Part shown: piece by piece, positions 1-64,000 of the stretch
Numbering within the stretch: position 1 is the stretch's first letter
How the letters are laid out: each line of letters begins with the position of its first letter
DNA from: Marsupella aquatica
Taxonomy: Eukaryota > Plantae > Marchantiophyta
Assembly (NCBI GenBank): GCA_973895155.1
Contig: OZ316899.1
Span: 16,023,974-16,087,973, forward strand
Direction of reading: 5' to 3'
DNA: 64,000 bases
Notes under the pieces: generated by a model
The model's database searches: none
What the model saw: the letters and a program-made list of their open reading frames with translations, nothing else
What the model was told of the DNA's origin: nothing
Made by a program: the position numbers and the translations under genes

Positions 1-681
1 TTGGTAGGTCCGCCTATGATGAATCCAGGTGAGGGTTATGTGGTAGTGGAGGGTAGGTTGGGATTGTCATATCTCACTGGAAAGGCGTTGCCTCTTGTGA
101 AGGACTTCTTGTCTGAGATATTCAAAATCCCTCAAGGCATACCCACTAATGCCCCTATAGAGATATGGGGCCGTCATTGGATAGTGCAATCATCTTCCCT
201 TGGTGTTGATGTAGGATTTGGGTTATTTGCTTTGGAGGACATTGTGGTCCATCCAAAGCCATGGCAAAGAGGTTATGATGGGGAACACTTATTTCCTTAT
301 ATTGGCCCTATATACACTGCCAAGAATTGGAACATTATTTTGCGGCAACAACCATCATGGGGAGTGTATGCATTGCAAATGGATTCCGATCTGGATGAGG
401 TCCTCAAGAGGCCTTGGCATTGTAGGATGATTGATGGTGATCCTGTGCGATGTGATAACATCGCTGGGTATATCAATAGTACCAAAGGGAGAGGACGAGG
501 ACTTCAACCAAATGTAGAGTGGGTTCAGATTTTTGGGGCACCGCCACCACCTTACTATGTGAAGCATATGGATGACCATGTTATGACTGTAGCCATTAGG
601 ACTATTAGGGCTGGTGAGGAACTCTTTTGTGACTATGATTGGAACGCGCCTAAGATGGCCATACGGTGTCGTCCTTCATAG
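1..681 (+). CDS. SET-domain (putative lysine methyltransferase) protein, 5'-truncated by the window edge
   Basis: Open for 226 codons. GFGLFALEDI matches SET motif I (GxGLFAxxDI). NIAGYINS...QPN resembles NxARFINHSCxPN. AIRTIRAGEELFCDY matches AxRDIxxGEELxxDY. No post-SET cysteines. Confidence 0.82.
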   Translation: MVGPPMMNPGEGYVVVEGRLGLSYLTGKALPLVKDFLSEIFKIPQGIPTNAPIEIWGRHWIVQSSSLGVDVGFGLFALEDIVVHPKPWQRGYDGEHLFPYIGPIYTAKNWNIILRQQPSWGVYALQMDSDLDEVLKRPWHCRMIDGDPVRCDNIAGYINSTKGRGRGLQPNVEWVQIFGAPPPPYYVKHMDDHVMTVAIRTIRAGEELFCDYDWNAPKMAIRCRPS

Positions 682-997
682 CACATACAAACATGTGTAT
701 ATGTTCACTTTTATAAAAATATTACTTGAGTTATTCTCTAATTGGTTTCAAGAGCTATGGAGTCTTTTGACTCATTCATATATGGATGTCTCAATTGTTG
801 GTTGAGAGACCTGGACTTATATCATTCTCATTGATTTCTTTTGTGTATGATAGAATGCATTTGTTCAGCCAGATATTGAGGTATTATCACGAGCTGTGCG
901 ACAACATCTCCTTCAGGCCATGGATTGTAGGCAAGGGGGTCAACCTTTTGAGGATATGGACATTCCACATGAACTACCTAATGCTACTTAAGAAAGA

Positions 998-3900
998 GTG
1001 GATGAGGACCGGGCTATGGATGAGTTGATGCACCAATTCATGGATGCAGATGAGGGTGATCCCCGGGGTGATCATGACCCAGGTGATTGGGAGGACATTG
1101 ACTTACCTCCTCCTCATAGGCATACTCCTTCACGGAATCCACACTCGCACCAATGGGAGGAGGCTCAAGAGCATGCACGGACTCATCTTTTTGAGGGGTC
1201 TAGATTATCTCGTCTTTCAGCAATCATGTTATTACTGAACTTGCAGCAAATACATGGAGCAAGCAACTTGCTTCTTGATGGTATTTTCAGGACATTGCAT
1301 GATCGTATGTTACCAGAGGGGAACAACTTGCCAGCATCATGGAAAGAGGCGAAGAAAGTGTTGAAGTCCATAGGCCTCAAGTATGAGGTCATACATGCTT
1401 GTGTGAATGATTGTGTTTTGTTCAGAAAGGAGCACTCAAATGCTCTTACATGTCCTGTGTGCAACGCGCCAAGATATTGTGAGGATATGTTGACAGGAAG
1501 AGTACCTCAAAAGGTTATGAGGTACTTTCCCCTTATTCCTCATTTGTGTCACCAGTTTTGATGCACAGAGTTGGCTAAGTATATGGTATGGCATTCCCAA
1601 CACCGTTCAGACACTACTCAAGATCCAACCATGCGCATAATGGTTGACTCTCTTGCAAACAGATTTGTGGAAGAGCGTTGGGGTGAGTTCAAGACTGACC
1701 CTCGTCATGTTTGCCTTGGTTTGGCATCAGACGGCATTAGCCCATTTGCACTGGCCGGCAAGGCCAAACCATACTCTGTATGGCCAGTAGTCCTCACTAA
1801 CTACAACATCCCACCATGGATGGCTATGAAGAAGGGTCATTTGCTCCTATCTATGATTATTCCTGGCCCTAAGCAAGTGAAGAAGATTGATGTATACTTG
1901 CAACCGTTGATTGAGGAGCTACAAAAACTTTGGGGGGGAGTGGATTGCTATGATGGTCGAGTGCATACAGGGGGCTTACCCCGTGAGTTTCAGCTCAAAG
2001 CCATTCTTATGTGGACCATGCATGATCTTCCAGGTACCCAACTCTTTATAAATTAAGTATGGCTTGTGCAACTACCCATATATATATATATCATTCTGTT
2101 TATTTTTTTCCCTTTGATTTGGTTTCAAAACTTAATGGGTTTTAATTTGTGACCATTGTTTGTGAAGGGTTTGGATATATTTATGGCTTGCAAACTTCTG
2201 GATATCGTGCTTGCCCAACTTGTGGACCAGACTTGGAGGGAGTGGCGCGCCCAAAGTCTACCACCCTGCGGAAGATAGTTTACATTGGTCACACAAAGTA
2301 TCTTCCTGAGGGGCATGACTGGAGGTATGATCCATTTTTGTATGACACGGATGAGGGCCAGCCAGACACAAGACCTCAGCCTTTACCGAAGGACCCAATA
2401 TATTGGAAGGAGGTATGGGAGAGGGTGACTGATCCAGATGACCCATTACCCTTGGCTAGATGTGGCATGATCCGTTTGTCTGCATTGGCACAACTTCCAT
2501 ATTGGGAACACATGCCAATAAATCATCTATTGGACCCTATGCATATTGAGGGGAATGTTGGGAGGTCATTGATCAGCCATCTATATGGAGAGAAAAACAA
2601 CAATTGGAGGGAGAGTTGTGAGGAGATGGGGATGCATGGCCTTCATGGTTTTTGGCCATCTATGGACCCTGACCCTCCCCTTACTATCCATCCCCCATGG
2701 GTTTTCACAAGGAGTGAGCGAATCGAGTTTTGCAAGCGGATAGGGTCAATGCGGTTTCCTATAGGGTATGGTGCCAATCTTCGCAAGGCATTTGGTGGAG
2801 ATGACTCTCCAAAATGGCCAGCTTTCTTGAAGACCCACGATTATCATTGTCTATTGCAGCACGTTATTCCAATTGCTATTATTGGATTGGGCAGCGAGGA
2901 TCTTCGGGATGCACTTTGGTCATTGGGTAGATTGTTGAGATGGGTTTGTCAAAAGGAGGTCAACAAGGGAGAGATTGCTGCCATGGAGGTATTTGGAGTG
3001 GAGGTTGTGTGCAAGTTGGAGTGAGCACTCCCTCCTTCCTTCTTTGATGGTCAAGTTCATTTTCTTGTACATCTAGTGCGTGAAGTAGCCATTGCAGGCC
3101 CAGTACATTGTTGTTGGATGTATTGGGTAGAGCAATTCATGGGAGTCATGAAATCATATGTATCAAACCGTGCTGGGGTGGAAGGTAGCATTGCCGAACA
3201 TCACCTTGGAGCAGAGAGTATGTTCTATTATACAAACATTGTGGCTACACTTGATCCAAATGCTCCAAGGGGTTGGATAGATGAGTCAGCACGAGAGGCA
3301 TATTATGAGGAGGATAGACTCACTGGAGCAAAGGGAGAACAACTACTAGGCTCTGCTGAACGTCTGCAACTCACCACATTCATGTTGTATAACTCACCAG
3401 AGATTGCAGGGGAGTGGACTGCATTTTATGAGGAGAAGAGTAATAGTCGTTGGCCACGCCTCTTCCCCAAGTTTCTCCCATATATGAAGGAGAAGTTGAC
3501 ATAGATTGATGCCTTGTTGGGTCAGGGTGAGAGTGTTTTGCACTTTCCGAAGGTCACCAATGACATTCGCACCCTTGTTCATGGTCCATTACTCACGGTC
3601 ACAACTCGAACAGCCATGTGGTCAAATGGGAGGCATTTTCAAATCCAACATCTTGATATGAAGAGAGCAGCAACACAAGATTGTGGGGTGATGGGGTGGT
3701 TCACCCAAGAGTCACAAAGTAGCACTTTTGACCGGAATCCAATACGTTCAACTGTGGCCCACTATGGGAAGATAGAGGAGATCCTTATCATAAATTATCA
3801 TGCCCATACAACCTTGGAGGAGGTGGTGTTCAAGTGCAAATGGTTTTGGATGAATCTTGTTGGTCATAATCGGACCTGTGAAGAAGATGCATGTGGGTTC

Positions 3901-4119
3901 ACACGATTGAAGACCAGTGCAACTAGTGTCATTAGTTCCAATTGGAGAACCTCAGATCCATTTGCATTTCCCCATCATTTGGAGCAATCTTTCTATCTTC
4001 CTTATCCGAATGACCCAGAGTGGTCCATTGTTATGCCTTACATCCCTCGCTCATGATCCATTGTTCAAGACAAGCCAAGTGTAGTTGTAGTAGAGGATTT
4101 GGACCCCTCATTACAATAG
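998..4119 (+). pseudogene. CACTA TNP2/TnpD-like transposase (Transposase_21, DUF4218, DUF4216 type), decayed
   Basis: Motifs IHACVNDCVLF, CPVC, LGLASDG, SVWPV, NIPPW, DVYLQPLIEELQKLW, HDLPG/FGY...ACPTC, LDPMHIEGNV, KTHDYH, GPVH..WMYWVE, EGSIAE, YGKIEEI, FKCKW. GT-AG intron ~2034-2167. Premature stops end at 1561, 3024, 3504 and 4056. Confidence 0.92.
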
Positions 4120-4309
4120 ATGCGGCCTAGGTAAATCCCCTATATGTTTTATCTTCATGGATATTATATACATTTTTTCATGTCATTTCACATGTGCCCA
4201 AAGATTCATTGGTTGGATATAATTTTGGATACAACTGTATATAGTCCCTTGACACAATCCAAATTGCAATCCCTAAGTAATATATGCATTTGAGTCACGT
4301 CCATTTATT

Positions 4310-4815
4310 CCCGATACCATTTCCCATGCTTAAAACAACGGAATCCCATTGGAAGACCTCCTTGTTCAAATCTTGACCTCGAACCACATATATTCAATCT
4401 AAACCCTTTCGGACTCAATTTCTGATACTTGTAGCATCGGAATTATTTGTGATAAACACTACTTTGGAAAACATTTGCGATACCCACCCTATCGGAAGCA
4501 CTAAGCGATACATTTTTCATTGCAATATTTCCATAATTTACTCAATCGGACATCGAATATGATACTTCAGGGATCGGAAATTTAGTAACAATTTTTAGAA
4601 GAGGGGTCCGATAGTCAAGACATCGGATATGTTCCGATATTAGGAGTATTGCAAATGATGTCCGATGTTTTGGGAATCGGATACTGGGTTTCCGAAGCTA
4701 TGGGGATCGCAAGTTCCGATACTTTTGTTAACAAAAGTTTGCGTAACTCTGGCTATCGGACGCCTGTTTCATGTTTCAGCGGGAGCATCGGAAAATGAGC
4801 AAAAATGTACTAGTG
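4310..4815. repeat. CACTA-1 right subterminal repeats and TIR
   Basis: Many direct and inverted copies of (T)CCGATA / ATCGGA, ending in TAGTG at 4811-4815. Confidence 0.8.
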
Positions 4816-6000
4816 GTGGTCCTGGAAGGGGCCTCAAGTAAACTGTCTCTAACTGTTGCTGATCGAGATGCTGCCCACACCTATTACCTACATAACCATG
4901 TACAGGTTGCACCATGGCTCAGGTACATGATAACTACATCATTTTGTTTATGGTTGTCTCAGTGTTCAGTAATGTAGTCTAAATGTGTTGTCACAATATG
5001 AGAGTATTTCTTTTATGATATCTGACATTGTTCTTTGCTTGCTTGGAAGGTTGTATGAGTCAGAAGAGGAGGAGCGAAGGATAGAAAGGGAAGCTGTTGT
5101 AAGATAGAATAATGCAGAATGACGACAAGGTAGATGTCAAGCAATGGCCTATCCTGCTGAATTTTCTTCCATTCCTTTTGGAGTGTGGTTCAGGGATACA
5201 ATACACAAGGCTAACCTGGATGACAATGAGGACAAGTTGTTGTTGACTGCAATTTCTTTTCCACCAAGCCAGAAGGCTTTGTCTCACAATTCAATGATGG
5301 CTTTTGGGAACCATTACAGAGTGATGCGCTGCAAAGATAGGAATGGTGAATGGCGTGAGATGTCCACTCTCAGGGACACTGATTGTCAAGGATATGCTAC
5401 ATTTGATTCAGGGGCAGCCAAAACTTTCCATGAGCAGATCAGGGACGAAATTGGGGTGAATTTGGCCAAGCTTACATATGTGGGGGTTCTGACACAGATA
5501 CTTGTGCTTGATTATGGACCTTTGTTACATTTTGAACCAACCATAATCTTGAAGGCAAAGTGGGTGCAGTCTAAGTGGGGAGAGGAGAGGTCTAATCCAT
5601 CAATGAAACATGATGAGACTGGCCTATGGCTTGCCAATTTTAATATGCCTTATCCCTCAGCTAAGAAATTGGATTATGTCTTGCCCAATCAGATTGAGCA
5701 GGTTGTCTTCTACCCAAACACAGCCAAGGCCTCTTGGAGACATGTTCTCCATGAGGAAGGGAGGTCTCAACGAGTTGTTGAGGGTATAAATGACCTTGAG
5801 TTTAATGATATTGTGGATCGTCATGAGGCTGTTGAGGCTGAGCTTGTTGCAGCAGCTAACAGACGAGTGTCCTTGGATGAAGGAGAAATTGTAGTTTTTC
5901 AGGAGATGGCAGTGTTGACAAGAAGTGATAGTGATGATGATGATGTCTGGGAAGATGAAAAGATTCAGATGAAGAGTGAGAATGTGCCTCTTGGGGCAGG
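4816..6000 (+). pseudogene. C-terminal part of the CACTA-2 transposase (DUF4216-like)
   Basis: VVLEGA...AAHTYYLHNHVQVAPWL, then MMAFGNHYRV, TFDSG, YVGVLTQILVLDYG, LKAKWV, YVLPNQIEQVVF, WRHVL. Confidence 0.8.
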
Positions 6001-6049
6001 AAGTACTGATTGCTCTTTGGTGATAGTGTTTTTTATGCAGTTTTGAATT

Positions 6050-9048
6050 GAAATGCATGATCGGTCTGGGGTGAAAGGTTCCGAGAATGCCTATGAGGCA
6101 CAGAGGAATAGGAACATAGCAGCCAACAAAGCTATACTTGACCGGTTTGTAGGAACTGCTACAAGTGATTTAAAGTATGTACTCTATCCCTATATAGAAT
6201 TTATGCCTTGACTTTATTACTAATGGTTCACACTCATGACATTGTCACAATGATTGCAGTTTACAGGGAGAGGCAAGGCGCAAAAGTCTATCTAAGTTGT
6301 CAAAGAAGATTGAACAAAATCAGCCGTCTATAGCAAAGCGTAGGAGTTCACGATTACTTGGCATGCACTTGGAGAAAATCATGGAGAGTGACAACAGTGG
6401 GAGTGATGGGTCTAAAAACTCAGTTGACACAAACTATGGGACAGGTTTAAGTGATGGCTTTGAATCAGATGGTGTTGAAGAGCCATGTAAGGTAGGAGAA
6501 GACTCACTGTCAATGTTTACTTCAATTGAAGCTAATTGTATTAATTGTCCAATTTCTGTATATCTTGATTTGGTGCTAGTGTTACTAAATACTTGAATGT
6601 GCAGTGTTATATATCCACAGGCTCCCCGACAGTCAAGAGCTAAATATTATGTGGATCCTAGGACAAAGGAAGTGAGTTTATGTAAGTAATTATTAATTAC
6701 CTCACTTGCCATGAGCTTGTTTTTGACTTGCCAAGTGATTCCCGAGTTCATAGATTCTCACAATTGCAGATTGACTGTCACTAGTTACATTAATGTTTGA
6801 CTTGCTAACAGGATCTCTTTGGTTGGTTGTGGTAGTGACACCCTTGCCAAGAGCATCTACTCGTGATCTGGATGATGGAATTGTCACAAAAAGATCAGAA
6901 CAAACATATGTACGACAATCATCTCATGCCGCAAAGAAGCAATGGGAAGAGAACACAAGCGAGCATCGCAAGTTGGGCATGAAGAAAGTTGCAATCACTG
7001 TATGTTGCTTGTGAAAGATCATGTTTGTGATTTATTGTTTGTCCTCTGTTATTTATTGTTTTCTTATGATGCATTGTGTGCAGATTTGGAACAATGATGT
7101 TGATCCTAGTGATCCATATCGGGCACGTTGGGGAGATGATCTTCGTGCTGTGTGTATGGATAAACTGAATCCTTCTATCCGTGAGATTAAGAAGCAAGAC
7201 TCAGGGGTTCTTCTTCATGTTTAAGCTGTGTTGGAGAATGATTGGGAGTATCTGCAGGGGACTCTGTCAATGAAGAAGTTCAGGTCTCATTGTTCAACAG
7301 TAATGAAAGCACAGCGAGCAAGACTCCACAAACATTTTCAGGAAGGTGGGAGACGCCTGGACAAGAAGCCCCCTGAGAATGTGAAACCTGAACATTGGAA
7401 GGCATTGTGTGAGTGGTGGCTATCTCCAGAAGGGATGTCTAGCATTGACAAGATGAAGTATGCAAGATCTAAAGTCATTAATCCATCAAGGGTTGGACGA
7501 GGTGGCTACCGTGGGAAGGAGTCTGACTTTGTAAGTATACAAGATTCATTTACAGTATTATGAATGTTTGTAAACAACAAGTAGGCTTACAGCATGTGTC
7601 TTCCTCTGTTTTAGCAATTGGTATGCAAAGAAGCAAGAAGCTTCATTCTGATATGTTTTGTTTGGTTTCATTGTTCAAAAGAGAAAAAGAGGGGAAAGTC
7701 CACCTCTATCAGAGTTACGTTCCAAAGATGATAGAATTAATCCATCAAGTGTGAGATCTGTCACAGGACAGGCCACACCATCTCATCAGAGAGGCAGAAA
7801 GTCAATTGTGAGTATAGTTCACAAACCCAATTTGTGATTTTCAAATTGCCAAGTTTATGTGATATCCACTAACTTTTGTATGATTGGTTAATGGTTGCAG
7901 ACACCAATTTCCAAGTCTATGATGGGAGACAATACAGATTGTGATGAGCGTATGTTGACTAAAATTTGGATGCAATAAATATTGGGATAAGTGCTGGGAT
8001 AAGTGTTGGGTTTGACAAAATAATAATTGTTTTGGCAAAATAGAACCACAGTGAAGATGTGGAAGAAACCAGAACTGTCCCACTTGGGCTGGGACCATCT
8101 TCAATGTCCTCACGAATGAGTTCAGTTCTGAAAAGTCATTCGGGTCTGAAAAGTCATTCAGGCTGTAGTACTTCAGCTATGAAACTAGACTTTTTGGTGG
8201 ACTTGACCAAAGAAAGTATGTTCTTTACAGAGGACAATTAAAGTAGTGTAATCAAGCATGCATGACTTGGATTAGTGAATGTTTTCTAATGTCTTGAAAT
8301 GTTTATGGGCAGTTGAAGATGATCAGGGGATTGATCTCAATGCTGATGCGGAATACAATAATGTTGACCCAATGATTGTGAAACAAGAGATCAATGAAGA
8401 AACAAAGGTGGTATACAGTTTGCCTGCGCAGCATGATCAAGCAGGAAAAGTAAGTGGTGATTATTAATGTGTTCATTATCCCATGAATTTGTAATGTGAA
8501 CCTAGTAGGGCATGTTTATGTAAGTTGTCTCACCCTAATCTGTTTTGCAGAAGATAACTGAAGTTGTGACACCTGAAGCTATTTGTACAAGGTCATCTGA
8601 AGAAGCCATCGTTGCAGAGTTTCCAAAGTTGGTACCTTCACCCTTTGTCTTCAAGGTGAGCAAAAGCAAATTATTGCTTTCAATACATGTCTTATTCATT
8701 TATTTGCTATAAGTTGTCATTAACAAGCCCAATGAAATGATTGTATGAGTCTAATGAAATGGCTGTGTTATCTTGTTGATGTGTGCATGACAGTTTAAAG
8801 TAGGAGACATGATGAAATTGAAGTCACCAATGAAGCAGCAGGTGATTGCTATTGCAAAAATTGATGGAGTATGTGGAGTTGATCGATATTGTGACAACCC
8901 AATTCCTATTGGCTTCTTGATTGTCAAAGTTGTTTCTATTTTGAATGGAGATGCACCTCTCCAAGAAAAGCACCCAAAAGGCTTAGTAGCCCTCAAACAT
9001 GTGAAGGGGCACCCATTTTTGTGGAGGCAGAAGTTAATGAGGAAGTAG
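6050..9048 (+). pseudogene. Multi-exon TnpA/Tnp1-like CACTA accessory gene; exon boundaries approximate
   Basis: Exon ~7084-7530 has RARLHKHF...PPENVKPEHWKALCEWWLSPEG...RVGRGGY (Ptta/En-Spm Transposase_24-like). Last exon ~8790-9048 has IAKIDG...PIPIGFLIVKVVSI..GDAPL...FLW (Tnp1-like). AT-rich GT-AG introns lie between. Confidence 0.65.
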
Positions 9049-9328
9049 GATTTGGTAATTGAGTAGTGCTTGCAATAGAGAATCCATGTGATTGAAGAAG
9101 TATATGGGTTCCTATAGGTAGCATGGATACTATTGTGCAACTATAACTCTCAATTTTTGGATTCCCATTTGTGGATCACTCTAGAATTTTGTTGGTGTTT
9201 GAAATGATGATTTACTAAGTTGTATCATGTGTCAAATTTTGTTGATTCTTTATATGAGACATATGTGAGATTTTTGTTATTGTGAGTGTGTACATTTTAG
9301 GGTTTAGAACTCTAAAACTAATGACTCT

Positions 9329-9885
9329 AAATCTAGTGATCAATACACTCCAATGTACTATTATTCAAGTTCTATAATACACCCAAATCTAGTGATCAAT
9401 ACACTCCAATGAACTATCATTCAAGTTTTATAATACACCCAAATCACTATGATTGCAGTGATACTAGACTATGGTCATACTACTATAACTATAGTTATCA
9501 AGGATATGATGTTCGTCACCCATTTTAAAGTTGTAAAATAGCAATCTATAACACTTAAGATGTAGTCATATAGCAAGTAATAATGGATTGAATGATACAT
9601 CTATAAATAGGGTCATATAACAAATAACAAAAGCTCTACAATTACTACTTCAATTTGAGACATATAACAAGTACTTAAATTGCAAAATAATATATCTTTA
9701 CTACATCAAACTTAGTTATATAACATGTAATAAGTATGTCAAAATATTTCATGTTATCACTTCAAATTTAGTGATAGGACAAGTCAAAAAGGTGGTTTGG
9801 TTATGACTTCAATTCTAGTCATATAACTAGTATTAAATGTGTGACACAAAGTATCTTTCAGACTCAAAATCTAGTCATATATTGG
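9329..9885. repeat. 56-bp tandem duplication plus GTCATATAAC-like subterminal repeats of CACTA-2
   Basis: Unit AAATCTAGTGATCAATACACTCCAATG...ATAATACACCC at 9329-9384 and 9385-9440. GTCATATA-like motifs near 9474, 9565, 9612, 9659, 9716, 9818 and 9875. Confidence 0.7.
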
Positions 9886-9918
9886 CAAGGGCTATATAAT
9901 TTCTACTTGAATGCTAGT

Positions 9919-12900
9919 TGTCGCGTCCCTAACCTGGGCCTTAAATCCAGTTTAGTTCCATGGCGCAACCTCGACCACCAGTAGGGGTGAGGGTTTGGGC
10001 AAGGAGGTGTGTAGTGGCCCCGTTTAGCCCTAAGTCAGGCTAAGTCGATAAACTTACTGGTATAACGCTTACGCAATTTGTACTAGTCATAGGTATATTT
10101 ATTTTCCACCGCTGGAATTTTCCCTTAGTTAGTGACTCCGACTAACTCCCGACTTGGGGCTTTCAAGCCATCGATGCGATAGAACCTTGTGACATGCAAT
10201 GGGTGGTAATCCCTACCATTAGTCCGCACCTGGTACGTCCCTTGAAATGGCGCCTTTGCCCAGACAAAGCATACACACAACACTAGTTACTCCCGGAAAC
10301 ATTAGAGGGAAAAGACTACATTTACTCAGCGAAGCATCAGTTTACATGGTTGACTTGACTTCTAAGGGGGTCAGCAGGCCCAACAGCAGTCGATGCCCAG
10401 TCTCTACGAGGCCCTGCCTTGCACTTGCCCAACAAGCTCGACTCTGGCTCTCACTCCTTGGTGCGCTCTGACCCTACCCAGGCTGGGACTTCCCGTGTCT
10501 CGCCTTTTCTTCTGCCGAGATAACTAAGCCTTCTCCCCCTTCCATAGCGGAAGAGGAAGCCTAAATACTACGTTTGCGGAAGGGAACCGGAGGATACTAC
10601 CTTCCGGGGCAATACCTACTGACTAACTACCCTCTGACTAACTGGCCGTGCCGTACTGACTGGTTGACCGTTGACGACAAGAGTGCTAACCAGAATGGCA
10701 GCAGCTAAGCCTACTGAAAAAATCTAGTCCGTTGATGGACTCCATCCTAAGCTGGCCACTCCTAACTGATTTGGTCCTAATTCTTCCTATTGCCGCTAAT
10801 CAGAGCCTAATGACAGCTATTCTGTCGTTACGCTTAACCAAAGATGCCGCTGACTCAACTGCCTTGCGCGGCGCCTGCTTCCACCCTTCGCTAACCACCC
10901 CTTACGTGTGTGCTGTGGTCGGACCAGGGTTTGTCCCCCTGTCGGGGCGAGACCTCAAGCCGCCTTGATCAGAGGTGGCCCAGGTTTTCCCCGTTGGAGG
11001 ACAAGCAGGGCAACGCAATCCTGCAAGGCCTTGTTGTCCCGCACCGCCTCCTCCGCCTTGTTTGCAGCTTCATCGGCCTCTGTCTGGAGCCGCGCTACCT
11101 CCAGGTTGAGTTGGTAAATGGAGTCGCGATGGGTCTGGTCCTGTGCCCGCAATTTATCCCGCTCGGCGGAGAGACTAGCTACCTACTGAGCTGCCTGCAG
11201 GGACTGTTTGTTGAGGTCGGTCAGGCTGGTAACCCGAGCCGAAGATTTTGAGCGCAATTGAAGCACGGTGTCGTCCAGCTTCTTGAGATCTGCTTGCGCT
11301 CCGCTCAACTCCTGCGTTAGTCCATCCCTCTGTTCGACGGTGCGGACTAACTCCTCGCGGCGGGTAGTGGCCTCCTCCTCGAGGTGCTCTACCAGCATTT
11401 GGAGGCGCCCGATCTCATTCCCCTTCGCCATGAGTTCTTCTTCCAAGCGGCTTATGATCCGTGGTTGGTGCTCTAACATGAAGAAGGCTGGTTGAAAGTA
11501 CGCCGAGACTTGTTGTCCGATGTACGTCGCCAGCTCCCCAGACATAGTCTGGCTAAACTTCTGGACCAGATCGTAGGCCATGGTCCCCGGGGCTACTTGG
11601 TAGTCCTCCATCCTCTCGGGTACCGATGGTTCCTCGGGCGGGGCAACGATCTCCTCCGTAGTCTGCGTTGGGGAGGGGAAGGTTTCTTCAGGTGGTGGAG
11701 GGATTGGGGGTGGTTGTACCGCGGGTAGCGGAGGCTCGAAGGAAGGGGGCGACGGAATTTCAATAGGAGGAGGTGACGGAGTATTAGTCGGGGCTTTCGG
11801 CTCGGGGTTTGGCCGAGGAGCGGTAGTCCGCGCGCTTGGGGTTGCCTCCTCTGGGATGGGGGTGACATTAGTCGGGGCTGAGGTGGCCATATTCTTTCCT
11901 CTGGCCTCCCGCCGTGCCTTGTACCAGGCGAGGATGATGGCGATATGACTTCCCAAGTAAGTCTTCCCCCCAATAGCCATACCACCCTGAGCCCGCTTCA
12001 GCTCCCCCGAGAATCTTCGGTAAAAGAATTGGGCCCAGTTCCGCCGTTTGAAGTGTTCCACCTGCACAATCGTGCAGAGGGAGATCTCGGATTGTGGCTC
12101 AATCATGTGTAGGGTAGTCCGTATGAAGTTAAGCCGCTCCATGCAGATTAAGTTGGTGCACGACCCCTGCTTGTATCCGTTGTCCGTCTTACCCTCGAGT
12201 TTGAAGTGCTGAGGTGTATACTCCTTATCCCAAATTTGGAGTTCAACCGGCACTGGCCCGGTTGGCAGGCAGAAGATCTGTGCCAACCGATGCTCCGTGA
12301 GTGATAAGGTCTGCCCTGAAACCTTAGTGGTCGATGCGTCAGTGTCAAAATTGGAGATGAACTCACAAATCTCCTTTGGCCCGGCGGCGCACGGTCTCCA
12401 TAGCAAGTGAGCGAACGGCTCCAACTGATGCTCCTTGAGATAATCCGTGTGTTCGAGTTTCTTGATCGCAATCTAGACTACTTCGGGGACGCGGATCACC
12501 TGTAATAAGTTGGACTTCGGCTTATCCGGGGGCTGTCGGGTCTGGTTGGCCGGGGGGTTTGCCGGGGCAGGTGCAGGCACGACGTTGGTTCACGTTGTTG
12601 ATTTGGGGGCCGACGTCTTCCTTGGCCGCTTACGAGAACACTGCTCGAGTTACGGACTAACTCGCTTGGAACCCAAAGAACACTCTGTGTTGATCACTGG
12701 TCGGACTTGGGACCGGTTCGGAGGTACGCCGGTGGTCATCGGCTGAGGTGCTGGTGGTGTTGGGGTGGCCATATCCCAGTCGAAGGCGTTGGAACTTTCC
12801 CCGAGGAAAGTAAGATTATGCGCCGCTTCCCGTTGTCTGCTGATGTCTTCTTGGCGCTTTTCGGCTGCAATTTGCTGGTCTAGGTACCCCGGAATCTTGT

Positions 12901-13748
12901 CGAACTCCGCTTGAGTAAGCCGTTGGCTGCCCTTCAGCCTAAAGAACTTTGCTGGGACCTCAAGAATCGCCTTTGCTACCGATCTAAGCCCTTCCTTGCT
13001 GAGATATAGCTCGGTGATGTAGTCTCACAGCTTGTTGTAGCTGGAATCCCTGGTGATGGCTGTCTTCTCGCAATTAACCAGTGCTACCTTGGCCACCAGC
13101 TTCGCGTATCTCGGGACAAGAGTACGAGTAAGTCTCGGAGAACTTAGCACCTACCTCGCCAAACAAGGTCCAAAATCCCAAGGCTGTAAGGGTCATACTA
13201 ACCTTGTAGTTCGGTTCGTCGAGTCCGCGTTCCCACCCGGCTGGTCCTCGTGCTTGTGGAGGCCTTGCTCGTCCTGACTAAATCTTGCCACATTCTGCTC
13301 TTATCCCTCGATAATCTCCTTGTAAAGGTCAGCTTGATTCGAGCAAAAAGGCGGGTGAATGGCAGCGTCTGCGAATTCCAAAAGGTAGAAATGAGGAAAT
13401 GGCTCGCAGCGCCATCGGCTCCTCTCTTATGGAGGTGCCAGGATGAGCTCGAGCGTGAGGAGGCAAGGCCGTTTTGGTTATCGATAATGAGCTGAAGTCG
13501 CCGCCTCGGTCCAAGCATGATTCTCCTAACGGATTTTTACTCCACCGCCACCACCGTACCTCGGTCGCGCGTAATAATCCTCCTCCTAAATTTGTAATCA
13601 TTCGGTCGACTTAACCTACTCCTAATCTATTCATAATGGCAACAGATGGTTATACGTGCTATTCTACGCTACGGCTACGGTCCTAATGACCGTATAAAAC
13701 CTAATCTACGACCTGGGTTCGGTTAAGTGACACGTTACCCGTGTCACA
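9919..13748 (-). mobile_element. Family A giant solo LTR (3.83 kb) containing a protein-coding ORF
   Basis: On the minus strand it starts TGTGACAC and ends TAAGGC...GACGCGACA, resembling the family G LTR ends (TGTGACGC...TAAGGC...GACGTGACA). Internal ORF is homologous to that of the family G LTR. Flanking 5-mers differ (CTAGT vs GTCCA). Confidence 0.75.
10955..13200 (-). pseudogene. LTR-encoded accessory protein of family A (N-terminal domain, Pro-rich linker, conserved core, coiled coil)
   Basis: ORFs 11183-12424 and 10955-11152, plus upstream AILEVPAKFFRLKGSQRLTQAEFDKIPG, which aligns with family G ALLRLPDEVFNIPGTIDLQRHHFDHIPA. Confidence 0.75.
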
Positions 13749-14015
13749 GTCCACCAGTAGGGTTATTGTGGATCTCTTCTTGTTGATTGGATCCTCTACA
13801 CATATGCTTCTTGTTTATGCGCCATGTTAGTTTGGCGTGGGCGCTTGATTCTATAGGAGTGATCCGGGTTTGCAACCGGTCATTTTAGTTGTGCTACATA
13901 TTTCTCTCCTGGTGACATTGGAGTAATGCCCAACACACCATGGTGAGTGCTTGTGTTGCTGACAGGGACAGATTGCCCTTAGGGTTAGTATATAGATTAG
14001 GTTAGGTTGGTCACC

Positions 14016-15093
14016 ATGGATTCTTCTGGTGCTGTTGGGTTACCCAATGGACGACGGACCGGTTTCACTCGGAGTGGGGCGCAGTTTCAGCCAGCTACAT
14101 TGGTAACAATCAGTAGGACAACTTCAAACAGTGATTCTGATGAGGACTTTGTGACCGGTTCTCCTCGTTATTAGGTGATTGCACCTTTGTTGTGGTATAT
14201 GGAAGAGATGTACAGGGCTACAAAGGGCCCAGGACAATACTCTGGTGCAATTGGCACGATTGATGTGGATGACTTCATCCAGGAGTTTGATACGTGGAGC
14301 AATATGCAAACATTGCGTAACGCCACGTTGTTTACCCCTTTCATGGCATGGAAGGGATTATTTCAGCATTTGGAGAGGCCACCCATGGATGACTACCATG
14401 AGTTTCCAAAATGCTCATTTGGTTGAGATTGAGGCATGGAGGCAGCATTGGTCACCTAATTACGTGTCCATCACCTATGGCACTAGTGCGGCTGCTCAAC
14501 CCATTGCCACAGCTGCTACTTCTTCTAGCAGCACTAGCTAGAGTGGCACACCATCCACCAGTAGCACTCCAGTAGCATCCACCGCTACTCTTACCGGTGT
14601 GATTGTGATAGGGACTAGAGCTGCACCTACATTTAACCCTCTGGTGGAGTTCTTTGAGGTACTGAAGCAGAACTATCAGGGTGTGAGAACTGATAAGTTG
14701 AAGGGTCTCCAGGAGTTTCAGCGCAAGGCTGGAGAGAGTCTACGGGAGGTGTACACTCGTATGCACAGATTGATCATTGTCACCAAGGGAGTGACAGAGG
14801 CTCAGATAGTCCAATTTTGGTATGCAATTCTGGACAGAGAGTTGTGACGTAGAGTGAGAGATGTCACTCTGCTTAGGGATGCAAATCCCACATTAGCAGT
14901 TGTTTTTACCCTTTCTAAGCGCATTGAGCTCAATATGATGAATGAGAAGGTGGTGACTTTTGGATTTTCCAAGGAAGCACCAAAGGCTGCATCTACATCC
15001 ACACCACAACCTACTACACGGAAGAGCCAGAGGGAGAAGCCTATTGCACGAGAGTCTACCAGCCAGATACCTGTGCCCTCTTATGCTAGATAG
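14016..15093 (+). pseudogene. gag of family B
   Basis: YSGAIGTIDVDDFIQEFDTW and FQRKAGESLREVYTRMHRL (Retrotrans_gag-like). Contains stops and frameshifts. Confidence 0.75.
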
Positions 15094-16079
15094 CAGTTAG
15101 GATGTTGAACCTGTGGTGGGGATCATGCACAAAGATATTGCCCAGATCATAGAGGATCAGGGGGAGCATCAGCGCCTGATCAGCAACAATGTGATCATTG
15201 TGGAGCTCCTGGACACACCAAGGATAGGTGTTTCTCACTTCACCCTGAGTTACGGAGGGGAGAATCCCGTACACATGATCAGGGAAGAGGAGGAGGAGGT
15301 AGAGGTGGTGGACATGGTCATGGCATGCCACATGCAGGGAGACAGGGAGGTGACACTGCCCCTACTGTAACCATAGATCCAAAGGATGCTAAGATTGTTC
15401 AATTGGAGCAACAGCTAGCTGCCATGACTAGTTCCCAGGTGAGACCTACTTTTGGTGATGGGGCATCTACATCCTATGGACGTTTCACATCCCATGGTCC
15501 TTCCACATCTTATGGAGCCGATGGAGACCTTGCCACCATGGGATTCATGTGTGGCACTGCACATATTGATGCATCAACAACTTTGACACGTGAGGCAGCC
15601 AAAGCTCTTGAGCCCCGAGGAGCAATAGTGGAGCTAGATCCACAGAGGGGGGATGCACATCGGTATACAAAGCTTCCTCGGTCTTTTACATTGTCAGAGA
15701 CAATTCAGACTGTCTCTATGAACCCGGTTTGGACAAACCCTGGCATGGGTAAGTTGGCAGAATCAGGTAGTGATGCAGCAGGGATGACAGGTACCTTGTT
15801 GGGGGCGGCTACTACCATAGTGCGTACCCCATTATTTTCAGCGACAGACATGCTGAACTTGGGAGTTGGTCCTGAAGAAGTGTTCAGATTGGCAACTACA
15901 CTCTGTGAGGACACTCCAATTGTTGCTTCCCATGCAAAAGCAGCTTGCAGTGTTGAAGCAGTAAGACCATGCCACCTACTGCTACTAGTGAGACATGGAA
16001 TGCAGTAGCAGCGAGGTTGGTGGATTTACCAGCACACCCTGCATTTGAGAGGACTAGGTTTAAACCTAGTGTTGTGTCA

Positions 16080-16425
16080 TTGGATAATCGAAGTGGTATC
16101 TTCAGATTAGTTGGGCCATCTGAAGTAGTATACCAGTCGGAGAGAGTGTTACTGGATACTGGTGCTCAGCCCTTGATGTTGGGAAAGTCTACCATACGTG
16201 GATTAGGATTGCGTCCAGAGGATTTGGAGGATTGTCCCTTTCCCATTCAGACTTCATTGGGGGGACCTACACCTACATAGCATATCACCAGGAGACCACT
16301 TGATTTGAGGATTCAAGAAGGTCATGCAACAGATAGCTCACAGATACAGGCACGAGCTATTTTAACTAAGGCATAGTCATATGATGTGTTGGTGGGATGT
16401 ACAGTGCTCTACACCATGGGATTTA
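16080..16425 (+). pseudogene. Aspartic protease of family B
   Basis: VLLDTGAQPLMLG active site and downstream YDVLVG motif. Confidence 0.8.
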
Positions 16426-16841
16426 TTTTTTATTTTTGGGATGAATCAGTGTCATATAGACCTGATTGGCAGTCAGGAGATGCTTGATTGAGCAAATTTC
16501 CAGTGCAATTTAGTGGACCTGTGGGAGGCCCTAAATCTACACCATTATCTTTGGCAGCATTCAATGGTGTGATTACTAGACCCGATGATTTGATTGAGGG
16601 TAATGCACATGCAGCAGATGTTTTACCATTGGAGGAGTCACATGAGGAGCAGATCATGCAGGGATTACTTGTTGGCAGTGTGACGCCACCAGTGTGGGGC
16701 ACTGGACAGCCCTTGCCACACGCAGCAACACAATTGGTACATGACGCATGGCGTCATGCTTTTACACCATAGTCAAGGGCACAGCAATCTCATGCAGATG
16801 GGCCGGTGACTCTTTCACCATTGGATACCACTCCTATTGCT

Positions 16842-17800
16842 TGGCAGTATCCGCCGGAGGGTATTTTCTTGTTGGATCTGTTTGGTGGGATTAGCACTGG
16901 ATTGGCTACTCTTCTTTAGGCATGAATTCTTGTGCGTTGTTATTTGTATGTGGAGACAGATGAGACAGCACGGAGGGTCTCATTGCAACATGTGGCTATG
17001 TTGGTGGATAGATATCCACAGTTGCTACCAGTGGATGTTGTTCGTGGTTATCAGCACTACCTACTGATATTTTATTGTTGGGGGCGGATCATCTGCATCA
17101 TGTTGGTCCCATTGATTTGGTGATTGTTGGTTGGCCATGTCACGGTCAATCTAGAGCTGGCATTGGGCATGGACTTCATGATCCATGCTCTGCATTGTTT
17201 TGGGAGATGTTACGGGTGCTGCATCATCTCTAATTACATCAAACACAGTCTCTTGCATACATTTTGGAGAATGTGCCATTGTTAGGTGATGATCGTTGTC
17301 GGATTGTTGTCAGTGTTCACCAGGTGAGATCTTGGATTAGACCTGTTGTGTTATTGGATGCTGCACGGGTGGGTTCTTGTGCACATCGTCCACGCTTGTG
17401 GTGGACTAATTTGATCCCATGTGAGGTGCTGAAGTGCGCATTTGACAGCATTCCACGCTCACCAGCCTTAGTGGTGGATGATATTTTGGATCCAGGGCGT
17501 CGTGCACAGGGTGTGACCCAACCTGATAGACCTCCATTGGCAGTGGTCAATGTAGTTGGGCGTCCACGTTGTGCATTACCCACTCTTGTGAGCCACTCTG
17601 CTTCATATGCATTCAAAGCAGGTGGTCCTGGACTTGTGTGGGACACAGCTCTCCAATAGTTAGTGGAGCCTACTGCTGATGAGAGGGAGCGTGCTATGGG
17701 ATTTTTGAGAGGCACCACTGCAGTTGACTCGGTGTCAGAGAGTTCACGCTGCCAGGTCCTTGGTCAAGCAATGGATTTGAATTGCTTGACTTGGATTATC
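16842..17800 (+). pseudogene. C5-cytosine DNA methyltransferase domain (DNMT3-like motif style) embedded in the pol polyprotein
   Basis: Motif I LDLFGGISTG (16872-16901). Motif II YLYVETD. Motif IV IDLVIVGWPCHGQSRAG, with the catalytic PC at 17135-17140. Motif VI ILENV (ENV 17267-17275). Motif VIII AHRPRLWW (from 17381). Motif IX ERERAMGF (from 17681). Motif X LGQAM (from 17759). One frameshift ~17060 and several stops. Confidence 0.92.
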
Positions 17801-18099
17801 AGCTTGGGAGTAGCTGAATAGTTGCGGATGCGCTCTGCTGGTATTACTGATCATCCATTAGTGAGCTTGCGGTCCACTAAGACAGTGATGACCACCACTG
17901 GGGGCAAGCAGACAGTCCATGGACCTATGGTGGGATTGGCCAAGGCTGGACAGATTGTTGAGTAGGAAGGGATTGCTCAATCTATTGCTAAATAGCAATC
18001 ATCGGCTATCTCTTCTACCCTACAAAAAGATATTAGGGATTTGGTGGAGAGTTGGGAGCCACAGATTGGTCCTAAGCTGACAGGGAGGAGAGACGTTGC

Positions 18100-19470
18100 A
18101 TGCATCGATTCCTGAAGAGTTATTGGAATTGTTTTGCATTCAACATGAAGGATTTGGGGACATTGAAGGGCCCTGGTATTCAGATTGAATTGGCTAGTGA
18201 CACGCCAATCTTTTGTAGACCATATCGTTATAGTGACATGGAGAGAGCTCTGATTCAAAGCAGAACTCAAGATTTGTTGGAGGCTAGATTGGTGGAGATT
18301 TCATATGGGGAGTATGCATCTGCCACAGTGATGCCAGCCAAGAAAGATGTGCATAGAAATTACACAGATAGGCGCATGTGTGGTGATTACAGACCTATTA
18401 ATCGCCACACAAAATTTGATCAATATGCCATGCCCACACCTGAGGAGATCTTTGATGTTGTGGGGCATGGAAAGGTTTTCAGTTCATTGGATCTGAGGGC
18501 AGGGTACCATCAGCTTCCAATTAGGCATGCTCACAGGTCCAAGACAACGTTCTGGGGGATTGATTCTTATGGCAAAGATCATTTGTATCAATGGTTGTTC
18601 TTACCATTTGGGTTGGAAAATGCACCAGCTGAGTTCCAGAGAGTCATAGATGAATCCTTGCAGGTTTGGATTTTGTCAGATGTTATATTGATGATATTTT
18701 GGTCTATTCTTCTACTGTGGAAGAACATCAGCAGCACTTGCAGATTGGGTTGGAGAAATTGAGAGCACATGGGTTGAAGCTCCATCCTAGCAAGTGTAAG
18801 TTCTTCCAAGACCAGATTGAGTATTTGGGCCACACTATATATCCAGGGCGATTGGATGTACAGCAGACTAAAGTGGAGGCCATTACACAGATTCTTTGTC
18901 CTACTACTGTGAGCAGAGTTTGTGCATTCTTGGGATTGGCGAGCTACTACAGGAGGTATGTTAAAGGATTTAGCCAACTTGCTAAATCTTTAACCATACT
19001 CACTAAGTTGGATCAGGAATGGACTTGGGGTGATGACTAGGAGCATGCCTTTCAGGAGTTGAAGCAAAGGTTTGCATCATCCCCTATTTTGAGAAGACCC
19101 ATTTCAGGCAGACCATTTCAGCTACACACTGATTGGTGTGGAGTAGGACTTGGAGCAATGCTGACTCAAAAAGATGACGAAGGGCATGAGTTTGTTGTGG
19201 CATATGCCAGTAGATCCAACAATTTAGCAGAGGCTAAGTATAGTTCTTATGAGGGAGAGTGTTTGGCAGTAGTGTGGGCTGTGGCACACTTCCGCTGTTA
19301 CTTGTTTGGTAATCCTTTCACTTTGATCATTGATCATCAGCCTCTCAAGTGGTTAATGGAGTCTAACAAGCTTACTAGGAAACTTGCACGATGGACATTG
19401 TTGTTGTAGGAGTATGATTTCCAGGTTGTACATAGACCTGGAAAGGTGAACTTGGATGTAGATGGGTTGA
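18100..19470 (+). pseudogene. Reverse transcriptase and RNase H of family B
   Basis: RMCGDYRPIN, FSSLDLRAGYHQ, LPFGLENAPAEFQR, YIDDILVY, FLGLASYYRRYV, LHTDW, EGECLA, DHQPL. Confidence 0.95.
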
Positions 19471-19789
19471 GCAGCAACTCATGTACCAGTCAGCAGGATG
19501 AGACAGAGCCAGATGGCATGATGAGTCAGATAAGGAGATGGTGCCAGGATGGCATGCATATGCCTTTCTTTGTTGGGTGCCAGCATACAATGGATCTTTG
19601 GACTCTACCTCATTGGATGGAGTGGATGATGAGTCTTCAAATGTGGATGTTAGTGAGGTAACTTCTGGACAACAAGATATTCACAATGATGTGAGAGTGT
19701 TGGAATATCTGCGCAGTGGTTCTATTGTTGGCAGTGTTGATGCCAAGGAACATGACAGGGTTCTACAGAGAGCCAAGAGGTTTTGATGG

Positions 19790-20940
19790 GAGGGAAACCA
19801 TCTTCTAAGAGTACTGCATGATGGTAGGGTGTTGGTGGTACCAAAACCATCACAACGAGTACATTTGGTGCGACATGCGCACGAGGAGTTGGGTCACTTT
19901 GGTGTGAAGCGCACTTACAGCTTGCTGCAGACATAGTATTGGTGGCGTGGTATGCACACCCATGTCTAGCAGTTGATAGCTAAGTGTGTGGTATGTGATA
20001 GAGTGAGAGCATCATTTAATTCTCCCACTCCCCGGTTGCACCCGTTGCCGATCATGGGTTTGGGATATCGTTGGAGTTTGGATTTTTCTGGTCCATTACC
20101 TCTTACCCAACGTTAATCAATATGTTTTGGTCATGATGGAGCACTTCTCCAAGTGGATTGAGCTAGTGGTGTTGCCAGATAAAGCCAGTGGAGGAGTTGC
20201 TGCTACATTTTTGGATCGTGTACTCAATCATTTTGGAGCACCAGCTGAGGTGTTGACTGATAAGGGAATTGAGTTCTATGGAGAGTTTGAGAATTTGTGT
20301 AAACAAGCTCTGATTGATCATCGTACTACCTCTCGTGATCATCCTGAGGTAGATGGATTAGCTGAGAGAGTTGTGCAAATTGTGAATAGAGGATTGCGTA
20401 AGTATGGCTTGCAGGTTGGTCATCTGGGAGATTGGGATCTCCAGCTACCTTGGTTAGCTATGGGCTACCGTTTCAGTCGGCAAGCATCATTTGCATCCTT
20501 CTCACCTTACTTTTTGCTCTATGGTAGAGAGCCAAATTTGCCAGCAGCTATTCGTCGTGATGCTGCACCAGTTGTGAACTTGGATGATCCTGATGTTTGG
20601 GTCAAGGTGTGTTCAGAGAGAGCACGGGTATTTCAGAGAGTGATGCCCATGGCTTTTGACAACCTTGCCATTGCCTAACATCGTGATACTTTGAGGTATG
20701 CCACTATTCGTGGAGGAGGTTACCGTGCAAGCATTTAACGATTTCATCCTGATGATTATGTTTATTTGCAGCAGACAGCACCCACGACACTTGATGTGAC
20801 TATATGCCGAACAATCTTACGTGTGCGTGAAGTGTTGCCTTCTGGTGTCCTGATGTGGAGGGACGCAATGGTATGGTTTGGAAGGATCATGTGCGCAACT
20901 GTGCACCATGTCACCTTCCCAACATTGATGGTACAGTAGA
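19790..20940 (+). pseudogene. Integrase of family B
   Basis: HAHEELGHFG...CVVC zinc finger, WSLDFSGP, VLTDKG, GLAERVV. Confidence 0.92.
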
Positions 20941-20974
20941 TCCAAGCTTGGCACAAGTTCGTGCTGGCTTTAAA

Positions 20975-21114
20975 TGTATGTTGTGTGGATCGGCTCAGGG
21001 AGCAACTACTTGTTGATTTGTGATAAGTGTTCTAGAGGATGGCACATGTTGTGCTTGACACCACCATTGCAAGTGATTCCTAGTGGATCATGGTTGTGTC
21101 CTTAGTGTCGGTGA
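20975..21114 (+). pseudogene. PHD zinc finger at the integrase C-terminus of family B
   Basis: [45 protein letters not shown] gives the C4HC3 pattern with conserved W. One frameshift ~21011. Confidence 0.85.
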
Positions 21115-21562
21115 ATCCGACTAGTTATCAGTTGTGTTCTCTTGGAAGATATGGATTGCAGGTAGGTGATTGATGGGGCTCACTTGCACCCGGCCTCCTG
21201 ATCTTCACACCTAAAAAGGTTATCAACCTTGTATAACTCATGGCTAGCTAGAGTTAGGGGACCTTACTCCTAGCTAGGGGGGCTATTGTGGGTTTTGGAC
21301 ATGTGTGGACATGAGTTCCACTTGTATTCCATTCTCTTGTGTTTGTGATGTGGTAGTGTGACTATGTCTGGATGTATGTGACAAGCAATGTATGTTGTGT
21401 AGCGATGTGTATGCGCAAGACAGGAGACTTGTGGGCAACAGGACGTGGCGCTAGCAAAGGCAAGGAGCCAAGCTGGTGACACACACTAAGGACTTGGACT
21501 AGCTGAGAGAAATTCGGCCGCAGTCGGGCCCGACCTTAGCTGACTTGACCTTTGGCTGTGAT

Positions 21563-21947
21563 GAGATATGTGGGGCCCTATCGTATCATACGATGGGCCC
21601 ACAAGGATAATCTGGTTTCGGTGGTGTTGGAGACACCCAAAGAAATGGGCGTGGGAAAAAGCTACCATGTTAGCCCGCTCAAGAAGTTTGTCAAAGATGA
21701 TGATCCCAACCGGGATCAGGTCTTGCGTTCGGACGCCATGCTGGTGGAGGACGTTGAGGAGTTGGAAGTGGAGGCAATTATGGACCACCATTAGAAACGC
21801 AAGTTGGGAAGGCAAATCTTAGAGTATTTGGTGAAGTGGGCTAGCTATGATAAGGCCGAGAGTACTTGGGAACTGGAAGAAAATTTGAGTAATGCCTTAG
21901 AGATCCTTGGAAGCTATCGTAAGCGAAGCGGCCTACCGCCGTTGTGA
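21563..21947 (+). pseudogene. Inverted fragment of family C integrase C-terminus and chromodomain
   Basis: GPYRII...YHVS.LKKF...EVEAIMDHH*KRKLGRQILEYLVKWASYDKAESTWELEENL; closely matches the reverse complement of 28669-29050. Confidence 0.85.
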
Positions 21948-22088
21948 ACTGGTACAGGCAGTTGTAACTACCTATACCTCCATGAAACTCCTGCCAAGAG
22001 TCTGGTGCTCAGCTATGAATCCTCTCAAATGCTCTCATCGTCCTTCCATCCTTTTCCAATCCTGTCTGTCCTTTGAGCAGAGATCTTG

Positions 22089-23574
22089 AGTGGTGGACCT
22101 TGCCACCTAGCGCCCTCACCAATCCCAACACTCACGCCTAAGTGCCCCTAGTGCCCAAACGCCTCCATGGAATACCTTGAGCAAGCGCCCTAGTGCCCCT
22201 TGCACCACCAGTGGCCCCTCCCATACAAAGCCGCACTTGCTCATCTACACGACCGCTACTCAATGATCCCTCACTGTCTTTACAAGCAACCAAGCAGCTT
22301 GGTAAGTAACCCTTCATGATCTAGAACTCGCTAAGTCTAGCATCCTAACTCAAGCTCAATAGACATTGGTAAATAGGTCAGCGATAGGTCCTCCCGATGC
22401 CATAAGCCAAAACCTGAACCCACGCCCATTGTTCGTCCAGAACAGCTCCTTCCATGGGCGCGGCCCGGGTTCCCCCTTGTACCTATCCATCACCAATTGA
22501 CCGCCCTGACCTTAGGACATGCTCATGGCCCAAGTAGCTTAGCTTGTCCTAAAGCTTGTCCCAACACGTCGGGACCAGAATAGCCCCGCCTCTAGCAACC
22601 AACTCCCGAATTGCCTCACTGACGGTCTAGGGATTGAGCACTCTTGGAACTCAACCTCCACGCCTACTTGGCCTTGCCTCCCCAACGCAAGGTCCCTTGG
22701 GAGACTGAATGCGGCTTGGCTGCTGTTTTGGCAGGACTTGGCAAGCGGGCGAGTTAACACCCGCAAACCCCAAGAACCCATGGTGCCCCCAGACCCAGTT
22801 GAGCTCAGAAGGACGTAGCCCTCCTTGAGATATTTCTAACACACCCAAGAAGTCCTCCAATGGACTTCCCGTTGGGAAGATATCGCCGTTTCCGTTTGGT
22901 GGTTTCCCTTAGTGTCGCGACCGCCGCGACTCACGACTTTGACTCGCCCTTAGCCCTAGGGAGACACCACTCCCCTCATATATGCTTCTGGAGACCTGCC
23001 ACCCCCGGATCAACTTTGGTCCCTAAACATTTGGCCTCCAACCCGGAACCTATCGCGCATACTGGGCGCGCCACCAACTGGTAACGCCCATAACTCTCTC
23101 GTTAGGCATCCGCAAGCGGAGTGCCTTAGCCCGTTGGGATCGGGCCGACCCAGTGCTCATGACTAGGTCCTCAGGTCTCATCACTGCTCGGGGCCCTCGA
23201 TCGGCCCAACCCGGATCGGGCCATAACTTGCGCCCCAAGCGTTCGTTGCCTATGACGTCAACTCCATGGGCCTTGGGCCCAAGAGGAGCTCACACCCAAG
23301 CCCTCAGAACTCAAAGTCCATCCGGAGGTCCGGACGGTTGTCCTTGAGCCCGACCCATTTTGCCTTGACCCAACCAGCTCTCAGCTAGCCCAAGTCCTTA
23401 GTGTGTGTCACCAGCTTGGCTCCTTGCCTTCGCTAGCTCCATGTCTCGTCGCTCACAAGTCTCCCCATGCTAAGTCCTCCCCAGATGGCCTATTCGGGCT
23501 TGGACCATAAGGGAGCTCGGCGCCAGAGTCAACGACGCCAAAACTAAGTGTTAAGGTAGGCGAGTTCCGCGGCT
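22089..23574 (-). mobile_element. Family C solo or isolated LTR (1.49 kb)
   Basis: Colinear with 26740-28228. Begins AGTGGTGGAC and ends GAGTTCCGCGGCT. Flanks TCTTG and CCTTA do not match. Confidence 0.85.
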
Positions 23575-24076
23575 CCTTATATGAAATTGCACAATGTGAG
23601 TGGAGATTTGAACCAGGACCCGGTTGCTGGTGCTGGCTTGATAATTCTGCCCCTTTGAAGTGCTTCAAGTTACCCAATCGGAGAGCTTACCACCTACTAA
23701 GACCAGTTTTGGAGGAGGCGCTTAGACTGAACAGGACGTGGGGTATTGATAAGACTGAGATGGAATGGAAGGTGTGCTGGGCAGGGCTGTGGGGGGCAAG
23801 CATGTCACTGCGGGCAAAGACCTTTCTATGGAGGGTAATTGCTTTGGGGCTGTTCACTGGGGTGAGGGCTGTTAAGATTGGTAAAGGAAGTGGGGACTGT
23901 AAGCTATGCCCGGGAAGAATAGAGTCCATCGCACACCTATTCTTGGACTGCCCACATGCACAGAAATGTTGGGCTCTTTGCGCACAAGGCTTAAGGGGAA
24001 TGTTTGCGGGATACGTTGGGGGGCTGATTGGGCTGTTGAATTCTGCTATTGGAAGGCACCATAGTAAGATAGTAAT
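23575..24076 (+). pseudogene. LINE (L1-like) ORF2 fragment, zf-RVT domain
   Basis: WKVCWAGLW...RAKTFLWRVI...LFTG...CKLCPGRIESIAHLFLDCPHAQKCW. Confidence 0.8.
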
Positions 24077-27000
24077 TGTGGTGCGTCCCATGGCTCCCTA
24101 AACCGAATAAACCCCCCTGCACAAGCCGATTCCCGTAGTTTTCGCTCTCGGCAAGGCTGGTTCCGCGTTTAGGGTTTATCAGCATGGGACGCTGCTAATT
24201 CTCTTCTACTAACATTTTACACACATATACTGGACAGACCTTCATCGGGTCATAAGATAAGTAGTCGGCCTATTCTATGTCTTCCCTTGTCTTCCTCTCC
24301 TGGTCTCCCTTTAGGTATGTTTGGATTCCGCCATTGGAATGATCCCCAATTGGCTTGGGTTAGCCGCTAAGACCTCTCTCAGCTTGACACATCCAACTCT
24401 TACTACCTTGCTTACTTCCCTTCTCTCTTGGTTGATGTGGGCAATCTTCAAACAAGTTAATGCAACACACAAATAGCAAAATGATTTCTTCTGACTGAGT
24501 TATACCATGCACTTGCCATACAAACAGTACTTCTCATACACAAGATCTGCGAACTAAGCCATGAGGCCAACTCTATTCAGCTCTTAGGCATGAGGAAACA
24601 TGAATATACACAAGGGTCACTGTATAACTAACCGAGAGCTTCTTTTACTACTTGATCCCAGCCCTGCTGGTGCACTAAAAACTTGCCTATCTGTAATCTA
24701 CCTATGTACAGCAAGGCAAGAGCACAAGTGTTGCTCTTACCAGTGGATCCGCAATCCCACTAATCTAAGTGTTAGGGCTGCCTCTTGGTCCTGATCCTAA
24801 TTTCTAAACTTAGAGATTTGAGCCCGCCTTGCCCACTCATGCCTCCTCCCTCCACGTTTTCCCTCCTTAAAAGGAGCGGCCCTCCACCACCGTCATGGTA
24901 GCGGTGGCTGATCCTCAATGGACAACCCCAAAGCTTCCTCCGCAGCCATTGCAGTAGGTCCGTCCTCTGACAGATTACCTGGCCCAGACCTAGTCAACTC
25001 TCCCGCAGCCTGACCGGGTCCACCCTTGGGCTTTGGCCTCAGCTTGACTACGGCCTCAGATCCGGCTACGGCCTCCCCGGCCTGCTCTAGCGGTCAGGGA
25101 TGCAAGCTCTTGCTGCAGCACAATAATCTCTTGATAGGATCTCCTTAACTCGGCCTCCTTCTGCTCAAGGGCTCCGCGGAGATCCTTGAGCTCCCCCTTC
25201 AGTGCCCTCTCCTTCCTTTGTGTCTCCGCCATGGCCCAATTGTTGGTTGCTATGTGGTCCCCCTCTGCGTCCTTCAGCTCCCACTTCCACTTCTCTTTTT
25301 CCTTGACCACGTCGGCCAACTCCCCTTGGGTCCGAGTAAGTTTATCCTTGATAATCTGATTATCAGACTGAGCGGTATCTAGTTGCCCCCGCATGATGTT
25401 TAGCTCATGCCGCTTAATCTGTAGCTCATCTTGGGCTTTCTTGGCCGCCTTCAGGTCTTCTGCCTTGGCTTCCTTCTCCCTAAGCCGACGGATGACCTTG
25501 TCCTTCTTCCTCCTCTCCAAAGCCACTACTTCCTCCAATTAGCATTTTTCCAACATCTCCCTCTAGAAAAAGGGTCCCTACTCCAACTCCTCCCCAAAGA
25601 TGCTGAGCGCAAGTTCCCCACACATCTCCCCGTACTCCATGGCTCTTTCTTGCGCATAGGTGGAGTGAGTAGTAGTCATCGGCATCACCCATCGCGGCCT
25701 TTGTTCCCAAGCCGCCTTTCGGATCTCTTCTATCGTGATTGGTGGGCTGCTTTGTCTTTTTGCAAGCTGTCGGATGTCCTCTGGCCATTCTCCCCCAAGT
25801 AAATCCTTCTCCTTGGCCAGGGTTGCCTCCTCTTGTTCCCTGGGTTGCTCTTGAAACTCTTGTGCCGTCTGTTTTATCCCGTCAAATCTCAGGGGAGCGA
25901 CATCTGGTGGGGGAGACTCGGGGCTGCTCTGCTGGGTGGGGTCCCCTCAAACTACTCTAGGAAGCGTGGGGATGAAACGGCCATAGGTCCTTACTCCTGG
26001 GACATGATGGTCCGACCCATAGCCGGAGTCGTCATTGCCGTAGTCCTCCACCACCTCCTCCCCGGCTTGGACTACCGGCTCCCCCCACTACTCTCTTGGT
26101 CTTGCTGTGAACACGGCCTCCTGCCGAACATAGCTCACGGGTCCTGGTTCCTCCTCCGGCTTCCAGGCTGATCTCTCCTTCTCCTTATCTTTGGGCTGCT
26201 CTCCCTTGGATTCTGGACTTGCGACTCCCACATACATTCCAACCCCCGGCTCGTGTTCCGACCTCCTTCTTTCCTTGGCTCCGGTAAAGGGGTTTTCTCT
26301 TCTAAGTCGGCTTAGGCCTACCTTTGGAGCAGTGTCTTGTACCGGTGCCGTTGCCGTCGCAGCCCTGTTTTCCTTCTCTAGCAATTTCAGAAGATTCTGC
26401 TTGGTTGCTGCATTGGCAAGTCTTCCATCCTCGGCCTAAACACTTGCTCAATCATAGGAGTGTCGGGCTGGTTGGGTTTCTCTGCTACCGGCCTCTGGTC
26501 CGGAACCTCCTTTGGTGCCCTTGCCTGCAGGGGAAGTACTAGGGCAAAGATCTGACTCCGGGCATACCGGCACAACAGTAGCATGTGATAGCCAAGCCGG
26601 GACACACTTCCTTGGCCGATCACCTGTTGTTCCTCCTTCAAGATCTTCTTTAGTTGGGTGAGGAGGTACCCGTTGTAGTCTCGGCTTGGGTCTGGCCTCT
26701 CCGCCAGGTAAACTTATGCCTTGCCAATCTCTAGCCTTGAGTGGTGGACCTCGCCACCCAGCGCCCTCACCAATCCCAACACTCGCGCCTAAGTGCCCTT
26801 GGTGCCCGAACGCCTCCACGGAATACCTCGAGCAAGCATCCAAGTGTCTCTTGCACCACCTGCAGCCACTCCCATACAAAGCCGCACTTGCTCACCTACA
26901 CGACCGCTACTCAACGGTCCTCATTGTCTGCACAAACAAGCAAGCACCTTGGTAAGTAACCCCTCTGGATCTAGAACTCGCCCAGTCTAGCATCCTAACT

Positions 27001-28668
27001 CAAGCTCAACAGACGTTGGTAAATAGGTCAGTGATGGGTCCTCCGGATGCCATAAGTCGGAACCAGAACCCACGCCCACTATCCGTCCAGGATAGCTCCT
27101 TCCTTGGGCGCGGCCCGGGTTCCCCCTCGTACCTATCCATCACCAACTGACCGCCGTAACCTCAGGACATGCTCATGGCCCAATTAGCGTAGCTTGTCCT
27201 AAAGCTTGTCCCAAGCTTGTCTCAACACGCCGGGACCAGAATGGCCCCGACTCTAACAACGGCTCCCGTTTTGCCCCACTGATGGTCTAGGGACCGAGCG
27301 CCCTTGGGACTCAGCCTCCATACCTACTTGACCTTTCCTCCCCAATGCAAGCTCCCTTGGGAGGCTGAACGCGGCTTGGCTGCTATTCGGTAGGATTTGG
27401 CAAACGGGCGAGCTAACACCCACAAACCACAAGAACCCATGGCACCCTCAGACCCAGCTGAGCTAAGGAGGGCGTATCTCTCCTCAAGAGCTTTCCAACG
27501 CACCTAAGAAGTCCTCCAATAGACTTCCCATTGGGAAGATATCGCCATTTCCGTTTGGCGGTTTCCCTTAGTGTCGCGACCGTCGCGGCTCACGACTTCG
27601 CCTTTAGCCCCCAGGGAGACACTACTCCCCTCATATATGCTTTTGGAGACCTGCCACCCCCGGACCAGCTTTGGTCCCTAAACATTTGGCCCCCAACCCG
27701 GATCCCATCGCGCATAATGGGCGCGCCACCAACTGGCAACGCCCATAACTTTCTTGATAGGCACCCACAAGCGGAGTGCCTTAGCCCGTTGTGACCGGGC
27801 CGACCCAGTGCTCATGCCTAGGCCCTCAGGTCTGATCGCCGCTCGGGGCCCCCGACCGGCCCAACCCGGATCGGGCCACAACTTGCGCCCCAAGCGTCCA
27901 TTGCCAATGGCGTCAACTCCATTGTGCCTTGGGCCCAAGAGGAGCTCACTCCAAGCCCTCAGAACTCAAAGCCCATCCGACGGTCCGGGCGGCCATCCTT
28001 GAGCTCGGCCCATTTCCCCTTGACCCGACCAGCCATAGGCTAGTCCAAGTCCTTAGTTGGTGTCCCCAGCTTGGCCCCTTGCCTCGCCAGTGCCACGTCT
28101 CATTGCCCACAAGTCTCCCCATGCTAAGTCCTCCCCGGATGGCCTATCCGGGCCTGGACCATAAGGGAGCTTGGCGTCGGAGTCAGGGACGCCGGAGCTA
28201 AGTGTTAAGGTAGTCGAGTTCCGCGACTTGCACCCCCCGCTTAAAAATGGTCACGTCCGCGTGACCTAAGTAAACGTTCCAACATGCCTAGACCACTTTG
28301 GGCCTTAAAATTTTTTATGAGGTAACAAATGGTTTGCCCATAAGGATGATGCAAACCAAGTTGGTATACGCATTCCAAACTTAGGAAATTCCAACCTATC
28401 CCACTTATCCAAGTAGGATGCCAGTCCAAACGGGTAAGCTAACTCCAAACTCGTCGGACCCATTATCCTCCCCTTGGGGCGGTCCCCTTTGGTTTGAACT
28501 AGCTCGCCCACAGATGTAGGGCGGGCACCATCAACTTCCACTCGCAAAAAGCCAATCGGCCGCCCAACAACCTCTAGCACCAACGCAATCCAAATTTATC
28601 CTTAAGAGGCCAAGAGGAGTGAAACTAGGATACAACTCACAAAGGTAGCTACAGTTGCCTGTACCAGT

Positions 28669-30270
28669 TCACAATGGCGGTAGGCCGCTTTGCTTACGAT
28701 AGCTTCCAAGGATCTCTGAGGCATTACCCAAATTTTCTTCCGGCTCCCAGGTACTCTCGGCCTGGTCGTAGCCAGCCCAGTTCACCAAATACTCTAAAAT
28801 TTGTCTTCCCAACTTGCGTTTGTAATGGTGGTCCATAATTGCCCCCACCTCGAACTCCTCCGCATCCTCCACCAGCATGGCGTCCGGACGCAAGACCTGA
28901 TCCCGGTTGGGATCATCGTCTTTGACAAACTTCTTGAGCCGGCTAACATGGTAGCTTTTGCCCACACCCATTTCCTTGGGTGTCTCCAACACCACCAAAA
29001 CCGGATTATCCTTGTGGGCCCATCATATGATGCGATAGGGCCCTGCATATCTGGGAGCCAGCTTCCTACTTATGTTCCCGTGGTATTGCTCAGGTCTCAA
29101 CTGCAACCAGACGCTCTCCCCAATTTCAAAGCTTACCTAGCGTTGATGTTTATCCCCTTGCTCCTTGTACCGACTTTGGGCAAGGGTCATACCCTTGGTA
29201 GCCGCTTCCACAACTGGGCGCCGCTCTCGAATAAAATTGTCCGCAGAAGGAACCTTGCTTTCCGTCCGCCAAGCTTCAGGATTTATAAACCAGGAGGGCG
29301 CCCTTGGCGTCCTCCTTGTGGCCAACACAAACGTCGCAAACCCCGTCGCCAAATGCTTGGTCGAGTTATACCTAAACTTGGCCCAATCCTTCTGATTGGC
29401 TGTCACAAAGTGACGCAAGTAGTCCTCCACGATACCGTTAACCCGTTCTGTTTGGCCATCTGTCTCATGATGATACGCTGACCCCTGGTCAGGTCCGTTC
29501 TGGATAACCGGAAGAACACCTTTCAGAAATGGCCTGTGAACTTGGTATCGCGATCGGACAGGATATGCAACGGCAATCCCCACTGTCGAAAGACATTGTC
29601 AAATACTAGACCGGCAACCTCTCGGGCCAAAACCATCTTTGTAGTAGGCAAGAAATACGCCATCTTGGAAAAACGATCCACAATTGTTAAGATGGAGTTA
29701 CTGCCATGGGACTCAGGTAATCCAACAATGAAGTCCATGGAGATAGACTCCCATGGAGCCGTAGCTACTGGTAAGGGTTGCAGTAGTCCTCCTTTTGCCC
29801 TATAGACCGTTCAGTTCTTTTGGCATGAGTAACAACTTTGCACGTGTTGAAGGACCGATTGCTTCATGTCCGGCCAATACACATCTCGCAACATGCTGCG
29901 ATACGTGGCGGCTTGTCCTCCGTGCCCTCCCCAGGGCAAGTCGTGGTACTTTTGCAGAACCTATAGCCTTAGAGACTCTGGTATGTACACACGCCTCTGC
30001 TTGTATCGCCATAACTGGACATTATGCGTTGTATCCAACCCCAACGATACGTGCCTTACCTTGCCCTGGCTACCCCCATTGCTTTGCCAATCCTTAACTA
30101 ATCTGTCATCCCCGTACGCCGCAGCCAGAACCTTTGGCCACTCGGATTCGAGCATCGTGATCCCATTGACACAATGTTGGTCCTTACGCGATAACGCGTC
30201 CGCTGCCGTGGCGGACTTTAAAATCAAAATCCGCCAAGAACATCTGCCAACACATTTCCTTGGGGTTTAG
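28669..30270 (-). pseudogene. Family C RNase H end, integrase and chromodomain
   Basis: SMDFIVGLP, IVDRFSKM, SDRD, TDGQTERVN, GPY; chromodomain EFEVGAIMDH...EYLVNWAGYDQAESTWEPEENL. Confidence 0.92.
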
Positions 30271-30275
30271 CCTTG

Positions 30276-33200
30276 TGTGGTGCGTCCCATGGCTCCCCAA
30301 ACCCAAGAAACCCCCCCGCACAAGCCAATTTCCGTAGCTTTTGTCCTCGACGAGGCCGTTTCTGCGGCTTAGCGGCATGGGACGCTGCTAATTTCCTCTA
30401 CTACTACTATTAACATTTTACACACATATATTGGACAGATCCTTCATCGGGTCATGAGATACTTAGCCGGCCTATTCTAGGCCCTCCCTTGTATTCCTCT
30501 CCTGGTCTTCCCTTAGGTATGTTTGGATTCCGCCGCCGGAATGATCCCCAATTGGCTTGGTTAAGCCGCTAAGACCTCTCTCAGCTTGACACATCCAACT
30601 CTCACTCCCTTGCTACTTCCCTTCATTGATGTGGGCACTCTTCACACAAGTTAATGCGGCACACAAATAGCAAAATGACTCCTTCTGACTGAGTTATACC
30701 ATGCACTTGCCATACAAACAGTACATCTCATACACAAGCTCTGCGAACTAAGCCGTGAGGCCAACTCTATTCAATTTTTAGGCATGAGGAACCATGAATA
30801 TACACAAGGGTCACTGTATAACTAACCGAGAGCTTCTCTTACTACTTGATCCCAGCCCTGCTGGTGCAACTAAAAACTTGCTAAATAAGAGGCCTTGAAC
30901 TCCCCGCAGCCCAGGTACTTATCCTGGTTGTGGATCCGCCTGATTCCTTGCAGCGTAAGCCTAATCTACTTATCAATAATCTACCTAACTGTAATCTACC
31001 TATGTACAGCGAGGCAAGAGCACAAGTGTTGCCCTTACTCGTGGATCCGCAATCCCACTAATCTAAGTGTCAGGGTCGTCTCCTGGTCCTGATCCTTAGT
31101 CTAAACTTGGAGATCAGCACCCGCCCTGCCCACTCACGCCTCCTACCTCCACGTCCGCCCTCCCTAAAAGGGACGGCTCCCTTACACCGTCACGACCCCG
31201 GTGGCTGGTCCTCAATGGATGCCCCCAACGCTTCCTCCGTAGCCACTGCTGTTGGTCCGTCCTCTGACAGATTACCTGCCCCGGGCCGAGTCAACTATTC
31301 ATCGGCCTGACTGGGTCCACCCTCGGCTTCGGCCTCAGCATTGGCCACGGCCTCCCCGACATGTTCTAGTGGTGGATCTGGTACCTCGGCTTCATTACTG
31401 GTTGTCCCGGCCTTGGCCTTGCCATCCCCACTTCCTAGGACTGGTGGATCCACTGTCGTGTCGATGCCGGGTTTATCTTCTCGGTCACAACGGCTTGAGA
31501 AGCCGTATAACTCCCAGACCTAGAAGGTTTCTGCTTCTTCTTCTTCCCTATTTTGACAGTCGGTTCCTTCCCCTTGCCACTTACCTCCGGCACCGGGGTG
31601 AGTGTCTCGGCTTGTCCTTTGGCCAATACTACCCCTGGTAACTGGGTTGCCCCAATTGGAGTTGGACCTGATGAAGCCAAGCATTTAAATACTGCGGCTT
31701 GTTTCTTCAGCCGCTCCGTTTGGTTGTCGGCCCGCCGCTGTAGGTTCTCCATCTTCCTCGTGATTTCCTCCAACTCCTCCTGGGTCTCGTCCAGGTCCTT
31801 GCGCGCCTCCTCCAGCTCCTTTTTGGCTTCCTCCAATTCTTTCTTTAAGGTAGCCCTCTCCTCCCGGGTTGCTCTTAGCTCCTTGTCGAGCTCTGCTACG
31901 ACCTCAGACTCCATCTTATTCATCTTGGCATAAGTCTGGTCGAGCTGGTCGTCTTTCTCACGGAGGTCGGCCTTGAAGCTGGCCGTCAGGGACGCAAGCT
32001 CCTGCTGCAGCGCAATAATCCCTTGATAGGATTTCCCTAACTCGGCCTCCTTTTGCTCAAGGGCTCCGCGGATATCCTTGAGTTCCCCCTTTAATGCCCT
32101 CTCCCTTCTCTGGTTCTCCGTCATGGCCCGATTGTTGGTTGCTAAGTGGGCCTCCTCTGCGTTCCTTGGCTCTCGCTTCCATTTCTCTCTTTCCTTGACT
32201 GCGCCGGCCAACTCTCCTTGGGTCCGAGTCAGTTTATCTTTGATAATCTGATTGTCAGACTGAGCGGTATCCAACTGCCCCTGCATGATGTTTAGCTCAT
32301 GCCGCTTAATCCGCAACTCATCTTGGGCTTTCTTGGCCACCTGCAGGACTTCCACCTCGGCTTCCTTCTCCCTAAGCCGCCGGATGCCCTCGTCCTTCTT
32401 GCTTCTCTCCAAAGCCACCGCTTCTTCTAATCGATGCTTCTCCAACCTCTCCCTCTGGTAGAAAGGTCCCTGCTCCAACTCCTCCCCAAAGATGCTGAGC
32501 GCCAGGTCCCCACACATCTCCCTGTACTCCATGGCTCTATCTTTAGCATAGGTGGAGTAAGTAGAAGTCATCGGCATCAACCACCTCGGCCTCTATTCCC
32601 AAGCCGCCTTGCGGATTTCTTCTACGGTGGCAAGAGGGTTGCTTCTTTTTTTGGCAAGCCGCCTGATGTCCTCCAGGCAATCTCCTCCTGGTAAGTCTTT
32701 CTCCCTAGCCAGGGCTGCCCTCTCTTCCTCCCTGAGTCGCTCCTGAAAATCTTGTGCCGTCTGCTTTATGCCGTCAAAGCTCGGGGGAGCAACCTCTGGT
32801 GGGGGAGACTCGGGGCTACTCTGTTGGGTGGGGTCCCCTCGAACTACTCTTGGAAGCGTGGGGAACATGATGATCCAACCCATAGCCGGAGTTATCATTG
32901 CTGTAGTCCTCCACCGCCTCCTCCACTGCTTGGACTCCCTGCTTCCCCCTTTGTTCCCCTGGTCCTGCCGTGAAAACGGCCTCACAGACCACGGGCTCTT
33001 GTTCCTCCTCTGGGTTCCAGGCTGTCCTCTCCCTCTGCTCGTGGGAAGGAGCCTTAGGCTGCTCTGCCTCCGATTCGGGGCTTGAGGCTCCCACATACAT
33101 TCGCACTCCCGGCTTGTGTTCCGGCCTTCTTCTCTCCTTGGCTCTGGTAAACGGGTTTTCCCTCCTGAGTTGGCTTAGGCCGGCCTTTGGGGCAGTGTCC

Positions 33201-34963
33201 TGTATCGGTGCCGTTGCCGTTGCTAGTGCCGTTCTCTCCTTCTCCAGCATTTTTAGTAGATTCTGCATGCCTGATTGCTGCATCGGCAAGTCTTCTTTCC
33301 TTGGCCGAAACACCTACTCGATTGTAGGACTGGCAGGCTGGTTGGGCTTCTTCTGTTGCTGGCCTCTGCTCCGAAACCTCCTTCGGTGCCCTTGCCAATA
33401 GGGGAAGTATTGGGGCAAAGATTTGACTTCTGGCATACCGGCACAACAGCGGCATGTGATAGCCAAGCCGGGACACGCTTCCCACGCCGATCGCCTGTTG
33501 TTCCTCCTTCAAGATCTTCTTTAGTTGGTTGAGGAGGTACCCGTTGTAATCCCGACTTGGGTTTGGCCTTTCTGCCAGGTATACCTGAGCCTTGCCGATC
33601 TCTGCCCTCGGTAAGTTACAATGCATGGTCACCCGCAAGAAATCGATCATCGCTCCGATGTGCGGGTTGGTGTAGGTGTTCCGGAAGAAGCCATTCTTCG
33701 TTGATGGTCCTGGGAACGACCGGAACTCCTTGTCAGGTAAGGTCTTCCTGGTATCAACCTTGGTCTTATTACCCATCGGCAAGCCAAACACCTCGGCAAT
33801 CACCCAGGGAGTGAGATAGAATCCTTCCCATACACCCTCGTGGAATTGGTCTCGAGTTTCCATGATCCCACGAATTCTAATAAGTCTGAGTTCAGCACCT
33901 CCGGCTTCAGCCACGGTAATCTTACAAAGGTTTCCAAGCCGGATCCGGCCATGAAGCCCTGGTACTTCTTGGTTTGCATGGCCGTAAAGCATGCATCCTC
34001 CTCCCGTGCAAAATGTAATTGCACTTCCTCTGGTAGGGTCGCCGCCCAGCCTTTCTAGGTGTCATCCTTTGTTAGAATGGCATTGATGGGATCAACCTCC
34101 TCCTCTTCGGCTTCTCCATGCCTCCTGCTCTGCTGCTCTACTGCTCTGCTGCTCTGTTGGCTTCCTTGGTGCCGCCGACCTTGTTCTTTTTGTCGGGGTG
34201 GCCTCTTTGTTGTTGTTTCCTTTCCTCTTCATCTCGGCTGCCGTGGATGTTTCTCCTAGCACCATTGCCTTTGTCCACCCCTCCGTGCTACCCTTCAACT
34301 CCCAGTGCACGTTGTTGCAGCAGTTGATGGCTTCCCGAATGCCGACGATTCTGTCTTCGCAAAACAGAAGGTCATCGAGCTGATTGGCAATAGGAGTCCA
34401 CAAGAACTCGGCCTTGATGAGTTCTCCTCCTAAGAAGGCAAACTTCTGCAGCTCCCACAGTCGAGCGAGCTCCTGCCGTTCTCGAGCTACTCTCTCCGAT
34501 TCTTCATCCTCGTAAGTCCCAATGTACTCAGTTGCCCGTTCGAACAGGCATCCCCAAAAATGTGCCGCTTGATTGACGTTGCTCATACCCTCCTTGACTC
34601 GATCGTTGGTATTTGTTCCCACCCAAAGTGCTTGCCTAAGCAGCTGACAGTATTTGGCCTCCCGTAGTTGTCTGCCCAGTTCGTGCTTGCAAATGAGCCA
34701 CCATTCCTCGCGAGCGGTCCTTACCCCTCTCCTCCTCTGGTCTTCCCTCCCGTTGGTCACCCCTAGCCGCCGATGCTTAGCGCACCCTAACCCTAATCGT
34801 GTTCTCTCCCCCGGCGTCCTTACTTCCGGCCTCGGTCCGGGTTCCATAGTCACCCTTAATTGTTTATATTTTCCTTGTCTTGTTACTATACTAAGGTGTT
34901 TCCAGGGTACACTCCTGCTTTTACCATGTAAACCGGCCTAGTGATTCCTGGCTAGGCATCACA
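30276..34963 (-). mobile_element. Family D giant solo LTR (4.69 kb) inserted in family C RNase H
   Basis: TG...CA ends. Perfect TSD CCTTG (30271-30275 and 34964-34968). Host frame KYFSSKPR|LNPKEM rejoins. Confidence 0.92.
31190..34853 (-). pseudogene. LTR-encoded accessory protein of family D (roughly 1200 aa before decay)
   Basis: Chained ORFs 34092-34853, 33800-34024, 33054-33992, 32816-33313, 32593-33096 and 31435-32580. Conserved core plus a long E/K-rich coiled coil. Confidence 0.8.
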
Positions 34964-36560
34964 CCTTGGCTTAGAACTGAAGTATTTGGCCGGCGAGCTA
35001 TCTGTGTGGATTACCACTTTGGAACCGTTCTTAAGGTAAATCTCCCACTTCTTCAACACGTAGATCACAACATACATTTCCCTTTCCGGCGTGATCCAGT
35101 GATTTTCCAACTTACATGACTCGAAGGCCATAGGACGCCCATCTTGGTGAAGACAGGCGCCGATGGCATAATCACTTGCGTCTGTCCAAATCTTGAACTT
35201 TAGAATTGGCGGTGTTATCATTAGCTGCTTAAGTTCCAGGAATGCTAACTTGCAATCCTGAGTCCACACAAACACTTTGTTTTTCAACGTTAGCGCGTTT
35301 AGGGGCCTCGCAATCCTTGCATAGTCTTTCATGTATCTCCGATAGAACCCCGTAAATCCTAAGAAGGCTCCAACTTGCCTTACATTGGATGGGCGCTCCC
35401 ATTCTTTGATCTCCTTAAGCTTGTCCTGACTAGGCGTAATCCCTTCCGGGGTAAAGGTATGGCCGAGGAACTGAATCTTGTTCATCGCAAACTCGCACTT
35501 GCTAGGTTTAGCAAAGAGATGAGCCTTACAAAGGCGAGAGAACACTTCTCTGAGCAACTGCTCATGCTCCTCCAACGTTTTCGAGTAGATTAGGATGTCA
35601 TCAATAAAGACGACCACTCCTTGGTCCAACAAGTCATGAAAGATGGTATTCATCATCTTCATGAACATTGCGGTTGCATTACACAACCCGAATGGCATAA
35701 CCAAAAACTCATAGGATCCGAACCTTGTGCGCATCGCGGTCTTATACTCGTCTCCCTTAGCCATGCGGATCTGGTAATACCCAGACCGCAAGTCCACCTT
35801 TGAAAAATTCTTAGCCCCGGAGAGGCAATCGAAGAGGTCATCCATATGAGGTAACAGGTACTTGTTCTTTACCCTATGCTTATTGAGGGCCCGGTAATCT
35901 GTGTAGAATCGCAAAGTACCATCCTTTTTGGACACAAACAGCACGGGCGCCCCGTAAGGACTCTTACTAGGGCGAATGAACCCTTGGTCGATCAACTCTT
36001 CCAAGGCATTCTTCAACATCATTCGCTTGTTCAGGTTCAGATGATAAGGAGCTTTAGCCTGAGGAGCCGATCCCGACTCCAACTCAACTTGGTGATCCAC
36101 TTCTCTCCGCGGGGGTAAACCTTTAGGTAGCTTCTGCGAGAGCACGTCGTTGAATTCCTCTAAAATTTCAGGAATTCAACCGCAGTCGGGCCCGACCTTA
36201 GCTGACTTGACGTTTGGCTGCGACGCAGCCTCCTTGGTTGGGTGGAGATGAAAGAAGAAACATTCATGTCCACCCTTGAAGTCTTTCCACCATTGCTTCG
36301 CCGATACACACGGAGACATCCACGACACTTTACTTACTTTAAGAAATCTTTCTTTATTTTTGGTAATTTCGTATACAACGATGGGCTCACCGCCCTTATT
36401 GGGAAAATGGAGCACCTCACCCCCCGGTTTCAAGGTAACATTGTGCTTTCTGAGATAACCTACCGACAAAATGAAGTCTACAGCTAGACCGTCTAGAATG
36501 TAGAACATCTCCTGACTAACAAAATTTTGTTGTTCGCCTATGACATCTACCCGAAGTCTA
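34964..36560 (-). pseudogene. Family C protease C-terminus, RT and RNase H
   Basis: SKSPYGAPVLFV, DYRALN, KVDLRSGYYQ, MPFGLCNA, FIDDILIY, WTDASDYAIGA. Confidence 0.95.
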
Positions 36561-38175
36561 CACTAGTGCATTTTGGGGCCTAGTCCGATTCTCACCTTCC
36601 GATGATGCCAAGGTTTATGATTCTATTCTAATTGGATGTACGATCCAACCGTCCAAGCCAACGCGTATCGGACCTTGCCATTAAACTAGAATTGGACTAT
36701 CACCATTCCAACCCAATCACAAATGGGCCGTCACTACGATAGGAAAAGTTGGATTGTTTGTCCAAGCCAGAAACAATTGGACCGCTTGGTCCGATTCTTC
36801 TCCAATGCTAGATGAATTGGAACCCCTTTCCAAAGAAAACATAAGCACATTTTCCGATCAAATTAGAATTGGAAGTTGCCATTCAATACAAATTGGAAGT
36901 TTTCAATGCGCATGGAATTGGATATTCCAAGGTTTTTAGGATTGGACAATTGTTTCCAAGTGGTAGGCAATGGGATTCATATTTGCAATACAAATACAAT
37001 GAGATCTTGGTCCAATTGTTGGTGCAATGGACTTTGTGGTCCAACTCTTTGGGAATTGGAAGTGTGTCTACGATTCATTTAGAATTGGAACCTTTGGCAA
37101 GGCCAGGGCGTCATCCCTTATTTGCTCATGGAAAGTATTGACCGGTCCTGAATCATGTGTAGCATAGCCTTTAATTTGTAGTCTGTGTTCCTAGGATGAG
37201 AAATCTTATGCCAATGGCCATTCCTATCTTTACAATGCACTACCCTATAATGGTTACCAAAAGTTTTCGTTAAATTGTAAGTCAAAGCCTTTTGACTCGA
37301 TGAAAAAAATTCTTGCGGTCAACAAAAACAGTTGTCTTCATTGTCATCTAGGTCAAAATTCTATATATATTGTATCCCTAAATGAACTTAACCACGCCCC
37401 AAAAGGAATTGTAGCAATTTGAGGAGGACATTGGTTTGTTTGGCGATCTAACATTGATAGGTAAATTGGTTCCCATATGGTCAACATAGAGCTTTCATAA
37501 TTGACCACGCAACCCAATGTCATGATACGCAAGAATTCATCAAGAATTGGCCCAAACTGTGGATCTAAACGAACTCAGAGGTGTATAAAAACCCCAGGCA
37601 CTCTATAAGAAACATCAAATGTGCCTAAGGTTGCATGTACAACGCAAGAGCTAAGAACTAGGAAGTTAAGCACCTATTGAGAGGAATAGTGTTTGGGATG
37701 GGTGACCTTACTTCTCTAGTAGCCCACAATCTTGCTAAGACTTGAAGCCTCACACAAAAGAATACACCACTTAGCTAGTGATATGCAACCCGTAGAGGAG
37801 TAGGATCAGGCCGGGGCAGCGCTAGGGCCGCCAATTGGGGAAATCGCACTTCAATTTTTGATTTGATTCTAATTGGGACCCCTGTCCCATTGTAGTACAA
37901 TAGCACAATAGTTTCCGATTGCGAAGTACTTGGAAATGGTCATGCCATTCTCACATAATTGGACAATTGTTTGCCATTTCTTTTGAATTGAATGCGTCTT
38001 TCCGATACTAGTTTAATTGGACAAGTCCAATCTCGGTCCGATAACGCTAACCCGATTGTTTGGGGATTGGATGATACAATGCGACTTCAATCGGAACATC
38101 GGTAAAAACTGCAACAATCCGCCGAAGGGGTCCGATTTGAGGAGAATTAGATTAAGGGTGAATTCTATACTAGTG
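36561..38175. mobile_element. Non-autonomous CACTA element (1.6 kb)
   Basis: Ends CACTAGTGCATTTT...TATACTAGTG. 3-bp TSD CTA (36558-36560 and 38176-38178). CCGAT and AATTGGA subterminal repeats. Host protease frame VVHR|LRVDV rejoins. Confidence 0.92.
37654..37708 (+). promoter_or_regulatory. 5S rRNA-derived fragment spanning the internal control region (box A, intermediate element, box C)
   Basis: AGAACTAGGAAGTTAAGCACCTATTGAGAGGAATAGTGTTTGGGATGGGTGACCT compared with plant 5S AGAACTCCGxAGTTAAGCG...AGTAGTACTxGGATGGGTGACCT. The 5S 5' and 3' stems are absent. Confidence 0.6.
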
Positions 38176-39930
38176 CTATGCACTACTCTCGACACTATCC
38201 CCTTTGTGTCATTGGCAAACTTGCACACTAACGGTTGTAACAACTCTTGCACGTCCACCCCAAGACGAGCTGCCGCCTGCCCACTTATGAAGCAGGCGAT
38301 CGCGCCTGTATCCACCAAAGCAACACCCAGATTACCGTTAGAAGTGACATTCACAAAAATCAGTTTTTCAGGATCCATTGTCTTAACTTTAGGTATCTTC
38401 TCTCGCAACAACACCCTCTCTTTGTCAGGGACATCCCCTACAGGGACCTTGTCAGCTACAAAGGGTTCGGTTAGAGCGATACTTACCTTAATGCTCTTCT
38501 GCCCTCCACCATCTCCGTTTGGTTTGCCACCTTTCGTGGAACAATCCCTACTTTGATGGCCCATGGCACCACATGTGAAGCACGAACCTTCAGCCCGCCT
38601 CTGCTCCATGGTTGCCTGCTTCTTTGCTTTCTGTGCCGATGAGGCTCCTTTCTTAAAGTTGTCGGCCTTCCGGTTTCGCTTAGCTTCTCCATTCTGGGGC
38701 TGGGGATCCAAACCACCGGCCCCCACCCCCTCAGGCTGCTTACGCTTATTCCCGGGACCTTTGCTTTCCCATCTTCCCCCTCGAATCCCTTGCCACCCAC
38801 CTTCGCCAAGTCCGGTCGGTTATTCACCAATGTAGTGGCCTTGTCAAAGGCGTCAGAAAGCATTTTGGACTCATGATGCTTTTCCTGTAACTTTTCCCTG
38901 AGCAACGGCGGGAGCTTCACGATAAAGTTGTGAAGCTGTGTATGTAGGGTCTCTTGTCCCGCCAGGATACACGCCAACTGATTTTGGTAATAAGTGATGA
39001 AATTTTGGATATCACCCCTAAAACTCATCTCCGTTACACATTTCTGAGCGTGCCGCTCCGGGTACTTAGTGGTGACATGAGCACGGAGACCCTCAACCAG
39101 GTTTTCCCAAGTTAACGACAAGGAGGAGTCCTCTTGCGACTTCTTCCCTGACTTGTACCAAGTCAAGGCATAGTCCTTCAGGTAAGGAGCGGCTACAGTA
39201 GCCCAAGTGGCACGCTCAACGCACACTTGGAGATGAATCTCCATCATGGAGAGCCAACTCAGGAACTTTTGTCCACTTTGTTCGTAGGCCCCGTCGTAAG
39301 TTGGAGGAGTCGGTAGCTGGTTCACTTGGAACATACTCCGTCCAACTACCATTCCCCCCTTGGGATGCAACGCACTCTAACTTCCCAGACTAAGTAAGTA
39401 CTTAATCTGGGCCCCCTTGTTGTGTTCCAACTGCTCATAGATGAGTCGTTGGTCTTGAGTCAACGGACCCAGACCGTCGTCAGCGGTCGGGCCCTTACGG
39501 GTTGTATGAGGATGGTCCTCCAACCGTCTTTCCTTTGCGGGTCGCCTGTCCTTAGGTTCTCTTGTGGATTTTGGTGAAACCCCCCGCGTCTTGCGAGCAC
39601 CATGACCTCCCGGGACTGAGGTATCACCCGCATCATCCTGGTTCTGCTTGGTCAAATTATCCACGATGATGTCCGGCTCGGCATCATCCTCTGGTTCCGC
39701 ATTCAACCCTCTCAAGGCTGGGATCAGTTCCTTTTCCGGGTCCTGACCCTCTTCCTCTGTCTCAGCTTCAGCGTTGTCATCGCTTGCAGTTGCGTTGGAG
39801 ACGTCATCATCCGACCCATCCTCTGAAGGATCAGCTGCCTCCTTCCCTTTAAGTTGATGGCGTTCTGCACTTGAGTTGTTTGCCGCAGCGGTCGACAGTT
39901 TGGCCGTTGCGTCTTCTTCATCTTGCTTGT
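38176..39930 (-). pseudogene. Family C gag (with CCHC zinc knuckle) and protease N-terminus
   Basis: PTYDG...WLSMME...YLKDYALTWY, CFTCGAMGHQSRDC, ALVDTGA. Confidence 0.88.
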
Positions 39931-40173
39931 AACATTTGTCTAGGGAAGTTGACCCATCCTCCTTCTATTCATCGTGAACTTGGGCTCTCCCCTTGGTGGG
40001 GGGAGCCTGCTTGCCACTCTTTGCATGAGTGTTTTTTGCCATGTTCCCAGTGACCAAATCTGCCCGCAATCGACCTGTCGGGCACATTGAAGCACTAAGT
40101 CCCCGCAAAAATCCGTTAAGATTTTTGGATTCCAACTTAGCATGACCCCGGCCCGATGTCTATGTCGGCAATT

Positions 40174-40185
40174 GCTCTGATACCA
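40174..40185 (-). promoter_or_regulatory. Primer-binding site (initiator tRNA-Met) of family C
   Basis: Minus strand reads TGGTATCAGAGC, 2 nt from the LTR end. Confidence 0.92.
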
Positions 40186-41589
40186 CAAGTGGTGGACCTC
40201 GCCACCCAGCGCCCTCACCAATCCCAGCACTCGCGCCTAAGTGCCCTTGGTGCCCGAACGCCTCCACGGAATACCTCGAGCAAGCATCCAAGTGCCTCTT
40301 GCACCACCTACAGCCACTCCCATACAAAGCCGCACTTGCTCACCTACACGACCGCTACTCAACGGTCCTCACTGTCTGCACAAACTAGCAAGCACCTCGT
40401 TAAGTAACCCCTCTGGATCTAGAACTCGCCCAGTCTAGCATCCTAACTCTAGCTCAACCGACGTTGGTAAATAGGTCAGTGATAGGTCCTCCCGATGCCA
40501 TAAGCCGGAACCGGAACCCACGCCCACTGTCCGTCCAGGACAGCTCTTTCCCTGGGCGCGGCCCAGGTTCCCCCTCGTACCTATCCATCACCAACTGACC
40601 GCCCTGACCTCAGGACATGCTCATGGCCCAATTAGCGTAGCTTGTCTCAACACGCCGGGACCAGAATGGCCCCGACTCTACCAACCGCTCCCGGTTTGCC
40701 CCACTGATGGTCTAGGGACCAAGCGCCCTTGGGAATCAGCCTCCATACCTACTTGGCCTTGCCTCACCAACACAAGCTCCCTTGGGAGAATAAACGCGGC
40801 TTGGCTGCTGTTCGGCAGGATTTGGCAAACGGCAGAGCTAACACCCGCAAACCACGAGAACCCATGGCACCCCTAGACCCAGCTGAGCTCAGGAGGGCGT
40901 AGCTCTCCTCAAGAGCTTTCCAACGCACATAAGAAGTCCTCCAACGGACTTCCCATTGGGAAGATATCGCCATTTTGGTTTGGCGGTTTCCCTTAGTGTC
41001 GCGACCGTCGTGGCTCACGACTTCGCCCTTAGCCCCCAGGGAGACACCACTCCCCTCATATATGCTTTTGGAGACCTGCCACCCCCGGACCAGCTTTGAT
41101 CCCTAAACATTTGGCCCCCAACCCGTATCCCATCGCGCATTATGGGCCCGCCACCAACTGACAACGCCCATAACTTCCTTGATAGGCATCCGCAAGCGGA
41201 GTGCCTTAACCCGTTGTGACCGGGCCGACCCAGTGCTCATGCCTAGGCCCTCAGGTCTGTTCGCCGCTCGGGGCCCCCGACCAGCCCAACCCGGATCGGG
41301 CCATAACTTGCGCCCCAAGCGTCCGTTGCCAATGGCGTCAACTCCATTGGCCTTGGGCCCAAGAGGAGCTCACTCCCAAGCCCATCCGACGGTCCGGACG
41401 GCCATCCTTGAGCCCGGCCCATTTCCCCTTGACCCGACCAGCCATAGGCTAGTCCAAGTCCTTAGTTTGTGTCCCCAGCTTGGCCCCTTGCCTTGCCAGT
41501 GCCACGTCTCATTGGCCACAAGTCTCCCCATGCTAAGTCCTCCCCGGATGGCCTATCCGGGCCTGGACCATAAGGGAGCTCGGTGTCGG

Positions 41590-44500
41590 TGTGATGCCTA
41601 ACCAGGAATCACTAGGCCGGTTAAGTGGGAAAACGGAAGTGTACCCTAGAAATACCTTAGTATAGTTACAAGAATGAGGAAAATATAAACAATTAAGAGT
41701 GACTATGGAACCCGGACCGAGTCCGGAAGTAAGGACGCCGGGGAGAGAATACGATTAGGGTTAGGGCGCACTAAGTGTCGGCGACTAGGGGTTACCAATG
41801 ATAGGGAAGACCAGAGGAGGAGAGGGGTAAGGACAGCTCGCGAGGAATGGTGGCTCATTTGCAAGCACAAACTGGGCAGACGACTACGGGAGGCCAACTA
41901 CTGTCAACTGCTTAGACAAGCACTCTGGGCGGGAGCAGATACCAACAAACAACTCAAGGAGGGTATGAACAACGTCAATCAAGCGACACATTTTTGGGGA
42001 TGCCTGTTCAAACGGGCAACTGAGTACATTGGGACTTACGAGGACGAAGAATCAGAGAGAGCAGCTCGAGAACGGCAGGAGCTCGCTCGACTATGGGAGT
42101 TGCAAAGATCTGCCTTCTTAGGAGGAGCATTCATCAAGGCCGAGTTCTTGTGGACTCCTACTGCCAATCAGCTTGACGACCTTCTGTGTTGCGAAAACAG
42201 GATCGTCGGCATTCGGGAAGCCATCAACTGCTGCAACGACATACACTGGGAGTTGAAGGGTACCATGGAGGGGTGGACAAAGGCAACCGTGCTAGGAGAA
42301 ACATCCACGGCAGCCGAGATGAAGAGGAAAGGAAACAACAACGAAGAGGCCACCCCGGCAAAAAGAACAAGGTCGGCGGCACCAAGGAAGCCAGCAAAGT
42401 AGGGAAGCAGGAGGCAGGCGGAAGCCGAAGAGGAGGAGGTTGATCCCATCAATGCCATTCCAACAAAGGATGACACCTGGAAAGGCTGGGCGGCGACCCT
42501 ACCAGAAGAAGTGCAACTGCATTTTGCACGGGAGGAGGATGCATGCTTTACGGCCATGCAGACCAAGAAGTACCAGGGCTTCATGGCCGGATCCGGCTTG
42601 GAAGCCTTCGTAAAATTACCATGGCTGAAGCCGGAGGTGCCGGATTCAGACTTATTAGAATTCATGGGATCATGGGAGCCTGAGACCAATTCCACAAGGG
42701 TGTATGGGAAGGATTTCTATCTCACTCCCCGGGTGATTGCCAAAGTGTTTGGCTTGCCAATGGGCAATGAGACCAAAGTAGATACCAGGAAGACCTTACC
42801 AGACAAGGAGTTCCGGTCGTTTCCAGGGCCATCAACAAAGAATGGCTTCTTTCAAAATACCTGCACCAACCCACACATACGAGAAATGATTGATTTCTTG
42901 CGGGTGACCATGCATTGTAACTTGCCGAGGGCAGAGATCGGCAAGGCACGGGTCTATCTGGCAGAGAGGCCAGACCCAAGCCAAGACTACAACGGGTACC
43001 TCCTCACCCAACTAAAGAAGATCTTGAAGGAGGAACAGCAGGTGATCGGCATGGGAAGCGTGTCCCGGCTTGGCTATCACATGCCGTTGTTGTGACGGTA
43101 TGCCAGAAGTCAGATCTTTGCCCCAATACTTCCCCTGCGGGCGAGGGCACCAGAGGAAGTCCCGGAGAAGAGGCCGGCAACAGAGGAGCCCAACCAGCCC
43201 GCCAGTCCTACGATCGAGCAGATGTTTCGGCCAAGAAAATAAGACTTGCCGATGCAGCAATCAGGCATGCAGAATCTGCTGAAATTGCAGGAAAAGGAGA
43301 AGAGAACGGCACCGGCAACGGCACCGGTACAGGACACTGCCCCAGAGGTCGGCCTAAGCCGACTCAGGAGGGAAAACCCCTTTATCGGAGCCAAGGTGAG
43401 AAGGAGGCCAGAACACAAGCCGGGAGTTTGAATGTATGTGGGAGCCTCCAGCCCCAAATCGGAGGCAGAGCAGCCTAAGGCTCCTGCCCACGGAAACCAG
43501 AGGGAGAAGACAGCCTGGAAGCCAGAGGAGGAACCAGGGCCCATGATCTGTGAGGCCGTTTTTACGGCAGGACCAGGAGAATAGAGGGGGAAGCCGGGAG
43601 TCCAAGTAGTGGAGGAGGCGGTGGAGGACTACAGCAATGATAACTTTGGCTATGGGTCGGATCATCATGTTCCAGGAGTAAGAACCTATGGCCGCTTTAT
43701 CCCCACGCTTCCAAGAGTAGTTCGAGGGGATCCCACCCAATAGAGCAGCCCCGAGTCCCCCCCCACCAGATGTCGCTCCCCCGAGCTTTGATGACATAAA
43801 CCAGACGGCACAAAAGTTTCAGGAGCGACTCAAAGAGGAAGAGACGGCAGCCCTGGCTAGGGAGAAAGATTTACCAGGAGGAGATTGGCCGGAGGACATG
43901 AGGCGGCTTGCCAAAAAAAGAAGCAACCCTCTTGCCACCATAGAAGAAATCCGCAGGGCGGCTTGGGATTAGAGGCCGAGGTGGTTGATGTCGATGACTT
44001 CTACTTACTCCACCTATGCTAAAGATAGAGCCATGGAGTACGGGGAGATGTGTGGGGACCTTGCGCTCAGCATCTTTGGGGAGGAGTTGGAGCAGGGACC
44101 CTTTTTCCAGAGGGAGATATTGGAGAAGCACGAATTAGAAGAAGCGATGGCTTTGGAGAGAAGCAAGAAGGACGAGGTCATCCGGCGGCTTAGGGAGATG
44201 GAAGCCGAGGTGGAAGACCTAAAGGCGGCCAAGAAAGCCCAAGATGAGCTACGGATTAAACGGCATGAGCTAAACATCATGCAGGGGCAGCTGGATACCG
44301 CGCAGTCTGATAATCAGATTATCAAGGATAAACTGACTCAGACCCAAGGAGAGTTGGCCAAGGCGGTCAAAGATAGGGAGAAGTGGAAGCGAGAGCTGAG
44401 AGACGCAGAGGAAGCCCACATAGCAGCCAACAACCGGGCCATGACGGAGACTCAGAGAAGGGAGAGGGCGTTGAAGGGGGAACTTGAGGATATCCGCGGA

Positions 44501-46360
44501 GCCCTAGAGCAGAAGGAGGCCGAGTTAGGGAAATCCTATCAGGCGATTATCGTGCTGCGGCAGGAGCTCGCATCCATGACGGCCAGCTTCAAGGCCAACC
44601 TCCGCGAGAAAGACGACCAGCTCGACCAGACTTATGCCAAGATGAATAAAATGGAGTCTAAGGTTGTTGCGGAGCTCGACAGGGAGCTGAGAGCAACCCA
44701 GGAGGAGAGGGCTACCTTAAAGAAAGAGTTGGAGGAAGCCCATAAAGAGTTGGAGGAAGCCCCGAAAGAGTTGGAAGAAGCCCAGAAGGACCTGAAGGAG
44801 GCAAGGAAGGACCTGGATGAATTGTAGGAGGAGTTGGAGGAAAGCACGCAGAAGATGGAGAACTTACAGCGGCGGGCCGACAACGAAACGGAGCAGCTGA
44901 AAAAACAGGCCGCAGTATTTAAGTGCTTAGCTTCATCTGTTCCAACTCCAATTGTGGGAACCCCGTTACCAGGAGTGGTACTAGCATAAGGACAAGCCAA
45001 GACACACGCCCTGGTGCTGGAGGTAAGTGGCAAAGGGAAGGGACCAGCTGCCGAAACAGGGAAGAAGAAGAAGCAGAAACCTTATGGGTCTGGGAGTTAT
45101 ACAGCTCCTCCAGCCATTGTGACCAAGGAGGTAAACCCGGCACCAACCTCCAGCATGGTCACGACAATGGATCCACCTGTCAAGGAAGGTGGGGATGGCA
45201 AGGACGAGGCCGGGACAACTATTGATGAAGCCGTGGTAGCAAACCCACCGCTAGAGCGAGCCGAGGAAACCATAGCCGGGGAGGTCGTGGCCGATACTGA
45301 TGTTGAAGCCGAGGGTGGACCGAGTCAAGCCGATGAAGAGTTGACTCAGTCTGGGGCAGGTAATCTGTCAGAGGAAGGACCGACTGCAGTGGCTGCGGGG
45401 GAAGCGTTGGGGGCATCCATTGAGGATCCACCATCGGTGTTGTGATGGTGCAAGGGCGCCGTTCCTTTTAGGAAGGGCGGACATGGAGGTAGGAGGCGTG
45501 AGTGGGCAGGGCGGGCTCGGATCTCCAAGTTTAGGCTGAGGATCAGGACCAAGAGACGGCCCTCACACTTAGATTAGTGGGATTGCGGATCCACGAGTAA
45601 GGGCGACACTTGTGCTCCTGCCTCGCTGTACATAGGTAGATTACAGTTAGGTAGATTATTGATAAGTAGATTAGGCTTACGCTGCAAGGAATCAGGCGGA
45701 TCCACAACCAGGATAAGTATCTGGGCTGCGGGGAGTTCAAGGCCTCTTATTTAGCAAGTTTTTAGTTGCACCAGCAGGGTTGGGATCAAGTAGTAAGAGA
45801 AGTTCTCGGTTAGTTATACAGTGACCCTTGTGTATATTCATGTTTCCTCATGCCTAAGAACTGAATAGAGTTGGCTTCACGGCTTAGTTTGCAAAACTTG
45901 TGTATGAGATGTACTGTTTGTATGGCAAGTGCATGGTATAACTCAGTCAGAAGGAGTCATTTTACTATTTGTGCGTCGCATTAACTTGTGTGAAGAGTGC
46001 CCACATCAATGAAGGGAAGTAGCAAGGGAGTGAGAGTTGGATGTGTCGAGCTGAGAGAGGTCTTAGCGGCTTAACCAAGCCAATTGGGGATCATTCCGGC
46101 GGCGGAATCCAAACATACCTAATGGAAGACCAGGAGAGGAATACAAAGGAGGGTCTAGAATAGGCCGACTAAGTATCTCATGACCCGATGAAGGATCTGT
46201 CCAATATATGTGTGTAAAATATTAATAGTAGTAGTAGAAGGAAGTTAGCAGCGTCCCATGCCGCTAAGCCACGGAAACGGCCTCGCCGAGGACGAAACCT
46301 GCGGGAATCGGCCTGCGCAGGGGGGTTTCTTAGGTTTGGGGAGCCATGGGACGCACCACA
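41590..46360 (+). mobile_element. Family D giant solo LTR (4.77 kb), opposite orientation, inserted in the family C 5' LTR
   Basis: TGTGATGCC...GCACCACA. TSD GTCGG/GTCAG (one transition). The empty site GTCGG is visible in the 3' LTR at ~28176. Confidence 0.92.
41705..45445 (+). pseudogene. LTR-encoded accessory protein of family D, second full copy
   Basis: ATG at 41705; ORFs 41965-42402, 42511-43095, 43246-43431, 43985-44827 and 45014-45445. Confidence 0.8.
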
Positions 46361-47755
46361 GTCAGAGTCAGCGACGCCAGAGCTAAGTGTTAAGGTAGTC
46401 GAGTTCCGTGACTCCTTGGCAGGTTGCAGTGCATGGTTACCCGTAAAAAATTGATCATTTCCCCAATGTGTGGGTTGGTGTAGGTGTTTCGTAAGAAGCC
46501 ATTCTTCGTTGATGGCCCTGGGAACGACCGGAACTCATTGTCTGGCAAGGTCTTCCTGGTATCTACTTTGGTCTTATTGCCCATCGGCAAGCCAAACACT
46601 TTGGCAATCACCTGGGAAGTGAGATAGAAATCCTTCCCATACACCCTTGTGGAATTTGTCTCGGGATCCCATGATCCCACAAATTCTAATAAGTCAGAAT
46701 CCGGCACCTCCGGCTTTAGCCACGGGAATTTTACGAAGGCTTCCAAGCCGGATCCGGCCATGAAGCCCTGGTACTTCTGAGTCTGCATAGCCGTAAAGCA
46801 TGCATCCTCCTCTCGTGCAAAGTGTAATTGCACTTCCTCGGGGAGGGTCACCGCCCAGCCTCTCCAGGTGTCATCCCTTGTTGGAACGACATTGATGGGG
46901 TTGACCTCCTCTTCTTCGGCTTCTTCCTGCCTCCTGCCTCCTTGCTTGGCTGGCTTCCTTGGTGCCGCCGACCTCGTTCTCTTTGCAGGGGTGGCCTCTT
47001 TGTTGTTGTACCCTTTCCTCTTCATATTGGCTGCCATGGATATTTCTCCGAGCACGGTTGCCTTCGTCCACACCTCCGTGCTACCCTTCAGCTCCCGGTG
47101 TATTTTGTTGCAGCAGTTGATGGCTTCCCGGATGACGACAATTTTGTTCTCACAGAACAAAAGGTCGTCGAGCTAATTGGTAGTTGGAGTCCACAAGAAC
47201 TTGACCTTGATAAGCTCTCCTCCTAGGAAGGCAGACTTCTGCATCTCCCACAGTCGAGCGAGTTCCTGCCGTTCTCAAGCTGCCCTTTTTTATTCTTCGT
47301 CCTCGTAGGTCCCAATGTACTCAGTTGCCCGTTCAAACAGGCATCCCCAAAAATGAGCAGCTTGATTGACGTTGCTCATACCCTCCTTGAGTTGATAGTC
47401 GATATCTGCTCCCGCCCAGAGTGCTTGCCTAAGCAGCTAACAGTAGTTGGCTTCATGTAATTGTCTTCTTCGTTTGTGCTTGCAAATGAGCCGCCATTCC
47501 TTGTGAGCAGTCCTTACCCCCCCTCGCCTGGTCTTCCTTCCCGTTGGTTACCCCTAGCCGCCGGTACTTAGCGCGCCCTAACCCTAATCGTGTTCCCTGC
47601 CGTGGCGTCCTTACTTCCGGCCTCGGCTCGGGTTCCATGGTCACCCTTAATTGTTTATATTTTCCTTGTTTTTGTTACTATACTAATGTGTTTTCAAGGT
47701 ACACTCCTGGTTTTACTATTTTAACTGGTCTAGTGATTCCTGGCTAGGCATCACA

Positions 47756-49008
47756 GCATAAGTCTGATCGAGCATATCGTCCTTCTCCCGCAGATCGGCC
47801 TTGAAGCTGGCCGTCAGGGATGCAAGCTCCTGCTATAGCACAATAATCCCTTGATAGGATTTCCCTAACTCGGCCTCCTTTTGCTCAAGGGCTCCACGGA
47901 GATCCTCGAGCTCCCCCTTCAGCGCCCTCTCCTTCCTCTGTGTTTTCGCCATGGCCCGATTGTTGGTTGCTATGTGGGCCTTCTCTACGTCCTTCAGCTC
48001 CCGCTTCCATTTCTCCTTTTCCTTGACCGCGTCGGCCAACTCCCCTTGGGTCCGAGTCATTTTATCCTTGATAATCTGGTTATCAGACTGAGCGGTATCG
48101 AGTTGCCCCTGCATGATGTTGAGCTCCAAAGCCACCATTTCCTCCAATCGGCTTTTTTCCAACATCTCCCTCTGGAAAAAAGGTCCCTGCTCCAACTCCT
48201 CCCCAAAGATGCTGAGCACAAGTTCCCCACACATCTCCCCGTACTCCATGGCTCTGTCTTGCGCATATGTGGAATGAGTAGTAGTCATCGGCATCACCCA
48301 CCGCGGCCTTTGTTCCCAAGCCGCCTTTTGGATCTCTTCTAACGTGGGTGGAGGGCTGCTTTGTTTTTCTGCAAGCCAGCGGATGTCCTATGGCCATTCT
48401 CCCCCAGGTAAATCCTTCTCCTTGGCCAGGGACATCTGGTGGGGGAGACTTGGGGCTACTCTGCTAGTTGGGGTCCCCTCAAACTACTCTAGGAAGCGTG
48501 GGGATGAAGCGGCCACATGTCCTCACTCCTGGGACATGATGGTCCGACCCGTAGCTGGAGTCGTCATTGCCGTAGTCCTCCACCACCTCCTCCCCGACTT
48601 GGACTACCGGCTCCCACCGCTCCTCTCCTCGTCTTGCTCCAAACACGGCCTCCTGGCAAACATAGCTCACGGGTCCTGGTTCCTCCTCCGGCTTCTAGGC
48701 TGTCCTCTCCTTCTCTTCATCGCGACCCGGAGCTTTGGGCTGCTCTCCCTCGGCTTCTGGACTCGCGGCTCCCACATACATCTGAACCCCCGGCTCGTGT
48801 TTCGGCCTCCTTCTTTCCTTGGCTTTGGTAAAGGGGTTTTCCCTTGTGAGTTGGCTTAGGCCTGCCTCTTGAGCAGTGTCCTATACCGGTGCTGTCGCCG
48901 CCGCAACCTTCTTTTCCTTCTCCAACAATTTTAGAAGATTCTGCATGCCTGGTTGCTGCATCGGCAAGTTTTCCGTCCTCGGTCTAAACACTTGCTCGAT
49001 CGTAGGAT
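47756..49008 (-). mobile_element. Internal fragment of another family D LTR
   Basis: Colinear with ~31928-33330, with deletions. Coiled-coil ORF 47833-48297. Confidence 0.8.
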
Positions 49009-50759
49009 TGTGGCGCATTATCCAAGGCCTCTAACCCCAAGAACTACCCGCAACCAATCATAAACCACTCGTTTATGTTCATCCTCTTGCCATATGGCAA
49101 CTATTTGGCTTGGAAACGCAATCCTCTCCTTCGATCCACACTTGCCGGACTGATTCTTTGACTGGGCTTATGAATTGTGCACAACTAAGACACCTAATTC
49201 CTCTTTAACTTCTTCAGGTATATTTGTATTCCGCCCCCGGAATGTACCTCTACGGCTTAATTTCTTAAGTCGGCTTAAGGTCTTTTTCAGACTGACTCAA
49301 CCCACACTTCACTGACTAAACACTCTCAATCCTCACTTTTCTCTCAGAGTTTGATTGGGCAGTCTCTAATCAAGACAATACGATTGTACTTTTCTCAATA
49401 GTTCACCCTATCTGACTTAAATCGATCAAGCAACAGATATCATAACACTCAACTTCTTGGATGGCAAGAATCTGCGAACTAGGCAACGAGGCCAACTCAA
49501 TTCAAACAATTGCTTAGAAATCCAAGGGAACTGGTGGTTTACTGATACCCCGCGGTCTAGATTTAGCCGAGAGCTTCCTGTGCTCACAACAATACAGATT
49601 TTACACTAGAGCCTTGACTAAGAAAACAACCCCCCCAGCCACGCTGCCCGGGTTTTTATCCTTGCAGCGTGACTGAAAGAAGCGCGGAAATCCTACCCCT
49701 ACAATCCCTACCTGCCACCGTGATAATCCTTTTTATTTAACTAAAACAAAACTAATCTGCCTAAGCCAAAAATCCGATGGATCCGGACCTCTAACACTAA
49801 TCAAACTATTCAAGCCGTCAGAGCGCTACTTGCCCTATCCACATCCTACAACGACCGCGCCCTCCTGGCCCAAGCCCTTCTCCTTCCGCCACGTCCTCCT
49901 TCCAACTGACGATTGGCTCGCCTTAATTGTCAGATGACCGGTGGTAATCCTGAGCCGTCCGACTCTGCACCTTCCCCTGTACTCGGCTTTGGCTGACTCC
50001 CCTCGGCCACGTTCACTACGGCTTTGGGTTCAGCCTCGGCTTCATCCACATCGGCAACGGCCTGGAGAGCTTTTGCCTTAACTTCCTCAATCCAAGCCTG
50101 CTCCCCAATGCGCTCGGTCTCAATAACCTACGGCTTCACGTTCTGGGCGTCCATAGAAGCAGTACCATTGTCTGAACCTGTCACCGCAGCTCCAAGTTGA
50201 TCCGCAGTACTTACCTCTACCACAGCTGCCTTCAGGGCCACAGTACCGCAAATGTGAGCGGCCATGCTCTCGACTTCCTCCGGAGTGGCTTAAGGGGCTT
50301 AACTTTATTATCGCTCGGCCCCATGAACGTCTTTGCCAAATCTGCCACCAACTGCATGGCTTTGCCCCCAGTCACGCTTGACAACAGTGAGCTCGGCTTC
50401 GGCTTTGGCTTCACTGTATTTCCGCCTACCATACTACTGACGGGAAGCCTTTCAGTTGGTGACCCATATCTCGCTTTGGCATACTTCTTCAAATTCTCCG
50501 TTTGATTATCGGCATGCCTCTGCAACCCGATCATCTTATCCTTGGCCTCCTCCAACTCCTGAGATACGTCTTCATGTAACTTCATCGTTAAGCCATAGTA
50601 TCTCAGCCTTGGCAGTCTTCAGCTCCTCATTTAAGATCTGCACGATCTCCAACTCTTGCTTATCTACGGCTGCCTTCAAGGAGTCGTTGATGGTTTCCAG
50701 CTTCGTGACCTCCTCTTTCCATGCCTTCTTTGTCTTCTCTATATCCCCCTGAAGCTCTT
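49009..50759 (-). mobile_element. Family E LTR fragment (diverged relative of family D) with coiled-coil ORF remnant
   Basis: Starts TGTGGCGC and shares blocks with D (TCTGCGAACTA...GAGGCCAACTC, CCTTGCAGCGT). ORF 50232-50585 has RHADNQTENLKK, versus family D RRADNQTERLKK. Confidence 0.7.
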
Positions 50760-52685
50760 TGTGTAGAGTAGGGTTTAGAGTAAGAATAACTATTCTTCTC
50801 TTTAATAGCCTAGATTCGTTCCCGTTAAGAGCTATTGAGACCTAAAAGATTGTAATATGATACTTTGAGTACTTTTGAGTAACATACTCAGGTTACAAGC
50901 CTTTTTAACATGCTCAGGTTTATGGAAGGAATTTTATGATACTTCCATGAAAGGTATGACGTTTGTATCGTCCATAGTGCAATCAAAAAGGGGTAAAAAG
51001 TGTTAAACAAAACCAAAAGCAAGCGGCGTGAAAACTGATAGAAGGCGAGTTATAGATGGAAATATACCCTATCACTACATAGCAACTCATGGCCAGCGGT
51101 AGTACATTAAGAATCATTGGGATAAGTGCTCATGTAAAACTGATGCCTACATATCTTCTTCAAACCAGCCATCTTAGAAAATTATAAAAGATTAGCATAA
51201 GGTAGCCCGTATTGATTTTCTGACCTATGTCAAAGCAAGGTGGTACTAATCACTCCGAACCAACTTATTCTTTTATTCAATCCATCAGATTGTTCTTTTG
51301 GATCTATGCAATTTGTGGAATTCTAGTGGTGAATTTGTATCAGCTCCCTATTGAATATAAGAGCTCTATAGTCAACACGAATCAATAGGCTTTTGCATGA
51401 TCTCATGCATGCGTTTCCAGTCAGCCTACGGGTCAACCAAGCATTACTAGTCACATCAAACAGCTTTTTCTAGTAAGGGATAATCACACACTAAGATTGA
51501 ATCACAAACCATAGATTACCAAAGATTACTAAAATAAACTTCTCATTGATTAATTACTTCAAAGAGAAGGAGACTTAAAGTTGAAAGCTAATTTCATGAA
51601 AGTTATATTAAGTCTGAGGTTCAAGGAAGAATCTCTCCCTTATATATAAGAGAGATCCGCTTGAAAAACTACATGAAAAGACATGCCCTTTCATTATGTA
51701 AAAACTAATAAGGTTAACTAGATAAAAATAACTATACTGTGTGAAAGAGGAGGTCATATCACTTCCTTCCTTCCCTACAAAACATGGAAAATGGTCGGAA
51801 CAAAGGCGGAAATCAAATTTCCGGTTCAACCTCCTTTTGAATATAAATTCCGGTTGAACCTGTTTTTACAGAATCCGGTTCATCCGTCTTGGTGTTTAAC
51901 TATGGCTTTAGGAATTTCTGGCTCTTCAGGAATCTCTGGAGTGATATTGGGAGTAGGTGCTTGACTTTGGAGGGGTTCTATAACATAGGTTACTCCTGTG
52001 GAGGTAGTAACAATGTTGCCAGGGGGAACCGGGTTGGTAGGATACTTGCTCATGAGGGAAGACCATTCGAAAGGTCCGGGAGTGGTGGTAGGAATGGTCC
52101 CTGAGGAAGAGGTGAAATCAGGAGCAGTAGTATCAAGAGTGGTAGGTTCTCCTGATAGAGGGGATGGAGAATACTGAACTGGTGTCTCCCCATCATCCTT
52201 AGCCCAGATCTGGTGTAACTCATTCATTTGGCCCAAAATCTCCTTCATTGCATTCAGGCAGTCCTCAAGTTTATCTCCATAGTCTTGAGAGATACGAATG
52301 ACAGTAGCAAGGCAAGTAGGATTAGGTACTTTTACAAAGTACTCTCGAAAGAGTTCTGTCTGGACCAAATCTCTACCTCTGGTGTTCAGGAAAGGGTCCA
52401 AACGATCCACTAAATCTTCCAGACTCTCAATGGCTTCTTCCTCCTTCTTACTCCTCTGTCTTCTCTCCTTCAACTGGTTTTCACAATCTGTGAGTCTAAC
52501 AGACTTCTCCTTGAGGTCCTTTTCCATTCTCTCCACCTTCTCCTTGTTGCCAGCAGTCTGTATTACATACTCAAAGTTTGCTACTAATTCTGAGACTGGA
52601 ACACCTGCTACTCGAGCCATCTTGGCCAGGTTTTGTTCCATGATACCCATCTTCACTTGTATTGCCTCCATCTCTTGCTGGATGA
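50760..52685 (-). mobile_element. Putative LTR or TE fragment (family F), host of the family G insertion
   Basis: Abrupt switch to AT-rich sequence starting TGTGTAG at 50760. Contains ORF 51880-52671, cut at the family G LTR. Confidence 0.4.
51880..52685 (-). CDS. C-terminal part of an unknown coiled-coil and Pro/Thr-rich TE-associated protein, truncated by insertion
   Basis: Open for more than 263 codons up to the LTR G junction. Heptad-like E/K region followed by a P/T-rich tail. Confidence 0.5.
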
Positions 52686-55600
52686 TGTGACGCCGCCGGT
52701 ACGGCGGTTAATGAGTGATTTGGTCTAACTGCGCTCAGCACGCGCATTAGGAGTGTCTTAGGCCGCTATTATTAGCATAACGACAGTATTTAGGTAATCA
52801 TTATGGGTAGGACATCATTAGGCAATAAGGGGGAATTCAGGTTCGGACTGGCGACGGGTCGCTATTTGCACACCCGGGTTACGAGCGTGGAGGGGCCCCT
52901 CCCTCGGGTCCGTATAACAAACTTAAGGAAGCGGCCACTGACACGCGCTGACTCAGACCGGCGGAGTGGCCGGTACACCACAAGCGTGAGCGGTTCAGCC
53001 TATGGGCGTCGAGGAGATGTCGGGGGATCGGCAAGCCCTCAAGGTATAAAAAGGGAGCCGACCCTTTGGAGTGCACCAGTCCATCAGTCCACGCGCCAGC
53101 TTCGACCCCAGCTCTCTCGTTCGCTCTAAGTCGCCACTACTATCTCCTCTGAATGTTGCACACGATCCTCTCCAGCTCGGCCATTCGATTATGGATGCAG
53201 TTCCTATCTACCGGAAGGCACTTGGCCGACTCATTGAAACACGCCAACCCACCCCGATACGAAATCAAACGCGAGTACGAGAGAGCCATCCGCCTAGCAG
53301 GACGACACCACTACATCCTTAACTTTGACTACCCGTCTCAGAGCGAGCTTTACCGACCAGCAGAGGTATCTGGGTACTTCTTCAACGGAGACAAATATAT
53401 CGGTTTCTGGGAAGCATTGCTTCGGCTTCCAGACGAGGTCTTCAATATCCCGGGTACGATCGACTTGCAACGACATCACTTCGACCACATCCCTGCTCAG
53501 GTTCGGGCTATCATCAACAGCGAGTCCACCACTACCCGTTGGACAAGGTCGTCCGCACTTGCTTCGGAGAACTTCTACCAGCACCTGCAGAGCTTCATGG
53601 GAACTAGACCCGCAACCACCGGCGCCAGCCCAGTGGACACCATACCCGTACCCGTACCAACGCAGACTCAGGCTCAGGCTCAGCTTCAGGCTCAGCTTCA
53701 GTCTCAGCCTCAGCCTAGCCAACCCCCACCGCCGATCGCCCCGCCAGCAGTACAAGTACGCTCCGTCATCAACGCTGTGGACCTTAGCGACGACGACGAG
53801 GCTACCCCACCCTTGCTCAAGCGGCCCAGAGGAGTAAACACTCAGGGGGCCGACACTGCATCGTCCCCTCCCCATGCTCGGACCCAAGGAGTGGCTCCAG
53901 CAGACAACACGGTGACCGTGGCCGCCCCGGGACCAATACTAACGGCGGTAGTACTACCTATGCCCGATCGAGAGGATGTGGAGGTGTCACCTTCCCCGAG
54001 CCAGTCACGGGGGAAGAAGAGGAAGGAACCCGCCACTGCATCCAGGTTACCATTGGCCATGGTAGCCGTGGCCAAGGTAACAATGCACCGCATGGGGGAA
54101 AACGTGCATAAGAACATCCTCCATCCCAAGCATGCGGTGTACCTGAAGACTCAGGGATTCGAGCACCTCGCCGCTCTGCCCTGGAACACTTGCAGGTACT
54201 ACGGGAGGACATGACAGAATTCGTCAAGAATTATGATGATACACGTCAGCATACTCGGCTACAGGGAAGGAATATGTCCCTCACGGAAGAACGGCTCAGG
54301 ATGATCTTCGGATTACCTGAAGGTGACCATCGAGTCGAATCACGGGCTCCCGGGGGCAAGGGAGCCAAGTACCAATCCTCAAGTTTTCCCTCGAAAGGAG
54401 CAGTGGACAACGGGTTTGTGATGAGGACCTGCCTCATCCCCGAGATAGCTGAGCGACTGGAGTTCCAAAGGTACGCCCTCCACATGATGGAACCCCGGGG
54501 GGAGATCTCCGCCACCCAGGTTATCCAGGTCGAGAACTATCGACCTAGGAAGTGGGCGTCGTACTTCGCTAAGAAATTCCATGAAGAGATGGAGCGGCGA
54601 AGGAAGACGCTGTACATTGGCGGGAAGGCGTATTTTGCTAGCCACATCCAGATCATTCTTGAGTGGTACGCTCGGTTTGATCGACGAACCCTTCCCTGTG
54701 TCAACGTTACAAAGCTGGTCCCAGCTAGGTGGGTTTTTCCGGCCTTGGAGAGATGGCCCCAACCCGAGGCCCCAAGTCCAGCGGACACGCCAGCTTCACC
54801 CACCCCACCTCCACAAGTAGCTGTAGTCGTAACCGAGGAGGTACCGGATGGGTCGGTTGTCGCAACCATTGATGCGATCCAACAGGCCGGGCTAAGTACA
54901 GAAGTCGGTACGGCGGAGGTCTTACCCGAGCCCGGGTCTCCCAAAGACCCACCGGTGGCTATTCCGGAGAACCGGACATTGCTGTAGGAGGACACTCCAG
55001 CCCCTTCCAACATTACGTCCCCAGGGCTGGACGTCACTGCCCCGGCCCCCGCGCGTGTTGACGTCTGCCCGTGCCCAACTCCGGACAGGCACAACCTGGA
55101 CCACCCGGAACTCTTCGTACCGGGTATATTTCTGAACGGGCTTCTGGGAGATTTCTCTCATCAAATTGCCCGGGATACCGGGGAGTTCATGGCCCGGAAG
55201 GTAGCCTGTTTCTTCAATCAGGAGTTAGTTGCCGCAGTAAAGGTAGGTCGGGCCCAGTCAGAGGCCCTTCAGAGGATAGAGCGGTACCGGGTGGAGTCCG
55301 TCTACTTAAAGAATGAAGTTGCGGCTCAAGAGGCTGAGCTTCTGCAACTACGACCCAAGGTTGCAGCCGCCGATGATTTGTTAGCAAAGGCGCACGCCCT
55401 TACCGCCCTAGCCGAGCAGGCCAAAGCTGGGAACGAGGCCGAGATTGCATGACTCTGGAACCAGATTGACAGTTTGAAGAATCAAACTATCATCTGGCAG
55501 AAGGACCTGGAGGAGGCCGAAGAACGGGCCCAGCGGGACACTGCGGAGATAGCCACGCTGCAGGCCGAGGTGATGAGGCTCCAAACCAAGGCCGAGAAGC

Positions 55601-56705
55601 AGGACCAGCTGGCGGGTAAACTGACGAGCGACGCCCAGCAGCTGGAGGAGGCATGTCAGGAGGCAGCAGAGGAGACGGACGCGGCGAGGCGAGAGAACGA
55701 ATCTCTGCTGGACCAGGTCCAGCTCCTCAAGGCGGACAATGACAGGCTTCGAAGGTAGCGGGATGGCCGCTCCCATTCGGGCGGCTCTGGCAAGCGTGCC
55801 AGGTATTAGCAGCGGAGCAGGAATAGATTAGGATTAGGACTAGCTTAGTCAGGGTCTTGGGACAGGCACCTGCCTTAGGTACAACAGCGCTGCCATGCTG
55901 TCCAGCCTGCGTAGATTAGGATCTTCTAATAAGACACAGCCGTTTTCCGGCCTGACTGTCAGCTTAGTTAGGACCTTAGTCAGCGAATCTTCGGCGAGAG
56001 GACACCCCGTCCCTCGGCCCTTAGTATTTAGTGCACCCCTCGGTAGAGGCAGGGGGGGTTTTTAGTCTCAGAGTTGGACATCCGTGGTATGTGCTGGGAG
56101 TCCCGGCCTCTAGGAGTGAAAGAGTACCAAGGGGAGGGGGTAGGACTAAGCTCGTCGGGCGAGTGCGGAGCCGGGCTCCGTTGTAGTATACTCTCTTGGC
56201 CTTGAACCTGTTCATTCTGGAGCTATCGGGTCAACCAAGTGTACGCACATGTCCCCTATGTAGTAAAATCCTTTCCCATTATTTCCTTCGTGTAAATCAA
56301 GATTGTATGCTTGTGCGCGTGTATATGTGTGTGAATCTCGTGTATAGGTGACAACGCCGGGCCGAACGCACTACCCGAATCGTGCACGAGGTGCAGCTTG
56401 CGGGGATGTGGTTGCGAGCACGGGTTGAGGACATGTATCATGGAATCCGGATTGAAGGCGGACAACACGAAGGCTTAGAAGTCCTTAAGCCGGGGTCGAT
56501 CCTATTATCGACTAAGGTACGTTCCGGCGGTGGAACACGAACCATATCTAGGAGATGTCTGTATCTAACAGTAGGTGCACTTAGCGCTACTTTACATGAA
56601 TTAGGTGCATTACACGCTTCCCTCCCTGCCCGAACCCTCAAATTTACGAGGGATGTGCCCGTCTAAGCTGAAGTCTGAGTTAAGGCTGAAGCCGACGACG
56701 TGACA
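52686..56705 (+). repeat. Family G 5' LTR
   Basis: The first ~1.2 kb is repeated at 62808-64000. The right boundary is inferred from the CA end, the PBS position and similarity to the family A end. Confidence 0.82.
53153..55758 (+). pseudogene. LTR-encoded accessory protein of family G (about 850 aa)
   Basis: ORF 53153-54214, one frameshift, then same-frame ORFs 54190-54987, 55189-55452 and 55474-55758 separated by single stops. TATAAAA at 53045 upstream. Confidence 0.8.
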
Positions 56706-57044
56706 TAGCCTTTGTTTTGGCGCTAGATGGAGGGGGCACTCTACATATCGTAGAGGGGAGACATGTGCGTATTCACCTAGGCAGGATACATCAGGACGTA
56801 GTACTAACCATCGCATTTATATGAGTAAATTCCCGTCACTCGTTCTCAAGCAGCTTACTTGAGGAGATTGACCAGCGAACGAGAAAGTGCAACCACGACA
56901 AGTTCCGATTCTTCGGGCTCGGAGGACTCGCAATCGCCCCGATGTATGAACATACCCCTTGGACCTTCGGGGTCCGGTTCGACCGGTCCTGCTGCGGTTC
57001 CTCCGCCACCACCACCACCACCGCCACCTCCACCACCACCACCT

Positions 57045-58790
57045 ATGGCAGCCGCCCAACCGATGGCCCGCGCTGCTCAAGCTCCTCCACAAATATCGCA
57101 ACGATCGCGATTTCATTATTGACCTTTCAAGGGGTGTCATGGGGATGATCCGGATGAATGGTTGGATGAGTTTGAAGCCACTGCTAAAGCTAATGGGGAA
57201 GACGCCATTAAGCTAACCGTCCTCCCGGGAGTGATGCGGGGAGAAGCTCGTCCATGGTACAACTCGTTGCCACCCGGGACTACATGGGCACAATTCCAAG
57301 CTGCATTGCTGCAGGAGTTTCGTGCCATTGGATCAGAACAGCGTTCTCTATTAAAGATTGGCCAGCTTTGCATGGGAAAGAAGGAGTCCCTGCAGAAGTT
57401 CATTCAGAAGTTTCAGAAACTTGCGGCCAAGATCCGGCCCAGGCCGGGAGACGCGCTCTAGCTTACATGGTTCCTTCATGGTTTGCCCACGAATATGCAA
57501 TTCTGGGTATGCCAGAATAATCCAATTTCAATGCAGGCGGCCATAGCGTGCGCCGAAACTTACCGGGAGTCCACCTATAACTCCCGGCGGAGCCAGCAAG
57601 CACGCCGCAAGAAGGGTAAGTACAAGACCTTCAGTGACAGTGACTCCGAATCGGACGACGAGAGGAAGAAGAAAAGCAAGAAGAAGAAGAAACATCGCTC
57701 GACCTCGTCCAGCTCGGAGACGAAATCCAGTTTGGATTCAGCTTCAAGCATCGGATCCTCTACCTCCAGTTCATCAGGAAGTGACTCGGAGAGCGAAAGC
57801 CGGAGCAAAAAGAAGAAGAGACGAGTGAAGAAGGAGGGGAAGATCAAACCCCGGGCGCGAAGAATGATACCAGATCCAAAGGCTGCCGAAGCAGACAAGC
57901 TGAACGAAATCACGGATCGACTCAAAGCACTGTCAGTACATCTTGTGGAAAGGCCGGTGGAGAAGAAGAAGCCATCTGAGATTTGAGCCCATGCGTGGTG
58001 TTCAAAGTGCTTCCAATCCGGCCATGTGGTGCAGGAATGCCCAAGGTGGACGAACCGAGTTCACCAAGTAGAGCTGGATGATGTTGACAACCCGGGTCCC
58101 GAATCGGAGTCCACGGAGTATTTCTTTGAGGACCCTCTTGATTCCGTGTACCAGATTTCAACGGTAGGTCTGCGTAATTTAGCGGGTAGAACTGCGTACC
58201 CCTACCCAAACAATGGCCGGAGTTTCCAGGTTATCAGTAACCCGAGCATCCCTCCTAAGCCAGGGATTTGGCGATCCCCGGTTTGTTATAACTGTGAAAA
58301 GCCAGGACACTTTGCGAGGGAATGCACCGAACCAAGACGCCAGGGGGATGGCCGTGGCACGCCACTTTGTCAAGTCTGCAAAACGGAAGCTCATTCCATG
58401 ACCAACTGTCCATTGGTCATGGCCGCTCGAACAAATGCAGCAAGACCAGCCCAGGGCGGACCGACCACGAGTGATCTGGTCGTCCAAATGATTGCGGTGG
58501 AATGGCAGGATGACAATACCGAGTGGGTGAATCTGGTGGACGTGGCGGAACACCCTAATCCATCTGACAAGGCTGAGTGCTATCGTGTGTCAACAAGAGC
58601 TGAACGGAAGGAAGAGAAGCAGGAGGAGAAACGCAGGAAAAAGCAAGATACTACTCCGGTGCAGCCAGCGATAGATATACCCCCGAAGAAGGACGATGAC
58701 TACCGACGGGACAACCCGAAGCTATTTTTCCCCCGCATCGAAGAATTGGTAAAGAAACAGCTGGAGGCCTACGAAGCTCGGGAATACTAG
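57045..58790 (+). pseudogene. Family G gag with a Ser/Lys-rich tract and three CCHC knuckles
   Basis: FKGCHGDDPDEWLDEFE...GEARPWY; CSKCFQSGHVVQEC, CYNCEKPGHFAREC, CQVCKTEAHSMTNC. Confidence 0.85.
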
Positions 58791-58922
58791 AAGGCAATCG
58801 ATAAGGACATCAAAGCAGCCGAGACAGCCCGGCGACAGGAGCAAGAAAAGCAAGATAAGCAAGAGGAAGCCAAGCAGCAGCCGAAGGAAGAAAAGAAGGA
58901 GGACTATGATATTAAGGAGGAC

Positions 58923-61900
58923 GTGAAGAGTTGCCCGGTTATAGCAACAGTAGGACAACTGCTGCAAAACAATCCACAGTACAGACGGCAACTGAGGGAG
59001 TTGCTTACGGGTCGACGACGGAGACGACTACCCCGAGTTGGGACTGCGGATTGCAACATGATATGCGAGGACCTGGGAGCGCCGGACATCTCGATTGAAA
59101 TTAATAATTGTACCATCAAGATGGTTCTCGTAGACGGAGGAGCGGGAGTCAACATCATGACGGAAGAGACGTCAGTCAAGTTAGGATACCTCACGTATCA
59201 ACCCACAGCCCGAGCTATCAGATTAGCAAACGGGGCAAGGGTACTTCCATTGGGCACGCTTACACGGGTACTCACTCTGGTAGGAGGGGTGGAGTTCTAT
59301 CTCAACTTCCTAGTCATGAGGCCGGTTTGGCCCTCCTCTTATCCGGTCCTCCTAGGCAGGCCGTGGCTGTACGGTGGCCGTGTGGTCACGGATTGGGGAA
59401 AGAAGGAGCTACGGTTCGGGACACCCACCGTACGGGTATCATGGGCAATGGACGATTATCAGGGAGAAACCCCACAAGGACCCGAGGAATATGATTCGGA
59501 GACCTTGGAGGAAGAGGAACTCAATATGATTGAACTCATCTCGTCCCTGTCCGAGGAAGATGTCTTTGAAGTTGAAGCAACCCGCGAAACACATCTCCTA
59601 AATTACCCGAGGGCTGCCATTGAGTCCACCCCAAGCACATCTACTGCCGAGGATGAGGAAACGCACGAACAACTCGTCGAGACGGAGGACAAGGCTCCAA
59701 CTAAGCAGGGAGCCGAGGCTGCTTCTACCATCGCAGAGCCTCGTGACCACGAACCTGCCCAACAACCGCCCGAGGCCGAAAACTCGAGACCGAGACATAA
59801 GAAACGAGTCTCATGGGATCCGTCCATTCCGCAATTGGAGGAAGTAACTCCAATCCCAAGACCAATCCCGGTTCCACCCATGTACGGAGGAGTTCGGTTA
59901 GCTGAGCTTGATGCGAGCCTGGACCCGAGCTTGCGAAACTAGGTTGAAGTCATCAGGAAGGAGCACTACCGGAAGTACACCATTGGGATGGACAAATCTT
60001 TTAACTTGGGCCACGCTCTGACAGGGGAGGCTGAAAAATCCATCCAAGCTTTGCTCAAGGAATATGAAGATGTGTTTGCATGGAGCCATCACGATTTAAC
60101 AGGAGTCTCCCCCGAGTTAGGAGAACACACGATCGATTTGAATCTGGGGGCCCATGCAGTACGGTGCGACAACGTCGCATGAACCCAAGGTACTCCAGCT
60201 TAGTGAAGGAGGAAATTGATCGTCTCCTCGCCGCAGATATCATCTACCCGGTAATGGCCAACGACTGGGTCTCTCCCATCGTCATTGTACCGAAAAAAGG
60301 AGGAACGGACGGAAAACCTAAGATCCGGATTTGTCAGGACTATCGTAAGCTGAACGACGCAACCCGAAAAGACCATTACCCGTTACCATTCACGGATATG
60401 GTTCTAGATATGGTAGCCCGAAATGAAATTTATACATTCCTTGACGGGTATTCGGGTTATAACCAAATCTGGATTCGCCTCTTGGATCAACTCAAAACAA
60501 CGTTCACTACGGAATGGGGGACTTTCGCATTTCAGAGAATGCCGTTCGGATTGTGTAACGCTCTGGCCATGTTTCAGCGACTCATGATGAATATCTTCCA
60601 TGACTTCCTACGGGAATTTTTGGAGATATTTATCGACGACTTCGCATCTTTGGAACTGTCGCCATGCACCCCGAACACCTAAGACGTACGTTCCAACGAT
60701 GCCGAGAGGTTAACCTCAAACTACATCCCGCTAAATGTTTTTTTGGGGTAGAGGAGGGAGTATTACTCGGGCATCGTGTGTCCAAACGGGGTATCGAGGT
60801 GGACCAAGAGAAGGTCGCGGCCTGGATGGCGGTGGTGTTTCCCGTAGATCAAAAAGCGGTACGATCCTTCTTGGGCTGTGTACGGTATTACCGTCGGTTT
60901 ATTAAAGACTTTGCTAAAATAGCGCTGCCCTTGACTGAGATGATGAAAAAGGATGCGGTGATCGAGGAGACACCCAAGAGACGGATTGCTTTCGAAGAAC
61001 TCCGTAAAAGACTCACCACCGCACCTATCATGGTCACTCCGGACTGGAATAAGGAGTTCCACATGTATGTCGATGTGTCAGGGTTCTGTATGGGATCCGT
61101 GCTCAGTCAGCTTGATGAGAACGGAGGCGACCACCCCATCTACTTTGCTAGCCATCAATTATTCACAGCCAAAAAGAATTATTCCCCCACTGATCGAGAA
61201 GCTCTGGGAATAATCTACTCATGTAAAAAGTTCCGACACTATCTGCTAGGCTACAAGGTCATATTCCACACGGATCATGATAGCCTGAAGTACATGGTCA
61301 ACAAAGCGGACGTGACGGGACGGATAGCCCGGTGGGTGCTACTTCTCCAGGAATTTAACTACAAAGTTTGGGTTTGGCCCGGAAAGGCACACCTCAATGC
61401 CGACTTCTTTTCAAGGCTGGACGGCGTACCAGTCGATCAGCCAATTGATGATATTTTTCCGGTTGAGGAGTTGTTCCACGTAGGGGCGGGGACGCCAACG
61501 TGGTACGGCTCAATTATCACCTTCCACTTGACAGGCCGCATCCCTGACGGCATCAATCAGGAAGCCGCCGCTGTGTTTCTACGGAAATCCGGGCCTTACG
61601 TCATGGTACAGGGTCACCTACATAAGGAAGGAGTTAATGGGAAGTTATGACGCTGCTTGGAGTATAAGGAGACGCTGATCGTGATGCACGACTTGCATGA
61701 AGAAGAAGCTGGAGGCCATTTCGCGGCTATCACAACAGCCCAAAAGATTCTGGACTCCGGATATTGGTGGCCTACGTTGCATCGGGATGTACAACGCTTC
61801 ATCAAGGGCTGTGACCTGTATCAGCGGGTTGGGGCCCCGAGACGAGCTCATCATCACCCTCTCACGTCCGTACTTCCATTAGCACCGTTCGAAAAGTGGG

Positions 61901-62800
61901 GTATTGATTATATCAGGCCATTTACTCTCGTTACCCGAAGATGAAGATGCAGGTACATCCTGCTAGCTATTGATTACTCCACCAAATGGGTCGAAGCACG
62001 GGCTACGGTGAAGGACGACGCCGCAACCAGCGCCAGGTTCTTATATGAACAGATTTTCACCCGGTTCGGCCCACCCTTAGAATTGGTAAGCGACCGTGGA
62101 ACCCACTTCCTCAATGACACTGTAGCCCAGTTTACGGAGCGTTACCTAGTCAAGCACCGCAAGACTACCCTGTATCATCCTAAGGCCAACGGGATGACAG
62201 AGAGAGCCAATGGTATCATTGGGAAAATCCTCAACAAGACGGCAGCGGCGCACAAAACGGATTGGGATGATAAGTTGTACGCAGCGGTGTACTTGTATAA
62301 TCTCGCTTACAAAACTACTACGAGTCACAGCCGTACTTTCTCGTGTTTGGCCAACATTCGTTGGTACCCGTCGAGTTTGAAGTACACACTCCACGAGTCA
62401 GTATTCACGATCGCTTACCCGAACCTGAAAGTTCGTCAGACCGAGCTTATCAAATTGAAGCCCTAGAAGAAGCACGGCTACTAGCAGCTGGACACGCCGT
62501 GAAGAATCAGGCAACTTCGAAGAAGCAACACGACAAAGGACTACGGAGGGTCGACGTCGTGGTAGGCGATCTAGTCCTTCTGTACGATAGTAGGTACATG
62601 CAGTTTCCAGGGAAGCTTCATACCCGGTGGTTAGGGCCCTTCCTTGTCAATCAGATCTACCATAACGGATCTTTGGAGCTTGCGACGTATGCCGGCGATT
62701 TACTCCCCACGCGAATCAGCTACGATCGTGTAAAAAAGTACCACCATCAAGATGACGACGCCGAGAGTGATGTTTGCGAGGACGCTTCACAATTAAGCAG
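58923..62800 (+). pseudogene. Family G pol (protease, RT, RNase H, integrase; no chromodomain)
   Basis: VLVDGGAG, WVSPIVIVPKK, CQDYRKLN, FLDGYSGYNQ, FIDDF, YVDVS, TDHDSL, HEEEAGGHF, WGIDY, VSDRG, GMTERAN, WLGPF. Confidence 0.95.
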
Positions 62801-62807
62801 GGAGCTA

Positions 62808-64000
62808 TGTGACGCCGCCGGTACGGCGGTTAATGAGTGATTCGGTCTAACTGCGCTCAGCACGCGCGTTAGGAGTGTCTTAGGCCGCTATTATTAGCAT
62901 AACGACAGTATTTAGGTAATCATTATGGGTAGGACATCATTAGGCAATAAGGGGGAATTCAGGTTCGGACTGGCGACGGGTCGCTATTCGCACACCCGGG
63001 TTACAAGCGTGGAGGGGCCCCTCCCTCGGGTCCGTATAATGAACTTAAGGAAGCGGCCACTGACACGCGCTGACTCAGACCGGCGGAGTGGCCGGTACAC
63101 CACAAGCGTGAGCGGTTCAGCCTATGGGCGTCGAGGAGATGTCGGGGGATCGGCAAGCCCTCAAGGTATAAAAAGGGAGCCGACCCTTTGGAGTGCACCA
63201 GTCCATCAGTCCACGCGCCAGCTTCGACCCCAGCTCTCTCGTTCGCTCTAAGTTGCCACTACTATCTCCTCTGAATGTCGCACACGATCCTCTCCAGCTC
63301 GGCCATTCGATTCTGGACGCAGTTCCTATCTACCGGAAGGCACTTGGCCGACTCATTGAAACACGCCAACCCGCCCCGATACGAAATCAAACGCGAGTAT
63401 GAGAGAGCCATCCGCCTAGCAGGATGACACCACTACATCCTTAACTTTGACTACCCGTCTCAAAGCGAGCTTTACCGACCAGCAGAGGTATCTGGGTACT
63501 TCTTCAACGGAGACAAATATATCGGTTTCTGGGAAGCATTGCTTCGGCTTCCGGATGAGGTCTTCAATATCCCGGGTACGATCGACTTGCAACGACATCA
63601 CTTCGACCACATCCCTGCTCAGGTTCGGGCTATCATCAACAGCGAGTCCACCACTACCCGTTCGACAAGATCGTCCGCACTTGCTTCGAAGAACTTCTAC
63701 CAGCACCTGCAGAGCTTCATGGGAACTAGACCCGCAACCACCGACGCCAGCCCAGTGGACCCCATACCCGTACCCGTACCAACGCAGACTCAGGCTCAGG
63801 CTTAGCTTCAGTCTCAGCCTCAGCCTAGCCAACCCCCACCGCCGATCGCCCCGCCAGCAGTACAAGTACGCTCCGTCATCAACGTTGTGGACCTTAGCGA
63901 CGACGACGAGGCTACCCCACCCTTGCTCAGGCGGCCCAGAGGAGTAAACACTCAGGGGGCCGACACTGCATCGTCCCCTCCCCATGCTCGGACCCAAGGA
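62808..64000 (+). repeat. Family G 3' LTR (partial), including the start of the second copy of the LTR-encoded ORF
   Basis: Near-identical to 52686-53890, with one 12-bp indel in the CAGGCT/CAGCTT repeat. Confidence 0.95.

What the first reader, a model, noticed from the sequence alone, without database searches (positions are those of the whole stretch)
1..4815. CACTA transposon with an uninterrupted SET-domain ORF directly upstream of its transposase
Seen: a SET-like ORF ends ~300 bp before the transposase on the same strand. No CACTA terminus or subterminal repeats lie between them, so it appears to be inside the element. It is intronless and stop-free over 226 codons, while the transposase has four premature stops. 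The usual NHS motif reads INST, and there is an insertion before PN. Known: SET domains methylate lysines; typical CACTA cargo is TnpA, ULP1-like proteases or host fragments. Inference: a TE-encoded histone or protein methyltransferase could remodel chromatin at the element, or it may be catalytically altered.
Basis: partly seen in the sequence, partly recalled or inferred. Interest (0 to 1): 0.78.

Follow-up and report, generated by a model that had tools for sequence, protein, structure and literature searches.

The report
Liverwort transposon with nested SET exon
A multi-copy plant jumping gene, likely from a liverwort, carries a conserved SET-fold gene inside the predicted first intron of its transposase gene, and likely splices one small zinc-motif exon either onto the transposase or onto this predicted lysine-methylating enzyme, which could let the element mark its own chromatin; the transposase of this copy is broken.

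Summary
SET identity: Pfam E 3.8e-8, fold Z about 11.8. Contigs of organisms A and B bridge SET to Tnp2. Four Riccia gene models join SET-family sequence to Tnp2. Seven of 8 Tnp2-relative contigs of 3 kb or more match a SET-relative contig in exact length.

In relatives, a zinc-motif exon resembling the normal Tnp2 N-terminus (PF13963) lies upstream of SET. SET is therefore nested in the transposase gene, with predicted in-frame splices to either product. No RNA was available.

Corrections: Tnp2 has five premature stops, not four, and the stop-free SET is not significant (p about 0.3). INS is the family's motif (27 of 28), not decay. The catalytic Tyr is kept, and listed variants are mostly silent (19 of 30).

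SET-carrying DNA transposons are known (HarbingerS, MuDR, Plavaka, Helitron). This scan already reported the same layout in peat moss (five notes). Verdict: new variant of a known kind; activity and target untested.

The parts
1..681 (+). 3' part of the SET exon, with its own stop codon; the 5' part lies outside the window (close relatives have about 100 more codons upstream)
   Evidence: PF00856; pLDDT 83.1; SET fold; longer N-termini of P0001, P0002, P0021; motif conservation
682..853 (+). AT-rich spacer: predicted 3' UTR of the SET form and end of the predicted first intron of the transposase gene; predicted acceptor TAG at 851-853
   Evidence: sequence; diverged family members stop aligning at 642-696 and resume at 844-850 (table 5); no terminus or repeat family
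854..2033 (+). Tnp2 transposase exon (predicted phase-0 start); premature stops at 989 and 1559
   Evidence: PF02992, E 1.7e-39; 67% to a Calypogeia fissa Tnp2 model; base 989 reads C in all contigs laid over it in four runs
2034..2167 (+). GT-AG intron in the transposase gene, 134 bp
   Evidence: the GT..AG join restores the frame; diverged contigs do not align across 2036-2146/2166
2168..4119 (+). Last Tnp2 exon (rest of PF02992, DUF4218, DUF4216); premature stops at 3022, 3502, 4054; terminal TAG 4117-4119
   Evidence: base 3502 reads G in nearly all contigs laid over it
4331..4801 (.). Right subterminal repeat region (ATCGGA-type motif in both orientations); the only CpG-undepleted part measured
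   Evidence: (CpG obs/exp 1.02 against 0.32-0.38 in the coding parts)
4802..4815 (-). Right terminal inverted repeat of the CACTA type
   Evidence: one contig of run X4 matches from 4816 onward and carries other DNA before it, i.e. an empty site (table 7)
4816..4818 (+). GTG, candidate 3-bp target-site duplication (left copy not visible)
   Evidence: sequence; left end outside the window, no genome held

Best explanation
This is a decayed copy of a multi-copy CACTA transposon family in which a conserved SET-domain exon sits inside the predicted first intron of the Tnp2 transposase gene, so that one transcription unit likely yields two proteins sharing a zinc-motif first exon: the transposase and a predicted zinc-motif-SET lysine methyltransferase that would act on the element's own chromatin. 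Shown: SET fold, SET-Tnp2 linkage in many copies and distant families, an excess of silent changes in SET, zinc-motif DNA upstream of SET in relatives, the right terminus. Inferred: the two splices (about 0.7), with the SET form ending at its own stop and a polyadenylation site in the spacer; catalytic activity (about 0.6); action on histones at cognate elements to keep them expressible, in the place that TnpA holds in angiosperm Spm (about 0.4 given activity). The element is probably about 5.5-6 kb with no TnpA ORF (inferred).
For: Linkage in close copies: contigs covering 590-1265 (X2, depth 262, 11 differences) and 550-1265 (X4, depth 345) bridge SET to Tnp2. Diverged subfamilies do too: an X5 contig of 1298 nt aligns at 191-696 and 850-1000 with 140 other letters between. 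Linkage in distant families: Riccia sorocarpa models P0058, P0060 (2 of 3 long hits) and P0155, P0161 (2 of 64 scanned) have SET-family sequence followed by Tnp2. Seven of 8 Tnp2-side contigs of 3 kb or more (7 of 14 on the SET side) share an exact length with the other side (lengths). SET and Tnp2 distances correlate over 9 pairs (Spearman 0.51, permutation p 0.022). Nesting: 3 of 4 metagenome loci (L001-L003) have a C-x-C-x2-C...H exon upstream of SET; two hit PF13963 below cut-off (E 5e-4, 1.4e-3); the motif lines up with the Tnp2 N-terminus of angiosperms (P0076, P0078). In L003 the Tnp2 N-terminal segment follows SET (16.9 bits; best of 1000 shuffles 10.1). Candidate donors and both kinds of acceptor are all phase 0. 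Zinc motif and SET lie in one ORF in P0097 (Logan contig of 2141 nt) and in Riccia models P0094, P0100. Selection: 19 of 30 listed differences in SET are silent against 22-27% expected (p 3e-5 or less); G74, N153, N159 and Y212 are invariant wherever covered among 28 family rows. Precedent for tolerance of the His change: PMC4002121.
Against: No RNA run was listed for this DNA, so neither splice was seen here; splice sites were picked by eye and partly by frame, so their phase agreement is not an independent test. Two of three earlier scan notes with RNA data (e1-7364039, e1-7364157; unchecked here) saw only the splice to the transposase. The left end, exon 1 and left TIR of this copy are outside the window. 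L004 has a truncated SET followed by repeats and no Tnp2; L001 and L002 end 225-330 nt after SET without a Tnp2 match; L003's SET exon has a premature stop. Contig pairing is by length only. The two Calypogeia models (SET, Tnp2) are on one chromosome but 487 accession numbers apart and were not counted. The canonical His of the NH-x-C motif is absent and the protein ends 0-15 residues after the catalytic Tyr, with no post-SET region; the related Legionella SET domain needs its ankyrin part for activity (PMC10653858). No substrate class stands out: Set1, EZH2, SETD8, SET7/9 and NSD2 tie at Z 11.1-11.8. The Mantel-type test ignores shared ancestry and rests on 9 pairs. The zinc motif is not shown to bind DNA.
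Confidence: 0.5

Rival explanations
1. Same nested layout, but the SET protein acts on a non-histone target, most likely the transposase itself or a host silencing factor, or binds methyl-lysine or SAM without catalysis and serves as a regulator or decoy.
For: His of the NH-x-C motif is replaced family-wide; no post-SET region; no histone-specific SET class is singled out; a shared N-terminal exon could bring both products together (inference).
Against: The catalytic Tyr (24 of 24 covered rows), GxG and Asn are kept; the best PDB profile match is an active histone enzyme with Phe at the His position (activity from PMC10653858, passages).
Confidence: 0.22
2. The SET exon is a separate nested gene with its own promoter in the first intron, and the zinc-motif exon is spliced only to the transposase.
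For: Many relatives have an in-frame Met early in the SET exon; two earlier scan notes report no zinc-to-SET splice in RNA (unchecked); no RNA evidence here.
Confidence: 0.15
3. The enzyme writes a repressive mark (H3K27 or H3K9 type) that limits the element's own activity or silences neighbouring host genes.
For: EZH2 is among the top fold and profile matches; a large fraction of TEs in Marchantia carry H3K27me3 (bioRxiv 10.1101/2022.10.24.513474, passages).
Against: The EZH2 match ties with activating-mark enzymes; the characterised accessory proteins of plant DNA transposons, VANC and TnpA, activate their elements (10.64898/2026.08.24.746577, passages).
Confidence: 0.1
4. The SET ORF is a neutral captured host fragment, a neighbouring host gene or part of another insertion.
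For: The left end is not visible; some SET-family members are not seen with Tnp2 (L004; P0059 with a RING region; Calypogeia P0136; Adiantum and Ginkgo models, context unknown).
Against: High-depth bridging contigs, the same order in Riccia, silent-change excess while the spacer diverges beyond alignment, no border between SET and Tnp2.
Confidence: 0.03

Closest known systems
En/Spm (CACTA) of maize and Arabidopsis Spm3: TnpD transposase and TnpA from one alternatively spliced gene (10.64898/2026.08.24.746577, passages)
   Same: CACTA terminus, subterminal repeats, Tnp2 transposase, predicted second product from the same transcription unit.
   Different: The second product is a SET-fold protein nested 5' of the catalytic exons, not a TnpA/Ptta DNA-binding protein; TnpA has no reported enzyme activity in the passages read and works through host demethylases; no TnpA ORF lies between Tnp2 and the right end here.
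Plavaka (EnSpm superfamily) accessory gene PAG2 of red algae (bioRxiv 10.1101/2025.02.11.637652, passages)
   Same: A SET domain carried by an EnSpm-superfamily DNA transposon, function untested.
   Different: PAG2 is a separate gene fusing an N6-adenine methylase (PF01555) to SET in 17-19 kb elements with three accessory genes; here SET has no such partner domain, sits inside the transposase gene, and the element is probably about 6 kb with a PF02992 transposase. Kinship of the two SETs was not tested.
HarbingerS and SET-carrying MuDR families of Phytophthora; SET-carrying Helitrons (PMC12730594 introduction; primary Repbase reports not seen)
   Same: DNA transposon with a SET histone-methyltransferase-like gene as cargo.
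   Different: Other superfamilies and hosts; no report seen of a nested exon sharing the transposase's first exon.
VANDAL/VANC anti-silencing system of Arabidopsis
   Same: Element-encoded accessory protein proposed or shown to act on the element's own chromatin.
   Different: Mutator-like element; VANC induces DNA hypomethylation and is not a SET protein; its effect is shown, the one here is inferred.
SET-domain lysine methyltransferases with a non-canonical NH-x-C motif: Legionella LegAS4/RomA and PRDM proteins
   Same: GxG motif, Asn and catalytic Tyr kept while the His is replaced.
   Different: Only 16-29% identity over aligned parts; no evidence of close kinship; LegAS4 needs ankyrin repeats and PRDMs carry C2H2 arrays, neither present here.

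Membership tests
CACTA/EnSpm DNA transposon | Terminal inverted repeats ending in CACTA...TAGTG (PMC4158355) | tested here: inconclusive
   Right end present at 4802-4815; left end outside the window, no genome held.
CACTA/EnSpm DNA transposon | Tnp2-type DDE transposase with C(2)C and H(3-4)H motifs (PMC12730594) | tested here: met
   PF02992, DUF4218, DUF4216; C-x2-C at residue 409 and H-x3-H at 691 of the spliced frame. Assignment of the three acidic residues is from recalled motifs, not a call.
CACTA/EnSpm DNA transposon | Subterminal repeats | tested here: met
   12 copies of an ATCGGA-type hexamer in 4331-4815; direct and inverted arrays.
CACTA/EnSpm DNA transposon | 3-bp target-site duplication | tested here: inconclusive
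   Right flank GTG; an empty-site contig ends its match exactly at 4816; left flank not visible.
CACTA/EnSpm DNA transposon | Second ORF (ORF2/TnpA) | tested here: inconclusive
   None between 4119 and the right end (2 of 2 short ORFs without Pfam hit); the part upstream of the window is unseen; relatives' contigs of 5.4-5.8 kb leave little room (inference).
CACTA/EnSpm DNA transposon | Dispersed multi-copy family | tested here: met
   434-1963 contigs laid per run at 80-100% identity in 4 of 4 runs; several subfamilies. Depth is not a copy number.
SET-domain lysine methyltransferase | SET fold | tested here: met
   PF00856 above cut-off; model pLDDT 83.1; Foldseek E 2e-7, VIA Z 11.8, rmsd 2.3, 123 aligned.
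SET-domain lysine methyltransferase | GxG SAM-binding motif and C-terminal catalytic Tyr (PMC10653858, PMC6379669) | tested here: met
   G72 25 of 26, G74 26 of 26, Y212 24 of 24 covered rows; aligned to the equivalent residues of solved SETs.
SET-domain lysine methyltransferase | (H/R)xxNHxC motif (PMC4002121) | tested here: not met
   Asn kept in 28 of 28, His replaced by Ser in 27 of 28, no Cys. Active enzymes lacking it exist, so this lowers 'canonical SET', not 'works like a SET enzyme'.
SET-domain lysine methyltransferase | SAM-dependent lysine methylation of a substrate | not testable with these tools
   Needs an assay.
En/Spm-type alternatively spliced two-protein unit | Both spliced RNAs exist | not testable with these tools
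   No RNA holder listed; only phase-compatible sites and gene models.
Plavaka PAG2 | N6-adenine methylase (PF01555) fused to SET in a separate accessory gene | tested here: not met
   No PF01555 in the window ORF or in 64 of 142 relatives scanned; the window ORF is 5'-truncated but full-length relatives P0001, P0097, P0100 show none.
HarbingerS | Harbinger-type transposase | tested here: not met
   The transposase is PF02992/Tnp2 with a CACTA end.

The most novel reading that the evidence does not exclude
An ancient land-plant lineage of compact CACTA elements has replaced TnpA with its own chromatin-writing enzyme: one zinc-motif exon is switched by splicing between the transposase and a histone methyltransferase that is steered to the element's subterminal repeats and writes a protective mark. 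It would be the first plant transposon shown to write histone marks on itself, kept since the split of the main liverwort lineages and mosses, with remote relatives in ferns and Ginkgo.
Probability: 0.22. Interest if true: 0.88.

Novelty: new variant of a known kind. Interest (0 to 1): 0.62.

Why it matters
Known plant anti-silencing proteins (VANC, TnpA) recruit host machinery; a transposon-borne histone methyltransferase would act directly. The family is small (about 6 kb), has two predicted products and relatives with open SET frames, and occurs in liverworts, close to tractable models. That makes the open question of what transposon-carried SET domains do, posed so far only from sequence in oomycetes and red algae in the papers read, directly testable. 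The interest is tempered because SET cargo in DNA transposons is in print, this copy is dead, and this scan has already noted the layout in peat moss.

Tried and rejected
1. Left end and TSD: no genome is held; contigs running 533 nt past position 1 exist (X4) but their letters are not returned. Left TIR, exon 1 and genome-wide counts remain open.
2. RNA: no RNA holder listed; no evidence either way.
3. Viral or prokaryotic origin: 0 of 35 candidate stretches in viral contigs and 0 of 34 in genome contigs were relatives. These scans use one or two short patterns, so they are weak. Viral SETs match only at fold level, 9-21% identity. ESM Atlas look-alikes were haptophyte, NCLDV and PR/SET clusters at 0.95-0.96: leads only. 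A second Atlas search on the zinc motif gave no usable hit. NCBIfam gave no hit for the SET proteins.
4. 'SET better preserved than Tnp2': rejected. Two non-silent differences (codons 37 and 131) look private to this copy.
5. Calypogeia SET and Tnp2 models as neighbours: dropped, accession numbers 487 apart; chromosome-scale contigs were left out of the length match.
6. Plain BLAST did not link L003's 3' end to Tnp2; only a profile did.
7. A first spliced translation used a wrong acceptor offset; corrected.
8. No second SET copy in the window. The terminus at 36561 belongs to a remnant related to the flanking element, not to this one.
9. Substrate class from folds: no winner. No tree with host, viral and bacterial SETs was built; the family tree holds only family members.
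10. Literature: searches listed no paper whose title or abstract start describes SET in plant CACTA elements; one search was swamped by the common word. Most subscription papers and Repbase Reports are not in the library; supplements were not read (those of the bioRxiv preprints are closed and may list related elements).
11. No complex prediction was run.
Full report
Observation. Window 1-681 is a 226-codon open frame cut by the window edge. It scores above the Pfam cut-off for SET (E 3.8e-8). An AlphaFold2 model from a 22-sequence alignment has mean pLDDT 83.1 and matches only SET-fold proteins at the top of both structure searches (Foldseek E 2.4e-7; VIA-align Z 11.8, rmsd 2.3 over 123 residues). 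Downstream on the same strand lie PF02992, DUF4218 and DUF4216. With a GT-AG intron at 2034-2167 the transposase reads 1043 codons from 854 to 4119 with five premature stops, all one C-to-T step from a sense codon; contigs read C at 989 and G at 3502, so at least these two are private to this copy. The right end is a 14-bp CACTA terminus at 4802-4815 behind 12 ATCGGA-type repeats. No terminus or repeat family lies between SET and Tnp2. The contrast between an intact SET and a decayed transposase is not significant (p 0.31-0.34; Fisher 0.59).

The SET ORF belongs to the element. No genome is held, so I used public contigs. In four runs of organisms A and B, 434 to 1963 contigs lie on 1-5200 at 80-100% identity. 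Organism A may be the source and is not independent. Contigs at 590-1265 (X2) and 550-1265 (X4) bridge SET and Tnp2 at depths of 262 and 345, while other contigs in the same runs have depths of 12 and 32; the tool warns that depth is no copy number, so this is a hint of tens of copies only. More diverged subfamilies also bridge: five joints leave the window at 642-696 and rejoin at 844-850, so both coding parts are conserved while the spacer is not. Organism C covers SET but, in that call, nothing from 715 to 1000. One X4 contig matches from 4816 onward with other DNA before it, an empty site showing that the element ends exactly at the terminus and was inserted into a second CACTA-like element.

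Distant families show the same order. The SET ORF has 23 relatives among 112 candidates, the best named one from Calypogeia fissa at 69%, and 150 at E up to 0.001 among 1.84 billion cluster representatives. The transposase N-terminus also has a Calypogeia model as best hit (67%). The host is therefore probably a liverwort (inference; the window groups with P0001 and P0002 at 100/99). Of 3 long hits, 2 are Riccia sorocarpa models with SET-family sequence before Tnp2; 2 more turned up among 64 of 142 further proteins scanned. This pairs them by length only, and chromosome-scale contigs were left out. Over 9 pairs, SET and Tnp2 identities correlate (Spearman 0.51, p 0.022), without correction for ancestry. 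Remote relatives are named from Adiantum and Ginkgo, context unknown.

SET is nested in the transposase gene. The metagenome scan gave 4 loci from 359 candidates. In L001, L002 and L003 a Ser-rich exon ending in C-x-C-x2-C...H lies upstream of SET. Two of the three hit the transposase-associated domain PF13963 below its cut-off (E 5e-4, 1.4e-3), and the motif lines up with the N-terminus of angiosperm Tnp2 models. In L003 a segment after SET matches a profile of this clade's Tnp2 N-terminus (16.9 bits; 0 of 1000 shuffles reach it). Candidate donors after the zinc exon and acceptors before SET and before Tnp2 are all phase 0, as is the window's acceptor at 851-853, which agrees with where relatives resume aligning. 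I chose these sites by eye, partly by frame. Zinc motif and SET share one ORF in P0097 (a 2141-nt Logan contig, either spliced RNA or an intronless copy) and in Riccia models; P0155 joins zinc motif, part of SET and Tnp2. Against: L004 shows a truncated SET and no Tnp2, L001 and L002 end before any Tnp2 match, and L003's SET exon has a stop. L003 begins with short repeat arrays 310 nt before exon 1; adding its left part (1881 nt) to the window's 854-4815 gives about 5.8 kb, close to the longest paired contigs (5428-5790). No ORF with a Pfam hit lies between Tnp2 and the right end. A TnpA-less element is therefore likely but not shown.

Is the SET likely active? Among 28 family rows, N153 and N159 are invariant, G74 and Y212 are invariant where covered, and the His of NH-x-C is Ser in 27. 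INST is thus a family signature. The best PDB match to a 36-sequence profile is Legionella LegAS4 (E 6e-6), which has Phe at that position and methylates H3K14 (PMC10653858, passages). PRDM proteins lack the motif and several are active (PMC4002121, passage), and the C-terminal Tyr is reported in all demonstrably active SETs (PMC6379669, passages). Of 30 differences listed in SET, 19 are silent against 22-27% expected (p 3e-5 or less); these are 29 of the 40 best-supported rows shown (159 not shown) plus one, classed site by site. Against activity: no post-SET region, and the LegAS4 SET domain alone is inactive. Substrate is unresolved: Set1, EZH2, SETD8, SET7/9 and NSD2 tie.

Mechanism. Most likely one promoter in the left end drives a transcript whose zinc-motif exon is spliced either to the SET exon, ending in the spacer, or over it to the Tnp2 exons. 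The SET form would share the transposase's N-terminus, be drawn to the element or to the transposase, and methylate histones there to keep the element expressible. The layout is shown; the splices, activity and direction of effect are inferred (0.7, 0.6, 0.4 given activity).

Comparison with what is known. SET cargo is in print for HarbingerS and MuDR families of Phytophthora (PMC12730594, introduction), for Helitrons, and for red-algal Plavaka elements of the EnSpm superfamily (PAG2; bioRxiv 10.1101/2025.02.11.637652, passages). Two products from one spliced unit are known for Spm, where TnpA activates cognate elements through host demethylases (10.64898/2026.08.24.746577, passages). The general CACTA definition is from PMC4158355 (passages). 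I saw only passages of these papers, no supplements; PMC11982613, PMC2200798, PMC4919437 and 10.1101/2022.10.24.513474 were also seen as passages. Searches listed no paper on a SET exon in plant CACTA elements; the library is incomplete.

Earlier scan notes. My reading was recorded, before searches showed five notes on the same layout in peat moss. They agree on nesting; on RNA, one reports a rare zinc-to-SET splice and two did not see it. I could not test these claims. One note led me to the PAG2 passage.

Verdict. Real feature; new variant of a known kind; a probable liverwort member of a bryophyte-wide family already noted by this scan. Interest 0.62.

Noticed in passing
window 4816-~9900 (+): The element is inserted into a second CACTA-like element: a 307-codon ORF (5123-6046) weakly like the Tnp2 C-terminus (phmmer E 1e-5) and a weak Ptta/Transposase_24 hit at 7225-7560 (E 0.025). 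It is far deeper in organism B runs than in A. It might supply TnpA-like function; untested.
   Followed up: partly
window 36561-37428: Second CACTA terminus with the same 14 bp bar one mismatch, ATTGGA-type subterminal repeats and a minus-strand remnant 72% identical to 5152-5448: two distinct families share a terminus, which would allow cross-mobilisation.
   Followed up: partly
window 4121-4815: CpG is not depleted in the subterminal region (obs/exp 1.02) whereas SET and Tnp2 are (0.32-0.38). This could reflect protected, unmethylated ends or simply the CG-containing repeat motif.
   Followed up: no
window ~9920-64000: Nested Gypsy-like retroelements with RT, RNase H, integrase remnants and extra coiled-coil and Pro-rich ORFs, several on the strand opposite to pol, in multiple diverged copies; not scanned against families.
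   Followed up: no
proteins P0136/P0229 (Calypogeia fissa): A distant member of this SET family with repeated Cys/His motifs at the N-terminus (weak DUF5763 hit, E 0.09), on two contigs; may be another carrier or a domesticated gene.
   Followed up: no
proteins P0194, P0199, P0200, P0201, P0205; P0203: Near-identical SET-family domains fused to unrelated upstream sequence in gene models, one named from Adiantum nelumboides, and a Ginkgo model: suggests multi-copy, mobile relatives in vascular plants.
   Followed up: no
L004:154-1104: SET family member cut off before its C-terminal motif and followed by GGGACA-type inverted repeats: probably a deletion derivative with SET next to an element end.
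   Followed up: partly
window 37-174 (SET residues 13-58): A conserved, confidently modelled hairpin-plus-helix region precedes the SET core across the family; it was not searched on its own.
   Followed up: no

Follow-up and report, generated by a model that had tools for sequence, protein, structure and literature searches.

The window, a 64,000-nucleotide stretch of Marsupella aquatica contig OZ316899.1, contains a member of a high-copy Gypsy-DNMT3 retrotransposon family. Its coding region (14199-21114) runs in the order Gag, zinc knuckles, protease, C5 methyltransferase, reverse transcriptase (RT), RNase H, integrase and PHD finger. The original prediction had the element begin at 15969, which misses Gag. 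The following features were recognized:

13742..13747, + strand: tentative 5' terminus, TGTCAC, start of repeat A (sole TGTCA[CT] in 9000-14200; repeat A of L024 and L029 opens with TGTCAC)
14199..15102, + strand: Gag, capsid-like part, from the start codon, with one frame switch near 14411 (tblastn, Marchantia P0003)
15103..15231, + strand: two CCHC zinc knuckles (read in translation; matched in related loci)
16050..16484, + strand: aspartic protease with its DTG at 16155-16163 (sub-threshold PF13650 match, E 0.0043; 50-54% to the corresponding part of related loci)
16842..17815, + strand: DNMT3-like C5 cytosine methyltransferase, motifs I-X unrearranged, with stops and one frame switch near 17050 (PF00145; related proteins)
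17993..18001, + strand: conserved in-frame stop TAG that closes ORF1, with CAA TCA next (CAR-YYA readthrough context; sibling contigs; related loci)
18085..19037, + strand: RT (PF00078 E 5.3e-10 and 7.4e-16)
19041..19478, + strand: RNase H (PF17917 E 5.3e-34)
19673..20970, + strand: integrase, with HHCC zinc domain, DDE core and C-terminal part (PF17921 E 1.2e-5; PF00665 E 5.4e-10; tblastn with P0039)
20975..21114, + strand: C-terminal PHD finger (C4HC3) and final stop (PF00628 E 8.4e-9 on 21007-21102)
21276..21282, + strand: polypurine tract AGGGGGG (sequence; G run also before repeat B1 in L033, L042, L041, L054, L047 and L059)
21283..21422, + strand: repeat B, ending GACA, the 3' terminus, with no A-B pair after it in this copy (~70% to both B copies of L033 and L042)

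Marchantia P0003 aligned to Gag by tblastn over residues 1-71 (76%, from 14199) and residues 49-564 (44%), and a Pfam profile search of the Gag region gave no match. Pfam matches elsewhere in the copy include RVT_1, RT_RNaseH, Integrase_H2C2 and rve. The copy is dead, as had been proposed, carrying 20 in-frame stops besides that at 17993 and nine frame switches. From 21423 on, the match search finds another repeat family; a Chromo match at 21795-21944 is part of the next element, and in a tree the RT of our copy groups apart from the chromovirus-type RTs of the window.

The methyltransferase and its relatives

Motifs I, II, IV, VI, VIII, IX and X of C5 methyltransferases were predicted to lie between protease and RT, and we found them there in the canonical order, downstream of the protease DTG (16155), at the places given:

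16869-16901: motif I, LLDLFGGISTG
17129-17140: motif IV, GWPC
17267-17275: motif VI, ENV
17387-17395: motif VIII, RPR
17681-17704: motif IX, ERERAMGF
17759-17773: motif X, LGQAM

Protease and motif I share a frame, again as claimed, since a single tblastn segment covers both (P0002 residues 51-413 on 15969-17057, 68% identity); the frame switch near 17050 parts motifs I-II from IV-X. PF00145 matched a 73-amino-acid open piece (E 1.1e-5, 25.4 bits, cut-off 22), and the identification held up in the repaired translation of 17012-17830 with three stops read as X (E 9.8e-7). The domain is 81% identical to P0002 and 66% to Marchantia Mp_4g09160. In L024, an intact relative, the top PDB sequence matches were DNMT3A/3C/3B (E 5e-8), above M.HaeIII, M.HhaI and chains 4onj/4onq. 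The predicted model of this domain (pLDDT 92.9, pTM 0.91) matched DNMT3A/B structures at E 5e-19 and TM 0.68, with ~21% identity to human DNMT3A. By sequence and predicted fold, then, the methyltransferase is DNMT3-like.

The substitution pattern indicates purifying selection. The original prediction named lost catalytic residues together with a dN/dS near 1 as evidence that would count against it; we see the opposite, with the catalytic Cys retained in 63 of 66 loci, the motif VI Glu in 65 of 66, and low dN/dS between lineages. Between L024 and L029, dN/dS was 0.11 for DNMT and 0.05 for RT; between the window copy and three near-clade loci it was 0.15-0.17 and 0.07-0.12, with dS to the window near saturation. 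Across ten pairs, five between-lineage comparisons gave 0.11-0.19, two saturated distant pairs gave 0.28-0.30, one was not computable, and two within-family pairs of dead copies gave 0.31 and 0.94. The domain could instead have been kept for a non-catalytic or non-DNA role, methylating or binding genomic RNA or an RNA:DNA hybrid in the particle. Motif IV alternates between WPCQ and WECQ within the family, the abundant Gag-level frame proposed below would suit a structural role, and no methylation was seen in yeast with the retrotransposon enzyme of Klebsormidium nitens, a result its authors call inconclusive (PMC5890265). We nevertheless regard this reading as very improbable: the Cys, the ENV Glu and the Arg of motif VIII persist over distant lineages, the predicted fold is that of DNMT3, and the related SymbioDIRS-Dnmt3 enzymes do methylate CG in yeast (PMC5890265).

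Relatives occur in Marchantia, Calypogeia, Sphagnum, Closterium, Mesostigma and Scenedesmus. The suggestion of a polyprotein fusion rather than a nested gene is right in that the enzyme is built in and relatives carry it; this is not a plain single polyprotein, however, because a conserved stop precedes RT, integrase and PHD. Of the 80 loci that include the whole DNMT-RT linker, 59 show the same domain order, and relatives have intact fused ORFs. All locus searches were seeded on the methyltransferase domain and so bear on copies that carry it; coverage of the sibling contigs over the methyltransferase is like that over its flanks. The 13 sequencing runs listed for the element include no RNA run, which is uninformative on expression. 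RT and DNMT trees are congruent, both uniting the window copy, Marchantia and Sphagnum-like loci, L024 and L029 in one clade (support 99 and 94, respectively); these were quick and FastTree trees, partly of subsets (23 of 67 rows in one, 10 of 39 in another), and leave out host DNMT3, DRM, MET1 and CMT rows. The idea that a single Gypsy copy recently took up a host or foreign methyltransferase gene, by nesting or capture, is refuted by the intact relatives and retains a negligible probability. The 30 loci from a scan of viral contigs match only weakly and over short parts of the domain (27-53%), and point to no viral donor.

Methyltransferase-bearing retroelements were said to be known from dinoflagellates and charophyte algae, and the literature bears this out. 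KnitGypsy-Dnmt3 of Klebsormidium nitens (de Mendoza et al. 2018, PMC5890265), the 'Gypsy-DNMT3' of streptophytes in preprint 10.64898/2026.05.21.726589, shares an unrearranged Dnmt3-type domain in a Gypsy coding region, purifying selection, and a DIRS-like A-coding-B-A-B arrangement combined with Gypsy domains. Because this kind was described in 2018, the present element is not categorically new. KnitGypsy-Dnmt3 was described from one charophyte alga, whereas relatives of the window element are found in liverworts and peat moss; no Klebsormidium-named protein was among our protein search matches. The consulted portions of PMC5890265 contain no mention of land-plant members, a PHD, a DNMT/RT stop, target duplications or a CA-NN-TG junction. 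SymbioDIRS-Dnmt3 of Symbiodinium likewise has a Dnmt3 domain in Pol and split direct repeats, but differs in its tyrosine recombinase and DIRS-type RT, and represents an independent capture (PMC5890265). Host DNMT3 enzymes (animal PWWP-ADD-MTase; plant MTase-DUF3444, PMC6453930) have the same catalytic fold and motif order, while the window-type enzyme is intronless and without PWWP, ADD or DUF3444. EpiLTRs also add methyltransferases, but theirs are sister to DNMT4 and paired with DAM (preprint 10.64898/2026.05.21.726589).

The stop between methyltransferase and reverse transcriptase

Of the in-frame stops in the copy, 20 are due to decay. Missed in the original prediction is one that is not: TAG CAA TCA at 17993, an in-frame stop in TMV-type context between methyltransferase and RT. 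Across 17993-18001 there is no variant at >=5% in the sibling contigs of the three runs covering the site, unlike the stop at 17963, which is missing from 98% of sibling-contig depth (X1, X2). The same stop is present in L024, L026 and L029, all with the full TAG-CAR-YYA. Of 26 near-clade loci whose linker is complete, 25 keep it as TAG or TAA at one site, with CAA next in 24 of them; the loci are not independent, as several are duplicates, and represent four lineages in all. Two proteins, P0002 and P0280, terminate at the corresponding residue. The stop at 17993 is thus a feature of the family. Being fixed in siblings and kept in three other lineages, it assigns the enzyme to the Gag-protease ORF. 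In the near clade, then, DNMT is in frame with protease and parted from RT, whereas in far-clade L041, and in P0032 and P0130, DNMT is continuous with RT.

CAR-YYA is a plant readthrough signal, acting at about 10% in vivo (PMC2754532, in the part consulted). It accounts for 0.3% of the codon pairs of these ORFs, but alone proves nothing because one of the 20 decay stops, at 15091, has it too. In the far clade, TAG occurs at a common Gln codon in 7 of 30 loci, with no stop there in 16 of 30, so what looks like a shared stop can come from deamination hot spots. Downstream of the stop, the sequences scored have no consistent RNA structure (z -0.06 for the window; -0.64, -1.37, -1.50 and -2.60).

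Production of RT, integrase and PHD likely requires readthrough of this stop. The same element and enzyme could also express these domains if the stop were spliced out, if translation reinitiated or if there were a second promoter, and some observations lean this way. The largest near-clade (Sphagnum-like) family has CAA-CCC-ATG after the stop, only a partial CAR-YYA, and the ATG two codons downstream could allow reinitiation. Public gene models P0007, P0008 and P0033 fuse both frames, presumably via predicted introns. The consulted parts of two papers describe separated ORFs in Ogre and Bianca elements (PMC6317226) and leave open the way past the gag stop of Tca2 (PMC2194720). We consider these routes unlikely, however. 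In L024, a single TAG parts an open frame of 1369 codons from one of 1047 codons in unchanged phase, and the first Met after the stop is codon 117, within RT. Intact linkers of 327, 441 and 450 nt all keep phase with a single stop each, and four lineages with otherwise dissimilar linkers all have CAR right after the stop.

Readthrough has precedents, as far as the consulted parts of the sources go: the TMV replicase has an in-frame UAG in CAR-YYA context and makes short and long products at about 10:1 (PMC2754532), and soybean SIRE1 suppresses an in-frame UAG between pol and env (PMC2829016). Here, by contrast, the stop lies between Gag-PR-DNMT and RT and would set the Gag:Pol ratio, so that protease and methyltransferase would sit on the abundant side. 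In the model we propose, ORF1 encodes Gag, protease and the DNMT3-like methyltransferase and ends at UAG-CAA-UCA, and low-rate readthrough would add RT, RNase H and a PHD-tipped integrase. Because it lies ahead of the leaky stop, the methyltransferase would be packed in particles at capsid-protein levels, far above the copying enzymes. The conserved stop thus predicts enzyme at the level of Gag, exceeding RT and integrase.

A proposed writer and reader

The PHD finger predicted at the end of the coding region is confirmed by PF00628 and by its zinc ligands, eight of eight being readable over 20975-21108 across one frame switch. The solved fingers nearest to the PHD of L024 are those of CHD4, PHF12, PHF21A, KDM5 PHD1, ATXR5, DPF3 and UHRF1; we take those of CHD4, PHF21A, KDM5 PHD1, ATXR5 and UHRF1 to be readers of unmodified H3 tails. 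Readers of H3K4me3 have Trp two places before the His, where the element has Gly. The element's PHD resembles readers of unmethylated H3K4, its predicted ligand, and may bind H3 tails unmethylated at K4 and steer the integrase from active promoters. Chromoviruses similarly carry a histone reader on the integrase C-terminus, but there it is a chromodomain.

The proposed pairing of writer and reader is supported as far as the nearest solved relatives of the PHD go, but the two would share a chain only in the readthrough product, and then likely only until protease cleavage. The methyltransferase could stay with integrase and PHD in the pre-integration complex and methylate the insertion site or chromatin without H3K4 methylation, much as DNMT3 does with its ADD. 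Among 147 representative proteins, 41 combine DNMT and PHD; most of these are RT-RH-DNMT-IN-PHD, where the enzyme adjoins integrase, so the pairing outlasts domain shuffling, and the PHD matches are of the unmodified-H3 type. In the window element, however, a tether of this style is doubtful because the PHD sits beyond the stop from the methyltransferase, with RT and RNase H in between. Gypsy polyproteins are normally cleaved by their own protease. The methylome of K. nitens, moreover, is ordinary and plant-like (PMC5890265), and we hold the tethered arrangement to be quite unlikely.

We favor writer and reader likely acting at separate steps rather than as one tethered module, with the packaged enzyme likely methylating the element's own cDNA ahead of integration, as first proposed in PMC5890265. 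CpG depletion is rejected as a sign of self-methylation and is uninformative on it, because a neighboring CACTA remnant matches the element (CpG ratio 0.36 versus 0.31).

Termini and integration

The relatives are laid out as A...B-A-B or A...B, with termini TG...CA. The A-coding-B-A-B form occurs in L033, L042, L041, L054 and L047, whereas the window copy has one B only. Exact 4-bp target duplications flank six of the eight loci with both ends (L047 has none, and L025 matches at three of four bases), and the internal B1/A2 junction reads GACA-NN-T(G/A)TCA, that is CA-NN-TG, in 12 of 12 cases. In the window copy the polypurine tract and CA end are present, but no LTR pair surrounds it and no matching target duplication was found; the terminus at 13742 is tentative because its left flank mismatches the flank after 21422. 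Among known classes, Ty3/Gypsy fits in its Gag-PR-RT-RH-IN order and DDE integrase and, in relatives, its TG...CA termini, polypurine tract and 4-6 bp duplication, but not in its two complete direct LTRs and tRNA primer-binding site; no TGG-type site was seen after A1 in six loci inspected. A DIRS/PAT-like class is at odds with the DDE integrase domains and 4-bp duplications of relatives; L024 and L029 contain rve and H2C2 and gave no tyrosine recombinase match.

We infer that the termini follow the pattern expected of an integrase that cuts circles at the internal CA-NN-TG, and suggest that the true LTR is B+A. Cutting circularized cDNA would yield A...B-A-B from 2-LTR circles and A...B from 1-LTR circles; A-B-A...B forms, which this model also predicts, were not seen among the loci examined for termini. 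The full explanation, combining a conserved leaky stop, a DNMT3-like enzyme at capsid levels, methylation of the element's own cDNA, a PHD-steered integrase and circle cutting, seems to us somewhat more probable than its negation. In a broader version, a Gypsy group found throughout the green lineage would integrate from LTR circles cut by its DDE integrase at an internal att site, in place of linear cDNA, and a land-plant branch would load each particle with DNMT3 at the stoichiometry of capsid protein through the leaky stop, its new copies arriving pre-methylated and PHD-placed in H3K4-unmethylated chromatin; this extension is tentative and on balance rather unlikely. In the literature searched we found no description of the stop or of A/B termini with a CA-NN-TG junction.

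Why a transposon carries a transposon-silencing enzyme has been an open question since 2018, with the only plant-lineage example in an alga with few tools. Marchantia polymorpha has members with unbroken Gag-PR-DNMT frames, making the question testable in a model plant. The broader version, if true, would describe a self-installing epigenetic state in genetically tractable bryophytes. For an LTR element, circular intermediates of the predicted kind, cleaved by a DDE integrase, would be unusual. Lacking paired LTRs, these elements probably escape standard LTR finders, and bryophyte annotations may list their domains among host methyltransferase genes.

Identity of the element and its place among known ones

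The window element is a land-plant member of an already described kind, the Gypsy element with a DNMT3-type methyltransferase (DNMT). This assignment is real and well supported, and the identity is nearly certain; the odds that the proposed mechanism works are about even. Three-frame translation and Pfam scans of the open pieces bear out the anatomy originally predicted. Methyltransferase motifs I, IV, VI, VIII, IX and X follow in sequence (16869-17782), one piece of 73 residues clears the threshold for PF00145, and 3' of it come RVT_1, RNase H, the zinc and core domains of integrase and, last in the coding region, a PHD finger (E 8.4e-9). Comparison with relatives moves the start from the predicted 15969 to a Gag ATG at 14199 and reveals nine frame switches. 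Together with 20 stops besides that at 17993, across six single-frame pieces, these confirm that the copy is dead.

The described element, KnitGypsy-Dnmt3 of Klebsormidium nitens, carries its Dnmt3 domain in Pol and has DIRS-like repeats and a Ka/Ks under 0.2. Self-methylation of its cDNA was proposed, its enzyme showed no activity in yeast, and chlorophyte members go unmentioned in the text (de Mendoza et al. 2018, PMC5890265). Like it, the window element has a Dnmt3-type domain in a Gypsy coding region, and its relatives too have DIRS-like repeats. In passages from later work, a 2019 opinion states that land plants such as tracheophytes lack methylase-bearing transposons (PMC6338049), and a 2025 paper (PMC12344493) and a 2026 preprint (10.64898/2026.05.21.726589), both citing the 2018 study, place such elements in 'streptophytes'. 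The words 'methyltransferase' and 'Marchantia' do not occur in the text consulted of a plant LTR survey (PMC6317226). PHD-retrotransposon fusions have been reported in general (10.1101/2021.11.30.470311), and the host plant DNMT3 bears DUF3444 (PMC6453930). The open-access literature that we searched yielded no mention of bryophyte members, of the conserved stop described below, or of the repeat junction with target duplications; subscription papers and figures may hold them. Sequence comparison suggests two additions, a leaky stop that likely groups the methyltransferase with the capsid and putatively integrase-made insertions with split repeats, and both yield testable predictions.

The methyltransferase across the family

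A protein search with 17012-17830, X replacing stops, matched 38 longer proteins (top identity 81%), the next ones being from Marchantia polymorpha (66%), Calypogeia fissa (64%) and Sphagnum (50-53%). A neighbouring CACTA remnant likewise has liverworts as its nearest named matches, in itself a weak pointer; together the two make a bryophyte the likely host, a lycophyte or fern being less probable. When the domain of L024, a related metagenome locus open throughout both frames, was used in a profile-free search, 273 clusters reached E 1e-30 or better, with Closterium, Mesostigma and Scenedesmus among the named members; Klebsormidium had no entry among the proteins matched in either search. From the metagenome scan, 80 of 307 confirmed loci were kept. 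In 59 of the 80 the linker from methyltransferase to RT is complete and the order unchanged, and 25 metagenome loci have a PHD 3' of the integrase; L060 and L074 reach past the integrase and lack one. In contigs of four public runs the domain is covered like its flanks, so siblings of the window copy carry the methyltransferase, as the original prediction required. The domain is a family feature. One protein (P0040) that shares 93% identity with the L024 methyltransferase is labelled Candidatus Obscuribacterales bacterium MAG, a likely case of eukaryotic sequence binned with a bacterial genome.

By sequence and predicted fold, the methyltransferase is DNMT3-like. Among solved structures, DNMT3A, 3C and 3B are the top sequence matches of the L024 domain, and a model built from a 50-row alignment (pLDDT 92.9) matches DNMT3A/B at E 5e-19, TM 0.68 and about 21% identity. 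The catalytic Cys is present in 63/66 loci, the three exceptions appearing to be frame-shifted rows; the motif VI Glu is kept in 65/66. For the DNMT, the L024-L029 pair has a dN/dS of 0.11, and comparisons of the window with three near-clade loci (those grouping with it) yield 0.15-0.17. RT gives 0.05-0.12 in these comparisons, and two pairs of dead copies, each from a single family, reach 0.31 and 0.94. The enzyme of intact members looks functional. RT and DNMT trees (FastTree, subsets of rows) are concordant, with the window, Marchantia, Sphagnum-like loci, L024 and L029 in one clade. Motif IV reads WECQ instead of WPCQ in the far clade (L040-L080) and in 50 of 111 matched representative proteins.

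The conserved stop and the PHD finger

L024 consists of 1369 open codons, one TAG and 1047 open codons, all in one phase, and L029 breaks at the same place. The window counterpart is 17993, in the context TAG CAA TCA. Two related proteins (P0002, P0280) end at the matching residue; of the five full-length Marchantia models, four stop 78-82 residues past the domain, as does the Calypogeia protein, and the fifth, P0010, stops 18 residues past it. Among the near-clade loci, 26 have a complete linker, and TAG or TAA occupies this site in 25 of them (L025 is the exception), directly followed by CAA in 24 of the 25; loci with the shared stop represent four lineages, not 29 independent events. L024, L026 and L029 read TAG-CAR-YYA, though their linkers are dissimilar to the window's. 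In sibling contigs, whose depth is not copy number, the stop at 17963 is missing from 98% of the depth (runs X1 and X2), and the three runs covering 17993-18001 have no variant there at 5%.

Readthrough appears to be the best reading of this stop. CAR-YYA, which accounts for 0.3% of codon pairs in these frames, serves TMV as its readthrough signal, with about 10% in vivo (PMC2754532), and the first Met after the L024 stop is codon 117, which favours readthrough. Counting against it, the largest family has CAA-CCC-ATG after the stop, one of the 20 decay stops of the window copy also lies in a CAR-YYA context, and far-clade loci have no stop at the site (16/30) or share a common stop at a Gln codon (7/30). 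With readthrough, protease and methyltransferase would match Gag in amount, with RT-integrase-PHD about ten times scarcer. SIRE1 employs stop suppression (PMC2829016). The predicted single polyprotein thus stands as to an in-frame domain, in the same order in relatives, and gives way where the conserved stop splits the coding region.

The family's PHDs have Gly at the position of the cage Trp in H3K4me3 readers. The closest solved counterparts of the L024 PHD are CHD4, PHF12, PHF21A, KDM5 PHD1, KAT6A, ATXR5, DPF3, UHRF1 and BAZ2, which we take to be readers of unmodified H3 tails. The predicted pairing of a writer with a reader fares unevenly: DNMT and PHD co-occur in 41/147 representative proteins, mostly ordered RT-RH-DNMT-IN-PHD, which favours functional pairing. 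In the window's lineage, however, the conserved stop lies between them, so the PHD would more likely target integration than tether the enzyme. The RT-RH-DNMT-IN-PHD architecture (30/147, for example P0124, P0132 and P0160, with one protein named from Scenedesmus sp. PABB004) forms a separate clade in both trees, so the enzyme either shifted position within Pol or was captured twice. P0165, of this architecture, has a G-patch between methyltransferase and integrase.

Termini and integration

Full-length relatives lack an LTR pair. L033, L042, L041, L054 and L047 read A...coding...PPT-B-A-B, where A and B are terminal repeat segments and PPT is the polypurine tract, and L017 and L025 read A...B. 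Repeat A begins TGTCA and repeat B terminates in ACA; the first B starts immediately 3' of the G run, and GACA-NN-T(G/A)TCA occurs at 12/12 observed junctions of the first B with the second A. Exact 4-bp target duplications flank six of the eight loci having both ends; of the other two, one has a duplication matching at 3/4 bases and one has none. Far-clade loci have an open DNMT-RT linker, with A...B-A-B ends and 4-bp duplications as elsewhere in the family. The window copy retains:

13742, tentative 5' end, matching target duplication absent
21276-21282, polypurine tract, kept
21422, end of the single repeat B

The simplest account would be that B+A is the LTR produced by reverse transcription, that the cDNA then circularises, and that integrase cuts the internal CA-NN-TG with a 2-base stagger, a 2-LTR circle giving A...B-A-B and a 1-LTR circle A...B. 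We offer circle integration as a hypothesis, because its alternative product, A-B-A...B, is absent among loci with mapped ends and recombination between B copies could also yield the A...B forms. At L020 (5538-5817), B comes after A without an intervening coding region, possibly a solo A-B left by recombination.

Adjoining the tentative 5' end is a GC-rich insert (9919-13732; first bases TGTCGCG, last GTGACA) whose minus strand has an open frame of 429 codons (11183-12472). Directly 3' of repeat B, 21423-21973 is a deleted chromovirus-type fragment (SH3_Tf2-1 and Chromo matches), 91% to 28643-29052 on the opposite strand, and its chromodomain is separate from the DNMT-bearing element. A degenerate CACTA-type transposase occupies 992-6046; among its 7 matches, the best named ones are from Calypogeia fissa (55%) and Riccia sorocarpa (44%).

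Follow-up and report, generated by a model that had tools for sequence, protein, structure and literature searches.

A Gene with a Predicted VANC-like Core inside the Giant LTRs of a Marsupella aquatica Gypsy Element and in Two Further LTR-like Families

In a 64,000-nt stretch of Marsupella aquatica DNA (the window, whose positions serve as coordinates throughout), units of 3.8-4.8 kb from three divergent families, here called G, A and D, hold a gene for a protein with a conserved core. We consider it on balance probable that these units are LTRs (as seen directly for G and inferred for A and D) containing a gene under selection, that this gene likely entered them through priming from an upstream polypurine tract (PPT), and that its core is a VANC-like DNA-binding domain with a likely role in anti-silencing. 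The evidence comes from the structure of the elements, the similarity of the cores, the position of the PPT in related loci and the modeled fold of a homolog.

The LTR gene of element G

Element G is a Ty3/Gypsy LTR retrotransposon, as its domain order, PBS-like site and PPT establish. Its features are as follows.

52681..52685 (+): expected left TSD, from the sequence; the right copy is outside the window
52686..56705 (+): 5′ LTR, 4,020 bp, TG...CA; the repeat starts at 52686 and 62808, with a PBS-like site 12 bp beyond the CA
53045..53051 (+): TATA-like box, 108 bp before the ORF ATG, the sole TATA match in the G LTR
53153..55758 (+): LTR gene, ~870 codons, broken by a frame change near 54200 and by stop codons at positions 54985 and 55450
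54110..54690 (+): conserved core, Transposase_32/VANC-like by homology (profile and model comparison via the related locus L012)
55498..55695 (+): predicted coiled coil (crude heptad scan; weak Pfam coiled-coil match just upstream)
56718..56735 (+): PBS-like site, starting with TGG, 12 bp after the LTR CA
57000..62840 (+): gag-pol in the Gypsy order PR-RT-RH-IN (Pfam), broken, start approximate
62766..62807 (+): conserved box ahead of the LTR that contains a polypurine tract, abutting the pol end, shared with loci L006, L010, L012 and L013
62808..64000 (+): first 1,193 bp of the 3′ LTR by repeat alignment, cut at the window end; carries the TATA box and ORF start

The 5′ unit is unbroken from TG to CA and is followed by the PBS-like site, in agreement with the LTR of 4.0 kb described in the earlier note, and a contig of run X3 matches the left flank up to 52685 and then diverges from the window. 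The PBS-like site differs from that of L010, which we take to be of the tRNA-Asp type, and is not the tRNA-Asp PBS of the Athila clade. Pfam places zf-CCHC, protease, RT, RNase H and integrase domains between the direct repeats, and the pol frame stays open to 62838, its tail reading through the PPT. The 3′ LTR begins directly after pol and is 97% identical to the 5′ LTR over 1,206 columns (K2P distance 0.020 over the part of the 3′ LTR inside the window); the start of the ORF lies within this second repeat, as the earlier note had it. The TATA-like box is also present in both copies and, judged from its sequence and position, is likely the promoter of the LTR gene itself; the same pattern finds no TATA box in the A or D LTR units. 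The dN/dS between the two G LTRs, 0.39 [0.15-1.12] from 13 differences, is uninformative. Summed contig depth is several-fold greater over the G LTR gene than over gag, a figure that is not a copy number.

Units of families A and D, the shared core and selection

The corresponding features of A and D in the window are the following.

9919..13748 (−): family A unit resembling an LTR, 3,830 bp, without TSD, its two sides bordering on different elements
10955..13024 (−): A LTR gene, single frame with scattered stops, start not fixed; core 11890-12472
24077..26732 (−): D3 3′ piece, with internal deletions
30276..34963 (−): D2 solo LTR, 4,688 bp, perfect 5-bp TSD CCTTG/CCTTG, holding a broken gene
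41590..46360 (+): D1 solo LTR, 4,771 bp, TSD GTCGG/GTCAG (one mismatch), inside an LTR of element E
41689..45445 (+): D1 LTR gene, open frame from 41689, start not fixed, broken; core 42553-43092
45458..45481 (+): weak candidate for a relic PPT-like box, immediately 3′ of the D gene stop (L008 and L010 seeds)
46414..47756 (−): 5′ part of D3, which an inserted element E has split
47757..49010 (−): a fourth piece of D, from the coiled-coil region

D1 and D2 have the TG...CA ends and 5-bp TSDs previously ascribed to two D LTRs and carry no internal region, as solo LTRs do, and contigs of X1, X2 and X4 show both D ends joined to other sequences. The A unit has the expected 3.8 kb and lacks the TSD of a solo LTR (flanks CTAGT/GTCCA), with neither PBS nor PPT alongside it within the window. 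No gag-pol is attached to A or D in the window, so Gypsy status is established for G only, through its gag-pol and repeats, and the description of all three as Gypsy families stands to that extent; among the loose ends listed (24 of 24 + 956) there is likewise none for D. The ORF stops 947 bp (G), 1,036 bp (A) and 915 bp (D1) before the LTR end, close to the ~0.9-1.0 kb given earlier. One large ORF per LTR had been claimed, and the gene does lie inside the LTR units, but its frame is intact in none of the window copies: D1 shifts frame and contains at least seven stops, and A has at least five stops. Similarly, the D solo LTRs carry the gene, as the proposal that solo LTRs leave a complete gene behind would have it, but every copy here is broken.

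The cores of the three families are clearly alike, with 65 of 158 residues identical between A and G (z 58), 46 of 175 between A and D1 (z 29) and 39 of 146 between G and D1 (z 27); in 1,000 shuffles no score came near the real ones, and the three motif examples of the earlier note are found in the translations. There is no DNA-level match between the G, A and D families (best E 0.02). A likeness confined to the coiled coil, which that note had set as a refutation, is not what we find: the core is significant, whereas the coil of D is not significantly like that of the other families (the score is attained in 18 and 53 of 500 shuffles), and the N-termini of D show no likeness to A or G. Purifying selection has acted on the D gene, as had been supposed from the motifs, with dN/dS in the core of 0.14-0.19: between D1 and D2 it is 0.15 [0.09-0.26] in the core and 0.20 [0.13-0.32] in the coil, and between D1 and D3 the core gives 0.14 and 0.19, against control values of 1.0-1.9 for the two shifted frames in the core and 0.5-0.8 for the 3′ non-coding part. 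In the N- and C-terminal parts of D1-D2 selection is not clear (0.78 and 0.86). None of the eight ORF segments has a transmembrane segment (top 19-residue hydropathy 0.78-1.44), and the protein in this respect is not env-like.

Related loci, the polypurine tract and the predicted fold

Among 46 RT-related loci found in metagenomes, nine share 63-76% RT identity with G; three of these nine extend more than 2 kb beyond pol, and all three have a long sense ORF there. In an RT tree built without named reference elements, G groups with L013, L011 and the L010 clade at 91/91. A profile of the window cores, run against six frames of 51 loci, finds L012 (E 8e-8), L013 (E 0.007) and L010 (E 0.04), the others lying at 0.67 or above, and hhalign of the window family gives L012 at 94.8% (E 5e-8) and, as a weak link, L013 at 34% (E 4e-4). 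The LTR ends of L013 do not lie within its contig. In the relatives the homologs are internal, 3′ of pol, and the idea of a protein family special to LTRs has to be given up; the protein is not a new family and, from sequence comparison, appears to be a relative, moved to a new place, of the extra ORF that Athila-like elements carry at the 3′ side of their internal region.

The pre-LTR box precedes the TG in L006, L010, L012 and L013 (scores 40-58; shuffle maxima 30-32). It lies 3′ of the homologous ORF in L010 and L012 and 5′ of the gene in G and L013, and no such box is found inside the G, A and D LTRs. L010, whose LTR is 989 bp, has a second PPT-like box directly after pol; Athila has two PPTs. 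At the possible relic box of D the score is reached by 3, 0 and 5 of 200 shuffles (D1, D2 and D3) with the L008 seed and by 5, 23 and 24 of 200 with the L010 seed, and the L012 seed has no match at that site; 3′ of the gene in G and A there is no relic PPT.

A core-based locus search found nothing in viral or metagenome contigs, and an RT search yielded nothing of use from viral or prokaryote-genome contigs. Five loci in viral contigs match the PBS pattern; both of those inspected (two of the five) are unrelated. A word-indexed protein search yielded no match among 234 candidates with A residues 1-194 and none among 7,237 longer proteins; among 4,095 proteins of near length there is a single match, the unnamed protein P0005 (E 4e-33).

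The window cores have no direct Pfam family match. The L012 core matches PF20167 (Transposase_32) at 24 bits (E 3.5e-5, positions 8-169 of 177), below the cut-off of 45 bits, and on this profile match L012 is a distant relative of Transposase_32 and not a member. The AlphaFold model of the L012 core, from an alignment that included the window cores, has pLDDT 71 and pTM 0.73. In a Foldseek search of the PDB with this model, VANC21-DNA is the top match (prob 0.94, TM 0.53, E 0.054), the next having prob 0.02, and VIA-align of the same model against 48,161 chains gives VANC21 at Z 7.8, just below the tool's distinctive level (rmsd 4.5, 185 aligned), followed by Z 2.4. The model with A first in the alignment has pLDDT 43 and its Foldseek search is uninformative; BFVD has no match at E ≤ 0.001, and two sequence searches of the PDB gave no match and two chance matches, respectively. 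Atlas scores of 0.85-0.90, which are leads only, point from the A and D cores to DUF1985 and plant mobile domain (PMD) clusters, the nearest named cluster of the D core being PMD (0.90; PF10536 on 20% of members). VANC targets are repeated short motifs. Exact 9-mers are not enriched in G, A and D2 (the count is attained in 31-60 of 60 null runs), D1 (4 of 60) or L010; they are enriched in L006, L012 and L013 (0 of 60). The available text of one study places DUF1985 in VANC proteins (PMC5735166). On the one modeled fold of the homolog L012, not of a window protein, the core is predicted to be a VANC-like DNA-binding domain, although sharing a fold does not demonstrate function. The earlier hunch of a plant mobile domain or plant transposon protein holds through the PF20167 match of L012 and the Atlas leads, and the guess of anti-silencing gains a fold match, the function itself being a prediction.

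Proposed origin and role of the LTR gene

Among the known systems closest to the LTR gene is the 3′ sense extra ORF of Athila-type elements (eORF-3′F, env-like), with which it shares sense orientation, a place after pol, a PF20167-like core (via L012), coiled parts and a non-chromovirus-type pol. It differs in lying downstream of the PPT, inside LTR units (both LTRs in G) and in solo LTRs, and in lacking the membrane segment of an env-like ORF. In the available text of PMC11728184, PMC6317226 and PMC7264820, ORF(+) of sunflower Athila 14 contains PF20167 and is predicted to be nuclear, and extra ORFs are placed in the internal region only; the supplements could list LTR-borne ones. With VANC21 of VANDAL21 (PDB 9LNJ/9LNK) the common ground is the predicted core fold (Z 7.8 over 185 residues), a DUF1985-like character by Atlas lead and, from partial accounts, a TE-encoded accessory protein with a conserved core and variable flanks (PMC5735166, PMC8756742). 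VANC21, however, belongs to a DNA transposon rather than an LTR retrotransposon, shows 10-12% identity to the core with no sequence match, and binds DNA, which for the window proteins is only predicted, G, A and D being without target-motif arrays. PMD (PF10536) of Ogre and MAIN/MAIL1 shares with the D core an Atlas cluster lead, whereas the window cores have no Pfam PMD match; PMD is described as angiosperm-only in the available text of PMC6317226 and PMC8616336, which reports none inside LTRs. The layout is also that of MMTV sag. This ORF of a mammalian retroviral LTR lies wholly in U3, twice per element and also in solo LTRs; its protein and function are unrelated.

The same location could serve another role, the gene being a selected accessory factor (for integration targeting, nuclear import or as a particle chaperone) with a PMD/VANC-like fold and no anti-silencing activity. 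The missing target-motif arrays and the long coiled coil would fit such a factor, the functions of plant extra ORFs are called unknown (PMC7264820), and that of PMD is so described in part of PMC8616336. We nevertheless regard it as rather unlikely, since the sole solved relative found, VANC21, is a DNA-bound anti-silencing protein and TE-encoded PMD proteins are proposed as counter-silencing factors in the available text of that same paper (PMC8616336).

Two further readings concern the LTRs themselves. Since the G LTR has no other TATA match, the box at 53045 could be the single promoter of the element. This would put the gene in R/U5, where it would come first on the genomic RNA, as a 5′ extra ORF does, with gag expressed through splicing or internal initiation. 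Such an arrangement appears improbable, given that homologs lie 3′ of pol in relatives, that TGTA/TGTG-rich stretches of the poly(A)-region type are concentrated in the final 0.4-0.8 kb of G and D1 (not A), and that a minus-strand strong-stop DNA of 3.6 kb would presumably be needed. It is more improbable still that A and D are separate non-autonomous units or mis-bounded remnants and not LTRs of autonomous Gypsy elements, leaving an LTR gene in G only, and there perhaps partly: gag-pol, PBS and PPT are indeed absent beside A and D in the window, the loose ends listed offer no gag-pol for D, and the end of the G 3′ LTR is beyond the window, but D has TG...CA, 5-bp TSDs and a gene-to-end spacing like that of G, its ends join other sequences elsewhere, and the G 5′ unit is continuous up to its PBS.

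In the origin that we favor, with the gene in U3, second-strand priming would have moved to a PPT upstream of a 3′ accessory gene. Because all RNA downstream of the PPT becomes U3, such a shift would copy the gene into both LTRs while leaving the genomic RNA unchanged, and the last 0.9-1.0 kb of the giant LTR would correspond to an ancestral short LTR, such as the 989 bp of L010. The direction of the shift, from internal to LTR, is not rooted. The gene may use its own TATA promoter and the LTR poly(A) site, so that a young solo LTR could supply the protein in trans. The core is predicted to bind DNA sequence-specifically and the coiled coil to mediate oligomerisation or partner binding, with the predicted outcome that LTRs of the same family locally lose silencing marks.

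More broadly, and only as a doubtful extension, LTR retrotransposons of this plant lineage may have sequence-specific anti-silencing proteins of the VANC type, homologous to the Athila env-like/Transposase_32 ORF, with the gene repeatedly moved into U3 by a PPT switch. Solo-LTR formation, by which the host usually deletes elements, would then leave self-contained helper genes able to reactivate the family in trans. What the env-like 3′ ORF of plant Gypsy elements does is an old question, to which the chain from LTR genes through Transposase_32 to VANC21-DNA offers a testable answer: DNA-binding counter-silencing, not envelope. The position of the PPT would provide a one-step route to multi-kilobase LTRs and to an LTR-borne gene, and solo LTRs, generally regarded as inert scars, may instead be coding units overlooked by annotation pipelines.

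Gene-bearing LTRs and their surroundings in the window

The gene inside the LTR is a real feature, and for two of the three repeat families considered here, G and D, we regard this location as very probable. The units and sites concerned are as follows.

Features of the G, D and A units
52685-53890 and 62807-64000: two copies of the G repeat, 97% identical in the window self-comparison
52686 (TG) to 56705 (CA): G 5' LTR
12 bases past the CA of the 5' LTR: G PBS-like site, starting with TGG
108 bases upstream of the gene's ATG: G TATA box
30276-34963 (minus) and 41590-46360 (plus; D1): D units with TG...CA ends and 5-bp TSDs
9919-13748 (minus): A unit with TG...CA ends

Between the G LTRs, Pfam identifies gag, protease, RT, RNase H and integrase in Gypsy order. 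The 3' LTR, of which the window covers the first 1,193 bases, starts immediately past the purine-rich box that closes pol, and K2P 0.020 separates the two LTR copies. The integrase frame (62301-62840) crosses the polypurine tract (PPT) and enters the 3' LTR by 30 bases, so that an extra ORF could not fit into the internal region. D is further represented by a copy split by element E, another Gypsy, and by one fragment. The proposal of gene-bearing LTRs in three Gypsy families stands for G, with its gag-pol, and in part for D, which has LTR-like termini and TSDs but no gag-pol attached within the 64-kb window; A likewise lacks gag-pol there, and no TSD was found at its flanks.

What is unusual is the location of the gene within the LTR. 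Among retroviruses, MMTV sag is an LTR ORF. Our search, over mainly open-access literature, found no description of LTR-borne ORFs in plant retrotransposons; two sources assign extra ORFs to the internal region, and they describe non-chromovirus LTRs reaching about 5 kb (PMC7264820; PMC6317226).

The surrounding sequence is dense in other elements.

Other elements in the window
1-4815 (plus): CACTA-type transposon with Transposase_21, DUF4218 and DUF4216; SET-domain ORF at 1-681 (E 4e-8)
4816-9900: second CACTA-like region with intron-like pieces
13749-21400 (plus): broken Gypsy; C5 cytosine methyltransferase (PF00145) at 17012-17230 (E 1e-5), between protease and RT; PHD finger (PF00628) at 20974-21102 (E 3e-9), after integrase
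21564-23574: third LTR of element E and tail fragment
23511-24098 (plus): non-LTR element fragment, zf-RVT, E 3e-11
26736-46413 (minus): element E, with 1.5-kb LTRs
49011-52685 (minus): repeat hosting the G insertion, with a 275-codon frame and coiled-coil-like pieces

Element E sits inside the split D copy and contains two D solo LTRs. Its PBS is presumably of the tRNA-Met type, its tail appears chromodomain-like by eye, and its RNase H-integrase portion seems partly missing. Its protease region is broken by about 2.3 kb of foreign sequence (35100-38000), within which 37111-37428 is 72% alike to 5152-5448 of the CACTA-like region in self-comparison. A Pfam search of the repeat hosting G gave no match at E < 0.03. 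The methyltransferase-bearing Gypsy resembles KnitGypsy-Dnmt3 (PMC5890265); the main text of that paper contains no mention of 'PHD'. The element types present (CACTA, and a Gypsy with a methyltransferase) and the taxa of the Atlas protein clusters suggest that the host is a streptophyte, probably a non-seed plant.

Conservation of and selection on the LTR gene

Each G, A and D unit holds a long sense frame whose stop lies 915-1,036 bases short of the LTR end, matching the 0.9-1.0 kb of the earlier note. The frames are broken in every window copy; the break in G looks copy-specific, because many public-run contigs carry differing sequence there. A TATA box in G and TGTA/TGTG-rich sequence close to the LTR end in G and D1 suggest that the gene may be a self-contained transcription unit.

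The conserved domain (core) is shared by all three families, as had been proposed, despite divergent DNA: against 1,000 shuffles, A and G are identical at 65/158 positions (z 58), A and D1 at 46/175 (z 29) and G and D1 at 39/146 (z 27), while no DNA-level similarity was found among the families. The cores are, on these alignments, homologous. Beyond the core, A and G retain a weak likeness (z 4-6), and none was found between D and either. Pairwise codon analysis of the D copies puts dN/dS for the core at 0.14-0.19, for the coil at 0.20-0.26 and for the linker at 0.23-0.40, compared with 1.0-1.9 for the core in shifted frames and 0.5-0.8 for the non-coding end; the termini give no clear signal. 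These values bear out the suggested purifying selection and show that the gene was under selection during the family's active period.

Relatives of G and the position of the PPT

Direct searches with the LTR-gene protein returned one homolog, and relatives were gathered with the G RT as query, giving 46 metagenome loci, nine of them 63-76% identical to it. Three of these nine extend well beyond pol, and all three hold a long intact sense ORF there. A profile of the window family run against 51 loci scored L012 at E 8e-8, L013 at 0.007 and L010 at 0.04, and hhalign gave 94.8% for L012 and 34% for L013.

The box ahead of the G 3' LTR, used as a seed, has one match each in L006, L010, L012 and L013, every time followed by TG, and none within the G, A or D LTRs. 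Its place differs between elements: directly after pol and ahead of the ORF in G and L013, behind the ORF in L010 and L012. L010, which was assembled as a circle, has an LTR of 989 bp; from the stop of its ORF to the LTR end there are 1,114 bases, a distance similar to that of the window units. L010 and L008 carry a second PPT-like box immediately past pol, to which sequence just after the D gene stop shows a weak match in three copies. Athila has two PPTs.

By the established course of reverse transcription, any genomic-RNA sequence 3' of the primed PPT ends up as U3, present at each end of the element. An element laid out as pol, box, accessory gene, box and 1-kb LTR would, if primed at the upstream box, acquire a 4-kb LTR bearing the accessory gene. 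Such a shift of the PPT is, from this comparison, the probable origin of the gene-bearing LTR, its direction being unrooted. In the RT tree, the L010 clade, L011 and L013 are the elements that group with G (91/91), L012 being next. In the core tree, L010 and L013 pair as sisters (100/99), separate from L012 and the window cores, and long branches are flagged (L049 and L051 were excluded for short cover). If the L013 ORF sits in its LTR, gene position changed more than once.

Predicted fold and role of the protein

The resemblance to plant-mobile-domain (PMD) or 'putative plant transposon' proteins noted earlier is borne out through the homolog L012 and through cluster leads. Pfam matched no family to the window cores, but the L012 core covers nearly the whole Transposase_32 model (PF20167; E 3.5e-5, below the cut-off), and Atlas protein clusters give DUF1985 and PMD leads in Streptophyta (0.85-0.90). 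A sunflower Athila element is reported to carry PF20167 in its 3' extra ORF (PMC11728184).

Modelled on a 9-row alignment with five rows from the window (pLDDT 71), the L012 core has as its best Foldseek match in the PDB the anti-silencing protein VANC21 on target DNA (prob 0.94, TM 0.53, E 0.054); VIA-align agrees (Z 7.8 and rmsd 4.5 over 185 residues, the runner-up having Z 2.4). PMC5735166 describes VANC21 as a sequence-specific, transposon-encoded protein with DUF1985 and DUF287, whose short targets are arranged as tandem repeats. G, A and D differ in having no enriched exact 9-mer, which counts against a strict VANC parallel, whereas L006, L012 and L013 do have one. Short motifs also recur over entire elements, coding parts included, in L006 (737-5593; nine exact copies), L010 (621-6803; degenerate copies) and L012 (seven exact copies), and are possible binding sites for the accessory protein.

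No membrane segment was found in the ORF segments scanned, which is evidence against an envelope role. An anti-silencing function, predicted from the fold only, is plausible, at slightly less than even odds; a non-exhaustive search found no literature link between Transposase_32 and VANC. Because it connects a so far unexplained ORF of plant retrotransposons with the fold of VANC21, this comparison opens a long-standing question to testing.
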